DNA of 64,000 nt from a virus: the IMG/VR virus record IMGVR_UViG_3300024262_000018, positions 49,960 to 113,959 of that record; one strand, 5' to 3'. A program made the position numbers and the translations under genes. The notes beneath the pieces are model-generated. The model was not told the origin of the DNA. It did not search any database and saw only the letters and a program-made list of their open reading frames with translations. This document shows positions 1 through 64,000 of this stretch, one piece after another (position 1 is the first letter of the stretch; each line of letters starts with the position of its first letter).

Positions 1-153
1 GCTTACAAAAAGGAACATCTTAAACACGAAATTGCTGATGTTCTTTTAGTCACAATGATTTTAGCAGAACGCTTGGGAATCGATATAGAAGAAGCATTAA
101 AAGAGAAGATAGAGATAGTAGAAAAAAGGACATACGAAGAATATAATACATAG
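1..153 (+). CDS. 3' end of MazG-like nucleotide pyrophosphohydrolase (partial)
   Basis: Frame 1 reads AYKKEHLKHEIADVLLVTMILAERLGIDIEEALKEK..., with the MazG-type E-x-A-D motif and LGIDIE helix; ends TAG 151-153. Confidence 0.7.
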   Translation, partial: AYKKEHLKHEIADVLLVTMILAERLGIDIEEALKEKIEIVEKRTYEEYNT

Positions 154-250
154 GATCAACACTATTTTTACAGAATATTAAATTATGAATATATACATAA
201 AACACATTCTCCCCTTCCTTTGAGTTAGTTCAACTTAAAGGAGACACAAT

Positions 251-691
251 ATGGGAAGTTTTAGGCACCCAAGGACTCAACAAGAAAAAAGGCAGAATCA
301 GAATTGCGAATATTGTCGTCCTGCACGAAGACCTCATAATCTGATAGACGCTTGGGATGATGATCGTAAACATACTGACAAATGTTGGAAGAACTACAGA
401 AAAACTCAATATAAAGTAAAAGCCCTTCCTAAAAAGAAAAAGAATAGTTCTTCTTTCGCAAAATCTATGGAGAATAAAGATCATTGGCATTTAAATCACA
501 GATGCCAATATTGGTGTCATCGTCGTTTTTACGAAAATAAATGCAAAGGCTGTGAAGATAGAGAATTGAATAGAAAAGAATATGAGCAAAGAGAGTTTAA
601 AAAATTGCAGGCTCAATATGCGTTAGAACAAAAAGAGCGTCAACGAGAATGGAATAAAGAGTGTTACGAGTATTATTGGCATGGAAACTAA
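251..691 (+). CDS. hypothetical phage protein
   Basis: 146 aa ORF with AAGGAG RBS. Confidence 0.7.
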   Translation: MGSFRHPRTQQEKRQNQNCEYCRPARRPHNLIDAWDDDRKHTDKCWKNYRKTQYKVKALPKKKKNSSSFAKSMENKDHWHLNHRCQYWCHRRFYENKCKGCEDRELNRKEYEQREFKKLQAQYALEQKERQREWNKECYEYYWHGN

Positions 692-1019
692 AAAACAAAA
701 ACTGAAAGAATTAAGAAGATTATTTAGAGAACAAGTTCTTAAAAGGGACAATAACCAATGCGCATTTTGCGATTGCAAAGAAGATCTTGATGCTCATCAT
801 ATAACAAATAGAAATTATATGCCCATGTATGGATATGTAATCTCAAATGGGATAACATTGTGTAATGCTCATCATGCGTTAGCAGAACATTATTCTAGAG
901 CAATTCTTAAAGAAAGTATGGAAGAGTTTTCGCCAGAGAACTTATATAAAATAATTGATTCCTCGTATGACAAAGCATTATCAGATTGCGTAAAATTAGA
1001 AGAAGGAATTATAGGGTAA
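681..1019 (+). CDS. small HNH endonuclease
   Basis: RDNNQCAFC...LDAHHI...NGITLCNAHH. Confidence 0.8.
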   Translation: METKKQKLKELRRLFREQVLKRDNNQCAFCDCKEDLDAHHITNRNYMPMYGYVISNGITLCNAHHALAEHYSRAILKESMEEFSPENLYKIIDSSYDKALSDCVKLEEGIIG

Positions 1020-1024
1020 TAAAT

Positions 1025-1097
1025 TGGGCTCATAGTGTAGCAGTAGCACGAAACACTTTGAATGTTTTAGCTCCGGTGCAAATCCGGGTGAGCCTGT
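1025..1097 (+). tRNA. tRNA-Gln(TTG)
   Basis: Cloverleaf with anticodon loop CTTTGAA. Confidence 0.85.
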
Positions 1098-1107
1098 TAA
1101 TGTGACT

Positions 1108-1146
1108 AGGGCAGTAGCTTAGTTGGTGGTAGAACACGGCTTTGAA
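1108..1146 (+). pseudogene. 5' half of a tRNA-Gln-like gene
   Basis: AGGGCAG-TA-GCTTAGTTGGTGGTAGAAC...CTTTGAA with no adjacent 3' half; complementary acceptor strand at 2574-2580. Confidence 0.55.
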
Positions 1147-1155
1147 TATATAAAA

Positions 1156-1527
1156 ATGAAAATACATCCAACTAAAATAACTGAATATCCATATTGGCAG
1201 GAAGACTCACCAGAAAAAACGATGAGTGCTTCATACTCAGGATACTATAGCATTTGGCCCGACAATGAATATAACGACTGTTCGTTTATTTCTAGTGGAT
1301 TCAATTTCTCTGGTAATATTGTTATAGCCCTTCGACCAGGTGGGAATCAAACAGACGGTGATGTTTTTGTAATTTGTAATGGTGACAAATGGGAATCCCC
1401 CTCTGGCTATCATCTATCTCATTTTAAGATTTCTGGGGAAAGATTAAATGCAGACATGTTAGCTCAAAATAGCGGATGTACATATGAATATATACGAAAG
1501 ACAATAGAAAAAATAATCTGCAAATAA
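1156..1527 (+). CDS. hypothetical protein
   Basis: ORF; ATG at 1156 preferred because the longer start overlaps the tRNA fragment. Confidence 0.6.
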   Translation: MKIHPTKITEYPYWQEDSPEKTMSASYSGYYSIWPDNEYNDCSFISSGFNFSGNIVIALRPGGNQTDGDVFVICNGDKWESPSGYHLSHFKISGERLNADMLAQNSGCTYEYIRKTIEKIICK

Positions 1528-1531
1528 ATAT

Positions 1532-1614
1532 AGAGTGGTAGAATAATTGGTAATTCACTGGACTTTGAATCCAGGTCCGAAAGGATAATGAAGGTTCAAA
1601 TCCTTCCCACTCTA
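1532..1614 (+). tRNA. tRNA-Gln(TTG) with long variable arm
   Basis: AGAGTGG/CCACTCT acceptor, CTGGA-CTTTGAA-TCCAG, variable arm GTCCGAAAGGAT. Confidence 0.85.
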
Positions 1615-1627
1615 TTATAATATTTAT

Positions 1628-1710
1628 AGAGCGATAGAGTAATTGGCAACTCACCGGACTCTGACTCCGGACTCGTAAGGGTATTGAAGGTTCAAATCCT
1701 TCTCGCTCTG
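1628..1710 (+). tRNA. tRNA-Gln(CTG) with long variable arm
   Basis: AGAGCGA/TCGCTCT acceptor, CCGGA-CTCTGAC-TCCGG, variable arm ACTCGTAAGGGT. Confidence 0.85.
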
Positions 1711-1797
1711 TTAAACAAATATTTAGTTTCTTGAAGGAAATAGCGTAAAGAGTTAGTATGTATTATCACGCTACGTTATTTGCTAAGGAATTATAAA

Positions 1798-2592
1798 ATG
1801 AGAAAAAGAACAAATCCCATCTGGAAAGTAGATATAAAAAATTTTGTTAAAATAATTGACGAATCTAATACTATATCAGAAGTTGTAGACAAGATAGGAA
1901 TAAAAGGTAGATATAGACAAACCTGTTGCAAAACGGTTGTCCGAAGAGCAGAAGTTGAAAAAATATCTTTAGACGGTTTACGAAAACGTTTTAAAAAATA
2001 TAATAAGAACTTTTTAGCAAACATTAATAAAGAAAAAACGATACCGCTTAAAAAAATACTTATTAATAATTCACACTACAACCGTGGGCATCTAAAAGAC
2101 AGGCTAATAAAAAATAAAATACTTAAAAACGAATGTGCTATTTGTAAACAAAAACCGAAATGGAACAATCAAATCCTCGTAATGGTTCTAGATCACATTA
2201 ATGGCGTAAAAAATGACAATAGGTTAAACAACCTTAGACTATTATGTCCCAATTGCAATAGTCAACAATCTACATTTGCAGGACGAAATATTAAAAAACA
2301 ACGAAAATTAAAAAAGTCAGAAATAAACCCAGAATGGAGAAACGCATGCCGCCCAAAAACCCGAAAAGTTAAAAGACCAGATAAAGAAGAATTACTTAAA
2401 TTACTATGGGAAATACCAACCGCTCAACTCGCTAAAAGATATGGAGTAACAGACAAGGCTATAGAAAAGTGGTCAAAAGCCTATGGTATAACAAAACCAG
2501 CAAGAGGTTATTGGGCGAAAAAAAGTAAAAGTGACAAAAAATACAATAAGCTTACAATAGGTTCAAATCCTTCCTGCCCTGTTACAAAGTGA
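1798..2592 (+). CDS. HNH homing endonuclease with C-terminal HTH
   Basis: CAIC...LDHINGVKNDNRLNNLRLLCPNCNSQ; C-terminal LAKRYGVTDKAIEKW. Confidence 0.85.
   Translation: MRKRTNPIWKVDIKNFVKIIDESNTISEVVDKIGIKGRYRQTCCKTVVRRAEVEKISLDGLRKRFKKYNKNFLANINKEKTIPLKKILINNSHYNRGHLKDRLIKNKILKNECAICKQKPKWNNQILVMVLDHINGVKNDNRLNNLRLLCPNCNSQQSTFAGRNIKKQRKLKKSEINPEWRNACRPKTRKVKRPDKEELLKLLWEIPTAQLAKRYGVTDKAIEKWSKAYGITKPARGYWAKKSKSDKKYNKLTIGSNPSCPVTK
2559..2581 (+). pseudogene. 3' tRNA fragment (T-loop plus acceptor strand)
   Basis: AGGTTCAAATCCTTC-CTGCCCT-G; same T-arm as the Gln tRNAs upstream. Confidence 0.55.
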
Positions 2593-2643
2593 AGCATTTT
2601 GATCTATAATATGATAACTAGCGTATCGAAGAAGGGAAAAACT

Positions 2644-3027
2644 ATGAATAAAGATTACGTTGCTAAAGCTAAACACCTTGCTCAGAAGATCCAGGACGAC
2701 AAACAAAAAATGCGTGAGGATAGTATTAAAGACACCAAAAAGTTTGTCGCAGCTACGACTAAAATGAGGGACAAAGTGAAAGCAGCCCTGATGCCATTTG
2801 ACAATCTCCCATTAAATAGCGGAAAATTGCATATCGTATCGGATGAGATATTGAATATTCAACTTATCCAACGTAAACCGAATGAGAAAGACATAGAACT
2901 GCTCAGTCTTGGTATATATCCTAATGAAATCGTATTTGCCTATCCGGCACATTGGAATTATAACACGTACAGGTCTATAAATGAGTTGTTAGACTTTATA
3001 GCGAAGTTCGTTTCCAAACGCTTATAA
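2644..3027 (+). CDS. hypothetical protein
   Basis: ORF with purine-rich RBS. Confidence 0.6.
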   Translation: MNKDYVAKAKHLAQKIQDDKQKMREDSIKDTKKFVAATTKMRDKVKAALMPFDNLPLNSGKLHIVSDEILNIQLIQRKPNEKDIELLSLGIYPNEIVFAYPAHWNYNTYRSINELLDFIAKFVSKRL

Positions 3028-3057
3028 AACCCTATACCACCATATTAGGAGAAATGA

Positions 3058-3594
3058 ATGTTGAAGATCAACGCTTGTAGTACAACTGATGAATTTGTTT
3101 TCTTTTGGGACAGTCTTTTCAGCCAGTGGTATTCTTGTGAATTTACAGATTATACCGACAAGACAGAATATGTCTCGGCAGAACAATATATGATGCGACA
3201 AAAAGCCCTTTTATTCGGAGATGAAGAAATAGCAGAAAAAATCATGTCTGCTAAGTCTCCCTATATATGCAAGTCTTTAGGCAAACAAGTCAAAAACTTT
3301 TCTAATGAAAAATGGATTGCAAATAGGATGTCAATCGTAACACAAGGTAATTATCTAAAATTTTCTCAGGATTTAGATCTTAAGAATACTTTAACGTCTA
3401 CCGGAGATAGAATTCTTGTTGAGGCTAGCCCTAAAGATAAAATATGGGGAATAGGACTAGATCGAAACGATTCTGCCGATACCATAGAAGATGTCTCAAG
3501 TTGGCAAGGATTAAATCTTTTAGGAATATGCCTCATGAACGTAAGAAGTCATTTCAAACTTATAGATAACGTTTTTGATGCCTGGAGAAATTAA
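3058..3594 (+). CDS. NADAR (YbiA-like) N-glycosidase
   Basis: FSQWY...SAEQYMM.QKALLFGD...KFSQ...LVEASPKDKIWGIG...GLNLLG. Confidence 0.92.
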   Translation: MLKINACSTTDEFVFFWDSLFSQWYSCEFTDYTDKTEYVSAEQYMMRQKALLFGDEEIAEKIMSAKSPYICKSLGKQVKNFSNEKWIANRMSIVTQGNYLKFSQDLDLKNTLTSTGDRILVEASPKDKIWGIGLDRNDSADTIEDVSSWQGLNLLGICLMNVRSHFKLIDNVFDAWRN

Positions 3595-3597
3595 TAA

Positions 3598-4134
3598 ATG
3601 AGAGATAGTTGTCTTAATTGCGTAAGAAAACATTTATCAGTGGCTCATGTTTTGACGTTTGAAAAAACATTTCAAGGAATAGATCTATTAACCCATATCG
3701 GTCAAGCAGAAGTTCTGTTTGACGAATTTCTGACAGGCGATTATGATGTCCATTTTTGGCTATCCGTTGGTCATCTTGCGCGAATTGAAAATTATTTATA
3801 TAGTAATCATAAAATTAAAAACTTTATACAATTAGCAGACACTATTCGTAAAGAAAGGGTTATGGCTATTGAGAATGCAGATTACAGACCTGATTTTTTA
3901 TTATTAGGCAAGAATATCAGGAAACTCGTTAAAAATCTAAATATCCAGGATATTGACTACGAATGCGGAATTAAAGGTAATATTCTTGAGGCCGTTGAGG
4001 AGACTATAAAAGAGTATCCTAAATTATCAAAGAAAATATTCGCGGAGTATTCAAAAGCGATGGAACAGAAGCAAGGTTGGGAACAAATAGATTTTCTAGA
4101 ACTGATAGAAATAGCTACAGTGTTAGAAGAATAA
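3598..4134 (+). CDS. hypothetical protein
   Basis: 178 aa ORF with N-terminal CLNCVRKH. Confidence 0.65.
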   Translation: MRDSCLNCVRKHLSVAHVLTFEKTFQGIDLLTHIGQAEVLFDEFLTGDYDVHFWLSVGHLARIENYLYSNHKIKNFIQLADTIRKERVMAIENADYRPDFLLLGKNIRKLVKNLNIQDIDYECGIKGNILEAVEETIKEYPKLSKKIFAEYSKAMEQKQGWEQIDFLELIEIATVLEE

Positions 4135-4252
4135 GTATTTAATCCGCATAATCTGGTATTCTCTTCAAACTCACCATTTTGCCCTTTTTAATTTATAAAG
4201 GTTAAAGAGAGGGATTGTATAATTAATAGTGAGTTTATACTGGAGTTATAAA

Positions 4253-4705
4253 ATGGATAAAAGCGTTTGGAAAATAACAGTTCAGAAATGCGATCTATTA
4301 TTAGAGAACACTGAAGGGAACCAGATAGTTTCTATTGGTATTATTAACCGCCTAGAATCATCGATGGTGAATAAGGGGTTTGTTCGTTTAGATAGATTGC
4401 CGGAAGAATGGTGCGAGATTTATGGAATGACAAGATTTGAAGGACAGATCACGACGCTCAGAAATGTTAAGGACTTTTGGGGAAAAGTATTTCCAATATT
4501 ATTTTCACTAGCAGATGGACACCCTTTACTATGGCAGTGTTCAGCCAAACACGCTAGATTTTATAAACTTTCCTTTAGCAGGCAAAATGTATATAAATTC
4601 TCTTTTGTGGCCGGAAGTCTAGCCGGTCAAGATCCGATTGACGATTATAATAGCCTTACAGGCGGCAGCATTGACGAACAAATAGTTATGCTGGAATTAG
4701 CATAA
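4253..4705 (+). CDS. hypothetical protein
   Basis: ORF, GGAG RBS before ATG 4253. Confidence 0.65.
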   Translation: MDKSVWKITVQKCDLLLENTEGNQIVSIGIINRLESSMVNKGFVRLDRLPEEWCEIYGMTRFEGQITTLRNVKDFWGKVFPILFSLADGHPLLWQCSAKHARFYKLSFSRQNVYKFSFVAGSLAGQDPIDDYNSLTGGSIDEQIVMLELA

Positions 4706-4767
4706 TCTAAATAAAATCTATAACTTTGTGGCATCATTTCTCGATAATCTGTATATAACTCTTATAT

Positions 4768-5526
4768 ATGGAGATTAACATGCAGAATAATAGCTCTTTA
4801 GTGAGTACTTTAACCCTTGAAAATGCAAAACTTGCCACAAAAGAAATTATAGATACCTTTATTAATGAAGGTACTGAAGAGAATATAGAAATAGATTATA
4901 AGATAACCTTTGGTGTAGCTTCGAGTTGCGAAACGAATACTGCATTTAAATTCAATTTTAAAGAGAATAGTTTTTTATTCCAACTTGCTTCTTTAGCCTC
5001 GACAATCGAGGAATTATCTAGCGAAGAGCATGACGCCCTTTTAGCATTTGAGAAAATGGTAATTAAAGAAATTGAAGATCATCATTTTAATACAATAAAA
5101 GCCAAACTGAGGGAATTCACTCCCTTGGATCATGAGAAGATGTCAAAAATAAACCCTTTTACTAGGCAAAAAATATTAGAAACGATTTTTCCAATGACGA
5201 ATTCTAAAGTCATCTCTTGTCTTTTTAATTTACTATTTGTTCCTGATGGTGACGATGGTTACATTTTAATGGTAAATAAAAATTCTCCCAAGCCAGGACT
5301 CTCTACGACTTCCGTATCTAATGATTTAATTAAAAGGCACTCTGAAACTGGAAAGAATTTCGATGAAATCATTAAAGACAGAAAAGCGGCTGAGGACGAT
5401 CAATATAAATATGTAGTAAGTGTAACAAAAAAATATTATGAATACCAATGTCAATTATCGCTGCATGTGGACTATTCTCCAGCTCCAAAAGAAGAAGTAG
5501 ACGCAAAAATGAAAGACATTATTTGA
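4768..5526 (+). CDS. hypothetical protein
   Basis: 252 aa ORF. Confidence 0.65.
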   Translation: MEINMQNNSSLVSTLTLENAKLATKEIIDTFINEGTEENIEIDYKITFGVASSCETNTAFKFNFKENSFLFQLASLASTIEELSSEEHDALLAFEKMVIKEIEDHHFNTIKAKLREFTPLDHEKMSKINPFTRQKILETIFPMTNSKVISCLFNLLFVPDGDDGYILMVNKNSPKPGLSTTSVSNDLIKRHSETGKNFDEIIKDRKAAEDDQYKYVVSVTKKYYEYQCQLSLHVDYSPAPKEEVDAKMKDII

Positions 5527-5541
5527 GGATGAAAGAAAAAA

Positions 5542-6162
5542 ATGGTTGAACCAACAATATGCACCGATTACCGTCGAACGACTGCCGAATTAGAAGAGTT
5601 TTTATTATTTAGTATCTCTGTAGCTGGAAAAACCGCGAGCCAGATATCTACAGCACTAGAGCGTTTTTTTAATTTTGCAGATCAAATTATAATGCAACAG
5701 GTAAAAACTTATGATGTAAAAATCCTCATGACAGAAAAAAACAAATATAATACACCTTTTAAGGCTATAAAAAGATTGATAGAAATTGAGGAATTAGAAA
5801 ATACAATTAAAATAAGTAGTCTTGGGCAGCACAATAAATTAAAAAAATCTTTTACTGAGTTGGTTAAAAGTAACTTGGACTTGAAGAATTGCACAGTAGA
5901 TGAATTAGAAAAGATCCACGGCATTGGTCCTAAAACATCTAGATTTTTCATATTACACACAAGACCTAAGCAAAAATTAGCGGTTCTAGATACTCATATT
6001 CTAAAATATATTAAACAATACATTGCAGATACCCCAAAAACAACACCTTCGAAAAAAAGATATAATGAATTAGAACAATGGTTTATTAAACACTGTGAAA
6101 CTTTAAAAGTGGATATTGCAGAATATGACTTACAAATATGGAATAGTTATGCCAGAAAATAA
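5542..6162 (+). CDS. HhH-GPD / Ogg-like DNA glycosylase-lyase
   Basis: LEKIHGIGPKTSRFF helix-hairpin-helix followed by AVLDTHIL. Confidence 0.75.
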   Translation: MVEPTICTDYRRTTAELEEFLLFSISVAGKTASQISTALERFFNFADQIIMQQVKTYDVKILMTEKNKYNTPFKAIKRLIEIEELENTIKISSLGQHNKLKKSFTELVKSNLDLKNCTVDELEKIHGIGPKTSRFFILHTRPKQKLAVLDTHILKYIKQYIADTPKTTPSKKRYNELEQWFIKHCETLKVDIAEYDLQIWNSYARK

Positions 6163-7507
6163 CACAAAATTGAACAGATCTAGGGGAGCTTTTCTCGGTC
6201 CAAAAGTTTTAGACACGGCAGGAATAATGAAAAAACAAAAAAAATCACCAGAAAAAGAAACAGAAATTAAAAAAGTCGAGCCAAAACCGATAGCGGAATT
6301 AGCTTCTAAAGAGGCTACTGAGCCAATACCTAAGAAAATAGGTAGACAGACGCCTTCCATAGACAAACTACCCAACGATACCTATCCAGAGGCTCCTGGT
6401 GGCGGTGTAAGAGATGGAGCGGATCAAAGTGCTTTTAGACATAACAGAATGCGTGATGTCGGATTTAAAATCGGGAAATACATACAAACGCCACCATTAT
6501 TATTTACTAGAGACGGCCACTCTCTTTATCTAGGAGATATATTCCGTGGGGCGTCTGCCTTCCTAATTGCAGGAGGGCCATCTTTTAAAAATATAGATGT
6601 TGAGAAATTATCTTCTGCAGGATTTCTTACTTTCGGTCTAAATAATTCTGCAAAAAGTTTTAGACCTAACTTGTGGACATGTGTTGACGATCCAACCCAC
6701 TTTATCAAATCTGTTTGGTTAGACCCTAAGATTATGAAATTTGCTCCAATGGCCCACGCTGATAAAAAAATATTTGATAATGAAGCATGGAAAGAAATGG
6801 ATATGACTGTTGGAGATTGTCCTAATGTGCTTTATTACAGACGTAATGAAGACTTTAAGGCCGACCAATATCTCTTCGAAGATACTGTTAATTGGGGAAA
6901 CCATACCAAACTTGGTGGAGGAAGGTCTGTGATGCTTGCGGCATTACGCTTATCTTTCTATCTTGGCATTAGAAAAGTTTTCTTGTTGGGAGTAGATTTC
7001 GACATGAACGAGAATAATAAATATCATTTTGAACAGGAAAGAACAGATAAATCTATAAAAAATAATAACGATACATATGATCTGCTAAAATCGAGATTTA
7101 AACAACTAAAACCGATATTCGAAGAAAATGATTTTCAGGTGTTTAATTGCAATCCGGAATCAGGATTAAAAGTTTTTGATTTTATATCTTTTGAAGACGC
7201 AATTAAATCGGCCACAAAGATGATGCCAAAAAATTTGGAAACAGAAAGAACAGCCGGGTTATATGATCGAGGAGCCTCTAGTAAAAAAGAAAAAGAAAAA
7301 AACAAAATCAAAAAAGAGCTAGACATCGCTAGAGAAATATTAAATAAAGCAAAAGAAAAACTACAAAATACAGACGTGGATAAAATATCCGCCGAAGAAC
7401 ATAAAAAATTAGAACAAGAGATTGTAGATAAAAGACGCGTTTTTAGAACAATAGAAAGAAAAAAGAATAAAATTTGGTATGGATCTCCAGAAAGGCCAAC
7501 AGATTAA
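6149..7507 (+). CDS. Maf/DUF115-like (sialyltransferase-fold) putative glycosyltransferase
   Basis: AFLIAGGPSF...TFGLNN...LGIRKVFLLGVDF...VFNCNP. Confidence 0.6.
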   Translation: MPENNTKLNRSRGAFLGPKVLDTAGIMKKQKKSPEKETEIKKVEPKPIAELASKEATEPIPKKIGRQTPSIDKLPNDTYPEAPGGGVRDGADQSAFRHNRMRDVGFKIGKYIQTPPLLFTRDGHSLYLGDIFRGASAFLIAGGPSFKNIDVEKLSSAGFLTFGLNNSAKSFRPNLWTCVDDPTHFIKSVWLDPKIMKFAPMAHADKKIFDNEAWKEMDMTVGDCPNVLYYRRNEDFKADQYLFEDTVNWGNHTKLGGGRSVMLAALRLSFYLGIRKVFLLGVDFDMNENNKYHFEQERTDKSIKNNNDTYDLLKSRFKQLKPIFEENDFQVFNCNPESGLKVFDFISFEDAIKSATKMMPKNLETERTAGLYDRGASSKKEKEKNKIKKELDIAREILNKAKEKLQNTDVDKISAEEHKKLEQEIVDKRRVFRTIERKKNKIWYGSPERPTD

Positions 7508-7510
7508 AAC

Positions 7511-8437
7511 ATGAATAAACAAATAAATTTGAATAAAAAAAACACAGGAGTACTTTTCTTTAATTTCGGATCTAGTTGCGCTATGCGTTTAACTATATGC
7601 ATGTATACTTTAAGAAAATACTATAATGGAAATGCTGTACTTCTATTACAGCAAAATGAAGAGCATACAGACAGAATTAAAGAAAAGGCAGAACAAATAG
7701 GTATAGATGTTGAACTTGTAAATCTGGACAGGATTTGTGATAGAAACTTTAAAAGTGTTCTAGCTCCAAAGGTTCTAAAAATCAGCCCCTACGAAGCGTC
7801 TGTTCAAATAGATGCCGATGCTTCATTCCGAGCGAGTCCACGACCTATATTAGATAGATGTTATGACTATGGCGTTCTAGTCTCACATTTCTGTGATTGG
7901 ATGTCGAATGGAAGTATAATGAAGAATAGAATATCGAGTTTTGCAGACGTTATCTCTCAAGAAGATCTATTTGGGTCGTTAAATCGTCGTCCTGCTATAA
8001 ATTGTGGCGTTGTGGGTTATAGACATGGAATTGGAGATGATTTCCAAAAAGAATGGGACGACTTAACTAATAAAACAGCAGGAAGATTTATTGCAGAAGA
8101 AATAGCATGTCAATGTGTTTTTTGGAAACATCCCCACTACCTAGCTCCATCAGAGTGGAATGCTTCAGTTGTGTGGGGGGATTTAGATTCTGCTAAAATT
8201 ATTCATTATCATGGTCACAAACACACATCCCTTAAAAGACGGAATAGCCGATATTGGTGGGCCGAAGTAGGTTGGGCAATAGAAGATGGAATTTTAGATT
8301 TTGAAGAAGTTAAGTTCTGGTCACAATTTGATAAAAATGCAAAAAAAGTTATAGCAGAACAGGATTTTGCTCATATAGAGAAAGCAAAAATAGAATTCGG
8401 TCATCTCAGAAAACAAAAGGAACTAACATATGGATAA
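7511..8437 (+). CDS. GT-A fold glycosyltransferase (GT8-like)
   Basis: DxD (IDAD), INCGV, WNA, IIHYHG motifs. Confidence 0.7.
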   Translation: MNKQINLNKKNTGVLFFNFGSSCAMRLTICMYTLRKYYNGNAVLLLQQNEEHTDRIKEKAEQIGIDVELVNLDRICDRNFKSVLAPKVLKISPYEASVQIDADASFRASPRPILDRCYDYGVLVSHFCDWMSNGSIMKNRISSFADVISQEDLFGSLNRRPAINCGVVGYRHGIGDDFQKEWDDLTNKTAGRFIAEEIACQCVFWKHPHYLAPSEWNASVVWGDLDSAKIIHYHGHKHTSLKRRNSRYWWAEVGWAIEDGILDFEEVKFWSQFDKNAKKVIAEQDFAHIEKAKIEFGHLRKQKELTYG

Positions 8438-9182
8438 AATAACTGTTGTAACCGCCGTAGATGACCAACATTTAAATGAGCTATGTTGCTCCTTTAAAAC
8501 TTGGCTTAAATTTTTTCCAGATTTTTTCAAGAATAATCCTTATGTTATAATGTATGATACTTCACAGGTTAAAGATACCGATCCTAGATTTAATATACTT
8601 TCTAGCTTAGATGTCACACTTATTCCCTGGGAAGATTCTAAAAATATATACGCAAATCAAAGAGAAAAGATGCTAACCTCTTTAGTTGTCTGTCCAGGAC
8701 AACATGTAAAAACTAAGTGGTATCTTAAATTGGATACAGACACCCTAGCTGTAGAGACAAAAGACTGGATTAAACAGGAATGGTTTACCGATGATATAAA
8801 AATAATAGGAAGCCCCTGGGGTTACACAAAACCCCCCGATGCAATAGATATACTAGACGAATGGGGAGATAGCATTCCTGAGATTAGTGAGCATCCTAGG
8901 CTAAACTTGCATCCGAATCCAGGATCTAGTTTAGTTAGTCATTCAAGACTAGTAACGTGGGTGTCTTTTTGTCAAACCGAATGGACAAAGTACATATCAT
9001 CTTTTGTAGAAAGAGAAGATGGAGAATATAAGTTACCAGTAGCATCGCAAGATACCTATTTGATTTATATTGCCCAAAGAATGAAGTATGAATATTTAAA
9101 AATTAAATTTAAACGTCTAGGATGGAGTCATATTTCTAGATATCGTAAACTAAAAAGGACATGCGAAGAACTATGTCGATAA
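8430..9182 (+). CDS. GT-A fold glycosyltransferase
   Basis: WYLKLDTD DxD motif, SQDT. Confidence 0.6.
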   Translation: MDKITVVTAVDDQHLNELCCSFKTWLKFFPDFFKNNPYVIMYDTSQVKDTDPRFNILSSLDVTLIPWEDSKNIYANQREKMLTSLVVCPGQHVKTKWYLKLDTDTLAVETKDWIKQEWFTDDIKIIGSPWGYTKPPDAIDILDEWGDSIPEISEHPRLNLHPNPGSSLVSHSRLVTWVSFCQTEWTKYISSFVEREDGEYKLPVASQDTYLIYIAQRMKYEYLKIKFKRLGWSHISRYRKLKRTCEELCR

Positions 9183-9979
9183 ATCCTACAATCGAAATTT
9201 CTGTTCAAATGTTTGAATTCCAAAAGCGTTTTTGGTGGATGCTGTCATCTTTAATACAGCAAAAATCTTGGTTAGGTTTTTCAGTGCCAAAAATAAATGT
9301 CAAGATTTCGGCAATGTCTTTAAAAGATAGATTCGCCCCATTAACACAAAAAATGATAAAAACTTTTGAGGGACTAATTGATATTTCTGTTAAAGAATAT
9401 ACAGATCCAGAGATTTTCGGAAATCGAGGACTGACCAGAAGTTATGATATTCAAGAGACAAAATCAGATTGGTTATTCTTTACAGACGCAGACATGATCT
9501 TTCATCCAGAATTCTTTTCTGAAATCGCTGCCGATTATTTGGAGCAGTGGCAAGGAACAGGCAAGATAATTACATCACCGAGGATAAATGTTCCAGCAGA
9601 AACGGCTTATAGGTTGGCGAATGATTTTAATTATGACTGCTCGGCTCCAGTTCCAGGGGCGTTTAAAACCTGTTGGGATTTAAAAGGAGATTATTCATGC
9701 AAGGGTAGAGCTCCAGGAGCGGGCTATTTTCAACTAATAGAAGTAAAATATTTGAAAGATAACAAAATAACTTATTGTGATAGAAAAAGAGACAGGAACT
9801 TGTTCCATCAGAACGGTAATAAGTTTATCTCTGATAAAGTGTTCAGGAGAAAATTAAACGGAACGATTGTCATGAAAAAGCCTAAAGATGAACTAGGTAG
9901 TCGAGATATACTAAAACCACTGTTGCATTTAAACCATTGGAGAAAATGCGATTTGGAATGGACTGATGAGGGACGGTAA
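9173..9979 (+). CDS. GT2-like glycosyltransferase
   Basis: SDWLFFTDADMIF, GYFQL, LLHLNH. Confidence 0.65.
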   Translation: MSINPTIEISVQMFEFQKRFWWMLSSLIQQKSWLGFSVPKINVKISAMSLKDRFAPLTQKMIKTFEGLIDISVKEYTDPEIFGNRGLTRSYDIQETKSDWLFFTDADMIFHPEFFSEIAADYLEQWQGTGKIITSPRINVPAETAYRLANDFNYDCSAPVPGAFKTCWDLKGDYSCKGRAPGAGYFQLIEVKYLKDNKITYCDRKRDRNLFHQNGNKFISDKVFRRKLNGTIVMKKPKDELGSRDILKPLLHLNHWRKCDLEWTDEGR

Positions 9980-9983
9980 TATT

Positions 9984-10370
9984 ATGATATTCACCGTAGG
10001 ATATCACAATATAAGCCGTAAAGATTTAAAAGATAAGGTAAACGAAAAAGATGCCGCTATTATCGATATTCGATATATCCCATTCTCTAGAAATCTTTTC
10101 TGGACACAAGATCAATTGCAGGAAGTCTTTGGGTCGAGGTATTATCATATTAAGCAGCTAGGAAATGTTAATTATAAGATTAAAAATTCATTCAAAATAT
10201 CAGACATAAATGCCGGTCTAGAATCCTTATCTCCAATATTAGAAAAATATAAAAATATCTTTCTATTGTGTGCCTGTAAGGATTTAAAAACTTGTCATCG
10301 CCTCATAATCGCTGAAGAAATAAAAAATAAATTAAACATCGAATACGAAGAATTTGATATGGACTCATGA
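9984..10370 (+). CDS. DUF488 family protein
   Basis: IFTVGY...IDIRYIPFSR...LLCAC...CHR. Confidence 0.75.
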   Translation: MIFTVGYHNISRKDLKDKVNEKDAAIIDIRYIPFSRNLFWTQDQLQEVFGSRYYHIKQLGNVNYKIKNSFKISDINAGLESLSPILEKYKNIFLLCACKDLKTCHRLIIAEEIKNKLNIEYEEFDMDS

Positions 10371-11338
10371 TCCTAAAAAATAACAAATCTATAAGTCAAA
10401 AGATAGACAAGAAACACAGGCGAGATAGGAGTACTCAAAACTCTCTTGTTTTGCCCTCGACTTATCGAAAAAATCCTAATTTTGAATTCATTAAGAATAA
10501 TTTAGTAAATAGCAAATTGTTCTCAGAAATAAGTTACCAAAAGCTACTAACGGCAAAGCATAGACAGACAATTAAAGTTAATGATGTGACTTGCGTTATA
10601 GACGGCATAGATAGCCCGAGTATAGAACTAGAAGATCTGCGAACAGATAAGATTTTTGAAAACGTAAATTTCATTTTTGTTTTGCAGTTCTGTGCAGCTA
10701 AGGCTGAACATTACGCATATCTAAGTAAGAAATCTGGCATCAATATACTCCCATTAATATATGGTACAAGTGGTCGTTTTTCTATAAGACAATTCAATTG
10801 GAGAAAAACTAATCATAAGTATTTGGCCCATTTCGGATTTGGAGTTTCGGTCCAAAAACATAGAAAAAAATGGATAGCAAAAGCTAAACAAAACGGTAAT
10901 TTTCTAGTTAGTTACACTAGCGGAAAGATTTTCGCAGAAGCTCTTAAGGATTGCAAATGGGGAGTTTCTTTAAAGGGCTCTGGAGTCCGACATGATGGCA
11001 AATGTTATAGAGAAGCCGAATTTTTATCATGCGGAATGCCCTTAGCCCTAGACTATCAGCCTAGCTATTCTTTTCCGTTTCTTCCTAATGTTCACTATTT
11101 ATACTTAGATAGCCCGTCAATGCTAGATGACCTAGACAAAATAGATCCAGAACCTTTTGCGAAGCGGTCAAAAGCGCTTTGGAGGAACTATTACTGTCCG
11201 TCAACATTTACTAATTTATTTTTATCTATTCTTTATGATGAAGATTATAGGGCTTCAATACCGAATTTCTGGCCTGGTAGCAAAAAAACAAGATCTACGA
11301 TCAAATTAGAAAAAATAAGGTTTAAGAAAAATGGATAA
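10367..11338 (+). CDS. putative glycosyltransferase (exostosin/CgeB-like C-terminus)
   Basis: CKWGVSLKG...KCYREAEFLSCGMP...PNVHY. Confidence 0.45.
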   Translation: MILKNNKSISQKIDKKHRRDRSTQNSLVLPSTYRKNPNFEFIKNNLVNSKLFSEISYQKLLTAKHRQTIKVNDVTCVIDGIDSPSIELEDLRTDKIFENVNFIFVLQFCAAKAEHYAYLSKKSGINILPLIYGTSGRFSIRQFNWRKTNHKYLAHFGFGVSVQKHRKKWIAKAKQNGNFLVSYTSGKIFAEALKDCKWGVSLKGSGVRHDGKCYREAEFLSCGMPLALDYQPSYSFPFLPNVHYLYLDSPSMLDDLDKIDPEPFAKRSKALWRNYYCPSTFTNLFLSILYDEDYRASIPNFWPGSKKTRSTIKLEKIRFKKNG

Positions 11339-12395
11339 AAAAAACAGTGATATCGGACAAAAACTTATCGCTCTCAACTTTAGACCACCAGAAGATGGAA
11401 ATATAGAATATAATATAAGTAGGACATTCACTAAAGATAAATTTGTTATTATCCAGGTTGCAGATACTGGTAATAAATTTTCAGAGATCTTACTATATAA
11501 AAATATATCTTTAGCGGATATAGCTTCTAAAAATACTTTATCATCATTATATGGAAAAAATTTGATAGCTAGGTTTGTGAATAGCGAAGAAGGATGGTTA
11601 TTGGCTATTCATTGTTGTAATAAACTACCAGAAGACGATAAAGCGAATAATATTTATACAAACGGCATTATGCTGGCTCCAAACGGTGATGTGATGTGTA
11701 GATGCGGAAAAGATCGTATTAAATGGTATCTAAAAAAGGGATTAGCTAAATTAGAAAGTGATGATCCCCCAACTATAAGATTAAACTTTGAGCCAGAAGC
11801 TCATGGAAAGAAAGATGATCCGTACTATTTACAAGAAATAAAAAATCAGTGCGTTATTTGTGGTGCTGTTCAAGACTTATCTAAACATCATGTAATTCCC
11901 TACTGTTTTCGCAAATTCTTTCCAAAAGAAGTAAAAGAAAATAGCTCGCACGATGTCCTCTTACTTTGCAGAGATCATCATAATAAATATGAAAAAGAAG
12001 CTGATAAATTAAAAAAAGAATTAGCAAAAAAGTATAAATGTAATTTCTCCGGCACAATAAAAATTGATTTAAATTTAAAAAAAATAAAAGACGCCGCAAT
12101 CGCGTTACTAAAAAGAGACAACGAGATGTCGGCATCTACAATAAGGAAACTCAAACAAAAAATTAAAAAGCACTATAAAAGACAAAAATTTTCCGCGAAA
12201 GATCTAGAGAGTGCCGCCAAAATAAAGTATAGAATTAAAAGCGAAGATCGTCTTGCCTACGGAGAGCATGTAATTCGTTCTATTGGCTCTCTAGACGATT
12301 TTATGATTATGTGGAGAAAACACTTCGTAGAGTTAATGAGCCCAAAATTCTTACCAGAATATTGGGATATCAATAAAAAAATAACCAGAAACTGA
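11331..12395 (+). CDS. HNH-like nuclease resembling the EXD2 C-terminal domain
   Basis: APNGDVMCRC...WYLKKGLA...NQCVICG...KHHVIPYCFRKFFP...SHDVLLLC..HH..YE...WRKHF. Confidence 0.65.
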   Translation: MDKKNSDIGQKLIALNFRPPEDGNIEYNISRTFTKDKFVIIQVADTGNKFSEILLYKNISLADIASKNTLSSLYGKNLIARFVNSEEGWLLAIHCCNKLPEDDKANNIYTNGIMLAPNGDVMCRCGKDRIKWYLKKGLAKLESDDPPTIRLNFEPEAHGKKDDPYYLQEIKNQCVICGAVQDLSKHHVIPYCFRKFFPKEVKENSSHDVLLLCRDHHNKYEKEADKLKKELAKKYKCNFSGTIKIDLNLKKIKDAAIALLKRDNEMSASTIRKLKQKIKKHYKRQKFSAKDLESAAKIKYRIKSEDRLAYGEHVIRSIGSLDDFMIMWRKHFVELMSPKFLPEYWDINKKITRN

Positions 12396-12413
12396 ATAAA
12401 AAAGGAGAAAACA

Positions 12414-12821
12414 ATGGTTCCATTACGCCGCAAAGAAATTTATCAATCAGATGACGGACGCTATGTCGAGGTCTTTACGAAAATTAATGAAATCGGCGAA
12501 ACAAAAGAGCCAGGAGAAGTCGGTGATAACGAGCAACCCGAGTATTCTCCTGCTGAACAAGTTTTTGTTGGTGTTGCCCACATTCCTGTCGGTCCAACCG
12601 TAAAAGAAATTAAATTTGAGATCCCCGAGGCCACGACAATAGAAGATGCTTTTGATAAGTATCACGATATAGCATACGGTGCTGCTCAAGAATTTATGAA
12701 GATGTTGCAAGAGAATATGTCAAAGCAACAATCAAAAATTGTAACCGCAGACGCCACCGCGTTAGCGGGGATAGATCAACTTTCTAAACAAAATAACGGA
12801 AAGCCAACCATAATCGTTTAA
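12414..12821 (+). CDS. hypothetical protein
   Basis: AAGGAG RBS, 135 aa. Confidence 0.7.
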   Translation: MVPLRRKEIYQSDDGRYVEVFTKINEIGETKEPGEVGDNEQPEYSPAEQVFVGVAHIPVGPTVKEIKFEIPEATTIEDAFDKYHDIAYGAAQEFMKMLQENMSKQQSKIVTADATALAGIDQLSKQNNGKPTIIV

Positions 12822-12835
12822 AAGGAATCCCCAAA

Positions 12836-13183
12836 ATGAAAATAAGAAACGGATTTGTCTCAAATAGTAGTAGCGCAAGCTTTTGTATTGTAAAAAGCGA
12901 CCTAACACCTCTACAGCTTGATATGATCCGTAATGGGGAGAAATACTTAAATATTATGACAGATGCTCGATATCTTGATTTTTATAATAAAGATGATTAT
13001 TGGGATATCTGTGAAGATCTTGAAGAAATCAAGGGGCATACCACAATAGATAATTTTGATATGCGTAGCTATTTAACCTATATCGGCGTTGAAAGTTCTT
13101 ATATCAAATGGTTTGATGTTATAGGCACAAATAGATATGGAGAAGATGCTCTATATAAAAAGGATAATGAAAATGAAGATTAG
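12836..13183 (+). CDS. phage protein with N-terminal KIRNGFVSNSSS motif (copy 1)
   Basis: MKIRNGFVSNSSSASF. Confidence 0.75.
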   Translation: MKIRNGFVSNSSSASFCIVKSDLTPLQLDMIRNGEKYLNIMTDARYLDFYNKDDYWDICEDLEEIKGHTTIDNFDMRSYLTYIGVESSYIKWFDVIGTNRYGEDALYKKDNENED

Positions 13184-13709
13184 GAACGGTTTCGTAAGTA
13201 ATTCCAGTAGTTCTAGTTTTATTATATCTAGGGATGCGTATGATGACATTTTTGAAGTCGCCATAGAAATGATAGGCCAAAGAGAGTGGGCGGGTGACGA
13301 AGAATTGATAAAAAAAATAAAAATGGCTAAAGAATCCGGAGAATATGCTCTTAATGCTCCTTTAGCTTTTGACTCGTGTAATTATAATACTTTTATAATT
13401 CAAGAACATGACATAGAGAGCGGAAAAGAAGTTTATCATATTACCACTTGTCACAACCATCCATTCGAACTTAGGGGCGAAGTTGGCGGTGGAGGCGGTG
13501 AAGATGATGGAGATAATATCTGTGAAAAATATTATTTCTGGTGGCCAGAATATGATATACTAGCCAAGACCGCTACTCCTAAAGAAATAGAGAATGCTAA
13601 AATTTCTAAAGAAAACTACCATTTTTGCGAAAAACATTATTATGATTATCTAATGTTAAGAAATAAAAAAATTATTTGCCCCAAATGCGAGCAGGAGAAG
13701 AAAAAATGA
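13173..13709 (+). CDS. phage protein with KIRNGFVSNSSS motif (copy 2)
   Basis: MKIRNGFVSNSSSSSF; C-terminal CxxH...CxxC. Confidence 0.75.
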   Translation: MKIRNGFVSNSSSSSFIISRDAYDDIFEVAIEMIGQREWAGDEELIKKIKMAKESGEYALNAPLAFDSCNYNTFIIQEHDIESGKEVYHITTCHNHPFELRGEVGGGGGEDDGDNICEKYYFWWPEYDILAKTATPKEIENAKISKENYHFCEKHYYDYLMLRNKKIICPKCEQEKKK

Positions 13710-14101
13710 AAATTAGAAATGGTTTCGTGTCGAACTCAAGCAGTTCAAGCTTTTGCCTCTATGGAGCTTGCCTCGATAAAGGAGAAATGCTTGAAATTAA
13801 ATTTAAAGATACAAAAAATAAAGAAGATTACGACGAGTATGATGACGACGAAGAGTTCGGTGACAATTGGGAAAGGCTAGAAAAAGCCCTCCATGAATTT
13901 AATTTGTCTGGGGAGGGGGACTATGACTGGACGGATATATACATAGGAAGAAGTTGGACTAAAATAAAAGATGAAGAAACTGCCAGACAATTTAAAGATA
14001 ATATAGAAAAAGATATAAAAGCCTTCTTTCACACATATCTACCAAACTCTGAACAAATAATAGAATATGGAACATATGAAGAAGCATGGTATCCTAGTTA
14101 A
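13706..14101 (+). CDS. phage protein with KIRNGFVSNSSS motif (copy 3)
   Basis: MKIRNGFVSNSSSSSF. Confidence 0.75.
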   Translation: MKIRNGFVSNSSSSSFCLYGACLDKGEMLEIKFKDTKNKEDYDEYDDDEEFGDNWERLEKALHEFNLSGEGDYDWTDIYIGRSWTKIKDEETARQFKDNIEKDIKAFFHTYLPNSEQIIEYGTYEEAWYPS

Positions 14102-14122
14102 AAAATATAGGAGAATTTAAAA

Positions 14123-14923
14123 ATGAGTAAAATTGACCTTTTGCTGATTGACCCTCAGGTTTCTTTCTGCGATCCCCAAAAAGGGGAACTTTATGTTAAA
14201 GGAGCAGATAAGGATATGGAACGCTTGGCAACGATGATCAAGCGAGTTAAATCCAAGATTGATGATATCCACGTAACGGTAGACTCTCACCACTATGTAG
14301 ATGTCGCCCATCCTGTCTTTTGGAAAAATAGTGCTGGACAGAATCCAAGCCCATTCACCATCATAACATCGGATGATGTCAGAAATGGGGTTTGGAATCC
14401 AACTAATTTAAGTTGGAGAGCCAGAATGATCAGCTATGTCGAATCTCTAGAGAAGGGCGGAAAGTATCCGCTATGTATCTGGCCTCCTCACTGTATGATA
14501 GGCAGCGAAGGACACAATATATATCCAGTACTGTTCGATGCACTGCTTGAATGGGAAAAAGATTTTGCTATGGTAGATTATGTTACCAAGGGAAGTAATG
14601 TTTTTACAGAGCATTATTCAATTTTTAGAGCAGAAGTTGTAGATCCTTCTGACGCAACAACCCAAATAAATACAAGACTGGTTAACACTCTTATGGAGTC
14701 AGATATCATAGTTATTGCCGGGGAAGCCAGTTCCCACTGTTTAAGAAATTCTGGTCTAGATCTTGTTGATCTATTTAATGATGATTCTTATGTTAGCAAA
14801 ATTATTTTACTAACTGATGCCTGTAGTCCAGTCCCCGGATTTGAACAACAAGAAAAAGATTTTATCAAAGTTATGACAGATAGGGGAATGAAAACATCGA
14901 CAACCACTGAGTTCTTATCTTAA
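14123..14923 (+). CDS. isochorismatase/nicotinamidase (PncA-like) cysteine hydrolase
   Basis: LLLIDPQVSFC, DSHH, WPPHC, KG...EHYS, GEASSHC. Confidence 0.85.
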   Translation: MSKIDLLLIDPQVSFCDPQKGELYVKGADKDMERLATMIKRVKSKIDDIHVTVDSHHYVDVAHPVFWKNSAGQNPSPFTIITSDDVRNGVWNPTNLSWRARMISYVESLEKGGKYPLCIWPPHCMIGSEGHNIYPVLFDALLEWEKDFAMVDYVTKGSNVFTEHYSIFRAEVVDPSDATTQINTRLVNTLMESDIIVIAGEASSHCLRNSGLDLVDLFNDDSYVSKIILLTDACSPVPGFEQQEKDFIKVMTDRGMKTSTTTEFLS

Positions 14924-15654
14924 TTAGGCAATTTAATAGCAGCCCACCCCTGGCAACTTTTTCTATATCCCTTTGCCACACGGCACAAGTTGCTATAGTG
15001 TATGGAGTTATCTCTACAAAATTGTTTTAAATTGTGCACTATAAAAATTTTTCCGACAACAGAAGTAAGTTTCCATAATTGAGATTTGGTATTCGCCATT
15101 TTTGTTATAGTTTCTTTTTTATGTTTTTTACCCTTCCAAGATGGAGGAACTCTTCCAGATCTTTTCATTAACTCAGACATGTTCTTTTTCCATTCTTGTG
15201 TGCGAGGGGGCTTTTTAACTCCAGTGCGTATTCTACTCAATTTATTTTTTGTTTCTTCTGTGTGGCGTTTTCCGGTAAAATTATTTGGATGCGTTTCTAG
15301 CCATTTTCTTCTGCCAATTGAAACCTTTTTCTTTGATTCTTCACTCATTTTTCCACCAAGACCGCCCAAACGGCAATTATACCCATTTTTTATGCTATTT
15401 ATTTTTTTTATATAATAAATTTCTTTTTTATCTAATTCTTCTTGATTTTTACAAATGCAAATAATCTTATATAAAAAATTATTTGATCCGTATTTATTAA
15501 AAGCTCTTTCTAACTTTGGTTGATGCTTAACCCAATTATTTTTATAGCAATTCCATCGATGCTTGTAATTCCAACTTTGTCCGATATAACACTTTCCGCT
15601 CGGGCTTACCAATTTATATATAACTCCGATATCCTTCGACTTATATGACATCAT
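14920..15654 (-). CDS. GIY-YIG homing endonuclease with NUMOD3 repeats
   Basis: GVIY...CYIGQS...NGYN; GKRHTEETKNKLS and GKKHKKETITKM. Confidence 0.9.
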   Translation of the reverse strand: MMSYKSKDIGVIYKLVSPSGKCYIGQSWNYKHRWNCYKNNWVKHQPKLERAFNKYGSNNFLYKIICICKNQEELDKKEIYYIKKINSIKNGYNCRLGGLGGKMSEESKKKVSIGRRKWLETHPNNFTGKRHTEETKNKLSRIRTGVKKPPRTQEWKKNMSELMKRSGRVPPSWKGKKHKKETITKMANTKSQLWKLTSVVGKIFIVHNLKQFCRDNSIHYSNLCRVAKGYRKSCQGWAAIKLPN

Positions 15655-15832
15655 TTTCTCCTCTAAGCATTTTTTCTAATTCTGTTTCGCTGAAAATAAA
15701 CTTATGTGAACTGATCTTATTTCCCTTTAATTTTCCTTCTTGTCTCCATCTGGCTACAGTCCCGATTGCGACATCAAATTTTAATGCAATTTCTTTTGGC
15801 GAATAATATTTTTCATTTCTAATTTCTATCAT
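15641..15832 (-). CDS. MerR/excisionase-type HTH protein
   Basis: YYSPKEIALKFDVAIGTVARWRQEGKL. Confidence 0.8.
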   Translation of the reverse strand: MIEIRNEKYYSPKEIALKFDVAIGTVARWRQEGKLKGNKISSHKFIFSETELEKMLRGENDVI

Positions 15833-15996
15833 TTTCTATCTCCCCGTACATCTCTCTATATTCATCTACCGTGTACCAGCACGTTTTCCTCTTTAAAAAA
15901 AATAAAAAACAAAAAGTGGTAAAAAAATATACTATAAAAGCATATTCAATAATCCATTTCAACGACAACTACGTTTATGAATTAAAGGAGAAATAA

Positions 15997-16749
15997 ATGC
16001 CGAAACTAAATGACCCGTCTTTAGATGCTAAAAACCTTACTGGTTCTCATTATGGATATTCCGCTACTACATTAGAAAATCTAGGAGCGACAGAATATAC
16101 TCTAGCGACGATCCTTGTTGATGTTAGTGGGAGCGTAGGCGGTTTTAAGGGTGAACTAGAGAAGTGTATACAGAGTATTATAGAAGCTTGCAAATCAAGT
16201 CCAAGAGCTAATAATTTACTTGTTAGACTAATCTCTTTTGATGATATCATCGAAGAGATACACGGCTTTAAGATGCTGGACAATTGCAAACCAAATGATT
16301 ATACTGGGATTCTGACTATTCGCGGATCAACTGCATTATTTGATGCGAGTAAAAATGCTATTTTAGCATCGAATGACTATGCCAAAACCTTATACGATAA
16401 TGACTTTTCTGTCAATGGCATTATGTTCATTATTACAGATGGCGGCGATAACGCCTCCACGGCATCGGCTAAAGATGTTGGAAACGCTATTAAACAATGT
16501 GAGTTAGACGAGAAATTAGAGTCATTTATCACGGTTCTGGTTGGCGTTGGAATTAACAAATATTCTACGACATCGGCTTATCTGTCTAATTTTCAAAAAG
16601 ACGCTGGCTTAAGTCAATATGAGCAAATCGACAAGACAGACCCAGATACGTTCGCCAAATTAGCTGGATTCGTATCCAAGAGTATTAGCCTACAATCCAA
16701 ATCTCTTGGAGGATTAAGTTCATCACAACCATGTTTGTTGGATATTTAA
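15997..16749 (+). CDS. vWA domain protein (TerY-like)
   Basis: MIDAS motif DVSGS, GSTALFDA, ITDG. Confidence 0.85.
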   Translation: MPKLNDPSLDAKNLTGSHYGYSATTLENLGATEYTLATILVDVSGSVGGFKGELEKCIQSIIEACKSSPRANNLLVRLISFDDIIEEIHGFKMLDNCKPNDYTGILTIRGSTALFDASKNAILASNDYAKTLYDNDFSVNGIMFIITDGGDNASTASAKDVGNAIKQCELDEKLESFITVLVGVGINKYSTTSAYLSNFQKDAGLSQYEQIDKTDPDTFAKLAGFVSKSISLQSKSLGGLSSSQPCLLDI

Positions 16750-16750
16750 T

Positions 16751-17548
16751 ATGGTAATTGATTTTTATCGAACGACTGGCGATGCCCACCAGTTCTGTGA
16801 AGATTACGTCTGCTCCTCAGATAATGGGATCTTTCTAAGTGACGGGTGCTCATCTGCTAAAAATAGCGAGATAGGCTCAAAGATCTTGGCTCTAACAGCT
16901 AGAAAGTATTTCTATGGATATGATGTTAAGTCTATATATTCCATTGATGATATGTTAAATAGAATAATTATAAATTCTGAAAAAATAATACATGATTTAG
17001 ATGTTGATATAGAAGCTTTATTCGCCACTTTAATAACATTAATAAAGAGAGGCAATACTTTAACACTCAATATAACAGGAGATGGAGGAGCGGCGGTTAT
17101 TAAAAATGACGATACCATCGAGATCTTTGATATAGAATTCTCTGAAAATGCACCAAGATATTTAGCATATCGTTTATCTAGCGAATTTAGAGACAGATAT
17201 AGCGATATAAAATATAATTCTCGCATTTGCAGAAAGATAATCGTACAAGAAGGTAGAGATCCTGTTGTGGAAGTTCTACCGTCATATAACGATGGCGACA
17301 GTAAAACTTTTTGTATAGATACAAAAGACGTTAAAACTTGTGTTATTTTCTCCGATGGCGTAAAGTCTTTTCTTTCCCCATCTGGTAATAATATACCAAT
17401 GCTTGATATAGTTTTAGAATTAGTCAAGTTCAAAAACACAACTCAAGGTTTTGTTCAGCGACGAGTTTCCAGATTCCTACAAGAAAAAACGCAAGACGGA
17501 ATAAGCCACTACGATGATTTATCAGTAGCTGCAATTCATTTAGGATAA
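16751..17548 (+). CDS. PP2C-like protein phosphatase
   Basis: CEDY, LSDGCSS, TGDG, FSDG, DDLS. Confidence 0.85.
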   Translation: MVIDFYRTTGDAHQFCEDYVCSSDNGIFLSDGCSSAKNSEIGSKILALTARKYFYGYDVKSIYSIDDMLNRIIINSEKIIHDLDVDIEALFATLITLIKRGNTLTLNITGDGGAAVIKNDDTIEIFDIEFSENAPRYLAYRLSSEFRDRYSDIKYNSRICRKIIVQEGRDPVVEVLPSYNDGDSKTFCIDTKDVKTCVIFSDGVKSFLSPSGNNIPMLDIVLELVKFKNTTQGFVQRRVSRFLQEKTQDGISHYDDLSVAAIHLG

Positions 17549-17552
17549 TATC

Positions 17553-19262
17553 ATGAATGTCTTTGAAGTAAATGTCGGCAAAGTGACTCTAACTAAAAAC
17601 GACTTCGTAAGAAGTGGTGGACAAGCCGATGTCTATGCCAAAAAAGATAAGGCTTATAAAATATATAGTGACAAAAATTATGTTATCCAGCAAGCTAAAA
17701 TACAAGAACTATCTCTGATATCGAATAGTGACATTATTAAACCATTAAATCTCTTATTAGATAAGCAAGATAATCCTGTTGGATACTCTATGAGATTCAT
17801 TGACAAAAATGTGGTTTTGTGTCAACTTTTTACAAAGATATTTAAAAACCAAAACGGAATTACAGCTCAAAATATTTGCAATTTAATAACAGATATTAAA
17901 AATAAAATACAAGAAGTTCATAATAATAAAATACTCATTGTCGATCTAAATGAAATGAATATCTTAGTACAGCAGTGCAATTTCGAAAAATCTTTTTTAA
18001 TTGATGTAGATAGCTATCAAACTCCTAGTTTTTCAGCAACAGCCCTTATGGAGAATATACGAGATAGACACAATAAAAACTTTAGCGAAAATACCGATTG
18101 GTTTTCCTTCGCCATTTTAAGCTGCTATCTATTAGTCGGCATACACCCGTACAAGGGCAAGCACCCAGATTTTGTTGGAAATTCGTCTAACATTCTTGAT
18201 AAACGAATGAAATTGAACGTGTCTATTTTTAATAAAGATACGACTATACCTATAACATGTGCTCCAATTAAAGATATACCCGGCAGTTATAAATCCTGGT
18301 ACATCGATGTTTTTGAAAATGGAAGAAGGTGCCCGCCACCAGAGATAACGCCTGCCACTATTATCGCCATACCGCAATATGCAGGTATAGATATTAATAC
18401 TAATCTCGTTATAACCAAATTGTTTGAATATAATAGCGAGATATTGAAGTATAAGACTATTAACGGGTATAGGTTCTGCGTAAATAAATCTGGCGGCTTT
18501 ATAAATGATAAAAAAGAAAATAATCTAAAATTACTATCTGAAATCGCCATAACCCCGAAATTCAACAGGACTATAATCGCAATTCTTGAAAACGATAAGT
18601 TGAAATTATATGATGCTTTTTTTGGAAAAGAAATTGAAACGGATATCACTGGCCAAACGATATTGTCATATGACGGAAGACTATATATAAAAAATAATGA
18701 AAGTTTATACGAACTAGAGTTTATGGAATTGCCGACAAAAACACTAGCCGCGATGACATTGGTTGGTAATATTTTAGAAAATGCCACGCAGATTTTTGAT
18801 GGGGTTCTTTTTCAAAACCTATTAGAATCCACTTTCTGTTCCATATTCCCGCAAAAACAAAAACATGTACAACTACAGATAAAAGAGCTAAATGGATACT
18901 CCATTATTAATGCTAAATTCGAAAATGATATTTTAATGATAGTCGGGAGAAAAACAAGTTCTCAAAACTCCCAAACAGATAAGTTTATTATACACATAAA
19001 AGATGAGGAGTATACATATAGAAAAATAGAAAATACGCAAGATTCCGATATAAATTTCGCGGTTCTTGATAATGGTATTTGCTCTAATTACGTTGAAGAA
19101 GGCGAAATAGAATTATTCCACAAAAGTGATATAAATGGAGCAATAAGACGAATTAAAGATAATGCGATTAAAGATGTGAGACTGCACAAAAATGGGACAA
19201 AAGTTCTATTTGTGCAGGATAAAAGGGTATATTTGGTAGAAACTCAGAAAAAAGGAAAATAG
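17553..19262 (+). CDS. Ser/Thr protein kinase-like protein
   Basis: GGQADVY, AYKIY, DLNEMNIL, IDVDS, DWFS, HPYKG. Confidence 0.85.
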   Translation: MNVFEVNVGKVTLTKNDFVRSGGQADVYAKKDKAYKIYSDKNYVIQQAKIQELSLISNSDIIKPLNLLLDKQDNPVGYSMRFIDKNVVLCQLFTKIFKNQNGITAQNICNLITDIKNKIQEVHNNKILIVDLNEMNILVQQCNFEKSFLIDVDSYQTPSFSATALMENIRDRHNKNFSENTDWFSFAILSCYLLVGIHPYKGKHPDFVGNSSNILDKRMKLNVSIFNKDTTIPITCAPIKDIPGSYKSWYIDVFENGRRCPPPEITPATIIAIPQYAGIDINTNLVITKLFEYNSEILKYKTINGYRFCVNKSGGFINDKKENNLKLLSEIAITPKFNRTIIAILENDKLKLYDAFFGKEIETDITGQTILSYDGRLYIKNNESLYELEFMELPTKTLAAMTLVGNILENATQIFDGVLFQNLLESTFCSIFPQKQKHVQLQIKELNGYSIINAKFENDILMIVGRKTSSQNSQTDKFIIHIKDEEYTYRKIENTQDSDINFAVLDNGICSNYVEEGEIELFHKSDINGAIRRIKDNAIKDVRLHKNGTKVLFVQDKRVYLVETQKKGK

Positions 19263-19515
19263 ATATCAAATACCCCAGGCTAAAGCGTCGAATTTTTATG
19301 AAGTTCGACACCATTTGAGATTTTATTAGAAAACCCGTATGAAAGTGGCAGAGAAATAGCGTATTTATATTCTTGAAGGGTATCAAGGAGTATAGATTTT
19401 TGTTCTTGAGTGGGAACGAGTTTTAGTTTTCTACTTATTATCGTGTTCATATATTAAATGTTATAGAAGAAATTCCTTTATTTATTTTAGAAAAATTTTA
19501 CAAAAGAAAGGAGCA

Positions 19516-19791
19516 TTGATTCTTATGAAATTCAAAGCAGAAAAACTAATTGGGTCAGTAGCGATATGTAATCTGGGAAGGATCGGTATTATTCAAAAAG
19601 TCAGATGTCTTAATGACGGATACCTTTGGGAAGGTGTGGGAATATATGATAAAAAGAGATGGAGAAGTAAATGCCCTCTCCCTATTGCCTGGTCTATGGA
19701 AGATTACACTAAACATCAAAAAAGTTGGAAAGAACTACGAACTGATATAAAAAGAGAGGCAATTGAAAATGGCAAAAATAACAAAAGATAA
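19516..19791 (+). CDS. hypothetical protein
   Basis: ORF with AAGGAG RBS. Confidence 0.55.
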   Translation: MILMKFKAEKLIGSVAICNLGRIGIIQKVRCLNDGYLWEGVGIYDKKRWRSKCPLPIAWSMEDYTKHQKSWKELRTDIKREAIENGKNNKR

Positions 19792-20512
19792 TAAAGCTGA
19801 ATTAATAGATTTGGAAGACGATAAAACCGTAAGTCCAAAGGCTAAAATTACAACCCATTATCTATTAATCCTTGATAAGAGTTCATCTATGATGGTGGCT
19901 CAAGAAAACACGATTAAAGGGTTCAATGAAAATATCAAAACAATAAAAGAATTAGCAACAAAGCATCCTAATCAAGAATTTTATATTTCTTTGGTTATGT
20001 TTAATCATGAAGTCGAAACTGTTCTTTGGGAACGTCCGCTAACAGATATAAATTATATTGACAACACAGTATATTCTCCTTCCGGCCTGACCGCTCTACA
20101 CGATGCTCTTGGTTCTAGTATGGACAGACTTGAAAAAGAATTAAAAGATGAGTTGGATAAAAATAAAGATTCAAAAATTGTCGTAACCATATTCACTGAT
20201 GGAGCAGAGAACGCTTCTAAGGACTATGCTCATGCCCAGATAGCCGATAAGTCTGAAGTCCTACAAAAAACAGAACAATGGCTTTTTAGCTATATCGGAG
20301 CGAATCATGATGTTGCCTATGTCGCTAAATCATTAAATATCCCATTAAGTAATACAATGAAGTATTCAAGTTCTATGGTCGGGACCGCACAAGCGTTTGA
20401 CAATCAGACAAAAGGACTACACAAATATGTATCTGATCGCTCGCTAGGCATCACGGATAATCATTTGTACACTGAAAAAGAAGATCTATTAGATATCAGT
20501 GATGATGAATAG
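19769..20512 (+). CDS. vWA domain protein
   Basis: LDKSSSM, GLTALHDA, FTDGAENAS. Confidence 0.85.
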   Translation: MAKITKDNKAELIDLEDDKTVSPKAKITTHYLLILDKSSSMMVAQENTIKGFNENIKTIKELATKHPNQEFYISLVMFNHEVETVLWERPLTDINYIDNTVYSPSGLTALHDALGSSMDRLEKELKDELDKNKDSKIVVTIFTDGAENASKDYAHAQIADKSEVLQKTEQWLFSYIGANHDVAYVAKSLNIPLSNTMKYSSSMVGTAQAFDNQTKGLHKYVSDRSLGITDNHLYTEKEDLLDISDDE

Positions 20513-20521
20513 CGGCTAAAA

Positions 20522-20593
20522 GCTCATATCCGCTAACTGGTAAGCGAAAAGACTCTAAATTTTTTAATCGAGGTTCGAGTCCTCGTATGGGCG
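20522..20593 (+). tRNA. amber suppressor tRNA, anticodon CTA
   Basis: GCTCATA/TATGGGC acceptor, CGCT/AGCG D-stem, AAAGA-CTCTAAA-TTTTT anticodon arm, CGAGG-TTCGAGT-CCTCG T-arm. Confidence 0.85.
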
Positions 20594-20600
20594 ATTTCAA

Positions 20601-20627
20601 TAAAGGAATTATAAAAATTTTCGATAA
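20601..20627 (+). promoter_or_regulatory. sigma28-like promoter
   Basis: TAAA-N15-TTCGATAA versus the FliA consensus TAAA-N15-GCCGATAA. Confidence 0.5.
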
Positions 20628-20648
20628 TAGAATAACAAGGAGACAATT

Positions 20649-20978
20649 ATGACTTAGCTTAACAATAACACGCCGTATATTTATATTATCACTCGAAAAG
20701 ACTTAACATTCCCACAGAAGGCTGTACAATCTTCTCATGCCGCAATTGAAGCCGCAAAAGCTTTTTATGACCCATCGGTTATAGATCATCCACATCTGGT
20801 TCTATCTGAACTCCCCTCTGAATTACATTTGCTCAAATTTATTAATAAATTATCTGCGGAGAGCTTGCGCTTTATTATCTGGAGAGAACCAGATCTAAAT
20901 GAGGTCACAGCGATTGCAACAGAACCGATTTTTGGAGCAAAAAGAAAACTTTTTAAGAAACTTCAACTTTTAAAATAA
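20649..20978 (+). CDS. Pth2-like peptidyl-tRNA hydrolase with in-frame TAG at codon 3 (absent from ORF track)
   Basis: AAGGAG RBS, ATG ACT TAG, then open to TAA 20976-20978: YIYIITRKDLTFPQKAVQSSHAAIE...WREPDLNEVTAIATEP...RKLFKKLQLL. Confidence 0.8.
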
Positions 20979-20989
20979 GGAGATTTAAA

Positions 20990-21463
20990 ATGGAAATAAC
21001 ACAACAGTATTATAAAACAAGATTTAACTATTTCGCCCCTTTTGATTTCGAAACTTATAAAAAAATAAAAAAAATTAAAGCTGTGCTTAATATCTCCGGA
21101 ATACAAGCTATTCGCTATGGAAAATGGGCAAGAAAACTGCCCAAGAATAGGAGAACAAAAAAACCGATCTTCTGTGAATTATTCTATATTGCGACATCTT
21201 ATATGGACTATTATATTAATTGGGATGATGAAAAAGGCAAATACGTTGAGACAAATGTTGAAATTGAATTTGCGAAAAAAACCGAATTAAATGCGTTAAT
21301 TGTAGATCTTTGGCAATATGCTACAGCGAAACCACTAGAAACAGATATAGGACCAGAACCAGAATTTATTAAAACAATAGATATAGATCAGATATATGTA
21401 GAATGCAAAGAGTTCTATAGGAGCTTCATAGATCATAACATGCGAGATAATATTGGCTTATGA
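20990..21463 (+). CDS. hypothetical protein
   Basis: AAGGAG RBS directly after the Pth2-like gene. Confidence 0.7.
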   Translation: MEITQQYYKTRFNYFAPFDFETYKKIKKIKAVLNISGIQAIRYGKWARKLPKNRRTKKPIFCELFYIATSYMDYYINWDDEKGKYVETNVEIEFAKKTELNALIVDLWQYATAKPLETDIGPEPEFIKTIDIDQIYVECKEFYRSFIDHNMRDNIGL

Positions 21464-21552
21464 GTATTTTTAACAAACATTAAAGGAAAATGCTCTATTA
21501 CGCGACATTATAGTATAGAAGTTTTTGTCATTTTTACTTATTGGAGTATTCT

Positions 21553-21810
21553 ATGAAACGAGTCGGCAAGAAATGGATAGGACACCCTGTAAAGGTTGAA
21601 ATTCTTGATCACGCCGAAAATGTTGGGAATGTCGTGCCAATAAATGTATATGGAATATTACAAAAAGTCTCCAAAACTCAAATACTAGTTCGTTCTTGGG
21701 ATGCTGGAGAAGAATTGTCTAAAGAGATATCCAATTGCAATACTGACTTTTCTATAGTCCGATCAGCAATAATTCGATTTACCCCGTTAAAACCTTTTTA
21801 TAATAAATAG
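21553..21810 (+). CDS. hypothetical protein
   Basis: GGAG RBS, short ORF. Confidence 0.6.
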   Translation: MKRVGKKWIGHPVKVEILDHAENVGNVVPINVYGILQKVSKTQILVRSWDAGEELSKEISNCNTDFSIVRSAIIRFTPLKPFYNK

Positions 21811-21895
21811 GGATAATATGTCTCTATTCTTTATTTTTAAAAGGACAATATATTTATATTTAGAAAATAAATAATAACTTTTTTGGATTAAAATA

Positions 21896-24800
21896 ATGAG
21901 ATACAAAATATCACAAGCAAATATGAGTATACAAGGACCAGCAGTTGTATCACTAATACAGATAGTACAACAAATGTATGGATTAGGGGCTCCAACGACT
22001 TTTGACGATCAAGGATTCAACAAAACAGACTATGTAAACTCTAATTTTCAGTATATTGCTCGGCTCCCAGTAAGTGATAGAACTCAACTGCCTATACAAC
22101 AAGCTGTTGCGGCTGTTCAGTCTTTAGGGAAATATAAAAAAACACAACTGGCGGGAACGTGGGAACAACTATATGCAGATATACAAAAAGCGATCAATGA
22201 AGCTCAAGGGCAATCGGAAGTTCCAAATACTACTCCTGTAGAGCAGAACAAAGTTTTATATAAAGGAAGAAACCGATGGGGGAATGATAGTTATTACATC
22301 TTCAGTTTAACACCGCAGAAATATAATAGTATGTTGCGTCTTGTCGGGGCAAAGCTAGGAGAGATGGGACAAAACGCATCGAACGCTTGGAAGGCTTTTT
22401 ATAAAGACAAAAAAGGAGGATTAGACCTCTACCAGATAGACCCACGATTTACTGTTTTCCTTAAAGATTTACTTGCAGGCTATGGCTACGATACGTCTGA
22501 AATGTTCATCCGCGATGAAAAAGCTGACGAAATAAAAAAACCTACAGAAGAAGATAGTGAATATAGTAAAGATGACATACAGAAATTTCAAATTAAAAAG
22601 GTAGAATTAGCGAACGGGAAATTAACAGTAATTCTAGGAAGATGGTCAACTCTCTGGAATGAGACTATACGAAATCTAAAAGAAAATTATACTATAGGCT
22701 ATAGTAAGCATGATCATGCCAGGATATTTACAAATCCAGATAAGGTTTTGATAACAACATTAATAAACGCATTAAAAAATGAATTTGACGTAGCCCCGTT
22801 AGAAGCATTATTAGAACAGGTCCCTGATAAAATTGATCAGCCAAAACCGGCTAGCCAAGTTATTATTACAGATAAGGGGATACAGTTAAATGTCGTAAAT
22901 GTTTTGGAGAACACTAAAGGAAAGTGGCATATTGCTATTTCATACTTAAAAAAAGGCACTAAAGAGGGCAAGACTTTATTAGATATTATAAAATTTATTT
23001 GTCCCGCTTTTGGAAAAGACGAAAGTAGATTTTCAGGGGTTATTCCAGACATCTCTAATCCATACGATCCAGCGGATAAAAAAGATCCTGATTATCCCGG
23101 CGATGGTGGCGGATATAACTATGCATATTTGATTAAAGGTGATTATAACCAATATAGACAGTTGAGTATGATATTCAAAAAATATGGATTTGACACCAGG
23201 AATCTTAATAAAATTATAGCAGGCTTAGTTTCCGAAGGTGTAGTAGAAACTACAAGAGTAGAAGGGGATCTGGATGGCTATCAAAAAGAAGTCGGCTTTA
23301 CTGACGCCGCCGGAAACAGAAGGACAACTAAAGTTAATGATCATGATAAGTTTATAAAAGAATTAGATACTTATAATAAAAAAATAGTTAAAGACGGCAA
23401 AGAATTTGATTTTGCTCTTTATCCTCTTCAACGCGAAGGCGTGGCCTTCCTTTACGGTAGAAACTCTGCCCTTTTAGGCGATGCAACCGGCGTGGGAAAA
23501 TGCAAAATTGGAACATCACATGTCCAAACAAATTTAGGAGACTTTGAAATCCAAGACATATGGAATAAATTTGCAAAAAAAATATCTTCCGTAAAAGAAA
23601 ATGAAGAATGGGGAGATCTAAATGTAGATTTATGCGTCCATAGTATTAATAACGACGGGAAGGTTGTTAGAGGAAAAGTAAATAAGTTGTATAGGGAAAG
23701 ATTTAAAGGAAAACTGATTAAATACAAAACAGATAATGGCAAAGAAACAGTTGTAACAAGAGCACACAAATTCTTAACTGAAAACGGATGGAAAAATGAC
23801 CTGTCTGTCGGAGATCGGATTTGTTCATCTTCAAATCAATTTTCTATACATGAGCCAAATAATACAAAAAAAGATCTTGCCTATTTAATTGCCTGGCAAA
23901 TAGCAGAAGGGTGTGAACTTGATAATAAAATACATTCTCAAACGAGCTTAAGTATAAACCAAAAAGATAAAAATATTTTAGAAAATTTATCAAAAATTAT
24001 CAAAAGCCTTAATATAACAAAATACAGATCAATAAAAAAGATAGAACCTAGAATTAAAAAAATAATAAGACATGGAAATCAGATTAATCGTATGGAACTA
24101 ACATCTGTTAATTATAAAAAATATCTTGAAAGTCTAGGATATGCATGGGGGCTAAAATCTAAAGACAGAGTTGTTCCAGAGTTTATTATGAATTCTTCGG
24201 ATGAGGTTGTGAAATATTTCTTACAAGCATTCTTTGACGCTGAAGGATACACTAGTAATCAAGCTAGAGGAATTGCCGTAACCTCAGCTAGTCAAAAACT
24301 CATTTATCAAATTTCATTATTATTACAAAGATTTAACATCTTTTGCACCTATAGAAAAATGATGAAGTGTTCCACAAACGGGACAAAAATAAAACGTCCA
24401 TATTATGAATTAAAAATTGTAGGAAGTGGCATGGATATTTTTATGCGAGAAATAAAATTTTCATATGTTTATAAAACTAAAAAATATAATAAATTTACTG
24501 ACGTAAAATATAACTATAATAAAGAAGGAAAACCCATCTATTTGGCGTTAGAACCGTTTTTTAAAAAATACAAATTGCCACCCAAAATAATAGGGCTTAA
24601 TGACGACGCCTATATTTCCGGAGACAAATGGATGAACGATGATAGTATAGAAAATGTTATTAATAAATTGAAAAAGTTTAGAAATTCTAAAATAATAAAT
24701 GAATATGCCCAATTAAAAAGATCAAAATGGACAAATTCGACAACTGCCGTTTTAGAGCATATAGAAATAAAAGATGTAGAAAACTGTATCCAATCACTAG

Positions 24801-26449
24801 AAAAATTAAAAAATAATGATCTTCAATATGAGAAAATAATTTCCGTAGAAGAGATCTCCCACGATGGATATATTTATGATTTAAGTATCGAAGAAAACCA
24901 CAACTATATTTCTGATAATTTAATTTGCCATAACACAATAGAGACTATCATAGCTGCCGATATGAGAATGAAAAATTCTGGCGGAAGCTGTTTAATAATT
25001 ACGCTTACCGTTGCTCAAGAACAATGGGCTAGTGAGATAGAAAAGTTTGCGAAGCATAACCCCGAAGACATATCTCTCAGTCCAGACGAATTAAAAACAT
25101 GGAATGTTTTAACATATCCTATGTTCCAAACCAAAAGTACTAGAGAAGCAACTGTTAAAAAATTACAAGATTATGTTAGAAGCGGAAAAATTACTTGCCT
25201 AATACTGGACGAATGCCATAGTGTTAAAAACAGTGGAGCATCTAGAACGGAAAATATACAAAATATATCTGACGTTATTGACGTAGATAAAGACAAGGTT
25301 AAATTAGCAGAATATCAAATTCCTTTTGTTTGGGGAGCGAGTGCAACTGTTGTTGCGAATAGGCCCGTTGACGTATATAACCAACTGAAGGCTATAAACC
25401 ATCCATTAGGTAAATTGAGCTTTGCTAATTTTGCCAAAGAGTTCGGAGGAATGAAACCTGGGCGTTATGGCTGGGAAGACACTAGTATAGAGGAACAGAT
25501 AAAAGCCGCGAATAAACTAAAAGAATGGTTGATAAATTTTGGGGTATATATAGCTAGAACCAAAAAAGATATTAGAGAAGATATGCCAGAACTTTATGTC
25601 GATGACGAATTTGCTCAAGTTGACCAGGCCAATTTATACAAGTGTGTAAGTTCAAAAGTCTCTGGATATAAAAAACCAGAATTGCCAATTTCTGTTATGA
25701 TGGCTACAAGAGACTGTTTAGCTCTTGCCAAAACTCCACATTCATTATCACTCGCAGAACCGATATTAAAAAGTGGAAAGAAAATAATGATTTTCACTGC
25801 TTTCAAAGCTGCTGCTAAGTATTTGGAATATGGACTGCAAAGAATACTAGATTCTATAGGAGAAGGGGGCCAAGTAGGAATTATAATAGGAGGGATGCAT
25901 AAAAAGACCAGGTCTGAAAATATAACTAATTTTAAAGATCCAAATAGCGACATAAAAGCTATGGTATTAATGATACAGGCGGGCGGAACGGGCTTAGATT
26001 TTCCAAATGTTGTTGAAGATGTTATAGAAAATGACTTTGATTGGACTCCGGCCTCTAACGAACAGATGAAAGGTAGAGGTTACAGAATAACAAGCAAATT
26101 GCCAGTTAGAATTAAATCTGTTATTGCGGAAGGAACAGAAGATGAAGACTTTAAACAAAGAGTTGATTCGAAAATAGAAGTTGCCGAAATCGTTATGAAA
26201 TTAACAAAAGAGCAATTAGAACTTTTTTCTTTATCAGAATCAGAAAAAACACAAAGTGTAAAAAATAGATTGCAAGATATAGAACAACAACTGATAGAAG
26301 CGGTTAAGCGACAGATTGAGCAAGAAGAAACGGAAGCGGAATTTGAAGAGCATATGGCTACTCAAATTAGAAATAAAATGGGAATGTCGGACAGAAGCAC
26401 TTTTGCTAAAACTAATTGGTATAGGAAAACTTGTTTTGGGAGAAAATAA
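21896..26449 (+). CDS. SNF2-family helicase with intein
   Basis: LYPLQREGV, GDATGVGK|T (motif I split by intein), LILDECH, SAT, GGTGLDF, QMKGRGYR. Confidence 0.88.
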   Translation: MRYKISQANMSIQGPAVVSLIQIVQQMYGLGAPTTFDDQGFNKTDYVNSNFQYIARLPVSDRTQLPIQQAVAAVQSLGKYKKTQLAGTWEQLYADIQKAINEAQGQSEVPNTTPVEQNKVLYKGRNRWGNDSYYIFSLTPQKYNSMLRLVGAKLGEMGQNASNAWKAFYKDKKGGLDLYQIDPRFTVFLKDLLAGYGYDTSEMFIRDEKADEIKKPTEEDSEYSKDDIQKFQIKKVELANGKLTVILGRWSTLWNETIRNLKENYTIGYSKHDHARIFTNPDKVLITTLINALKNEFDVAPLEALLEQVPDKIDQPKPASQVIITDKGIQLNVVNVLENTKGKWHIAISYLKKGTKEGKTLLDIIKFICPAFGKDESRFSGVIPDISNPYDPADKKDPDYPGDGGGYNYAYLIKGDYNQYRQLSMIFKKYGFDTRNLNKIIAGLVSEGVVETTRVEGDLDGYQKEVGFTDAAGNRRTTKVNDHDKFIKELDTYNKKIVKDGKEFDFALYPLQREGVAFLYGRNSALLGDATGVGKCKIGTSHVQTNLGDFEIQDIWNKFAKKISSVKENEEWGDLNVDLCVHSINNDGKVVRGKVNKLYRERFKGKLIKYKTDNGKETVVTRAHKFLTENGWKNDLSVGDRICSSSNQFSIHEPNNTKKDLAYLIAWQIAEGCELDNKIHSQTSLSINQKDKNILENLSKIIKSLNITKYRSIKKIEPRIKKIIRHGNQINRMELTSVNYKKYLESLGYAWGLKSKDRVVPEFIMNSSDEVVKYFLQAFFDAEGYTSNQARGIAVTSASQKLIYQISLLLQRFNIFCTYRKMMKCSTNGTKIKRPYYELKIVGSGMDIFMREIKFSYVYKTKKYNKFTDVKYNYNKEGKPIYLALEPFFKKYKLPPKIIGLNDDAYISGDKWMNDDSIENVINKLKKFRNSKIINEYAQLKRSKWTNSTTAVLEHIEIKDVENCIQSLEKLKNNDLQYEKIISVEEISHDGYIYDLSIEENHNYISDNLICHNTIETIIAADMRMKNSGGSCLIITLTVAQEQWASEIEKFAKHNPEDISLSPDELKTWNVLTYPMFQTKSTREATVKKLQDYVRSGKITCLILDECHSVKNSGASRTENIQNISDVIDVDKDKVKLAEYQIPFVWGASATVVANRPVDVYNQLKAINHPLGKLSFANFAKEFGGMKPGRYGWEDTSIEEQIKAANKLKEWLINFGVYIARTKKDIREDMPELYVDDEFAQVDQANLYKCVSSKVSGYKKPELPISVMMATRDCLALAKTPHSLSLAEPILKSGKKIMIFTAFKAAAKYLEYGLQRILDSIGEGGQVGIIIGGMHKKTRSENITNFKDPNSDIKAMVLMIQAGGTGLDFPNVVEDVIENDFDWTPASNEQMKGRGYRITSKLPVRIKSVIAEGTEDEDFKQRVDSKIEVAEIVMKLTKEQLELFSLSESEKTQSVKNRLQDIEQQLIEAVKRQIEQEETEAEFEEHMATQIRNKMGMSDRSTFAKTNWYRKTCFGRK
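23501..24934 (+). mobile_element. intein with LAGLIDADG endonuclease in helicase Walker A motif
   Basis: Starts CKIGTS, TRAHKF block B, IAWQIAEG and FLQAFFDAEG motifs, ends YDLSIEENHNYISDNLICHN|T. Confidence 0.92.
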
Positions 26450-26770
26450 ATGAGCGAAAATGAGAAATACAAATTGGACCAAGAGATAAAAGACTTAGCT
26501 ATAGATTGGGCAGAAAAAATCTATAATAATATATACAGAGCCCTAACCGATCCGGTTCAGGGAATGACTCCTGATACAGTAAAATTATACAATGATCTCT
26601 GTGCTTGGGGCTGGTTTGATATTATAAACATTGATGACGACAATGCTCACCATCTTTTAATCAAACTTCTAGCTATGCCAAGGTATAAACAGCTATTAGA
26701 TCAAAAAAAGAATCCCCCATTATCTAAATGGCAAAAAGTGGCTGGACGTGGCTTAACTTCCAAACGCTAA
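26450..26770 (+). CDS. hypothetical protein
   Basis: ORF abutting the helicase stop. Confidence 0.6.
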   Translation: MSENEKYKLDQEIKDLAIDWAEKIYNNIYRALTDPVQGMTPDTVKLYNDLCAWGWFDIINIDDDNAHHLLIKLLAMPRYKQLLDQKKNPPLSKWQKVAGRGLTSKR

Positions 26771-26841
26771 ACTCTCGAATTAAAAACAATATTTATCATC
26801 TTAAGGGCATATAATGTACATATTACATTATGGAGGAGTGA

Positions 26842-27648
26842 ATGACTAAAACCGAATTATCTATCTTGTGGAAAGTATTTAAAAAAACAAATAAACAAGA
26901 AAAAAGAAACGAACTCGTAAAACATTATTATAGCTTAGTAGAAAAAATAGCCAGAAACGTATCTAAAAAAATAAATTATAAAGTCTCTAGCGACGAATTA
27001 GCTTCGCATGGAGTCGATGGGCTATTTAAAGCTATCGAAAGTTTCGACCTCAATCGCGACATTAAATTCGAAACATATGCTTATTCGAGAATTAGAGGTT
27101 CTATGATCGATGGCTTACGCTCTAATGATTGGGTTCCTAGAAGCGTTAGAATCAGACAATCTAAAATAGAAAAAGCTATAGAAGAGTTAGAAGTAGAGAC
27201 AGGAGAAAAGGCTGAATTTTTATCTGCCGTTAATAAAGCTGGAATAGATACTTTCGAGTATATAAAAAATCCTAAAAAATTTAAAGCAACTATGTGTTCT
27301 AGCTTAGACACATCATCCTGTTTGGGTGAAGATGAAGATGTAAAAAAAGATTTTAATCTTTACCTAAAATCCGATGTTCCTTCGCCAGATATTAAAATTA
27401 TACGACGAGAGTTTCTGAGTAAATTTTTAGGAAAAGGATTACGCTCTACCGAGCGTGTAATTGTTTATTTATATTATTATGAAAAACTAACAATGAGAGA
27501 AATAGCCATCCGACAGAATACAACCGAATCCCATATCAGTCAAATGCACAAAGCGATCTTAAAAAAAATAAAAACCAAGATATCGAAAAACCAACAGTAT
27601 CTAAAAGAATTTACAGAGATTTTTTCTTGCAGGGATAAGATAGTATGA
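26842..27648 (+). CDS. FliA/WhiG-family (sigma28) RNA polymerase sigma factor
   Basis: GLFKAIESFD...KFETYAYSRIRGSMIDGLRSNDWVPRSVR; LYYYEKLTMREIA...ESHISQMH. Confidence 0.9.
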   Translation: MTKTELSILWKVFKKTNKQEKRNELVKHYYSLVEKIARNVSKKINYKVSSDELASHGVDGLFKAIESFDLNRDIKFETYAYSRIRGSMIDGLRSNDWVPRSVRIRQSKIEKAIEELEVETGEKAEFLSAVNKAGIDTFEYIKNPKKFKATMCSSLDTSSCLGEDEDVKKDFNLYLKSDVPSPDIKIIRREFLSKFLGKGLRSTERVIVYLYYYEKLTMREIAIRQNTTESHISQMHKAILKKIKTKISKNQQYLKEFTEIFSCRDKIV

Positions 27649-28154
27649 TAATCGTATCTCAAGCAAACATAATAAAGACAGATTCAGAAGCTATCGTTAG
27701 CCCGACTAATGGGCTATTTATAAATAACAAAGGAGCATCTGGCTCTATTCTATCTGCCGCAGGAAATATTACCAAAAATGAAATAGAAATATATAAAAAA
27801 AAACAATTGTCTATAAAAGAAGGTGATTTTTATAAAACTTCGGGAGGAAAACTAATCAAGAATGGCGTAAAAATCATTTATCATGCTGTTATAAACATGA
27901 CTCCCAATAGCAATACGAGTATATATTCTATAAATATAGTTATGAATAGAATTTTAGATTCTGCAATTAAAAATAAAATAAAATCTATTGCCTTTACTGG
28001 CTTAGGAACAGGATGTTGTTGCCTAAATAAAAAAATAGTTGCAACTAACATGGTTAGTATCGCCCAAAAATACTGTGGCTTATTGACGATAAATATGATA
28101 GATCTAGATAAACAGATGGTAAAAGATTTTAACGAATGTCTATTTAAGGATTAA
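27645..28154 (+). CDS. macrodomain protein
   Basis: EAIVSPTN...GASGSILSAAG...IYHAV...SIAFTGLGTG. Confidence 0.8.
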   Translation: MIIVSQANIIKTDSEAIVSPTNGLFINNKGASGSILSAAGNITKNEIEIYKKKQLSIKEGDFYKTSGGKLIKNGVKIIYHAVINMTPNSNTSIYSINIVMNRILDSAIKNKIKSIAFTGLGTGCCCLNKKIVATNMVSIAQKYCGLLTINMIDLDKQMVKDFNECLFKD

Positions 28155-28157
28155 AAA

Positions 28158-28793
28158 ATGGAAAACGACGTATTAAATAGCCCGGTCTTGGTTTTAAACA
28201 AAAACTGGACAGCAGTTCGTGTCCAGACATTAAAGAAGGCGATCACCAAAGTTACAAATGGTAGAGCAAAATTCTTAGATACTGAATCTTATTTACTATA
28301 TACTTGGAGTGAATGGGTGGATGTCTTTGTTACCCCCCATGACGAGATAGTCGATTACCCCGTTATCCGCTCCCAACATATAGCATTAAAAAGGCCAGAA
28401 ATAATAGTATGCACAGATTATAGTAGAGTTCCACATTCTAGTTTAAAACTGTCACGACGCAATATCTTAATTCGAGATATGTTCCAGTGTCAATATACAG
28501 GAAAAAGAGTAACCTATAAAACTGCAACACTAGACCACATATTACCTCGCTCAAAAGGAGGAAAAACCTCATGGAACAATCTTGTAACTTGTTCTCTTGA
28601 GGCAAATGCAAAGAAAGCAAATAGAACTCCAGCAGAAGCAGGAATGAGATTACTACATCCTCCAAAGAAACCCAAATGGAGCCCTATTTACGCAATTAGT
28701 TTAAAAAGAAGACCAAAATCTTGGGCCAAATTTATTAAACAAGAAAATTTAGAAGCGATAGAGGATTACGAGGCTGAAATTCTAAATGATTAA
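28158..28793 (+). CDS. HNH endonuclease (McrA-like)
   Basis: VLVLN...SRRNILIRDMFQCQY...TLDHILPRSKGGKTSWNNLVTC...KKANRTP. Confidence 0.88.
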   Translation: MENDVLNSPVLVLNKNWTAVRVQTLKKAITKVTNGRAKFLDTESYLLYTWSEWVDVFVTPHDEIVDYPVIRSQHIALKRPEIIVCTDYSRVPHSSLKLSRRNILIRDMFQCQYTGKRVTYKTATLDHILPRSKGGKTSWNNLVTCSLEANAKKANRTPAEAGMRLLHPPKKPKWSPIYAISLKRRPKSWAKFIKQENLEAIEDYEAEILND

Positions 28794-29481
28794 ACGTAAA
28801 TTGCAGATAAAATATTCTTTATGGAATAAACATAAACAAGTAGCGGCATGGAAAAATAAACTGATAGGTGTTCCGTGTTTTATTATAGGGAATTCTCCCA
28901 GCTTAAACGACTATCCAACCCATTTGCTAAATGGACTTTTTACAATCGGTATTAACAGGGCTTTTAAAAAATTAGAAACAACTATACTTCTATGGCAAGA
29001 TATCGAACTGTACTTAAGCTGTCAAAAAGAACTTAAAAATATTAAATCTATTCTCTATTCACGAGACGCCGCAGACCCTAAAGGCATAGCTTATCATTTT
29101 AAATTATTACATACTCCATATAATTTGACAAATAGTCCTTTAAGACTCTCTGGGCGCGGAAGTTCTGGTCCGTTAGCCTTTCAACTGGCCCACTCTCTAG
29201 GCTGCGATCCAATTGTTTTTTTAGGTTATAATTGCAAGTATAGAGGAGAGCAAACAGATTTTTGGGGAATAAATAAAGACCATAAACCTCATACGCTGGT
29301 CGCTTGCTCTCGCGGATTGAATTGGATTAAAAAATGTGATCACAAAAGAAAACTTGTTTTTTGTGATGACAGTGATAGCAAAAACAATAAAATATCATTA
29401 GAAAAAGCGTTAGAAATTTGCAAAATAACAAAAGATAGTTATAAAAATAAGGATTATTTCGAAAATAGACTTTTTGAATAG
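28786..29481 (+). CDS. Maf/DUF115-like protein (paralog of 6149..7507)
   Basis: CFIIGNSPSL...TIGINR...LGCDPIVFLG. Confidence 0.6.
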   Translation: MIKRKLQIKYSLWNKHKQVAAWKNKLIGVPCFIIGNSPSLNDYPTHLLNGLFTIGINRAFKKLETTILLWQDIELYLSCQKELKNIKSILYSRDAADPKGIAYHFKLLHTPYNLTNSPLRLSGRGSSGPLAFQLAHSLGCDPIVFLGYNCKYRGEQTDFWGINKDHKPHTLVACSRGLNWIKKCDHKRKLVFCDDSDSKNNKISLEKALEICKITKDSYKNKDYFENRLFE

Positions 29482-29489
29482 GAGTACAC

Positions 29490-30860
29490 ATGCAAAAAAA
29501 TATGTTTTATAATAAAGATCATAATACCGGATTATCTGAAACTGAAAAAAATATATTACTTAAAAATTGTAATTTAGAAGAATATAGAAAAGCAAATGGT
29601 CGAAGCTATTTAGAGACAAACGTATTAAAATCTTTTTTTAAAGACAAGAGTATATTCATTATAGCCTCAGATTGCCCCGCATACTCCCATAATCTACTGC
29701 AATTTAATATGAATGGTTTCTTCACATCCGAAGGTTTTTCTAAAGAGTGCGATTTTTCCATAAGAGATGAAGAGTTTATAACCCAATCAAGAAAATCTCA
29801 AGTTCAATATGATAATGAAAAATTCTTTGATGCATATTTCGAGGCATATCTATTCTATAAAAATAAAAAAGACAAGAAGATATGCGTAAAAATAGACAAA
29901 AGATATTCTTCAAATACATTCTATTATGAATTTTTCTCGACAGAAGAAAATTGCGATCTTTTTCTTAAGTGGAAAGACTATAGCAAAGAAAATAATTTTT
30001 ATAAGGGCAAAAAGCTCAATGCCGATTGTTCTTTCTTGCAATTAAACAATGATATTGAGTGGGATGATATAATATTAGAACCAGCTATAAAAACAGTTAT
30101 CCAAAATAATATCGAAAAACTATTCAGCGTATCCGATATTCTTAAAAAGAATGCTATCCAATTAAAAAGAGGTATAATATTATCTGGATGTCCAGGGACT
30201 GGAAAAACGCTTGTATGCAAAGTTTTATCTAAAGAACTTAAAACAACGGTTCTCTATGTGCTACCAACCCATATTCAAAGCAGAAATGATATAGCGACTA
30301 TATGCGATATGGCTAAAGATCTAGCCCCAACACTTTTGATATTAGAAGACATAGACTACATCGCCGAAGATAGAGAATCCCAGAATGGCTGGGCTGTTAT
30401 TGATTTAATGAATAAAATGGATGGGTTGGAAGGTTTTGACAATGTTATAACACTGGCAACAACGAACTTAATAACTAAAGTCGAAAATGCTATCAAAAAC
30501 AGACCTGGCCGATTTGATAGGGTAATAACTCTAGATGTTCCTTCCCACGAATTAAAACTTAAAATGTTTAAAAAATTCACAGAAAATCTTATTCTGGACA
30601 AGACTGTAGACTTTAGCAAGATAGTCAAGAAAACCGAGAAACTAAGCGGAGCCTATATAAAAGATCTTTGCATTACAGCAGCTCTAATCGCCCTTTATGA
30701 TAATAGTATGTCAAAAGCTCAGATTATAATTGTGAAACAAAAACATTTTATAGAAGCATTAACAGAGATTAATAATAAAGATTTCTCCCAAGCAGTATCA
30801 AATAGGCCCAGTAGAGTTATGGGTTTTGGAGTAGAACCGGGAGATGATTGCTCGGGATAA
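29490..30860 (+). CDS. AAA+ ATPase
   Basis: GCPGTGKT, LILEDID, ATTN, RPGRFD. Confidence 0.9.
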   Translation: MQKNMFYNKDHNTGLSETEKNILLKNCNLEEYRKANGRSYLETNVLKSFFKDKSIFIIASDCPAYSHNLLQFNMNGFFTSEGFSKECDFSIRDEEFITQSRKSQVQYDNEKFFDAYFEAYLFYKNKKDKKICVKIDKRYSSNTFYYEFFSTEENCDLFLKWKDYSKENNFYKGKKLNADCSFLQLNNDIEWDDIILEPAIKTVIQNNIEKLFSVSDILKKNAIQLKRGIILSGCPGTGKTLVCKVLSKELKTTVLYVLPTHIQSRNDIATICDMAKDLAPTLLILEDIDYIAEDRESQNGWAVIDLMNKMDGLEGFDNVITLATTNLITKVENAIKNRPGRFDRVITLDVPSHELKLKMFKKFTENLILDKTVDFSKIVKKTEKLSGAYIKDLCITAALIALYDNSMSKAQIIIVKQKHFIEALTEINNKDFSQAVSNRPSRVMGFGVEPGDDCSG

Positions 30861-31014
30861 TAAACAAAAATCTTTTTTTTAAAATCTTCAATTCTTCGTC
30901 CTACAAGTGCTTATAATAACTCCTATTTTTTCTAAGAGATTGAAAGAAAGGAATGATTTTACACTGTTTGTAAGTTCAAAATAACATATATTTTTAATAA
31001 ACTTTGGAGAAAAA

Positions 31015-34000
31015 ATGACAGAAACGATCAGCGATAATAAAACAAATCAATTTATAAACATGCCCGAGGTAGAAATAACTACAAGATTTGAAGATGTAAA
31101 AACCCAAACGACTGAAGATTATTTCCAAAATAATCAATTTTCTATTGACGCTTTTAATAAAAAATATACGCTATTCGATGGCGAGACATACGTTATGGCA
31201 ATAAAAAGAGTATGTGATTTTATCGCTTCAGCAGAAAAGACTAATAAACTAAAAACATATTGGTCAAACCGATGGTTTGATGAAATATATAATGACTGGT
31301 GGCACCCGGCAGGAAGCATAATGCAGGGAGCCGGATCAGAAAAAAAAATAAGCTTATCAAATTGTACGTGCATCTCCTTGGGTAATGAAAGACCAGATGA
31401 AGAGTGGGATAATCTAGAGTCTATTATTAAAAATTCGTCTTATGCTATAGCTAAAACCGCTGCTTATCGGCAAGGTTTAGGCATAGACTTCTCTCGCCTC
31501 AGGCCCAACAAAGCAAAAATAATGAACTCAGCAAACGAAGGGCAGGGCTGCACTCATTGGATGAAGTTTGCCGATTCTATTGGATATTATGTGGGACAAA
31601 AAGGAAGAATTCCTGCATTTTTATTTTCACTAAAATGCTCCCACCCAGATGTAGAAGAGTTTATAAAAATAAAATCCGATTATACAAAAATTCAAAATGC
31701 TAATATATCAGTACAATGCACAGATGATTTCTATAAGGCTATAGAAACTAATTCAGACTGGGATCTATCTTTTGAAATCCCAGAAGTTAAAATAGGACAA
31801 AAAGTTTATATTGACATTCATAGTACAGACATGGATAGTCAGTATGATAAAAAGAAAAAGAGATGGTATTATATCGCAAAAAAACATCGTCCTTTCGAAA
31901 AAATTTCCAAGAAGGTTAATGCTAAAGAACTTATGGAGCTTATCGCAAAATGCATGCATGCTAATGCTGAGCCAGGAATACAAAATATAGATATAGCAAG
32001 AAAATATTCAAACTCAGATTATGTTTATAATCCGGAAGATATATATGATAGTAGAATAGTAGGAACAAATGCCCCTCTTATCGGCTCTACAAAAATTCCT
32101 ACTAAAAACAAAATCACTACCATTAAAGAATTGTATGAAAAGTATGAGCAAGGAAATAATATTGAGTTAATATCTGACACTATTTCGTCTTTGCCCAAAG
32201 GGCATATTGATTGGCTGCAAAACAAAAATCAGAGAGGAATAAATTATTTCCCAACACAAACATTCCCCGTCCCAGCAAAAATTAAAAAATTCCCAAACCA
32301 AAAAGTTTGGAAAATTGTTTTGTCTAATCAAAAAGAGTTGTTCTGCAACGGAGAGCATTCATGGTTGGTTAATGGGGAAATGACACCAACTAAGAATATC
32401 AAAGCTGGAGATAAGATGTTCTCTCCCAACGGCGGGGTAGTTGATGCTTATGGTATTGAACCCAATTTTGAGTCTCAACCTTTTAAAGATGGCGAATTAA
32501 TTGGGTATATTGTTGGTGACGGCTGGATAGGAAAGAAAAGCAATATACATAATGAATCTATTGGTATTGTTTATGACGAAGATTGTGAATATTACAGTAA
32601 ATTATTCAGAAAGAAATTTTTTGAAATAACCGGAACATCTTTAAATTACGAAAGAGATAGAGGGAAGATTAAAGAAGTTAGAACAGAAAGCACTAAGTTT
32701 GTACAATGGGTAAAGTCATTTGGTTTTGATAAAAACAAAAACCATACTCCTGCACGATGCTTTGAAGATATTGATTTTTGCAGAGGTTTTCTTAGAGGCT
32801 TGTTCCAAGCAGATTCTCATGTAGAGCTTAGTAAACGTCAAAGTCGCGTAACCTTAACATCTGTTTCTAAATCATTAATTTTAGATGTAGAATCGTTGTT
32901 GTCTAATTGGTTTGGTATTTATCCTACGATTAAGGAATCAGAGTGTAGAGGAGTCCCATACGGAGATGGGAAAATCAGTAATGCAAAAAATAGATTCGAT
33001 TTACGTTTCGGAAGATATGATTTTATTGATAAATTTACAAAAAATGTAGGATTGATAGGTAAAAAGGGCGAGAAGTTATTTGCTGCATTAAAAAATAATA
33101 ATCAAAGAAATATTCGTAATTTCAAATTAGTCACTTCAGTAGAAGAAACAGATGATGTCCAAGATATGTACTGTGCTGTTGTTGATGGCATTCATTCCTT
33201 TGTTGCAAATGGATGTTTGTCCTCAAATTGTTCCGAGCAGTATCTTTCGCGCGATGGGCTTTGCGTTCTATCTTCTGAAAATATGGGGAGATTCGATACG
33301 GATCCGGAGATCTATGAAAAGCAACAGGAACGAATTTCCTATTCAATGAATAGATTTCTTGATGATGTTAATACAATGGAAATAAAGAGCGGGACTTATG
33401 CAACGCCATTTCAAAAAATAGGTATAGAAAAACTTAGAAGAACAGGAGCGGGGGTTACTAACATAGATGGGTGGCTGTTTAAAAAGGGATTACAATATGG
33501 AACACCTGAAGCTAATGAGGCCGTGGCTAAATTAATAGAAACGTTTAACTATTACCTTTATAAGTCTTCGATAGAAATTGGAAAAGAAAAAGGTAGTTTC
33601 GGGTTATTTGATAGGTCTAAATTCGAAAAATCTCCATTTATAAAAAGAATGATTGAAAAAGGTTTAATTTTTGAAACTATAAGAAATTGCACGTGCTCAA
33701 GCATCGCTCCAACAGGTACGATCTCTCTTATGTTTCGAGGGCTTGTTTACTCGTATGGAATAGAGCCGTCTTTTGGTGTCTATTTCTGGAAACGAACGAG
33801 GATGTCTGGCAACTATGAATATTATTTTTATGTTCCATATGTTGTAAGAGAACTATTAAAGAAATCAGGAATAAACCTCCCGATGGAAGGAGACTGCATA
33901 AAGGACACTATCGACGGGAAATACGGAAAACCAATTGCTAAAATAATAGACGAGGAGCTAAAAAATATAAATTTTAACTTTAAAGAATCTACCGAAATAA

Positions 34001-34857
34001 AAGCAATGGACAAATTAGATCTCATGGCAAAGGTTATGAAATGGATAGATTCATCTATCTCTGTCACTTATATGTTGCCAGAAAATTCAAAATGGCAAGA
34101 TGTATATGATTTTATTATAGAAGCCCATAAAAAAGAAGTTAAAAGTATTGCGTGTTTTCCTGATAAAAAAATGTATGGTATAGTCTCACTAATTCCATTT
34201 TTAGATTTAGCAGTAAATCTTACGAACGAAGGTGTAGAAATATCAGATCAAAATTTCTCCGAAGATGAGATAGATTTGTTAAAAAAACTGACAAATAGAT
34301 ATCAAGAGGAAAATGTCGAAAATAAAATAATAAAAACAACCGCTCCGAAACGCCCAAAATTACTTCCCTGCGATATGCATCACATTAAAGTTACAAAGAA
34401 ATTAGACAAAATAAGAACTTTTGATTATATTGTGTTCGTAGGTCTATTACACAACAATCCATACGAAGTTTTTGTTATGGAAAATGGACATATTAATAAA
34501 AAACACAAACAAGGAACAATAACTAAAAAGAAAAGAGGAGTTTATGGTGCGAATTTTGATGAGGAATCGATTGAAGATATAACATCTAATTCTTCCGAAA
34601 CAGAAGATATTTTAACCCGCCTTGTCTCTACAAGTCTTAGGCATGGGGCAGATATAGCCTTTATTGTAGAACAACTTGAAAAATCAGAAGGAGATCTATT
34701 CTGTTTTTCAAAAGCGATAAGTAGAGTACTAAAAAAATATATAAAAGACGGATCTGTTGTAAACGGAATAAGTTGTCAAAAGTGTGGGGGTAAAAATATG
34801 ATTAGACAATGTGGGTGTGCTGTCTGTGGAGATTGTGGATATAGCAAATGCGAATAA
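31015..34857 (+). CDS. nrdJ: class II (B12-dependent) ribonucleotide reductase with intein
   Basis: PAGSIMQG, NANISV, AEPG, TNA|CSEQ, RRTGAG, SIAPTGT, C-terminal TSCPD-like region and Zn ribbon. Confidence 0.85.
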   Translation: MTETISDNKTNQFINMPEVEITTRFEDVKTQTTEDYFQNNQFSIDAFNKKYTLFDGETYVMAIKRVCDFIASAEKTNKLKTYWSNRWFDEIYNDWWHPAGSIMQGAGSEKKISLSNCTCISLGNERPDEEWDNLESIIKNSSYAIAKTAAYRQGLGIDFSRLRPNKAKIMNSANEGQGCTHWMKFADSIGYYVGQKGRIPAFLFSLKCSHPDVEEFIKIKSDYTKIQNANISVQCTDDFYKAIETNSDWDLSFEIPEVKIGQKVYIDIHSTDMDSQYDKKKKRWYYIAKKHRPFEKISKKVNAKELMELIAKCMHANAEPGIQNIDIARKYSNSDYVYNPEDIYDSRIVGTNAPLIGSTKIPTKNKITTIKELYEKYEQGNNIELISDTISSLPKGHIDWLQNKNQRGINYFPTQTFPVPAKIKKFPNQKVWKIVLSNQKELFCNGEHSWLVNGEMTPTKNIKAGDKMFSPNGGVVDAYGIEPNFESQPFKDGELIGYIVGDGWIGKKSNIHNESIGIVYDEDCEYYSKLFRKKFFEITGTSLNYERDRGKIKEVRTESTKFVQWVKSFGFDKNKNHTPARCFEDIDFCRGFLRGLFQADSHVELSKRQSRVTLTSVSKSLILDVESLLSNWFGIYPTIKESECRGVPYGDGKISNAKNRFDLRFGRYDFIDKFTKNVGLIGKKGEKLFAALKNNNQRNIRNFKLVTSVEETDDVQDMYCAVVDGIHSFVANGCLSSNCSEQYLSRDGLCVLSSENMGRFDTDPEIYEKQQERISYSMNRFLDDVNTMEIKSGTYATPFQKIGIEKLRRTGAGVTNIDGWLFKKGLQYGTPEANEAVAKLIETFNYYLYKSSIEIGKEKGSFGLFDRSKFEKSPFIKRMIEKGLIFETIRNCTCSSIAPTGTISLMFRGLVYSYGIEPSFGVYFWKRTRMSGNYEYYFYVPYVVRELLKKSGINLPMEGDCIKDTIDGKYGKPIAKIIDEELKNINFNFKESTEIKAMDKLDLMAKVMKWIDSSISVTYMLPENSKWQDVYDFIIEAHKKEVKSIACFPDKKMYGIVSLIPFLDLAVNLTNEGVEISDQNFSEDEIDLLKKLTNRYQEENVENKIIKTTAPKRPKLLPCDMHHIKVTKKLDKIRTFDYIVFVGLLHNNPYEVFVMENGHINKKHKQGTITKKKRGVYGANFDEESIEDITSNSSETEDILTRLVSTSLRHGADIAFIVEQLEKSEGDLFCFSKAISRVLKKYIKDGSVVNGISCQKCGGKNMIRQCGCAVCGDCGYSKCE
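32074..33228 (+). mobile_element. class 3-type intein (Pro1) with LAGLIDADG endonuclease at the RNR active-site Cys
   Basis: PLIGSTKI...CNGEHSW...LIGYIVGDG...FLRGLFQADS...MYCAVVDGIHSFVANGCLSSN|C. Confidence 0.85.
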
Positions 34858-34870
34858 AAGGAGATTGGTA

Positions 34871-35380
34871 GTGAAAAACTTAGATAAACAAACAAATATT
34901 ATTAAATTTAAAAAGTTAGATAAAAAGGCAATTATTCCAAAGTATCAAACTGCGGGATCGGCGGGATTCGATTTTCATGCCGTTATAGATAAGATAAGAT
35001 ATCACGGAGAATTACCCGAAGAGGGCAAAAATGACATTGAAATCAAACCGGGACAGCAAGCTATTATAAAAACAGGGTTATCGGTAGAAATACCTCAAGG
35101 TTGGCAGATGGAGATAAGACCACGATCTGGCCTAGCCTTCAAGCATAGTATCACTATTACAAATGCCCCCGGCACAATCGATTCAGACTATGTTGATAGC
35201 GAAATAAAAATTATCCTTTATAACCTTGGAACTGAAGATTTTATTGTTAAACAAGGAGATAGAATTGCTCAAGGAGTAGTTATGCCAGCCCCGCAATTCA
35301 AAATAGAAGAAATTCAAGACTTTTCAGAAGAAGCATTAAAAAGAAATCGTAATGGTGGTTTTGGCTCAACCGGAAAATAG
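34871..35380 (+). CDS. dut: trimeric dUTPase
   Basis: AGFD, RPRSGL, GTIDSDY, GDRIAQ, RNGGFGSTG. Confidence 0.95.
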   Translation: MKNLDKQTNIIKFKKLDKKAIIPKYQTAGSAGFDFHAVIDKIRYHGELPEEGKNDIEIKPGQQAIIKTGLSVEIPQGWQMEIRPRSGLAFKHSITITNAPGTIDSDYVDSEIKIILYNLGTEDFIVKQGDRIAQGVVMPAPQFKIEEIQDFSEEALKRNRNGGFGSTGK

Positions 35381-35453
35381 TTAAATTTCCCAAAGGAAAT
35401 CTATTGTCTCTAGAGTATCAGATATAATGGTCTAATATTTTGGAGATAAATTT

Positions 35454-36380
35454 ATGAATAATGTAAATTGCACAACTTGTAATAAAGAGTTTAATGTATA
35501 TCCATCCCGTTTCGCTTCTAGAAAAAATTTCTTTTGTTGTAAAAAATGTGAAGCTATATATACCAGCGAAACACGATCTCAAAAAATAAAATGTAATTGT
35601 ATTATATGTAAAAAAGAGATAAAAATAAAACTTTCTCAATTCAACCGCAGGAACAGAAACCAAGAAATAACATGTTCTACAAAATGTATGGGTATACATC
35701 GACAAAATAAATATACAGGAAGAAATAATCCTAATTGCAGATATAATTTAGACGATAATTTTTTCAACAAAATAGATTGCCAGAAAAAAGCCTATATTTT
35801 GGGATTTATTGCAAGTGACGGAACTGTTGCTAAAAATAATGCTATAACAATTTCAATAAAAAAAATAGATATAGATATCCTTGAAAAAATGCGAGATTTT
35901 ATTTTAAAAGACCTACCTATAGCCTATGGCAGTGCTTCAAAAAAAGATTTTGTTACTTTAAGACTCTGCTCAAAACAGATGTCAAAAGACATATGTAAAT
36001 GGCTAAAAATACATCCTGGTAAAAAAGACTTTATAGTACAACTGCCAAACTTAGATAAGGAAATGCAATGGCATTTTTTAAGAGGGTATTTTGATGGAGA
36101 TGGGAGTGTCGGTATAAAAAAACGACGATACAAAGATAAAATGCATTTATATTTAACTTCTAACATCGCATCAACCTCAATAGAAATTAAACAACAAATT
36201 AAAGAACTAGTAGGATTCGGGGGAGTTTATGCTATGGCAATATACTGGTCGCATAGTCAATCTATGAACTTTTTAAGTAGATTATATAAAAACTCTTCTA
36301 TTCAAATGAACAGAAAATATAACAGATATCAAGAATGTCTAAAAATTACAGATAAAAGGTTAAAAGAAAGCATAATATAA
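35454..36380 (+). CDS. free-standing LAGLIDADG homing endonuclease with N-terminal Cys-rich repeats
   Basis: AYILGFIASDG and HFLRGYFDGDG. Confidence 0.9.
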   Translation: MNNVNCTTCNKEFNVYPSRFASRKNFFCCKKCEAIYTSETRSQKIKCNCIICKKEIKIKLSQFNRRNRNQEITCSTKCMGIHRQNKYTGRNNPNCRYNLDDNFFNKIDCQKKAYILGFIASDGTVAKNNAITISIKKIDIDILEKMRDFILKDLPIAYGSASKKDFVTLRLCSKQMSKDICKWLKIHPGKKDFIVQLPNLDKEMQWHFLRGYFDGDGSVGIKKRRYKDKMHLYLTSNIASTSIEIKQQIKELVGFGGVYAMAIYWSHSQSMNFLSRLYKNSSIQMNRKYNRYQECLKITDKRLKESII

Positions 36381-36469
36381 TGCCAGCTCCTATTTTCTCT
36401 ATAATAGAAGTTGATGAATTAACAGAAACCGAAAGAGGAACAGTAGGCTTTGGATCTACTAGAAAATAA
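36380..36469 (+). pseudogene. displaced duplicate of the dUTPase C-terminus
   Basis: MPAPIFSIIEVDELTETERGTVGFGSTRK* parallels dut MPAPQFKIEE...RNGGFGSTGK*. Confidence 0.85.
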
Positions 36470-36494
36470 TAACTAAATAATAATGATTTATACT

Positions 36495-36518
36495 AAAAAG
36501 CCCCTTTTGGGGCTTTTT
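36495..36518 (+). terminator. intrinsic terminator
   Basis: AAAAAGCCCC-TTTT-GGGGCTTTTT. Confidence 0.85.
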
Positions 36519-36705
36519 ATTTATCAGCAATTTTTAATTCCATTTATAGAGGATTTTCTTATTTTTTAACGAACTATTATAGCAATAGTATACTGTCCTC
36601 TAATCAAAAGTCTAACATAGAGCGTACGTAGTATAAGTCTCTTAGCGGTCAGAAACACTATATTTATATTTTTAATAAACCCGAACCGATTACGGAACCA
36701 TAACG

Positions 36706-38898
36706 ATGGCAGATAACTCTTCAAGTTCAAGCTCTTTAGGAGTTTCTAGTTCTTCTAGTTCTTCTAGTTCTTCTAGTTCTTTAGGAATTTCAAGTTCTTC
36801 AAGTTCTTCGAGTTCTTTGGGCGTTTCTAGTTCAAGTTCATTTGGAGTTTCAAGCTCTTCAAGTTCTTCTTCAAATTCTTCAAGCTCAGGATTGGTAGAT
36901 TTAAGGATTCATGCGACTCGTTCTATTGATTCTAAATTATCTTTATCTAAAGAGAAGCCTATATTTTTACAAGAGCCCATAGCAACTATAAGATCCCTTT
37001 TTTATGGCGATATGAAATCTTTCAGAAATGCAAATTGCGAAGACAATACTCCAGTTAAATTTATTGCTGTGTATGGAGCATCTTTACCAGCCCCGCTCGT
37101 GGAAAGCACAATATACTATACAACTGAGCTCGTGGACACCTCCTCTATATATGTAAGATATATTCCGGACGGACCAACAGTTGCATTTTCAGCAGATCCA
37201 CCGTCGCAAACACTAGCTCCCCCGGGGGCTATAGAAATGTATCCTGCTAGCGGGGAATATGCTTATAATACAGATTGCTGGTTAAATGGATTAGATATTT
37301 CGAGTATTAGCCCCTGGAATAGTAATGAAACATATTCTTATCGCGGGGCAGGAACACTAATAAGCCCAAGACATGTTCTTTTTTCTCAACACGTCTTAAA
37401 TCCTATTGTCGGTGATTATATGCATTTTGTATCTCAAGACGGAACTGTAACTAGACGGCAATTGACTGGTTTTCTGTCGCACCCAGATTATGTAGCTTAT
37501 TATCCTGATATTAAAATTGGATTACTTGAATCAGACGTGCCTTCAACAATTTCTTTTGCGAAAATATTACCGGATAACTGGCAAAATTATTTTATCCCTG
37601 ATGTCAGAGGAGATAAATATTTACTATCTGATCTTCCGATCCTATTGACCGATCAAACCAACAAAGCACTAGTTTGGGATATAGACTATATGGGTTCGTG
37701 GTACGGAATGTATCAAAACGAGCTAAAAACGAAAGTCCCAACAGATCCTTTGCGATATTTTTTCTGCGAAGATAGCATTCCTGGCGACTCTGGCGAGCCA
37801 TTGAGTCTAATAATAAATAGCGAGGTAGTGATTTTAAGCACAATAACATTTGGAACGACTGGAATTCTCGGAGACACGCCAGCAGATGAGCAAATTTATG
37901 GAACAGATATCACTCATTTTAAAGATGATATAAATACAATGATGGATACTCTTGGTGGAGGATATCAACTTACTGAAATAGATTTAAGTGATTTTTTTGA
38001 TTATACTACAATGTCTTCCAGTTCAAGCTCTTTAGGAGTTTCTAGTTCTTCAAGTTCATTAGGAGTTTCCAGCTCAAGTTCATTAGGAGTTTCTAGTTCA
38101 AGTTCATTAGGAGTTTCCAGTTCAAGTTCATTAGGAGTTTCTAGTTCTTCAAGTTCATTAGGAGTTTCTAGTTCTTCAAGTTCATTAGGAGTTTCAAGTT
38201 CAAGTTCATTAGGAGTTTCAAGTTCTTCAAGCTCTTTGGGCATTTCAAGTTCTAGTTCATTAGGGGTTTCCAGTTCAAGCTCTTTAGGAGTTTCTAGTTC
38301 TTCGAGTTCTGTAGAGGTCTCCAGTTCTAGCTCATTAGGAGTTTCCAGCTCAAGTTCATTGGGAGTTTCCAGTTCTTCCAGCTCATCAAGTTCATCTGGA
38401 GATGACGATATACTGGTTTTTCCACTAGAATTGTATACAACTATAAACACAGATATTATGAGGCTAATTGGAGAAGACAACGATGAATTTTTGATTCGTT
38501 TAAATTCCAGAACTACCATAATAATAATTGACGGAGATACGCTAGAATGGTATAATCCGGTAACAGGTTATACTATTATATTGTCTTTAGAAAACGATAC
38601 AGATTTTATGCATATTATAGATAGAAATTGTTATATGCAACTTTTATCAATTAACCCATTTAGAATAATATTTTATTTACAGGGAATAAATTGCAATAAT
38701 GAGCATCTAACGCAAGATTTAACAGCAGATTTGACGGATGACTTAAATGGAATAAATGAAGAAAGCCCACCCAAATTGTGGAGTTCTTATAATGAAGACT
38801 ATAAAAATTGGTTACATTTTAAGATTCTTGCTAAACAAGGGGTTATTTGTACTAGCGAGATTCCAAACGAACCAAAAATAGAAGAATATACCGGATAA
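36706..38898 (+). CDS. Ser-rich repeat protein with trypsin-like serine protease domain
   Basis: (LGV)S5-6 repeats flanking GTLISPRHVLFSQH / YPDIKIG / PGDSGEP. Confidence 0.75.
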   Translation: MADNSSSSSSLGVSSSSSSSSSSSSLGISSSSSSSSSLGVSSSSSFGVSSSSSSSSNSSSSGLVDLRIHATRSIDSKLSLSKEKPIFLQEPIATIRSLFYGDMKSFRNANCEDNTPVKFIAVYGASLPAPLVESTIYYTTELVDTSSIYVRYIPDGPTVAFSADPPSQTLAPPGAIEMYPASGEYAYNTDCWLNGLDISSISPWNSNETYSYRGAGTLISPRHVLFSQHVLNPIVGDYMHFVSQDGTVTRRQLTGFLSHPDYVAYYPDIKIGLLESDVPSTISFAKILPDNWQNYFIPDVRGDKYLLSDLPILLTDQTNKALVWDIDYMGSWYGMYQNELKTKVPTDPLRYFFCEDSIPGDSGEPLSLIINSEVVILSTITFGTTGILGDTPADEQIYGTDITHFKDDINTMMDTLGGGYQLTEIDLSDFFDYTTMSSSSSSLGVSSSSSSLGVSSSSSLGVSSSSSLGVSSSSSLGVSSSSSSLGVSSSSSSLGVSSSSSLGVSSSSSSLGISSSSSLGVSSSSSLGVSSSSSSVEVSSSSSLGVSSSSSLGVSSSSSSSSSSGDDDILVFPLELYTTINTDIMRLIGEDNDEFLIRLNSRTTIIIIDGDTLEWYNPVTGYTIILSLENDTDFMHIIDRNCYMQLLSINPFRIIFYLQGINCNNEHLTQDLTADLTDDLNGINEESPPKLWSSYNEDYKNWLHFKILAKQGVICTSEIPNEPKIEEYTG
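38014..38397 (+). repeat. coding tandem repeats LGVSSSSS(S)
   Basis: Degenerate 24/27-nt units such as TTAGGAGTTTCTAGTTCAAGTTCA. Confidence 0.9.
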
Positions 38899-39275
38899 GA
38901 AAATATTTATTTTTCTTTAAGCTTTGAATTGTTTATGCCGAAGTACATATTAACAAAGCAGATTGTTCTTACTTATTCGGGTTTTACTTGTACTGTAAGG
39001 CATAGCCGAAAGTGAAAATCCAGTTGCCGTTAATGTTATAATACAAAGACGACTATAAAAGTATTATAATGAAGATTTCTGATAAATTGGGCGAGTTTCC
39101 AACAGGAATCCTACTTTGAACGGTGTCGTCAAGACCTAATAAGTATGCATTCGATTATATTCTTATTTTTCCACTTCCTATAAGGGGATTTTCTACCTAT
39201 TTTTTTCTCCGGTGTACACTGAGTACATAGAGTACATAAAAAAATATTTAAAAAATAATAAAAAAGAAACTACTA

Positions 39276-39300
39276 ACCGTTCTTGAAAAGAACGGTTTTT
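39276..39300. terminator. hairpin/terminator between convergent genes
   Basis: AACCGTTCTT-GAA-AAGAACGGTT followed by T residues. Confidence 0.6.
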
Positions 39301-39317
39301 GCGAGCGAAGCGAGCTT

Positions 39318-39683
39318 TTAAACGATAGGAAGTTCTACATTTCCAGATAAAACTTTATTTAATTGATATAATGAATAAATTTCAGCATCAAAACACCCGA
39401 AAACAATTAAAGTTTTATTTGATGTTTCAAAGAAATCTTTAATAATATCTTTTTGTGTTTTATTTGCTGGTTTTGTTAGTTGTATATTTAATTCTGAATC
39501 TTTTGTTTTAATGATGCGAATATAATTATTTTCAAAAGCAATTCTATAATACAGGATGGTTTTATCTTCTACAAACGGTATGTTAAATATTTTTGCAATA
39601 CTGTGAGCATGATCCTGCGCTGGAGATGTTATAAGCTGTCCATCAGGAGATAACCAATAACCAATATCTACATTATCTTTCAT
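39318..39683 (-). CDS. hypothetical phage protein
   Basis: GYWLSPDG...H...YIRI motif. Confidence 0.65.
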   Translation of the reverse strand: MKDNVDIGYWLSPDGQLITSPAQDHAHSIAKIFNIPFVEDKTILYYRIAFENNYIRIIKTKDSELNIQLTKPANKTQKDIIKDFFETSNKTLIVFGCFDAEIYSLYQLNKVLSGNVELPIV

Positions 39684-39756
39684 ATTTTCTATTTCCTATT
39701 ATCTTAGTGTTCTATTTGCTTCAATAAATACCTTTTGATTTTTTTAAAAATAAATA

Positions 39757-40056
39757 TTATAATCCGAGATTCTCATATTCCCATATAACTGAAGAAAGTT
39801 TATTATATGCTTTATGAGGACTTAATACTTCTGATAACAATAGACTTTTAGCTCGCTGTACGAAATTATTTATTTTTTCAGAAACAGACAGGCTTTCATC
39901 ATATTTTGATAAATAATTTTTAAGAACAGGAAGTAGTGAATCAATAGTCCCCATATCTCCTTTGTCAGAAGCTTTTGTTATACTCTCCATTACACTGCAA
40001 ATCCAGCGTTCTTGCGATGAAAGTGTTTCTTTGTTTTTTGTATACCAATTTGTCAT
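39757..40056 (-). CDS. hypothetical protein (N-terminal NWY motif)
   Basis: MTNWYTK. Confidence 0.6.
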   Translation of the reverse strand: MTNWYTKNKETLSSQERWICSVMESITKASDKGDMGTIDSLLPVLKNYLSKYDESLSVSEKINNFVQRAKSLLLSEVLSPHKAYNKLSSVIWEYENLGL

Positions 40057-40099
40057 TATATACCTATACTAAAACGGTCTAATATATCCTATAATAAAA

Positions 40100-41128
40100 T
40101 TAGATATCTAAACAAAAACAAGAGACATCGAATTTATTTTCTAATATCTCTATAATTTCAAGTTGAGAATTTTTATTCCTTGTTAAAATTTGAGCAGAAC
40201 CATCTCCTTGACTGCCTACTCCTTTTGCTCCATACATTAAATCTTGTATTGAAGACTCATATAAAATAGAATGCAATTTAGGGGCTATAAGTTCTTTTGG
40301 ACAATAAGAAGTTAAATATTGATCAAAATTATATTGAGATTGTTTCATTAAACTTCCTAATGTTTTAAAATCTCCGATTTTCAGGCATTTTACCGCAGAC
40401 ATTACGATTTTTTTATTTTCTATTCCTAAAACGCTTTGTTTTTTATAATCTTCATTTTCGATAGCAAATGGATATCCTTTATTGAGAGCAGACAGGATTC
40501 TGGGAGTGTTCTTTGACGCGTGCAAATCTACGATTATTATAAATAAATTATTTTTAATTTGTAGCGGTACGCTTTTTAATTCGTCCCCATCAAAAATCAG
40601 CAAAGTTGGTTTATTATAGGCGCACGACTGATCCATTTTTCCGCATCTAGAAGGCGTTGTGATTTCTCCTAAATAAGCCATTTCCATTTCTTGAGGAATC
40701 GTCCATCCTAAATTAAATAATGCGTTGTACGCCCTTGTGACAAGCACACAAATAGAAGCAGAGCTAGAGAGTCCCTTTTTAATAGGAAGTGTAGAATTAT
40801 AATTATCAATTTCTATTCCTGGCATATCTTTTTGGGTAAGAGATATTTGATATAGAGTTCCAGCAATATAATTATAAAAATCAGTAGATTTGGCTAGTTC
40901 TAGCAACTTATGAGGATCTAAGTCTATTTCTTTTATTAAATTATCTTTTAAAATGAATCTACAGACTTTTTTGCGGATTTTTTTTACTCTTGCATAATTG
41001 CCTTGATTTGTAGGGCAGACAATTGCATAGCCTTTTTCTAATTTTGAATTTTGACGACGATAACCGCCAGCCCAATCGCTATGTTCACCTAATAGACATA
41101 ATCTTCCGGGAACGAATAATTCAATCAT
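40100..41128 (-). CDS. GHMP-family sugar kinase (galactokinase-like)
   Basis: PGRLCLLGEHSD, LPIKKGLSSSAS, CGKMDQ, GAKGVGSQGDG. Confidence 0.88.
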   Translation of the reverse strand: MIELFVPGRLCLLGEHSDWAGGYRRQNSKLEKGYAIVCPTNQGNYARVKKIRKKVCRFILKDNLIKEIDLDPHKLLELAKSTDFYNYIAGTLYQISLTQKDMPGIEIDNYNSTLPIKKGLSSSASICVLVTRAYNALFNLGWTIPQEMEMAYLGEITTPSRCGKMDQSCAYNKPTLLIFDGDELKSVPLQIKNNLFIIIVDLHASKNTPRILSALNKGYPFAIENEDYKKQSVLGIENKKIVMSAVKCLKIGDFKTLGSLMKQSQYNFDQYLTSYCPKELIAPKLHSILYESSIQDLMYGAKGVGSQGDGSAQILTRNKNSQLEIIEILENKFDVSCFCLDI

Positions 41129-41204
41129 ATAATGCCTCTTTTATAAAGGATATCGCCAGACAAATAATAAACTATTAAATGTACACTTATTTATGGATTA
41201 AAAA

Positions 41205-41486
41205 ATGAACTGGTTTAATAAATTCTCACAACAACAATTCTCTCTTTTTGACGAGAAATCCTCTAAAGAAAAGCCAAAACCACAAGTTTCTATTTGGGGG
41301 CTAAGTCCGTCTGGAACTCTAACAGTAATAATAAACGGTAAGCAATACGAATATTATAATGTAACACCTCACGAAGAAAGTCAACTTAATAGTCTATTAA
41401 AACATAAAAATTATTCTAAGTTTTTTGCGATAATAAAACAACTAAGTGGAAGAGACATGAAAGAACCTTTTAAAAGAACATTATAG
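41205..41486 (+). CDS. hypothetical protein, possibly KTSC-like
   Basis: MNWFNKFSQ...LTVIINGKQYEYYNV. Confidence 0.5.
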   Translation: MNWFNKFSQQQFSLFDEKSSKEKPKPQVSIWGLSPSGTLTVIINGKQYEYYNVTPHEESQLNSLLKHKNYSKFFAIIKQLSGRDMKEPFKRTL

Positions 41487-41502
41487 GACAAAAGAAAAAA
41501 CT

Positions 41503-42222
41503 ATGATAAAGAATCTATTTCCATTATTAATTATTTTATTAATGACTTGTTCACTTACGGTCCAAAAAGCGGGCGGTGCCTGAGCGGGTAGCGGCTGTGG
41601 ACCCACGGGTGGTTCAACTCCAGTAAAACCGACTCCAGCTAGTTGTGCGGCCACATTCACAGGATGGAATATCGGTACTAATAATTCTGCTCCTACTGTT
41701 CTTCTAAATGCGGTTCCAAATAAAATGTCATCTATCGCAAGCTTTATAGCAAGCAATATTGACGATGAAAAAGCGAAGAAGGGAATACTTAATCCTATTC
41801 CGACTATTAATGAATTAGTCCCGATTTTAAAAATTGGCGATAAAATTAAAATAGATTTTGTATATGTTGGAAAACGATACTGGATAAATAGAGTAACGCT
41901 TCTGAATAAAAAGTCTTCTATCTATGATGATGCAAATAGCAGCAGCATATCATTTAAAACAGATAGTATTAGATTAGTTAAAAATAATACAAGACATGCT
42001 TTAAGAGTTACAAGAGGCACGCTATCATGGATGTTTTTGGTTCCATCTATAACGAAAACCGATACTAAAACAGGAAAGACTACTGAGATAAGCGACCCTA
42101 ATATCTTGGCTAAAATTAAACAATTTAAAACAGGAGAGAATGTTTTTATCGATTACGAGACGGTAAAATATACTTTTATTTTAAAAGATATTCGTCCGGT
42201 AAAAACAAAATCAAAAAAATGA
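41503..42222 (+). CDS. secreted protein with in-frame TGA at codon 27 (candidate selenoprotein)
   Basis: Signal peptide MIKNLFPLLIILLMTCSLTVQKAGGA, TGA 41581-41583, frame continues AGSGCGPTGG... into the ORF tracked from 41725. Confidence 0.6.
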
Positions 42223-42989
42223 AAATATTATTACTTATATTCGTTCTCTTGTTAGGTTGTGACAAAACAAATAATATGTTTTATTATTACAATGGAGAAT
42301 CTCCATCATTACCAATAGTGAGGAAAATAAGTAATTCTACAGTAGACATATATGATTATAAGAACGCAGGAACAGGTACAATACTAAAAAAAACAAAAGA
42401 ACATGCCTATATCCTTACTTGTGCTCATGTAATAGCAAACAGAAAGAGAAAACACACTCCTATATTCGATTTTAAGGCGTTAGGCCAATATAATATAACC
42501 CCGAAAACAACTTTTCTTGAATCCATTATTAAACCTCTTTTAGTAAAACAAACTAAATGGGTAGATGGACTGCCAATAACTTACTCACATAGTGCTGATA
42601 TATTTTTTCTAGATAGGTCGGTCGATATCTGTATCCTCAGAATAAATGGAAAAATTTATGGAGAAGAGATATCTCCATATAATAATAGTACAGTCGTTCC
42701 AACAGGAACAGAAGTTTATCATGTCGGTAATCTTTTTGGAAGTTTAAATTATTCTGTGACATCAGGGATTATTTCTCATAATTCTCGCGGATTATTTGGA
42801 GAAAGAATACAAGTAGATATAGATGTTACATTTGGTTCTAGTGGCGGCGGCATTTTTACAAAAGATAAAGGCGAATATGTCGGGATGGTGACCGAAAAAG
42901 CCACAAGGGATAGTAGTATTGCTATTATTATTCCTATTAAAAAGATAATAAAATGGCTCGAAGTTTACAGCGTCGAAAGAAATTTTTAA
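42219..42989 (+). CDS. trypsin-like serine protease, probable lipoprotein
   Basis: LLGC lipobox; LTCAHV, VDICIL, FGSSGGG. Confidence 0.85.
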   Translation: MKILLLIFVLLLGCDKTNNMFYYYNGESPSLPIVRKISNSTVDIYDYKNAGTGTILKKTKEHAYILTCAHVIANRKRKHTPIFDFKALGQYNITPKTTFLESIIKPLLVKQTKWVDGLPITYSHSADIFFLDRSVDICILRINGKIYGEEISPYNNSTVVPTGTEVYHVGNLFGSLNYSVTSGIISHNSRGLFGERIQVDIDVTFGSSGGGIFTKDKGEYVGMVTEKATRDSSIAIIIPIKKIIKWLEVYSVERNF

Positions 42990-42997
42990 TTTTGTTG

Positions 42998-43026
42998 TTG
43001 CTTTTTTACGTTCTCCTGCCTATAAT
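42998..43026 (+). promoter_or_regulatory. sigma70 promoter of tRNA array 1
   Basis: TTGCTT-N17-TATAAT. Confidence 0.8.
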
Positions 43027-43055
43027 CTTGTGAACAGCGATAAAGGCTAAGTTTT

Positions 43056-43163
43056 ATGAATAACATTCAAAACAACTCAACTCAGAACAACGGGACTCTC
43101 GTCCTGTCGTCCCTTTATTGTTTATCTGGGCACTCTTTGTCCCTCGGCTATTATAGTCTATAA
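43056..43163 (+). CDS. putative attenuator leader peptide (Leu/Ser/Tyr/Cys/Gly sensor), 35 aa
   Basis: MNNIQNNSTQNNGTLVLSSLYCLSGHSLSLGYYSL*, between promoter and terminator. Confidence 0.7.
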   Translation: MNNIQNNSTQNNGTLVLSSLYCLSGHSLSLGYYSL

Positions 43164-43220
43164 GACTAGCTTGAGCCGGACACAAAACTCTCTTTTTATT
43201 CCCGGCTCGGGTCATTTTTT
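43164..43220 (+). terminator. putative attenuator terminator 1
   Basis: CTTGAGCCGG (43170-79) pairs with CCGGCTCGGG (43202-11), then T6; competing pairing with CTCGGCTA 43143-50. Confidence 0.6.
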
Positions 43221-43242
43221 GAAAAATTAATATGAGTTCTAT

Positions 43243-43326
43243 GGGTTGGTTGAGCAACTGGACGCTCTGGCGACTGTAACTCGTCCGTCCGAAAGGACAT
43301 TGCAGGTTCGAGTCCTGTCCAACCCG
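43243..43326 (+). tRNA. tRNA-Tyr(GTA)
   Basis: Cloverleaf, loop CTGTAAC, long variable arm. Confidence 0.9.
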
Positions 43327-43333
43327 GTGATAT

Positions 43334-43423
43334 ACCCTTGTAGCAGAATTGGCTTATGCGATTGACTTAAAATCAATTGAGGAGTATAAACTCCTCGTGT
43401 GGGTTCGACCCCCGCCAAGGGTA
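43334..43423 (+). tRNA. tRNA-Leu(TAA)
   Basis: ATTGA-CTTAAAA-TCAAT, long variable arm. Confidence 0.9.
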
Positions 43424-43429
43424 TTACTT

Positions 43430-43517
43430 GCTCCTGTGGCGTAATTAGCAGCCGCGCTAGGTTTAGACCCTAGTGGGAATATCAAATCCCGTGCTGGTGC
43501 AACTCCAGTCAGGAGTA
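43430..43517 (+). tRNA. tRNA-Leu(TAG)
   Basis: CTAGG-TTTAGAC-CCTAG. Confidence 0.9.
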
Positions 43518-43524
43518 CTTATCT

Positions 43525-43610
43525 GCCCCTTTGGTGTAATTGGAAGCCACGATAGTTTCAAGAACTATTGCACTTTAACGTGCGTCTCGGTTCGAGTCCG
43601 GGAAGGGGCA
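43525..43610 (+). tRNA. tRNA-Leu(CAA)
   Basis: ATAGT-TTCAAGA-ACTAT. Confidence 0.9.
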
Positions 43611-43654
43611 TTTATATATTTTTCGCGCAAAATTATTTTCAAAGTGTAAAACAG

Positions 43655-43739
43655 GGAAAGTAAAGTTCATAGGTTGAGCCACCGTCTGCTAAATGGTTGG
43701 AGTGAGAAATCGCTTGTGTTTCGATTACACTGCTTTCCG
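43655..43739 (+). tRNA. tRNA-Ser(GCT)
   Basis: ACCGT-CTGCTAA-ATGGT, long variable arm, G73. Confidence 0.8.
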
Positions 43740-43755
43740 TTAATTAGGAAATAAA

Positions 43756-44337
43756 ATGAAAAAAGAACATTTTGATTATGGTTCCTATAAGAAATATATA
43801 AACCGCCAAACTAAGCTAGCCTCTCAAACAGTTTTCAAAACTCTTAGAGATAAGAAGTTTATCGAAGAAAGAGTTAAAGATCTCCTATCTCTTTATCCTA
43901 ATTATAAAAATGTTTTATGCTTAGGATCTAGACATCCAGTAGAAGTGGAAGCGTTTTTAACTGCTGGTTGTTCTGCTATAGGTATTGATCTTTTTGAAAC
44001 GCTACCACATATTATAAAATGCGATATGGCGAAGATGTATGAAAACTCAATACTTCGAAAAAGAAAACCATTTGATATCATATATATGAGCCATTCTTTA
44101 GAACATTGTTTAAATATCGAAGGGCTATTACAAGGAATTCAATGGAGTAATGCGACAGTCTTATATATAAGAGTTCCTATAAAGAATAAACCTGAAAAAT
44201 GGGATTGCACATTATTAGAATTTATGCTTCCAGATGGTAATCCCAATACGATAGAAGAATTATTTACCGGATGGACTCTTAAGGAGTTTACTCCGCTAAG
44301 TAATGAAAAGATTTTTATTTTAGAAAAGAGGAAATAA
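43756..44337 (+). CDS. class I SAM-dependent methyltransferase
   Basis: VLCLGSR...GIDL...FDIIYMSHSLEH. Confidence 0.75.
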   Translation: MKKEHFDYGSYKKYINRQTKLASQTVFKTLRDKKFIEERVKDLLSLYPNYKNVLCLGSRHPVEVEAFLTAGCSAIGIDLFETLPHIIKCDMAKMYENSILRKRKPFDIIYMSHSLEHCLNIEGLLQGIQWSNATVLYIRVPIKNKPEKWDCTLLEFMLPDGNPNTIEELFTGWTLKEFTPLSNEKIFILEKRK

Positions 44338-44338
44338 A

Positions 44339-44650
44339 ATGTCAGCATATTTTGTAGATTTAGATGGAACATTGTTTGAGTTTGGCACAGATATCTTCTT
44401 GCCAGGGACTAAAGAGTTTTTAGAGTTTATTAAAGAAAACAATCATCAACTTATACTAACAACTAGAAGGGGCGATTGGAGTGGGGTTTTTTCAAAAGAA
44501 AGCACTTTAAAAGCCCTTAAAGATCATGGTATAGAATATCATAGTATTATTTTTGGAGTTGATAGTCCTAGAATTGTTGTGAATGACGACGGATGCTCAG
44601 CTATTAATGTTATAACTAATATTGGTATGGAGAAAAAAGATTATGAATGA
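44339..44650 (+). CDS. small HAD-family phosphatase
   Basis: FVDLDGTL, LTTRR, VNDD. Confidence 0.75.
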   Translation: MSAYFVDLDGTLFEFGTDIFLPGTKEFLEFIKENNHQLILTTRRGDWSGVFSKESTLKALKDHGIEYHSIIFGVDSPRIVVNDDGCSAINVITNIGMEKKDYE

Positions 44651-44858
44651 GATTAAAATTGAATTTAAATCAAAGAGATATGGAGATACATTAGATGTCG
44701 GATATGGATATTCCAATAGCGAGGTTTTTGAAGGAGAGTTAAAAGAAGTTATTCGCAGGCTAGTTGACATAGACAAAAAATGTTATAAATATAATAAAGT
44801 AAATGTTTCTGTTGACCTTGTGGACGGGTATATAGAATTTATTGGAATTAAAAATTAA
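44643..44858 (+). CDS. hypothetical protein
   Basis: Short ORF overlapping the previous stop. Confidence 0.5.
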   Translation: MNEIKIEFKSKRYGDTLDVGYGYSNSEVFEGELKEVIRRLVDIDKKCYKYNKVNVSVDLVDGYIEFIGIKN

Positions 44859-44866
44859 TAATAACT

Positions 44867-44952
44867 GGATGAACTGGACATCGGTGAGTCCACTTGTTTT
44901 GAAAACAAGCAGGCCCGAAAAGGTCTTGGGGGTTCGAATCCCTCTTCATCCG
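44867..44952 (+). tRNA. tRNA-Ser(TGA)
   Basis: CTTGT-TTTGAAA-ACAAG. Confidence 0.88.
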
Positions 44953-44956
44953 GTAT

Positions 44957-45043
44957 GGAAGAACTGGGTATTTAGCGAACCCACTCGTCTCGAAAACGAG
45001 CAAGCCTGAAAGGGTTTTGAAAGTGCGAATCTTTCTTCTTCCG
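44957..45043 (+). tRNA. tRNA-Ser(CGA)
   Basis: CTCGT-CTCGAAA-ACGAG. Confidence 0.88.
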
Positions 45044-45128
45044 TTTAATTAATAAAATATAAAAATATTGAGTTGTGGCGTTTAAAAAGTTATAAAGAGG
45101 TATAAAACTTTGATGTAGGAGAAAAACT

Positions 45129-46286
45129 ATGACACCGCTTTTTGATCAATTAGAACCACGATTACTGTTGGATGGCACTTTTCCCGGCGACCTCAACCTT
45201 GATGGTTATGTCAATATGGAAGATCGTACTGAGGTTCATTCTGCTGCGGACTACATCGCGTGGAAGCGTAATATCGGCAAGACCGAGACAATCTCTCTGC
45301 TGGAAACGGTTCCCGGTGAGATACTTGTACAGGGGACGAATCATGCCGATACGATTTTTATAACGAACATTGGTGGTCGTGTTCAGGTTAATGGACAAAA
45401 CGCGGCAGGGGACGGAACCGTTGTTATCCTCGGCGGGAGTGGTGACGATATCATCTCGGTAGTCGGTCGTGATGCGATTGTAGATGCGGGTTCGGGTCGG
45501 GACATCGTTTGGTGTACTGACCCAGATACGGTTACAGATGCCGAAATCGTGCATGTATGCCCGAATTGGCTTCTTGACGGCACACCACTTCCTGAGATTG
45601 CTGGAGTAGAGTCAGGACAGAGTACTGATCTTTCGCATATACCGCTGTTTCCGCATGCTCCAGTGTACACTGATGTACAGCAAGGCATGTTGAATACTGG
45701 TTGGTTATTAGCGGCCTGTTCCTCTATTACGAAACAGCATCCCACGTGGTTAAGAGACAACCTTGTCGCATTCGGCGACAGTACCTACGGTGTAGCTTTT
45801 GCAGACGAGATTGTCCGGGTTGATGCCTCGTTCTGGATTTACCAGTCTGCTGTGGTTGAGGATAAAGGTCCACTGTGGCCCGTTGTTGTTGAAAAAGCCT
45901 ATGCGAGTAGTTTGGTTGGGGGGTATGATGCTTTAGAAAATTGTAAACCAGAAGATGCTATCGAGAAATTACTCGGCTGTAATTCCAGTCTTGTTGCGGG
46001 CGATTTCTTTGATTCAGCAGTAACTGCTTTGAAAGCAAAAAAAACTGTCGTGGTTCAGTTTGCCGAACTGCCGCTGAATGGCATTATTATGCCATTTCAG
46101 ACGTACGCCGTTCTTGCGGCATGGACTGGATATGATCCTGGAGAACAGTGGGTAACGCTCTATGATCCATTTAACTGTGATTATTCACCGAACTATGACG
46201 GCAAGTCGGCTGACGGTTTATATACATTACCTGCGAGTATCTTGGACACGTGCTGGTACATGGTATTAGAGTTGAGTGGCTCTTAG
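45129..46286 (+). CDS. LEPR-xLL / dockerin-like / calpain(C2)-like protein, probably catalytically inactive
   Basis: FDQLEPRLLL, GDLNLDGYVNMED, DVQQGMLNTGWLLAA, LWPVVVEKAYA; visibly GC-richer than flanks. Confidence 0.7.
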   Translation: MTPLFDQLEPRLLLDGTFPGDLNLDGYVNMEDRTEVHSAADYIAWKRNIGKTETISLLETVPGEILVQGTNHADTIFITNIGGRVQVNGQNAAGDGTVVILGGSGDDIISVVGRDAIVDAGSGRDIVWCTDPDTVTDAEIVHVCPNWLLDGTPLPEIAGVESGQSTDLSHIPLFPHAPVYTDVQQGMLNTGWLLAACSSITKQHPTWLRDNLVAFGDSTYGVAFADEIVRVDASFWIYQSAVVEDKGPLWPVVVEKAYASSLVGGYDALENCKPEDAIEKLLGCNSSLVAGDFFDSAVTALKAKKTVVVQFAELPLNGIIMPFQTYAVLAAWTGYDPGEQWVTLYDPFNCDYSPNYDGKSADGLYTLPASILDTCWYMVLELSGS

Positions 46287-46293
46287 AAAAATT

Positions 46294-46383
46294 GGAGGGT
46301 AGCAGATATGGTATCTAACTAGTTTAGAAGACTGGGCTAGCCTAATGTAAGTTGGGTTAATTGTTCGATTCAATTACTCTCCG
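46294..46383 (+). tRNA. tRNA-Ser(AGA)
   Basis: GGAGGGT/ACTCTCC acceptor, CTAGT-TTAGAAG-ACTGG, long variable arm, G73. Confidence 0.75.
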
Positions 46384-46438
46384 TACGCAAAGTGGTTTTT
46401 TTTCGCGATAATAAAAAAAACAACAACAAGGAATAAAA

Positions 46439-46714
46439 ATGACAGAATATAAAAATTATGATGATTGGTATGACAATGGACCTGGCAGCGAAAACTTCAC
46501 AAGAAAAATTGTCCAAAGTTCGAAAGTGTATCAAGAGGAAGAATACGAAAAAAAACGCGAAGAAGTAGTAAAAATTGAACGAAGAGATAAAAGGCAAAAA
46601 GCAGAAATAAAAAGATTGCGTAAAGAAAATAAAGAATTAAAAGTCGCATTAAAAAGCATGGTAGACAAACTAAATAGTGTGAAGCGCTATGTTAGTGTAT
46701 ATGATTGGAATTAG
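46439..46714 (+). CDS. hypothetical coiled-coil protein
   Basis: AAGGA RBS, 91 aa. Confidence 0.6.
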   Translation: MTEYKNYDDWYDNGPGSENFTRKIVQSSKVYQEEEYEKKREEVVKIERRDKRQKAEIKRLRKENKELKVALKSMVDKLNSVKRYVSVYDWN

Positions 46715-46717
46715 CAT

Positions 46718-46788
46718 GACCGATTGGCCGAGAGGCGAGGCGGCGTTCTGCAAAAACGCATACGTGGATTCGAATTCCACATCGGTCT
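46718..46788 (+). tRNA. tRNA-Cys(GCA)
   Basis: GCGTT-CTGCAAA-AACGC, U73. Confidence 0.9.
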
Positions 46789-46799
46789 TTTTTAAACAA

Positions 46800-46874
46800 G
46801 CACCATTAGTGTTTAACGGATCAGCATCTTTGATTTCCAATCAAAAGGTTCCAGTTCGAATCTGGAATGGTGTA
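46800..46874 (+). tRNA. tRNA-Gly(TCC)
   Basis: TTTGA-TTTCCAA-TCAAA. Confidence 0.88.
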
Positions 46875-46881
46875 GTTGCAA

Positions 46882-46953
46882 GCGGGATTGGTGTCAACAG
46901 TAGCATAGGAAATTGCCTATTTTCAGGAATCAGTGCAAATCTGATATCCCGTA
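46882..46953 (+). tRNA. tRNA-Gly(GCC)
   Basis: GGAAA-TTGCCTA-TTTTC. Confidence 0.8.
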
Positions 46954-46986
46954 TATCAAAGAACTCATATTAAAAAGGATGAAATA

Positions 46987-47808
46987 ATGCTAAGAGTTTT
47001 GGTAACAAGTGGCGGAACAAAAGTTAAATTAGATGATGTCCGGTCAATAACAAACATGTCAAAAGGGACATTCGGTGCTAAAATCGCAACTGAGTTCCTT
47101 AAAGCAGATCCGGAAATATATTTAACGTTTTTATCTGCCGAGGGAAGCAAAAACCCTTTCGATATAAATTGTTCAAGATATTTATCTCTTTGGCAAAATA
47201 TAAAAGAAGCTAATAGAGTTCGTAAATTCTATAATTCGCGTCGAACTCGTTATAGCGAAATTTCTTATAAGACTTATAATGATTATGCGGTAGAACTTAA
47301 AGGTCTTTTGGAAGGGAAAAGGTTTGATATTGTTGTCTTGGCTGCGGCAGTTAGTGACTATATTGTAGCTAATACAGTCGAGGGTAAAGTTCGCTCGACA
47401 GAAACTTTAAATATTGAACTAAAACCAGCCGAAAAGTTAATTTCTCAAGTCAAAAGTAAGATGGCTTTTCAAGATAACATTCTTGTTGGATTTAAATTAT
47501 TAGTCGGTAGCACCCATGAACAACTTATTCAAGCCGCTCAAAAAAGCATCTATGATAATGGATGCGATTTGGTTATCGCTAACGATTTAAGGGATATTCG
47601 TAACAGCAATCACAAACTAAGCATTTTAGAGCATCGTTCTGAACTTTATAATGGAGTGTGGAGTGATTCTATAGATCAATATAGCCATATTGACGCATTT
47701 GGAAAACCCCATGAAAATAATTATTTAGCATCTGTTGTAGCTAAAAGAGCGATTCATAAATGGAATAAAACTTTTGGACCGAAAGCGAGGCGAAAATATG
47801 GAGAATAA
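46987..47808 (+). CDS. coaB: phosphopantothenate-cysteine ligase (CoaB)
   Basis: VLVTSGGT...DDVRSITNMSKGTFG...LAAAVSDY...VGFKL...IAN. Confidence 0.88.
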   Translation: MLRVLVTSGGTKVKLDDVRSITNMSKGTFGAKIATEFLKADPEIYLTFLSAEGSKNPFDINCSRYLSLWQNIKEANRVRKFYNSRRTRYSEISYKTYNDYAVELKGLLEGKRFDIVVLAAAVSDYIVANTVEGKVRSTETLNIELKPAEKLISQVKSKMAFQDNILVGFKLLVGSTHEQLIQAAQKSIYDNGCDLVIANDLRDIRNSNHKLSILEHRSELYNGVWSDSIDQYSHIDAFGKPHENNYLASVVAKRAIHKWNKTFGPKARRKYGE

Positions 47809-48967
47809 AAAGAAAGTTCTTTGGGGTTTAACAGGATCAGTTGCAAGTGTTTTAACTTCTAAAATAACAAATGAAGCTCCTTGCAGATATGATGTTAAAT
47901 TCGTGGCTACTAAATGTGCCAGATCATTTTTCCATCTATCTCATGTAGACCCTCATAGTAAATTATATTTAGAAAAAGATGAATGGGAATGGACAGAAGA
48001 TAAAAATCAAACAACACAGATGAAAGAACAGGTAACAAAAAGATATTATACCTCAATACGAACAATTTGGCAAAAAGAGGATCCAGTTCTGCATATCGAG
48101 TTAAGAGACTGGGCAGATGTTTTGGTAATTGCTCCCTTAACTGCAAATACTTTAGCAAAAATGGCTAATGGCATCTGTGACAATCTATTAACTTCCATCG
48201 TAAGAGCGTGGCCTAGAGAAAAACCAATGGTAATTGCTCCTGCCATGAATACTGTTATGTGGGAAAGTCCATTTACAAAAGAACACATTAATAAACTTTC
48301 TAATATATATAATCTTAAAGTGGCTTGGCCAGTAGAAAAAGAATTAGCCTGTGGTGATCATGGCCTTGGGGCGATGGCTAATTTAGATACTATTTATGAG
48401 AAAATAGATAATGCCTTCCAATGGATTTCGCCAGTATCAGAATGTAATGGAATTCCTGTAGGTAAACATCCTGGGGCATTTGGCGTACAACGAAAGTATT
48501 CTAAACACTGCGGAGTTGATTTATATGTTAAGGATAATGTTACGGTTCACGCTATGGAACCAGGAAAGATTGTAGCAATTGAACCATTTACTGGTGCTCA
48601 AGATAATTCTCCTTGGTGGAACAATACAGAGTGCGTTTTAATACGTGGCCACTCTGGAAGAACTATTTGCTATGGAGAAATTACTACATCTAATCTCAAT
48701 CCGCCCTTGCGAGTAGGCCAATTTGTAACAAGAGGTCAATATATAGGGAATGTAATACCCGTTTTAAAAGAAGGCAAAGAACGTCCAGATATTCCTGGAC
48801 ATTCAAGATGCATGCTCCATATTGAACTTTATAAAAATAAAACAAATGTTCCTTCAGATGGTTGGGATAAAACAAAAGATATCGTTGGTTTAACTGATCC
48901 TACGCCATTCTTGCTGGACTTTTCCAATGGAAATTTTAAAAAATTAGAGATGACGGAAAATAAATAA
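47798..48967 (+). CDS. coaC: phosphopantothenoylcysteine decarboxylase (CoaC) fused to an M23 peptidase domain
   Basis: GLTGSVA, HIELRDWAD.LVIAPLTANTLAKMANGICDNLL, PAMNTVMW, LACGD.G.GAM; then HCGVD...HIE. Confidence 0.85.
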   Translation: MENKKKVLWGLTGSVASVLTSKITNEAPCRYDVKFVATKCARSFFHLSHVDPHSKLYLEKDEWEWTEDKNQTTQMKEQVTKRYYTSIRTIWQKEDPVLHIELRDWADVLVIAPLTANTLAKMANGICDNLLTSIVRAWPREKPMVIAPAMNTVMWESPFTKEHINKLSNIYNLKVAWPVEKELACGDHGLGAMANLDTIYEKIDNAFQWISPVSECNGIPVGKHPGAFGVQRKYSKHCGVDLYVKDNVTVHAMEPGKIVAIEPFTGAQDNSPWWNNTECVLIRGHSGRTICYGEITTSNLNPPLRVGQFVTRGQYIGNVIPVLKEGKERPDIPGHSRCMLHIELYKNKTNVPSDGWDKTKDIVGLTDPTPFLLDFSNGNFKKLEMTENK

Positions 48968-48981
48968 AATTAATTTTTCAC

Positions 48982-49010
48982 TTGCATTTCGCCCGCAAAA
49001 CGTCTATAAT
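48982..49010 (+). promoter_or_regulatory. sigma70 promoter of tRNA array 2
   Basis: TTGCAT-N17-TATAAT. Confidence 0.8.
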
Positions 49011-49047
49011 ACTGTGGTGCCGAAAATTCGGACCAAATAGGTGATTT

Positions 49048-49122
49048 ATGAAACGAATGTTTAAACATATTAATGTAGAGAATACATGGGTCTTTAAGAC
49101 CCGTTTAAGCGTTCGTGCGTAA
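49048..49122 (+). CDS. putative attenuator leader peptide (11-amino-acid sensor), 24 aa
   Basis: AGGTGA RBS; MKRMFKHINVENTWVFKTRLSVRA*. Confidence 0.75.
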   Translation: MKRMFKHINVENTWVFKTRLSVRA

Positions 49123-49142
49123 AGCCTTTCCTTCTTAAAAAA

Positions 49143-49175
49143 GCTCATCGCACAAAAATGCGATGGGCTTTTTTT
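49143..49175 (+). terminator. putative attenuator terminator 2
   Basis: GCTCATCGCA-CAAAAA-TGCGATGGGC-T7; competing GTGCG (49115-19) pairs with CGCAC (49149-53). Confidence 0.85.
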
Positions 49176-49199
49176 ATTGATAATAAGAAAGAATATAAA

Positions 49200-49358
49200 A
49201 TGAGTAAAAATAAAATAAATAATTTAATTAAAGAAATAGAAGGTACATTGAATAGTTGCTCTATTGTTGATATCGAATATCATTTTATCGAAGTAAAAGA
49301 TGAAATGCTTGAAAAGCTTCGAGAATTAAGAGCAGAATTAGGAATTTGGGATAAGTAA
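49200..49358 (+). CDS. small hypothetical protein
   Basis: ATG 49200, downstream of the terminator. Confidence 0.45.
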   Translation: MSKNKINNLIKEIEGTLNSCSIVDIEYHFIEVKDEMLEKLRELRAELGIWDK

Positions 49359-49365
49359 ATAATAT

Positions 49366-49440
49366 GGTGTCGTGAGTGTGACGGTTTAGCATTTTTGATT
49401 GTGAGTCAGAAGGAACCAGTTCGACTCTGGTACGATACCC
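49366..49440 (+). tRNA. tRNA-His(GTG)
   Basis: 8-bp acceptor including G-1, loop TTGTGAG. Confidence 0.88.
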
Positions 49441-49537
49441 GTTAAAAGAAAATGATATATTTTCTAGCATACAATTGATATATAAATAGAGCGAAGAAAA
49501 CGTTTTAAGGGTGGAAGGTGTTGATCCGCCCTTATAC

Positions 49538-49608
49538 ACGCTCTTGGTGTAACAGCAGCACAGGAATCTCCAAAATTTCAAGCGAAAGTGCAAATCTTTC
49601 AGGGCGTG
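49538..49608 (+). tRNA. tRNA-Trp(CCA)
   Basis: GGAAT-CTCCAAA-ATTTC. Confidence 0.85.
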
Positions 49609-49615
49609 TTAATAC

Positions 49616-49688
49616 GGGTACTGAGCAAGTCTAGTGATTGCGCAAGTCTGAAGAACTTGAGAAATTGGAGCATAACCAATAGTACCCA
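49616..49688 (+). tRNA. tRNA-Phe(GAA)
   Basis: CAAGT-CTGAAGA-ACTTG; atypical T-loop AGCATAA. Confidence 0.8.
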
Positions 49689-49705
49689 TTTAAAATTGAT
49701 TTAAC

Positions 49706-49819
49706 GTGGCGGTTGCATAATGGCAATGCAGCAGGAGACTTGAAAATGGTCTGTGGACATTATTTATACTGCGAGGGGTTAGACACCATCAAATATAGGT
49801 TCGATTCCTGTCCGTCATA
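49706..49819 (+). ncRNA. tRNA-like RNA with expanded central region
   Basis: GTGGCGG/CCGTCAT acceptor, GCAT/ATGC D-arm, ATAGG-TTCGATT-CCTGT T-arm, about 60-nt insert with no clean anticodon arm. Confidence 0.55.
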
Positions 49820-49820
49820 T

Positions 49821-50342
49821 TTATAGAGGTAGAACAGAGTATGCGAAAGGAGACATCCTTCTTTGAGTCCCTGTAATCACTTCTATCTGTTTAGGACTGA
49901 TTACTCGAACAACAGTAGCAGGATTTTCAGATTCAGGGTATTTGATTAAAGACACTTTATCTCCTGGCTTTAAATTAGATAAATCATGTATCTGTAAAGT
50001 AGAAGTTTCTATAATTCTTGGTTTTCCTACAGTATCTCCAATGGTTATTAAAGAGAAACGATTGTTTTGTTGATATGGTCCCATATATGCACCAACAAAA
50101 GTTTGATTTGTTTTGGGATCTATAAAAATAACACCATCTCCAGCCTTAAAACTTTGTTGAGGTACATTTTGTTGAGGTACATTTTGTTGAGGTACATTTT
50201 GTTGAGGTGTGCTATTTTTTTGTTGTAGAATTTCTTGAACGTTAACCATACGTTGAGGAGCATCCTGTTGAGGCGCATTTTTTCTTTGTTGTAAAACTTC
50301 TTGAATATTAACCATGCGTTGAGAAAATTTATACCAGTTCAT
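49821..50342 (-). CDS. Gln-rich repeat protein (NWY N-terminus) antisense within the tRNA array
   Basis: MNWYKFSQ, duplicated QRMVNxQExLQQ, 15-nt PQQNV tandem repeats. Confidence 0.7.
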   Translation of the reverse strand: MNWYKFSQRMVNIQEVLQQRKNAPQQDAPQRMVNVQEILQQKNSTPQQNVPQQNVPQQNVPQQSFKAGDGVIFIDPKTNQTFVGAYMGPYQQNNRFSLITIGDTVGKPRIIETSTLQIHDLSNLKPGDKVSLIKYPESENPATVVRVISPKQIEVITGTQRRMSPFAYSVLPL

Positions 50343-50399
50343 AAAATATAATACAAAAAATAAAAGATTAAACCTTTTTAAATAAAAGCAAAAGTATTT

Positions 50400-50437
50400 G
50401 GGTCAGAAGCTCAATGGACGAGCGTTGAATTTCATAA
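50400..50437 (+). pseudogene. 5' half tRNA remnant upstream of an HNH gene
   Basis: GGGTCAG-AA-GCTCAATGGACGAGC-GTTGAATTTCATAA, no T-arm follows. Confidence 0.55.
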
Positions 50438-50454
50438 AGGTTTATAAGGTTTTA

Positions 50455-50482
50455 TAAAGTTTTATCGCAGCCCTGCCGATAA
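50455..50482 (+). promoter_or_regulatory. sigma28 (FliA)-type promoter
   Basis: TAAAGTTT-N12-GCCGATAA. Confidence 0.65.
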
Positions 50483-50518
50483 ATTAACAAGTCTTGTTAA
50501 TTACTGAAAGGGCTTAAA

Positions 50519-51271
50519 ATGAGCAAAGCCTCTGAAGCTGTAAAACTTTGGCGAAAAAGAACCAAAGAAAGAATAGTAGAATCTATGGGCGGTAAATGCG
50601 TCTGTTGCGGATATGATTATTGCAATGATGCTTTAGATTTACATCATTTAGACCCAACAGAAAAAGAATTTTGTTTTGGATCTATAAAAGCTAATTGCAA
50701 AAGCTGGGCAAAAATTGTTGTTGAACTAAGAAAATGTATTTTATTATGTAGCAGATGTCATAGAGAAATACATTCAAATATGCGACAGATTCCTAAAAAT
50801 CCTAAACGATTTGATGAAAATTATATTAATTACACTAATAACAATAGAAAACATAAAAAAAGTTATTGTCCTATATGTGGAAAAGAAAAAGAAGAATTTA
50901 ATAAAACATGTTCTCATTCCTGTGCCGCCAAATTAAATAAAATGACCGACTCTGATTGGGAAAAAATTGACATATATGATCTTAGAGTTAATAAAAATTT
51001 TAATTGGTGTCAAATAGCAGATATGGTTGGGATATCAAGCTCAGCAGCACAAAAGCGTTTTAAAAAAATATATGGAAAATGGGTATATGGAAAAAGAGTA
51101 TATATCCCTCGCCTTAAACAACGAAAAGTAGAAAGACCTACAGAAGAACAAATTCTAGAAGATTTAAAAAAAATGTCTTGTTGTGCTGTTGGTCGAAAAT
51201 ATAATGTTTCTGATAACTGTATAAGAAAATGGTTAAAGTATTATAAAAAAGAAAAGAACACTAAAAAATAA
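50519..51271 (+). CDS. HNH homing endonuclease with C-terminal HTH
   Basis: GGKCVCCGY...LDLHHLDP...KCILLCSRCHREIH; VGRKYNVSDNCIRKW. Confidence 0.85.
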   Translation: MSKASEAVKLWRKRTKERIVESMGGKCVCCGYDYCNDALDLHHLDPTEKEFCFGSIKANCKSWAKIVVELRKCILLCSRCHREIHSNMRQIPKNPKRFDENYINYTNNNRKHKKSYCPICGKEKEEFNKTCSHSCAAKLNKMTDSDWEKIDIYDLRVNKNFNWCQIADMVGISSSAAQKRFKKIYGKWVYGKRVYIPRLKQRKVERPTEEQILEDLKKMSCCAVGRKYNVSDNCIRKWLKYYKKEKNTKK

Positions 51272-51278
51272 ATTACAT

Positions 51279-51353
51279 TCCCCTGTAGCTCAATTGGTAG
51301 CATGCGTTCGGCTGTTAACCGAAAGGTTGCTGGTTCGACTCCAGCCGGGGGAG
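51279..51353 (+). tRNA. tRNA-Asn(GTT)
   Basis: TTCGG-CTGTTAA-CCGAA. Confidence 0.92.
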
Positions 51354-51360
51354 TTTACAT

Positions 51361-51453
51361 TCCGGGATATGCTAACTGGGAAGCAACTTGACCGTTAATC
51401 AAGTGTAATCGAGTAGAGAATACCGTATCCAGGTTCGAGTCCTGGTCCCGGAG
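51361..51453 (+). tRNA. tRNA-Asn(GTT), C33 and long variable region
   Basis: CTTGA-CCGTTAA-TCAAG plus 25-nt variable region. Confidence 0.8.
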
Positions 51454-51459
51454 TTTCAT

Positions 51460-51533
51460 CTTCCTATAGCTCAACGCGAGAGCATGCTCCATCGGGGAGC
51501 AATACGCAGGTCCAACTCCTGCAAGGAAGACCA
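51460..51533 (+). tRNA. atypical tRNA, possibly Arg(TCG), with encoded CCA
   Basis: TGCTC-CATCGGG-GAGCA arm (A33), T-loop TCCAACT, ends ACCA. Confidence 0.55.
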
Positions 51534-51536
51534 TTT

Positions 51537-51609
51537 GGGTCTATAACATAGTGGAATAATGTATCTGGCTCTTACCCAGAAAACCAAGGTTCGATTCCTT
51601 GTGGACCTA
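51537..51609 (+). tRNA. tRNA-Lys(CTT)
   Basis: TCTGG-CTCTTAC-CCAGA. Confidence 0.88.
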
Positions 51610-51623
51610 TTGTATAATATTAC

Positions 51624-51695
51624 GGGCTTTAAACTTAGATAGCGAAGTAACACTCTTTTAAAGTGTAAAGGACAGTGCAAGTCTGTCAAGGCCCA
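51624..51695 (+). tRNA. tRNA-Lys(TTT)
   Basis: ACACT-CTTTTAA-AGTGT. Confidence 0.82.
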
Positions 51696-51697
51696 TT

Positions 51698-51913
51698 ATG
51701 AATAATTGTAAATATTTTCCTTGTCACGAAAAAATGGATGATTGTAGATTTTGCTACTGTCCGCTTTATCCCTGTTTAAAAATTTATAGGGGCGGAAAAA
51801 TGATTATAAATCAAAGTGATAAAGAAATTTGGGATTGTAGCGGTTGCAACAAACTTCATAATAAAAAAGTCGCAGAAAGATTAGATAGATTTATTAATAG
51901 AAAAATAAAATGA
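51698..51913 (+). CDS. cysteine-rich small domain protein
   Basis: CKYFPCH...CRFCYCPLYPC...WDCSGC..LH. Confidence 0.8.
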   Translation: MNNCKYFPCHEKMDDCRFCYCPLYPCLKIYRGGKMIINQSDKEIWDCSGCNKLHNKKVAERLDRFINRKIK

Positions 51914-52173
51914 AAAAATGTAAAACAATGACACAATGCAAATTAGAACTCAATGGCCTTATAGATGTGGCCTGGATTCCTACTAAATTCGCCAAAAAAG
52001 ATAATTACTTAGAAATTCAAGGAGTCAATGGTTGGAAAGTATTAGAAGTCTGGACAACTGAAGATACGGATGAAGTCAGAGATCAAGAGCAAGATTACAA
52101 AAAGACTCGTATAACATCCGATATGCCTCATGGAACCTTATCAGATACAGTTAAGAAGGCAATGGAAAAATGA
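51910..52173 (+). CDS. hypothetical protein
   Basis: ORF coupled to both neighbours. Confidence 0.6.
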   Translation: MKKCKTMTQCKLELNGLIDVAWIPTKFAKKDNYLEIQGVNGWKVLEVWTTEDTDEVRDQEQDYKKTRITSDMPHGTLSDTVKKAMEK

Positions 52174-52646
52174 TTAAAGTAATAACAGACGATCTATTAA
52201 CAACTGATATCCAATACATTGCCCATCAATGTAATTGTGTCAGTAAAAAATCTGCTCATCTTTCTAGAGATATATTTGAAGAATTTTCTTATGCAGATGT
52301 TTATACTGGGAGAACTGTTCCCGATACTTTGGGGACGGTAAAAGTTCGCGGCAATGGGAAAGAGGAACGATATGTAATAAATATGTTTGGGCAATATTAT
52401 CCAGGAACAGTAAGATATCCCAAAAGCCCTAAAGATAATTATCAAGCGAGAGAAAGAGCCTTTAAGTCTTGCCTAGAAGACATCGAGAAGATCCCAGGAT
52501 CGACTGAGATCGCTTTTCCTTATAAAATAGGTTGTGGAGCCGCTGGAGGAGATTGGGTAATTTACAAAAAAATGTTAGAAGATTTCGCAGAAAGAGTTTA
52601 TCCTTTTATCGATGTATATATTATTAAATTAAAAACGTCCTTATAG
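52170..52646 (+). CDS. macrodomain protein (OARD1/DarG-like)
   Basis: IAHQCNC...INMFGQ...IAFPYKIGCGAAGGDW. Confidence 0.85.
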   Translation: MIKVITDDLLTTDIQYIAHQCNCVSKKSAHLSRDIFEEFSYADVYTGRTVPDTLGTVKVRGNGKEERYVINMFGQYYPGTVRYPKSPKDNYQARERAFKSCLEDIEKIPGSTEIAFPYKIGCGAAGGDWVIYKKMLEDFAERVYPFIDVYIIKLKTSL

Positions 52647-52710
52647 TGAAAATGGATCATCACGACTTTTTACGGAAAAGTAATTCCGGGTTCGAGTCCT
52701 GGTAGGGATA
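52637..52710 (+). tRNA. tRNA-Arg(ACG)
   Basis: ACTTT-TTACGGA-AAAGT. Confidence 0.88.
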
Positions 52711-52712
52711 TT

Positions 52713-53426
52713 ATGAAAGTAGAATTAAACATAACATTGGCTTGCAATCTCTCTTGTCACGGTTGTGATAGGATGTGTAATATCTATAAAAATCGCACAG
52801 AACACATGTCTTTAGAACAAATTGACAAATTTATAAAGCACTCAAAAGGAAGGACAATTGAGAGAATAAAAATACTTGGAGGAGAACCATTATTACATCC
52901 TCAATTTGTTGAGATATATAATAAATTAATGTTTGCTTTTATAGGAAACAGACGAACTAGATTAATAAAAGTAGAAAGTAATCATTTACTCCCTATCCCG
53001 GATATAAAACAAACCTTTTCAATGCTGGTTGCGGGCGTTGACCCTATAGAAAAAAAACATTTACCTTATTGGTGGCATCCTAAAGATTTGGGATATGATA
53101 TCCCCGCACAGTATAAGTGTCGTCATCTAAATAGATGTGGAACATCATTAGATAAATACGGATACTTACCATGTTCCGCCGCAATTATGCTTGTTAGACT
53201 ATTCGGTTTGACAGATTTATATAGAGATTATTTACCTTATAAACCTTGGGGACTAGAGAAATTGTGCCAACATTGCATATTTGGTATGTCGAAGAGTTGG
53301 AGAGCGAAACATTCTAAATATATAAAAGAATTTCCTGAAGAATACAAAATCCCAACGAAAAGATTTAAAGAGGCGATGGAAAAGTTTGATCATAACGAGT
53401 TTTACAAGACGCAAAAAGAATTTTAA
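52713..53426 (+). CDS. radical SAM protein
   Basis: CNLSCHGC, LGGEPLLHP, C-terminal Cys cluster. Confidence 0.85.
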   Translation: MKVELNITLACNLSCHGCDRMCNIYKNRTEHMSLEQIDKFIKHSKGRTIERIKILGGEPLLHPQFVEIYNKLMFAFIGNRRTRLIKVESNHLLPIPDIKQTFSMLVAGVDPIEKKHLPYWWHPKDLGYDIPAQYKCRHLNRCGTSLDKYGYLPCSAAIMLVRLFGLTDLYRDYLPYKPWGLEKLCQHCIFGMSKSWRAKHSKYIKEFPEEYKIPTKRFKEAMEKFDHNEFYKTQKEF

Positions 53427-53428
53427 AC

Positions 53429-53501
53429 GGGCGATTAGGAAAGTAGCTAATCCGATTGTTTTACACGCAATAAATCACTGGTGCAAATCCAGTATCGCCT
53501 A
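53429..53501 (+). tRNA. tRNA-Val(TAC)
   Basis: ATTGT-TTTACAC-GCAAT. Confidence 0.85.
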
Positions 53502-53522
53502 TTATATCAAGGGAGATGGAAT

Positions 53523-54029
53523 ATGAAAATAGAGATGTTCAAAGGTAAATTGTTAGAAGACGATATTCTTATTATGTCAAAAGATGAATTATTGGAAAAA
53601 CAAAGTTTTGAAGAAAGTCCTATTGGTCGAATGTGCTGGATGCAGGTTTTTACTAATTTATCTGGATATCCTTGTATTCAGCCAGTAAAGGCAGGAAGCA
53701 AATTCGCCCGATGGAGTCCTAATCTTGAAGTAATTGAAGAATCTAAAAACGAAGAAAGCATTCCTATAATAATCTTTGAAGATGATGGATATATTGTTAA
53801 TTTAAATGCATTAGATGACTCTCCATTTTTAACTGACGAAAAAGGAACATGTTGTGGATCGGGCTCAAGTTTGGCTTTCAGTGATGATGGTGAAACTTGG
53901 TATATCTTTGGAGACGATCCTTTTTCAATCGATATAGATGAAGATGAACAATACTATAGCAAAAGAGTTATGGACACTGTTAAAAAATTAAAGGAGCAAG
54001 GAGTTCTGTTTGTTTTAAATTATCTATAA
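53523..54029 (+). CDS. hypothetical acidic protein
   Basis: ATG 53523 after GGAG. Confidence 0.6.
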   Translation: MKIEMFKGKLLEDDILIMSKDELLEKQSFEESPIGRMCWMQVFTNLSGYPCIQPVKAGSKFARWSPNLEVIEESKNEESIPIIIFEDDGYIVNLNALDDSPFLTDEKGTCCGSGSSLAFSDDGETWYIFGDDPFSIDIDEDEQYYSKRVMDTVKKLKEQGVLFVLNYL

Positions 54030-54037
54030 TTTTACAA

Positions 54038-54112
54038 ACCCCTATCGTCTAATCGGTTTAGGTACACTGGATTCTCAGTCCAGAAATCGGAGTTCGAATC
54101 TCCGTAGGGGTA
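54038..54112 (+). tRNA. tRNA-Glu(CTC)
   Basis: CTGGA-TTCTCAG-TCCAG. Confidence 0.9.
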
Positions 54113-54118
54113 TTAAAC

Positions 54119-54193
54119 GCCGTCATCGTCTAAATGGTTTAGGATACTTGATTTTCAGTCAAGCAGATCAGGGTTCGAATCCCTGTGGCGGTA
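54119..54193 (+). tRNA. tRNA-Glu(TTC)
   Basis: CTTGA-TTTTCAG-TCAAG. Confidence 0.9.
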
Positions 54194-54212
54194 TTAAATA
54201 AGGAGATCATAT

Positions 54213-54506
54213 ATGGATGTTGAAAAATATATAAAACATATTAAAGATTGTCATGAAAGAACAGTTATTGCTGGCAAAATGGTTTGTCATGATGGGGATT
54301 GTGGAATATATGGATGTAATGTTCCTGTTTGCACTTGTGGATTATTACACAAAATAAAACCTTTTGCCGCCTCATATCCAGAAGAAGCAATGAAGTTATA
54401 TCCTAAATATGAGGAAGATTTAGAAAAACAAAGTGTTTGGGAAACTTTAGATCAATACATTGACGAGAAAGATATAAAAAAGTTGTTAGAATTTTTAACA
54501 ATTTGA
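54213..54506 (+). CDS. hypothetical Cys/His-rich protein
   Basis: AAGGAG RBS; CHDGDC...CTCGLLH. Confidence 0.65.
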   Translation: MDVEKYIKHIKDCHERTVIAGKMVCHDGDCGIYGCNVPVCTCGLLHKIKPFAASYPEEAMKLYPKYEEDLEKQSVWETLDQYIDEKDIKKLLEFLTI

Positions 54507-54511
54507 ATTAC

Positions 54512-54584
54512 GCGATTATAGCTTAATTAGAAAAGCATCCGACCGATAATCGGAAGAGTTCTGGTGCGAGTCCAGATAATCGCA
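54512..54584 (+). tRNA. tRNA-Ile(GAT)
   Basis: TCCGA-CCGATAA-TCGGA (C33). Confidence 0.88.
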
Positions 54585-54591
54585 TTTAATT

Positions 54592-54663
54592 GTTTCTATG
54601 GTGAAATGGATATCATATTTTTCTCCTAAAAAAAAGTTTCCGGTTCGAATCCGGATAGAGATA
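54592..54663 (+). tRNA. tRNA-Arg(CCT)
   Basis: TTTTT-CTCCTAA-AAAAA. Confidence 0.85.
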
Positions 54664-54670
54664 TTAAGTC

Positions 54671-54743
54671 GCTCTTATGGTGAAATGGACTATCATATTT
54701 TTCTTCTAAAAAAAAGTTTCCGGTTCGAATCCGGATAAGAGTA
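54671..54743 (+). tRNA. tRNA-Arg(TCT)
   Basis: TTTTT-CTTCTAA-AAAAA. Confidence 0.85.
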
Positions 54744-54750
54744 GTTTTTT

Positions 54751-54822
54751 GCTCCCTAAACATTGCCGGTGATGCCTTAGCCCGTAACTAAGTACAAGTC
54801 AGTTCGAGTCTGACAGGGAGCT
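54751..54822 (+). tRNA. tRNA-Thr(CGT)
   Basis: CTTAG-CCCGTAA-CTAAG (C33). Confidence 0.82.
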
Positions 54823-54827
54823 TCTAT

Positions 54828-54899
54828 GCCGATTAATCATAGAAAGCGATGAACCTGTCCGGTACACAGGATAGAGAGGTGCATGTCCTCTAGTCGGCT
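54828..54899 (+). tRNA. tRNA-Thr(GGT)
   Basis: CCTGT-CCGGTAC-ACAGG (C33). Confidence 0.82.
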
Positions 54900-54902
54900 T
54901 TA

Positions 54903-55238
54903 TGAACTACTCCAGGCTAAAGCCCCGGAGTTTCCTCACTCAACGAGTGAACTTACTCTAACACTATGAATACTTTTAAGTTTATCCATAATAGAAAGAA
55001 TAGAGGTTCTACTCTCCTGAGGCTTTAATTCCCTATATTCCGTAGGTACTCGTTTATCTTTTAATCCTTCTCTCAATATGTTTCTTGAAGCATTTACGTC
55101 TCTATCTTCTTCACAACCACAACTTGGACAAACATAAGTTCTTTTATCTTGAGACATTTTTTGTTTATTTCCACAGCTAAAGCATAACTGAGAAGAAGGA
55201 AAAAATCTATTTATTTCTATAGTAAGATGTGCCGCCAC
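54903..55238 (-). mobile_element. tnpB: IS200/IS605-family remnant: TnpB C-terminus plus right-end hairpin
   Basis: FFPSSQLCFSCG...YVCPSCG...DRDVNASRNI; end GAAACTCCGGGGCTTTAGCCTGGAGTAGTTCA on the minus strand. Confidence 0.85.
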
Positions 55239-55402
55239 AAATGCGGCTTGTGCTCATACTGAATCAAGAAATAGAGATTGGTGGATGGATAAATATTATA
55301 ATTTGAAAAAACAATTTGATAAAATTACACAAGAGTCTTTGGTCGTTAAAGCTTCTTGATTCAGAAAAGTACTAAATTGTTTTTGTTTGCGAAAATAAAA
55401 TT

Positions 55403-55474
55403 GCCCGCGTAGCTTAACTAGTAGAGTCCCTGTTTTGTACTCAGGAGGTACGGGTGCGAGTCCTGTCGCGGGCT
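55403..55474 (+). tRNA. tRNA-Thr(TGT)
   Basis: GCCCGCG/CGCGGGC acceptor, loop TTTGTAC. Confidence 0.85.
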
Positions 55475-55480
55475 GTATTT

Positions 55481-55553
55481 AGCGGTATCGTATAATGGTT
55501 TATTACATCTTTTTCATAAGGAGAAAATCAAGGTTCAATTCCTTGTACCGCTA
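55481..55553 (+). tRNA. tRNA-Met(CAT)
   Basis: TCTTT-TTCATAA-GGAGA. Confidence 0.85.
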
Positions 55554-55633
55554 TTCTTAAAGGAAAAACTTTAAAAAAATATAAAGAGTGAGTGCTAAAA
55601 TACTTACTCTTTTTCTATTTAGAGGAGATAACT

Positions 55634-56056
55634 ATGTTACCGGTATTAGCTATTTTATGGTTTATTTTGGGATTTTGTTGGTATACTTTTTGCCTTTTAG
55701 GATATTATTATCAATGGAAAATTTTTACCGACAATATCAATATCTGGAACCCTATGCTAGCAAGGACAACCTATAGCAAAACAACTAATTACATAATTAT
55801 GGGGGCCTGTGCTTTAGTTGGACTTGTCGGGGCTGTTGGATTATGGTTTGGATGTCTTTGGGCGATTATATTGGCAGTATTAGTAAGCGGCAATGAGGTT
55901 TATCGCGGTGCTACTTATTATATGCAAGAGGGATTATACTGGGAAACGGTTAAGCATATGATAATTCACGCTTTTGTTGTAGGTTATATATTCTCCTGGG
56001 TTCTTTTCGTTAAGTATGCTGTTTTCGCTATGATAGCTGCTTGGATAGGATTATAA
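55634..56056 (+). CDS. multi-pass membrane protein
   Basis: GAGGAG RBS; several hydrophobic segments. Confidence 0.7.
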   Translation: MLPVLAILWFILGFCWYTFCLLGYYYQWKIFTDNINIWNPMLARTTYSKTTNYIIMGACALVGLVGAVGLWFGCLWAIILAVLVSGNEVYRGATYYMQEGLYWETVKHMIIHAFVVGYIFSWVLFVKYAVFAMIAAWIGL

Positions 56057-56058
56057 AA

Positions 56059-56949
56059 ATGGAAGATATTAATTCTCATTTATTAGATAAAGATATTTAT
56101 GTTATTTCTGATCTCCATATCGGAGACAAAAGTGATACTGACAACTTTCATTCGGTAGAAGATAGACTATTATCTTTTTTAGATTATTTCGAGAGTCTAG
56201 ATAATAGTGCTCTTATTTTAAATGGTGATGTATTTGAATTTTGGCAGTCTTCGCTCGCAGATGTTTTTTATAATAATTATCAATTGATACAAAGATTTAA
56301 AAAGAATAATGCTATTTTTATTGCAGGAAATCATGATTATGAGATGCTGACACTCGCCAAAATGCCACATGTTAAACAGCTTTTAAATCAAATTGTTCCC
56401 AGTATAACGCTAAACATTAATAATAAAGATATTAAAATATTGCATGGTCATGAGTTTGATCCATTCAATCAGCCTGGAAAAGCCGCCTTTACTGGCAGAA
56501 TGATGGCATTATTATTCGCCAATTTAGAAACCAGCAATCCAAGTTCTGGAATCGAAGGCTGGAACCAAAAATATATAGAACCGGTTATTAGACAGATAAT
56601 CTTAACTATATCTCTTTTATATAAAAAACTTTTTACTAACAATCCCAGGCTTAATGGCTGGTTAGATATCGCTTTGGAAGAATATCACAAAGAAAACCCA
56701 GATCAAATACTAATTGCCGGTCACATTCATAAGGCTGGTTGGTGGAATGATTTTTATGTTAATTCTGGGACTTGGCAAGAAGATGAAGATGCTCATTATA
56801 TTAAAATAGATACTTCAGGGAATGTTAAAGTTTTTCACTGGCCATCTCAAAAAGAAGTGACAAAACAAATAGATTTATACGGCTATATAAGTGAAACGGC
56901 AGTTAAGAACTTGTACTATAATCGTAATGATGATAAAAATCAGATATAA
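56059..56949 (+). CDS. calcineurin-like metallophosphoesterase (LpxH-like)
   Basis: SDLHIG, NGD, GNHD, HGH, GHIH, NSGTW. Confidence 0.88.
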   Translation: MEDINSHLLDKDIYVISDLHIGDKSDTDNFHSVEDRLLSFLDYFESLDNSALILNGDVFEFWQSSLADVFYNNYQLIQRFKKNNAIFIAGNHDYEMLTLAKMPHVKQLLNQIVPSITLNINNKDIKILHGHEFDPFNQPGKAAFTGRMMALLFANLETSNPSSGIEGWNQKYIEPVIRQIILTISLLYKKLFTNNPRLNGWLDIALEEYHKENPDQILIAGHIHKAGWWNDFYVNSGTWQEDEDAHYIKIDTSGNVKVFHWPSQKEVTKQIDLYGYISETAVKNLYYNRNDDKNQI

Positions 56950-57496
56950 AAAACCTATAGTTTCAAAGCAAAGAAAAAAGAAAAAGAATATTAAATTAGA
57001 TATAGAGCGAATGCCAGGTCGCGGGCCTGCGAACCATCAGAATTTTCAGGTCAATTATCTATTTGGATTAAATGACTTGTGTAAGAAATATTTATCAAAA
57101 GATAAAATAGTATTAGAATTAGGGTCGAATGAGGGAGTGAGTACTTCATTATTTTCTTTTTATTGTAAAAAAGTAGTAGCAGTAGACAGAATCAAAAAGA
57201 CTCAAATAGAAAAGATTGTATTAAAGAATAAAAATATAGAGTTCCACCATATGAACTTTTATGATTTTGCAAAAATATATACTAGTCGGAAATATGATTT
57301 AGTATATATCGATGGAGATCACGAATTCCAGTCAGTAAGCAAAGATATTAGAACTTTTTTGCCAAAAATAAAAAAAGATGGTTATATCTCAGGTCATGAT
57401 TTCTGGATTAAAGGCGTAGAAGATGCTGTTAATTTGATCTTTCCAAAACGTAAAATCGAGATATTCTCAGATAGCTCATGGCTGATAAAAATTTAA
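56927..57496 (+). CDS. SAM-dependent methyltransferase (Methyltransf_24-like)
   Basis: VLELGSNEGVS, YIDGDH, GYISGHDF. Confidence 0.85.
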   Translation: MMIKIRYKKPIVSKQRKKKKNIKLDIERMPGRGPANHQNFQVNYLFGLNDLCKKYLSKDKIVLELGSNEGVSTSLFSFYCKKVVAVDRIKKTQIEKIVLKNKNIEFHHMNFYDFAKIYTSRKYDLVYIDGDHEFQSVSKDIRTFLPKIKKDGYISGHDFWIKGVEDAVNLIFPKRKIEIFSDSSWLIKI

Positions 57497-57610
57497 TTTA
57501 TTTTTTACTAAACTTCCATCAAAAATTGTCGATTTATAATAATAGTCCTAAACCGACTTTAATTTACTAGAGTATTCAGTCGGTATACTCGCAAAATAGG
57601 AGAGTATAAC

Positions 57611-58423
57611 ATGGTGTACAAAGATCAATTCGTAGCAGTAATCAAAAATGGCGGTCAAATTCTTCGAGAGTCTCGCTCTGGACAAGAAGATGTTATTCAG
57701 CTTCCCTTTGGATCTGAATATTCAGTTCATCTAAAAAATCTGTCCTCAACCCGAGCAGCAGTTAGCGTTTCTATAGATAATGTAGATGTCCTAAACGGAC
57801 ATCGAATTGTCCTGGGAGCTAATGAAGCACATGATTTAGAAGGGTTTATGGAGAATGGCGTTGTAAAGAACAAATTTAAATTTATTCAAAAAACAAGAGA
57901 AATCGCGGAACATCGTGGAGATTTTATTGACGATGGAATAGTTAAAATTAGTTATCAATTCGAAAAACCAACTGTTTATCCTTGTATTAATGTAACAAGT
58001 CATTGGCCTTATCAAGACATTTGGAATAAAACATATGGCGGAACTGGAGATAGGCTTATTGGAGCCCATAGTTCTGGATCTGTATTAAGAGGGTTTGGGG
58101 GCGTCCAGGGGCAAAGCATGAGTAATAGCGTCGAATGCTTCGCCAAAAGCTTTACATCGGCTCCAGAGCCCCCACAGCCAGCACAGGACGAAGGAATAAC
58201 AGTCAAAGGCGGTCAGACCAATATTCAGTATAGCAATACTTATTTAAATGAGTTATTTCCAGAAGTTAAGGTTATAACGTTTAAGCTGGTAGGCGTCTCT
58301 AGAAACAATGTTAAACTCGCCAGACCAGTCACCGTTAGACAAAAGATTAACTGTCCTACTTGCGGTCGCAATAATAATTCAAGATATGATTTCTGTACTA
58401 ATTGTGGAACTTGCTTGAAATAA
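57611..58423 (+). CDS. hypothetical protein with C-terminal zinc ribbon
   Basis: AGGAG RBS; CPTCG...FCTNCG. Confidence 0.75.
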   Translation: MVYKDQFVAVIKNGGQILRESRSGQEDVIQLPFGSEYSVHLKNLSSTRAAVSVSIDNVDVLNGHRIVLGANEAHDLEGFMENGVVKNKFKFIQKTREIAEHRGDFIDDGIVKISYQFEKPTVYPCINVTSHWPYQDIWNKTYGGTGDRLIGAHSSGSVLRGFGGVQGQSMSNSVECFAKSFTSAPEPPQPAQDEGITVKGGQTNIQYSNTYLNELFPEVKVITFKLVGVSRNNVKLARPVTVRQKINCPTCGRNNNSRYDFCTNCGTCLK

Positions 58424-58435
58424 TTGTTTAAAAAG

Positions 58436-58469
58436 AAAATGGGCGAGAGAATATTCTCTCGCCCATTTT
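58436..58469. terminator. bidirectional terminator
   Basis: Perfect inverted repeat AAAATGGGCGAGAGAAT/ATTCTCTCGCCCATTTT between convergent genes. Confidence 0.88.
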
Positions 58470-58482
58470 TTATATAGATGTT

Positions 58483-60478
58483 TTAGACTGGATTAAACCC
58501 GCTTAGGTCGATTTCGGTTAACTGGTATCCACCTCCCAAAGTTGTCATCATTGTATTGATGTCGTCTTTAAAGTATGAGAAATTAGTACCAACAGGTCCA
58601 GCGCTAGTTATAACCGAAAGTAGGACAAGTTCGTCATTTATAATAATAAATATAGGGTTACCTGAATCTCCAGAAATAATAGTCTCATAGAATAAAGCTC
58701 TATCTGCATCTAGCGGAGTCGTACAAGATAATGTGGCATTTACCGATTCCGGTGGAACATAAAGTTTCCATGCATCAGAAACTAATATCTTTTCCTCTTG
58801 ATCTATATAAACGGCAGGAATACCCCATAAACTGTATTCCGCTGGTCCGGCTGCCCACGGAACATATTCGCTACCCGATGCTAGATAAGGAATAACATAA
58901 TCACGCCAATCTTGAGGTAATATCTTAGCAAAGGTTATCGAAGATGGAACATCGCTATCTAATACGCCAATGGCGATGTCTGGGTAATACGGAGCATAAT
59001 CAGGATGAATAATCATAGTATCCATCGTGCGTGTCACTACCGTGCCGTCAGCCTCTATGAAACGTATTGTACTACCATCAGGTATGGGCAAATGCCCAGC
59101 ACACGCAATATGTCTCGGGCTTATCATAACGCCCGCTTTCGTATAAAGCCCTGATGAATTCCAAGGACTAATACAGGTTAGATCCAAACCATATGCCCAA
59201 CAATTTGTATTTCTGACATACGTTGGAGTTCCATGATCCTGCGTAGAGTAAATCTCTTCGTCCTTAAGTGCTGATAAACGGGAATCAACATTATAAATCG
59301 CATCTACTCTTAAATCAGGCAAACCAGAACTTGAAGAGCTAGATTCCTCAGAACCACTGGAAGAGCTAGATATCCCTACTGAACTTGAACTAGATACTCC
59401 TATCGAACTTGAAGAACTAGATTCATTAGACCGACTAGAAGAACTAGAGATAGCCACCGAACTAGAACTTGATACTTCTAAAGAGCTAGAGGAACTAGAA
59501 ATTCCTACAGAACTCAAACTCGAATTACCTAAAGAGCTAGAAGAACTTGAGCTAGATACTCCTAATGAGCTAGAAGAACTAGATACTCCTAATGAGCTAG
59601 AAGAACTCGAAACTCCTAATGAACTTGAAGAACTTGAAGAACTAGAAGAACTAGAAACACCTACTGAGCTAGAGCTAGAAACTCCTAATGAGCTAGAAGA
59701 ACTAGAAATTTCTAATGAACTTGAACTAGATATTTCTAGAGAGCTTGACGAACTAGAGGATTCTGGTGGAGCTTGACGAACTAGAGGATTCTGGTGGAGA
59801 TATTTCAGTTATCTCGCTTATCCAGTCTTGCAATCCTGGAACTTGAGATTGATTAGAAATCAAATCAACTGTGCTGTTTCCAGAGACATATAAGTCTATC
59901 CAATCAAAAACCTGGGTATAAAAACTTTTATTATTTAAGCGAATCCTGAACTTCCATTCTATTTTGGAAACTAAATTTAGCAAATCACTGGGAGGCATGC
60001 CCAAATGAGCCGTAGGCAAGATAAAGGGTCCATCGTAGCCCAAGTTAGATAATGCTGCCAGGAACTCGCTATTGTTCATTAAAATATAGAATATGTCATA
60101 ATAAGAAAAGATATCCGAGGTAGTTATGTCTTCCTCATCAACTAGAGTCTCTTGACAGACCGCTTTATAATAATCTATAGTTTCTCCATTTTTAAAATTA
60201 ATTCGAGTATCAAAAGAAAATAATGGATAATCATCTACAGCGTATATAATTATTGGCTCATCGTTTATACGAATTCTTAATAGATCTGGGCTAGTTAATA
60301 ACGAATAAGATTTCGTATAATAACGTCGATTTGTGAGCATTTTAAAACTGACTTTAGATGTTAAAAATGTTCCGAAGACCTTCGTGCTATGAGGTTGAAT
60401 AATTACACTATCGGGGTTAATGACGAGTGAAGCGTCATAATTTATAATATCTATGAAAGTTTGTATAAAATCTGGCAT
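58483..60478 (-). CDS. Ser-rich trypsin-like protease-domain protein, frameshifted by a 28-bp tandem duplication
   Basis: Removing one repeat copy (59741-59796) gives a single 655-aa frame; ISPRHIACAGH / YPDIAIG / SGDSGNP; paralog of 36706..38898. Confidence 0.75.
59741..59796. repeat. exact 28-bp tandem duplication
   Basis: GAGCTTGACGAACTAGAGGATTCTGGTG x2. Confidence 0.95.
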
Positions 60479-60479
60479 T

Positions 60480-60947
60480 CTAGTCTAATGCGTCCCTAAA
60501 CCAAGAAACTTCTAGTAAATCTTCTGGATTTTTATCTGCCCGATCTAGGGCCTTTGTAATCTCGTGATCAGTAAATAGTAAAGATATATTATCTCCATTG
60601 AGTTCTACACGAATATGATTATATGTTTTAGCTGCGGCAGAAAACTTTTTCTGGTTTTTAACTCTTTGTAAATCTGCTAGCCGCTCTTCGTCAATGACTT
60701 CAGTTTGTAAAGTTTCCCATAGCCATGATGTTTCTGGGAGGTCTTCTGGGTTCCTGCTTGCACGGTACTTCGCTCTTTTGATTGTAGCATCTGTGAATAA
60801 TAAATGTCTCTCATCACCTTCAGGGAATTGAACTCTGATATGATTGTATTTATAAGCAGCTAATTTGTGTTTTTTTGTATTGTCAACTTCTGTCAAGTCG
60901 CCTATACGTTTAACAACAATTTTTTCACCTGTAATATTGATAGCCAT
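60480..60947 (-). CDS. hypothetical protein with internal duplication
   Basis: YNHIRV...LLFTD..I..A..RA..NPEDL...SW occurs twice. Confidence 0.75.
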   Translation of the reverse strand: MAINITGEKIVVKRIGDLTEVDNTKKHKLAAYKYNHIRVQFPEGDERHLLFTDATIKRAKYRASRNPEDLPETSWLWETLQTEVIDEERLADLQRVKNQKKFSAAAKTYNHIRVELNGDNISLLFTDHEITKALDRADKNPEDLLEVSWFRDALD

Positions 60948-60958
60948 AACATTTTCTC

Positions 60959-61198
60959 CTATTTTAAGAATATGCTGAAATTGGACTTGCCAGGAAATTC
61001 AGCTTCCTCTTGTAACATTTTTATTATCTTTTCTTTATGATCAAATGTAGTTTTTAATATTATTTCTCTCGCATAGCTGTCATAAACTAATTTTATTTGA
61101 AAATTAAAATCGCTTTGATCTATAGCAGAAACGATAATAATATCTCCGTCTTCCGATTGATACACTTCACCATCAGTTTTAACTTTCCACCATTTCAT
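60959..61198 (-). CDS. hypothetical protein
   Basis: Short ORF in the minus-strand run. Confidence 0.55.
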   Translation of the reverse strand: MKWWKVKTDGEVYQSEDGDIIIVSAIDQSDFNFQIKLVYDSYAREIILKTTFDHKEKIIKMLQEEAEFPGKSNFSIFLK

Positions 61199-61202
61199 TC
61201 CA

Positions 61203-61667
61203 TTATCCTATCATAATAATAAGAAAATCTGGATTCTTCGTGATATAACCGGTGGCAAATGAATATATCTTATTTAAATCTTGTTCTTTTACGCAAGACG
61301 CAGTATTAACTATGATATAGTTTATATCAGGGATGCCACGAAAATCCTCAATACTGTATGCTGTTGCCAAACGATAATTAGAAAAAGAACGATTATTATC
61401 TTTAAAATATCTAGATTGATGTATGGTCGGATGAACTATCATAAATTGTTTATCCGAATTCTCCTCTATCATTTTTCGAATACAAGAGTCATGGCCTGAG
61501 CGTCTAGCGGCTTGAAGTCTAATTGTGCAAAAATCTCTTAGCCAAACAATATCTCCAATGAGTTCTTGTTGATGTTGTTTTTTTATAATCTGGGTAACAT
61601 CTATCAAATTTTCTAAGGCGGCATATAGCATTGAAACTGTATCTACTGTATCTTTCAAAGTTCTCAT
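61203..61667 (-). CDS. hypothetical protein
   Basis: AGGAG RBS. Confidence 0.65.
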   Translation of the reverse strand: MRTLKDTVDTVSMLYAALENLIDVTQIIKKQHQQELIGDIVWLRDFCTIRLQAARRSGHDSCIRKMIEENSDKQFMIVHPTIHQSRYFKDNNRSFSNYRLATAYSIEDFRGIPDINYIIVNTASCVKEQDLNKIYSFATGYITKNPDFLIIMIG

Positions 61668-61711
61668 TTTTTTCTCCTATCTTTCTTCTATTATATCGGT
61701 TTTTCCACAAA

Positions 61712-61740
61712 AAAAAGGCGACTTTAAAAGTCGCCTTTTT
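61712..61740 (-). terminator. intrinsic terminator
   Basis: AAAAAGGCGACTT-TAA-AAGTCGCCTTTTT, with a long A-run on the + strand. Confidence 0.85.
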
Positions 61741-61752
61741 AATAACTATTTA

Positions 61753-63723
61753 TTATTCTACATAAGTATTGCTAATGTCATATCCTGCGTCAGAACTTAA
61801 AGTCTGCCATGTTGAGCTAATAAGTAGCCCTAGATTATCAGCAAAATACTCGTTGATATCTTCATATGAACCTCTTACAATAACATGATTATTCAATGCC
61901 GTAACAGCAGGCATTAACCCAGAAGGAGTCTCAACAAAATTAGCTGTGATTAAATATGTGCTCCAATATTTAGCAAGTAAGTCAACCTCTTGCGCCAACT
62001 CATTTAATGTAATAACGTGATAAACCGCATCAAATAGATCTCCATTCGCTAAGAGTTCTTTATCTCTTGCTCCAGCGTAATAATCTGATATAATCTTGTA
62101 GTCGGCAGCATTAATTAAACCTAAAATTGCGCCATCAGAGAAAATAACATTTACGTTTCCACCCGAGTCGGTACTTGTATAGGCTAACAACGGGCTTGCA
62201 GAAGACATGTCTAAATCGGAGATGACTCCCTGATAAACTCTACCAGAGATGTTCTCGTTACTAGCCGCTACAAATCCTGTTCCAACTAGCGTTCCCCCAT
62301 TCATATATAGATTACTATCCCCAAAGTCTATACCGCTCAAGAGGTTATCTGCATGTCCTCTAGCGATACTTCCAATCTCGCAGGTTCCTGATAGAACAAT
62401 TTTACCAGACAGGTTTGCCGCTCCTGCTCCACCAAGAACAAGACTATTTAGATCACATCCATCTGTTCTTATAACCCCTACAGTTCCAGCCAAACCAGAC
62501 TGAATTCTAGTAGATCCAGATATATTAAATACTCCAGTTTGTGTCAAAACAGAGCCGTCAGAAGTAAATATTAAAGACGGTCCTCTAAGCGGTAAACTAT
62601 TTCCTACGTCTGTATTCAGGTTAACTGCTAAAGCTGATTGAATTGTTCCCTCTAAGTCTGCAAAATCATTTACAGGGTTTTGAAAAATAATAGTATTGCC
62701 GGTTACTACGGCACCGGCAGGAACTTCTGCTCTTAGGCACCTTGCATCTGCTGCTAGTGTTAATGTAATAGCAGCATCAATGTCCATCTGGTCTAAAACA
62801 ATATCTGTGTCAGTTAATGTCCAAGTTCCATTATCTTTTTGTGTGACAGCTCCTGTATTTGTCCAATCACTAGTATTGACAGCAGATATGTCCCCATACA
62901 AATTTATGCCAAAACTATCGCCATCAAGACTACTTAAGGCAGTAATGCTCAATTCTTGAATCGCCGGTTTATCGAGCATTGTTATAGCGTCATTTACAAC
63001 AAAATATAAATATGTGCTATCCCCGCCATCAAAAAATACACTAGAAGTTCCATCTATATCAAGTTCTAAAGCCCCTGTTAATGTCCAAGTTATATTATTT
63101 TCAGCAACATTAAAATCTCCAGAACAAGTAATAAACCCAAGAACTCCGACTATTTCTGATGCTCCTGTAGTAACAAAAGATCCAACGTCTAGCTCTCCAC
63201 CCCCGTCCAGTTCTACAATAGATCCTGCTTCAGCAGTAAAGGCATTAGTAACCTCAAACAAACTACTACAATCAAGATAACCACTATTGGTGCAAGTTGT
63301 TGCCCCGCCGCCAGGGGCTGAAATAACAAGAAAGCCGCCGGACGAGATGATTATATTGGTAAAGACCATCGGCGCACTATTTCTTACCATTCCGTTAGTT
63401 ATAGTTAAGTCGGCTCCAGAAACAGTATTAGCCAAAAAAATTTCAGTAGCCGCAGAATTTATGGTTAAGTCATTTATCCCAATATTTGTATCTAATGTTC
63501 CTCCAGTATAAAGTCCTGTAATTTGAACGTCGAAACTACCCCCGAAAGGAACATTCGCTGTTGGGATGGAATTATCAAGATCTCCAGTATATCCAGTTTC
63601 ACCTCCATCAAAAATAATAGTGTCTCCAATTACCGGCCCGCCAACTGGAGCTGCCGGGTTCCAATCGGCTTGAACCGCCCAATCTCGCCCACCACTAGTA
63701 TTTAACCATGTATATGTAGCCAT
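61753..63723 (-). CDS. large acidic beta-rich protein, probable virion structural/fibre protein
   Basis: MATYTW...DW..QADWNP N-terminus; Gly/Thr/Asp-rich beta-helix-like composition. Confidence 0.55.
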   Translation of the reverse strand: MATYTWLNTSGGRDWAVQADWNPAAPVGGPVIGDTIIFDGGETGYTGDLDNSIPTANVPFGGSFDVQITGLYTGGTLDTNIGINDLTINSAATEIFLANTVSGADLTITNGMVRNSAPMVFTNIIISSGGFLVISAPGGGATTCTNSGYLDCSSLFEVTNAFTAEAGSIVELDGGGELDVGSFVTTGASEIVGVLGFITCSGDFNVAENNITWTLTGALELDIDGTSSVFFDGGDSTYLYFVVNDAITMLDKPAIQELSITALSSLDGDSFGINLYGDISAVNTSDWTNTGAVTQKDNGTWTLTDTDIVLDQMDIDAAITLTLAADARCLRAEVPAGAVVTGNTIIFQNPVNDFADLEGTIQSALAVNLNTDVGNSLPLRGPSLIFTSDGSVLTQTGVFNISGSTRIQSGLAGTVGVIRTDGCDLNSLVLGGAGAANLSGKIVLSGTCEIGSIARGHADNLLSGIDFGDSNLYMNGGTLVGTGFVAASNENISGRVYQGVISDLDMSSASPLLAYTSTDSGGNVNVIFSDGAILGLINAADYKIISDYYAGARDKELLANGDLFDAVYHVITLNELAQEVDLLAKYWSTYLITANFVETPSGLMPAVTALNNHVIVRGSYEDINEYFADNLGLLISSTWQTLSSDAGYDISNTYVE

Positions 63724-63740
63724 TTATGTTAACTCCTGTA

Positions 63741-63950
63741 TTATTCTATTATCTCTATAACGTCTCTTGATATAGGAAGAGCTCTTACTTTAACTTTTAT
63801 ACTGGAGATATTGTCGCCAGTAACATTTGTATCTATTTCCATAAGATCATGAGTGCTTCCATCTGGCATTGTTATTTTAACGGTTGCAGTTCCAGATTGT
63901 TCACAAAAAATATTTGCATTTCCTCTACAATCTAAACGGTTTGTTGTCAT
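63741..63950 (-). CDS. hypothetical protein
   Basis: 69 aa ORF. Confidence 0.5.
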   Translation of the reverse strand: MTTNRLDCRGNANIFCEQSGTATVKITMPDGSTHDLMEIDTNVTGDNISSIKVKVRALPISRDVIEIIE

Positions 63951-64000
63951 TTGCGTTTTTAGTTTTTTGCTAATTGTCGTTATTCGTTGTACTTTTGCTT

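What the first reader, a model, noticed from the sequence alone, without database searches (positions are those of the whole stretch)
49048..49175. Leader 2 contains all 11 amino acids of the downstream tRNA array within its first 19 codons
Seen: MKRMFKHINVENTWVFKTRLSVRA*. Residues 1-19 use only M, K, R, F, H, I, N, V, E, T, W, exactly the identities of the tRNAs at 49366-55553, including rare Trp and His; 21 of 24 residues match overall. It has a good RBS (AGGTGA), a hairpin ATGGGTC-TTTAA-GACCCGT inside the ORF, and a strong terminator (49143-49175) whose CGCAC can instead pair with GTGCG in the last two codons. A strong terminator between a consensus promoter and about 20 tRNA genes is most simply explained if it is conditional.
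Basis: partly seen in the sequence, partly recalled or inferred. Interest (0 to 1): 0.9.

Follow-up and report, generated by a model that had tools for sequence, protein, structure and literature searches.

The report
Leader-peptide attenuator gating phage tRNA genes
A 24-codon mini-gene in a fragment of a giant phage genome spells out the 11 amino acids whose tRNA genes lie behind the transcription stop that follows it, so the phage probably makes these tRNAs only when ribosomes run short of them, a control I found no published account of for tRNA genes.

Summary
The ORF at 49048-49122 has a good Shine-Dalgarno site. It lies between a promoter-like site (48982-49010) and a strong terminator (49143-49175). 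Its first 19 codons use only the amino acids of the tRNA block at 49367-55554. Two corrections: the block has 16 tRNA genes, not about 20, and the Phe assignment rests on an odd tRNA-like gene.

It is one of three such units in this 114-kb record. The three leaders divide the 20 amino acids exactly as the three tRNA blocks do: P/A/D/Q, Y/L/S/C/G and the other 11. Among 1561 small ORFs, each leader ranks first for its own set.

Distant relatives (terminase 40-58% identical, several complete 460-550 kb phages) carry the same ORF-terminator-tRNA units. Their leader composition follows their own, different blocks. Phage phiCbK shows it too.

Folding fits trp-type attenuation. The strand that can pair with the terminator's 5' arm is free while a ribosome sits on codons 1-19 and covered from codon 20, which is exactly where the composition changes. 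That pairing is weak, and there are no expression data.

This scan has noted the same idea on other phage DNA. I found nothing in print. Best reading: a ribosome-mediated attenuator sensing tRNA supply (about 0.65).

The parts
48982..49010 (+). Promoter-like site of unit 2: TTGCAT, 17-nt spacer, TATAAT
   Evidence: It is one of 16 TTGNNN-N16-18-TATAAT matches in the 114-kb genome (about the number expected by chance). Three of the 16 lie within 70 nt upstream of the three leader ORFs, all with 17-nt spacers. Sequence.
49020..49031 (+). 5' stem-loop of the leader transcript
   Evidence: MFE and centroid fold.
49039..49044 (+). Shine-Dalgarno site AGGTGA, 3 nt before the ATG
   Evidence: Sequence.
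49048..49122 (+). Leader ORF 2 (24 codons + TAA). Codons 1-19 (49048-49104) are the proposed sensor window.
49053..49066 (+). Region 1 (codons 2-6), which pairs with region 2
   Evidence: 14-bp helix in the MFE. The ORF RNA folds with z = -6.5, and 0 of 200 shuffles fold as well.
49103..49125 (+). Region 2. 49103-49116 pairs with region 1. 49114-49125 (GTGCG, the stop codon, AGC) can pair instead with the terminator's 5' arm, acting as an antiterminator.
   Evidence: (duplex -10.5 kcal/mol; 2.8% of 1000 shuffles as good).
49137..49176 (+). Intrinsic terminator (regions 3 and 4): A run, 10-bp stem, 6-nt loop, T run. It looks bidirectional.
   Evidence: (-19.6 kcal/mol).
49200..49358 (+). 52-codon ORF between the terminator and the first tRNA. 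No family match.
49367..55554 (+). tRNA block 2: His, Trp, Phe-like, Asn x2, Lys x2, Arg, Val, Glu x2, Ile, Arg x2, Thr, Met, interspersed with ORFs (HNH endonuclease, radical SAM). It is closed by a terminator-like site at 55583-55612.
42998..43026 (+). Promoter-like site of sister unit 1: TTGCTT-17-TATAAT
43056..43163 (+). Leader ORF 1 (35 codons). 18 of its last 19 residues are L, S, Y, C or G.
   Evidence: p 7.7e-10; rank 1 of 1561.
43170..43224 (+). Terminator-like hairpin of unit 1 (10-11 bp stem, long loop, T run), ending 18 nt before tRNA-Tyr
   Evidence: (-18.1 kcal/mol).
43242..46874 (+). tRNA block 1: Tyr, Leu x3, Ser x3, Cys, Gly

Best explanation
Unit 2 is a ribosome-mediated (leader-peptide) transcription attenuator placed in front of a tRNA operon.

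Transcription starts at the promoter at 48982-49010. A ribosome loads on the leader ORF while RNA polymerase moves on. What happens next depends on how fast the ribosome reads.

- Fast reading: all the needed aminoacyl-tRNAs are plentiful, and the ribosome runs to the last codons and the stop. There it covers the strand GTGCG-TAA-AGC. The terminator hairpin forms and the transcript ends at 49175.
- Slow reading: decoding stalls at any of codons 1-19, which together sample the 11 amino acids of the downstream tRNAs. The stalled ribosome breaks or blocks the strong helix between codons 2-6 and codons 19-23. The GTGCG strand is left free to pair with the loop-proximal part of the terminator's 5' arm. 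Polymerase then reads through into the tRNA genes.
- No translation at all: the region 1:2 helix forms and termination follows.

The new tRNAs relieve the stall, so each block would regulate itself by negative feedback. The same logic applies to the two sister units in this genome and to the units in related phages.

Shown: the anatomy, the statistics, the alternative pairings, and the way leaders track tRNA blocks across genomes. Inferred: translation of the ORF, stalling, the switch itself, and its physiological purpose.
For: Composition
- All 19 of the first 19 residues fall in the block's set, and all 11 types are present.
- The all-11-type window is unique in the six-frame translation of the genome.
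- By standard wobble, 17 of the 19 codons have a cognate anticodon in the block (sequence).

Sister units
- The three leaders rank first of 1561 small ORFs for their own sets, with p of 1.2e-7, 7.7e-10 and 8.2e-6. Off-diagonal sets are not enriched.
- Together the three sets divide all 20 amino acids.
- Units 0 and 1 leave no room for a separate promoter with a usable start site before the first tRNA.

Structure
- The leader RNA folds with z = -9.0.
- A 14-bp 1:2 helix lies inside the ORF.
- The terminator is -19.6 kcal/mol.
- The best upstream partner of the terminator arm is the strand over the stop codon.
- That arm is sequestered with P = 0.69 for A-site codons 1-19, 0.40 at codon 20 and 0.28 afterwards.

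Relatives
- L091 has two units, with p of 1.4e-11 and 1.4e-8, each block-specific.
- L094 has a leader run matching Ile, Cys, Thr, Asn, Pro, His. Its 8-9 bp antiterminator over the last codons was matched by 0 of 1000 shuffles, and the model switch falls right after the matching run.
- L090 and L095 also have an ORF plus terminator plus tRNA block.
- With their own tRNA lists, 6 of 94 candidate ORFs reach p <= 1e-5. With mismatched lists, 0.75% do.
- In phiCbK the annotated terminators before tRNA blocks are preceded by block-matched ORFs (p 4e-6 and 2.7e-4).
Against: - The antiterminator of unit 2 is only 5+3 bp (-5.4 kcal/mol as a hairpin), and its shuffle test is modest (2.8%).
- The antiterminator of unit 1 is not better than chance (39% of shuffles).
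- Unit 0 has a different geometry. Its hairpin overlaps the last six codons and the stop, and its U tract is imperfect.
- Each sensed amino acid occurs only one to three times, fewer than in most classical leaders.
- GTC and ACC need four-way U34 reading. Three anticodons of the block (UUC, CCU, UCU) are not sampled.
- The Phe tRNA is doubtful.
- Promoter-like sites downstream could feed part of the block independently: 49309-49338 (9/12), 50319-50347 (10/12) and 51178-51205.
- Alone, the enrichment of unit 2 is only narrowly the best among random small ORFs (8.2e-6 against 8.8e-6).
- The host is unknown and there are no close relatives. Nothing is known about expression.
Confidence: 0.65

Rival explanations
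1. Translation of the matched leader controls something other than classical antiterminator switching. Candidates are direct occlusion of a hairpin by the ribosome (pyrBI-like, possibly with the opposite sign), transcript processing or stability, or release of the first tRNA. The ORF would still be a decoding sensor, but the GTGCG/CGCAC switch would not be the mechanism.
For: Unit 0 and the leaders in L083 and L084 have a strong hairpin whose 5' arm is the end of the ORF, with no good U tract. The antiterminators of units 1 and 2 are weak or not significant.
Against: Unit 2, L091, L094, L090 and L095 have canonical terminators just before the tRNAs. L094 has a highly significant antiterminator over the last codons. 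In unit 2 the model switch point coincides with the compositional boundary.
Confidence: 0.15
2. The promoter, ORF and terminator form a stand-alone small gene, either a structured small RNA or a mini-protein, with constitutive termination. The tRNAs are made from leaky read-through or from other promoters. The compositional match has no regulatory meaning.
For: The 160-nt transcript is very stable (z = -9.0), as small RNAs often are. Promoter-like sites exist downstream. L095 has a TTGACA-15-TAGAAT site between its terminator and tRNA-Val.
Against: This reading does not explain why three leaders divide the 20 amino acids exactly as the blocks do. It also does not explain why leaders in distant relatives follow their own blocks. 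The promoter-like sites that abut tRNAs would start transcription inside the mature tRNA. Unit 1 has only 18 nt between its terminator and tRNA-Tyr.
Confidence: 0.1
3. The terminator simply ends the upstream operon (tRNA block 1 plus the CoaB/CoaC genes) and is a fixed partial stop that sets tRNA dosage. The ORF is incidental.
For: The terminator is the first one downstream of the gene that ends at 48967. It looks bidirectional.
Against: A consensus-like promoter sits between that gene and the terminator, which makes little sense with a fixed strong stop. The ORF statistics and the relatives argue against an incidental ORF, as above.
Confidence: 0.07

Closest known systems
Leader-peptide transcription attenuators of amino-acid operons (trpL, hisL, leuL, pheL; multivalent thrL and ilvL of enterobacteria). 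Textbook knowledge.
   Same: Promoter, short translated ORF rich in the relevant codons, a 1:2 helix, a 2:3 antiterminator that overlaps the 5' arm of an intrinsic terminator, and a stop codon placed so that a terminating ribosome blocks the antiterminator. Several amino acids are sensed at once, as in thr and ilv.
   Different: The regulated genes are tRNA genes, not biosynthetic enzymes. Eleven amino acids are sampled, mostly once or twice, instead of runs of one to three kinds. The signal would be supply of the tRNAs themselves, so the product feeds back directly on its sensor. The setting is a phage. There is no sequence homology.
T-box riboswitches
   Same: They read tRNA status and switch between a terminator and an antiterminator upstream of translation-related genes.
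   Different: T-boxes bind uncharged tRNA directly and need no translation. No T-box or any other non-tRNA Rfam family reaches its threshold in the window. Here an ORF with a Shine-Dalgarno site is the presumed sensor.
The trn tRNA-array operon of Anabaena sp. PCC 7120 (PMC8421152; PMC10272220)
   Same: An accessory array of tRNA genes is kept silent and induced when translation is impaired.
   Different: Control there is at the promoter, through direct repeats bound by the repressor TrcR. The words attenuator, leader and terminator do not occur in PMC8421152. It is a cellular megaplasmid, not a phage.
Units noted earlier by this scan in other phages (unpublished AI notes), including phiCbK-like Caulobacter phages
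   Same: The same architecture and the same reading. I re-derived it for phiCbK.
   Different: The DNA is unrelated. The present genome stands out because its three units divide all 20 amino acids and because unit 2 holds a near-pangram of its 11 amino acids.

Membership tests
Ribosome-mediated leader-peptide attenuators | A short ORF with a ribosome-binding site lies between the promoter and the regulated genes | tested here: met
   AGGTGA, ATG at 49048, 24 codons, promoter-like site at 48982-49010.
Ribosome-mediated leader-peptide attenuators | Leader codons are enriched for the amino acids that the operon serves | tested here: met
   19 of 19 residues with all 11 types present. Joint probability about 4.6e-7. 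The window is unique in the genome.
Ribosome-mediated leader-peptide attenuators | An intrinsic terminator lies between the leader ORF and the regulated genes | tested here: met
   Stem and T run at 49143-49175, -19.6 kcal/mol.
Ribosome-mediated leader-peptide attenuators | A mutually exclusive antiterminator exists whose availability depends on ribosome position | tested here: inconclusive
   A 5+3 bp pairing over the stop codon, with 2.8% of shuffles as good. The model switch falls at codon 19/20. It is weak in energy (-5.4 kcal/mol).
Ribosome-mediated leader-peptide attenuators | An anti-antiterminator (1:2) helix involves the sensor codons | tested here: met
   A 14-bp helix joins codons 2-6 to codons 19-23, with z = -6.5.
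Ribosome-mediated leader-peptide attenuators | Read-through rises when decoding of the sensor codons is slow | not testable with these tools
   The phage is uncultured.
Ribosome-mediated leader-peptide attenuators | The regulated genes are amino-acid biosynthesis or transport genes | tested here: not met
   The downstream genes are 16 tRNA genes with a few accessory ORFs. I therefore file it as a variant, not a member of the classical set.
T-box riboswitch | Specifier loop and conserved T-box sequence, detectable with the Rfam model | tested here: not met
   Only tRNA hits reach their gathering score in the window.

The most novel reading that the evidence does not exclude
Giant phages run a modular tRNA homeostat resolved down to single amino acids. 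Every tRNA block is gated by its own translated test gene, which samples just the amino acids of that block. The phage then tops up only those tRNAs that the infected cell lacks, whether from codon-usage mismatch, host shut-off or tRNA-cleaving defence nucleases, and the new tRNAs switch their own synthesis off again. The layout recurs in unrelated phages, including culturable phiCbK.
Probability: 0.5. Interest if true: 0.9.

Novelty: new variant of a known kind. Interest (0 to 1): 0.85.

Why it matters
Why phages carry tRNA genes, and how they use them, is still debated. The explanations offered include codon-usage compensation, host tRNA degradation and escape from anticodon nucleases. If each tRNA block sits behind a sensor of decoding speed, phage tRNAs would be made on demand rather than constitutively.

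It would also extend leader-peptide attenuation to a loop in which the sensed molecule is itself the product.

The leaders would state which tRNA genes form one regulatory unit, which would help annotate giant phage genomes.

The units are compact, portable parts for building switches that respond to the supply of chosen tRNAs. The presence of similar units in phiCbK makes the idea directly testable.

Tried and rejected
Searches for close relatives
- Megablast of 48000-52000 against the phage collection found no match.
- IMG/VR scans with the flanking 397-aa protein and with the terminase alone found none.
- The 385-aa protein inside block 1 has no homologue among 5.8 billion proteins.
- The one relative found with the 730-aa protein (L002) has no tRNA genes.
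- Eighty terminase-neighbour loci held almost no tRNAs, so I had to locate the arrays elsewhere on those records.

Tools that gave nothing
- Expression: no RNA holder is listed.

Tests that were negative or unclear
- No Rfam family other than tRNA appears in the window.
- ARAGORN in intron mode gives an implausible Asn(AUU) for the Phe-like gene. Similarity of its arms to relatives' tRNAs does not settle its identity.
- The antiterminator of unit 1 is no better than shuffles.
- For unit 0, a downstream C:D hairpin is too weak to be a terminator (-3.3 kcal/mol).
- An equilibrium model that masks only the ribosome footprint gave a blurred profile for unit 2. The sharper picture comes from also forbidding pairs that span the ribosome, which is an assumption.

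Literature
- Six full-text searches found no paper on leader peptides or attenuators before phage tRNA genes.

Full report
WHAT IS THERE

The window is the right-hand 64 kb of a 113,959-bp virus record. It is AT-rich, at about 34% G+C.

At 49048-49122 on the + strand lies a 24-codon ORF ending in TAA. It is preceded by AGGTGA 3 nt before the ATG and by TTGCAT-17-TATAAT at 48982-49010. It is followed by a canonical terminator: a 10-bp stem at 49143-52 and 49159-68, a 6-nt loop, seven T, and an A run before the stem, at -19.6 kcal/mol.

Next come a 52-codon ORF with no family match (49200-49358) and the tRNA block at 49367-55554.

ARAGORN finds 14 tRNAs in the block: His, Trp, Asn x2, Lys(CUU), Arg(ACG), Val, Glu x2, Ile, Arg x2, Thr, Met. 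Rfam adds two more:
- a Lys(UUU) at 51624-51695;
- a 114-nt tRNA-like gene at 49706-49819.

The acceptor, D and T arms of that 114-nt gene align to the tRNA model, but its 58-nt middle does not. The middle folds into a hairpin with GAA/AAA in the loop, next to an extra arm. It is the only candidate for Phe in the genome, so the eleventh identity is tentative.

The block therefore has 16 genes, not about 20. A terminator-like site at 55583-55612 closes it.

IS IT MORE THAN CHANCE?

The 11 amino acids make up 54% of the phage's proteins.
- Eighteen residues after Met all falling in the set has P = 1.5e-5.
- Requiring all ten other types as well brings it to about 4.6e-7 per ORF.
- Residues 3-14 (RMFKHINVENTW) hold all 11 types in 12 positions. 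This is the only uninterrupted window of that kind in the six-frame translation of the whole genome.
- Taken alone, the plain enrichment score is only narrowly the best of 1561 small ORFs.

So the strength of the case lies in the full coverage of types, the position of the ORF and, above all, the context.

THE CONTEXT: THREE UNITS THAT DIVIDE THE 20 AMINO ACIDS

The genome carries 30 ARAGORN tRNAs plus three seen only by Rfam. Leaving aside a CUA suppressor, they fall into three blocks covering P/A/D/Q, then Y/L/S/C/G, then the 11 others.

Each block is preceded by a TTGC(T/A)T-17-TATAAT site and a short ORF.
- Leader 1 is at window 43056-43163. Of its last 19 residues, 18 are L, S, Y, C or G, and it uses all six Leu codons.
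- Leader 0 lies outside the window, at L001:7418-7483. Of 12 consecutive residues, 11 are D, A, P or Q.

Among 1561 small ORFs on both strands, each leader ranks first for its own set (p 1.2e-7, 7.7e-10, 8.2e-6). None is enriched for the other two sets.

Sixteen promoter-pattern matches in the genome is about what chance gives. Three of them sitting within 70 nt of the three leaders is not.

In units 0 and 1 the hairpin ends about 60 nt and 18 nt before the first tRNA. That leaves no room for a promoter with a usable start site, so those tRNAs must be reached by read-through.

RELATIVES

No close relative exists in the collections. The terminase does have 40-58% identical relatives in IMG/VR. 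Several lie on complete 460-550 kb genomes with 27-77 tRNA genes, so this record is probably a quarter of a giant phage genome.

I fetched their tRNA regions and scanned them in two ways:
- small intergenic ORFs within 350 nt upstream of a tRNA;
- ORFs ending just before an intrinsic terminator that itself lies just before a tRNA.

The same unit recurs, with different content each time.
- L091 has an ORF at 10606-10716 plus a terminator before Gly, Gly, Thr x3, Met, Gln, Thr, Ser, Ser. Of its residues 3-35, 27 of 33 are in that set (p 1.4e-11).
- L091 has a second ORF ending at 985 plus a terminator before Ala, Phe, Gln, Arg, Tyr, Lys, Asn, Trp. There, 24 of 27 residues are in the set (p 1.4e-8), and the match is specific to that block.
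- L094 has an ORF at 791-922 plus a terminator before Ile, Cys, Thr, Asn, Pro, His.
- L090 and L095 have an ORF, a strong terminator, then a tRNA block.

With their own downstream tRNA lists, 6 of 94 candidate ORFs reach p <= 1e-5. With lists taken from other loci, 0.75% do.

Prompted by earlier notes of this scan, I also checked the cultured Caulobacter phage phiCbK. Its depositors annotated rho-independent terminators directly before tRNA blocks. The ORFs in front of two of them match their blocks and not the others (p 4e-6 and 2.7e-4).

MECHANISM

The leader 2 transcript is far more structured than shuffles: z = -9.0 for 161 nt and z = -6.5 for the ORF alone.

A 14-bp helix joins codons 2-6 to codons 19-23 (regions 1 and 2) and encloses two small hairpins. 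In the full fold, the Shine-Dalgarno site and the AUG pair with the stretch around the stop codon.

The best upstream partner of the terminator's 5' arm is CGTGCGTAAAGCC at 49114-49126. The duplex energy is -10.5 kcal/mol, and 2.8% of 1000 dinucleotide shuffles do as well. It ties up the loop-proximal bases of the arm, where a hairpin would nucleate.

I modelled only the RNA in front of the ribosome's leading edge (A site + 13 nt), up to the terminator loop. The probability that the arm is sequestered is:
- 0.69 with the A site on any of codons 1-19;
- 0.40 at codon 20;
- 0.28 from codon 21 to the stop.

This switch point coincides with the point where the peptide stops being made of the block's amino acids.

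The same model gives a sharper switch in L094: 0.89 up to the last matching residue, then about 0. There the antiterminator is 8-9 bp, extends into an 18-bp helix, and is matched by 0 of 1000 shuffles. L091 and L095 behave similarly.

The layout is therefore that of the trp attenuator:
- with no translation, or with a ribosome at the stop, the terminator forms;
- with a ribosome held in the sensor window, the antiterminator forms and polymerase reads through.

All of this is inference from sequence and folding. Nothing shows that the ORF is translated or that termination varies.

WEAK POINTS
- The antiterminator of unit 2 is short (-5.4 kcal/mol as a hairpin).
- The antiterminator of unit 1 is not better than chance.
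- Unit 0, like the leaders of L083 and L084, has a strong hairpin whose 5' arm is the end of the ORF itself, followed by at best an imperfect U tract. In unit 0 the 3' arm can pair instead with a near-copy of the 5' arm 45 nt downstream (-17.9 kcal/mol). I cannot say how that version works.
- Each sensed amino acid occurs only one to three times.
- Two codons (GTC, ACC) need four-way reading by U34, and three anticodons of the block are not sampled.
- Promoter-like sites at 49309-49338, 50319-50347 and 51178-51205 could feed parts of the block independently.

WHAT IS KNOWN

Leader-peptide attenuation is textbook for amino-acid operons, including multivalent leaders (thr, ilv). T-boxes sense tRNA directly, but none is present here.

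The nearest published case of a conditionally expressed accessory tRNA array is the Anabaena trn operon. It is induced by translational stress through promoter repeats and the repressor TrcR, not through a leader (PMC8421152, PMC10272220).

Six full-text searches found no report of leader peptides or attenuators in front of phage or cellular tRNA genes. The library lacks most subscription journals, so this is absence of evidence only.

This scan has noted the same idea on other phage DNA before. Those are unchecked AI notes, and I count only what I re-derived here.

VERDICT

I file it as a new variant of a known kind: classical attenuation logic applied to tRNA genes, with a leader that lists the amino acids of its block. 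My confidence that the leader is functionally tied to its tRNA block is about 0.9. My confidence in the specific switch described is about 0.65.

Noticed in passing
L001:7286-7653 (genome 47285-47652, just left of the window): This is unit 0. A promoter-like site TTGCTT-17-TATAAT is followed after 5 nt by an Rfam-only tRNA with a CAU anticodon, an A1/A72 mismatch and an atypical T loop. Then come a 21-codon leader rich in D, A, P and Q, a -19.5 kcal/mol hairpin that spans the last six codons and the stop, an alternative -17.9 kcal/mol pairing with a downstream near-copy of the 5' arm, and tRNA-Pro. The geometry differs from units 1 and 2 and is unexplained.
   Followed up: partly
window 49706-49819: A 114-nt tRNA-like gene with normal acceptor, D and T arms. 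An inserted helix carries a hairpin with GAA/AAA in its loop plus a second small arm. It is the only Phe candidate in the genome. Other tRNAs here are also over-long: Gln of 85 nt at 1531-1711 and Asn of 95 nt at 51360-51454.
   Followed up: partly
window 20522-20593: A tRNA with anticodon CUA (amber suppressor), although long ORFs in the window are open under the standard code. A related phage (L093) also carries a CUA tRNA inside its array.
   Followed up: no
window 46987-48967: Two adjacent genes split the CoaBC functions. One is a DFP (CoaB-like) protein. The other is a Flavoprotein (CoaC-like) domain fused to an M23 peptidase domain. They lie between tRNA block 1 and leader 2.
   Followed up: no
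window 50519-51271; L001:7760-8542: HNH endonuclease genes are interspersed among the tRNA genes. Other ORFs inside the tRNA blocks are a radical SAM protein (52713-53426), a calpain-like protease (45129-46286, with no homologue in the 5.8-billion-protein search) and a trypsin-like protease just before leader 1 (42219-42989).
   Followed up: no
L095:1637-1665; L001:7548-7578: Promoter-like hexamers sit directly against the 5' end of a tRNA: TTGACA-15-TAGAAT 2 nt before tRNA-Val in a relative, and TTGTTT-18-TATATT 1-2 nt before tRNA-Pro here. A start site from these would fall inside the mature tRNA. Their meaning is unclear.
   Followed up: no
whole record and L003-L082: The terminase relatives lie on complete genomes of 460-550 kb with up to 77 tRNA genes, and many of those terminases carry inteins (lengths of 1000-1440 aa with split matches). 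The 114-kb record is therefore probably a fragment of a giant phage. Its likely source is a subsurface metagenome.
   Followed up: partly
L083:847-933 and L084 reverse strand (ORF 33 nt before tRNA-Cys): The leaders in the two nearest tRNA-bearing relatives loosely match their blocks (Cys, Lys, Arg, His, Pro, Trp, Ser, Leu; and Cys, Leu x5 then Ser x5). They end in a strong hairpin with no U tract, as unit 0 does. This may be a second structural class of the same device.
   Followed up: partly
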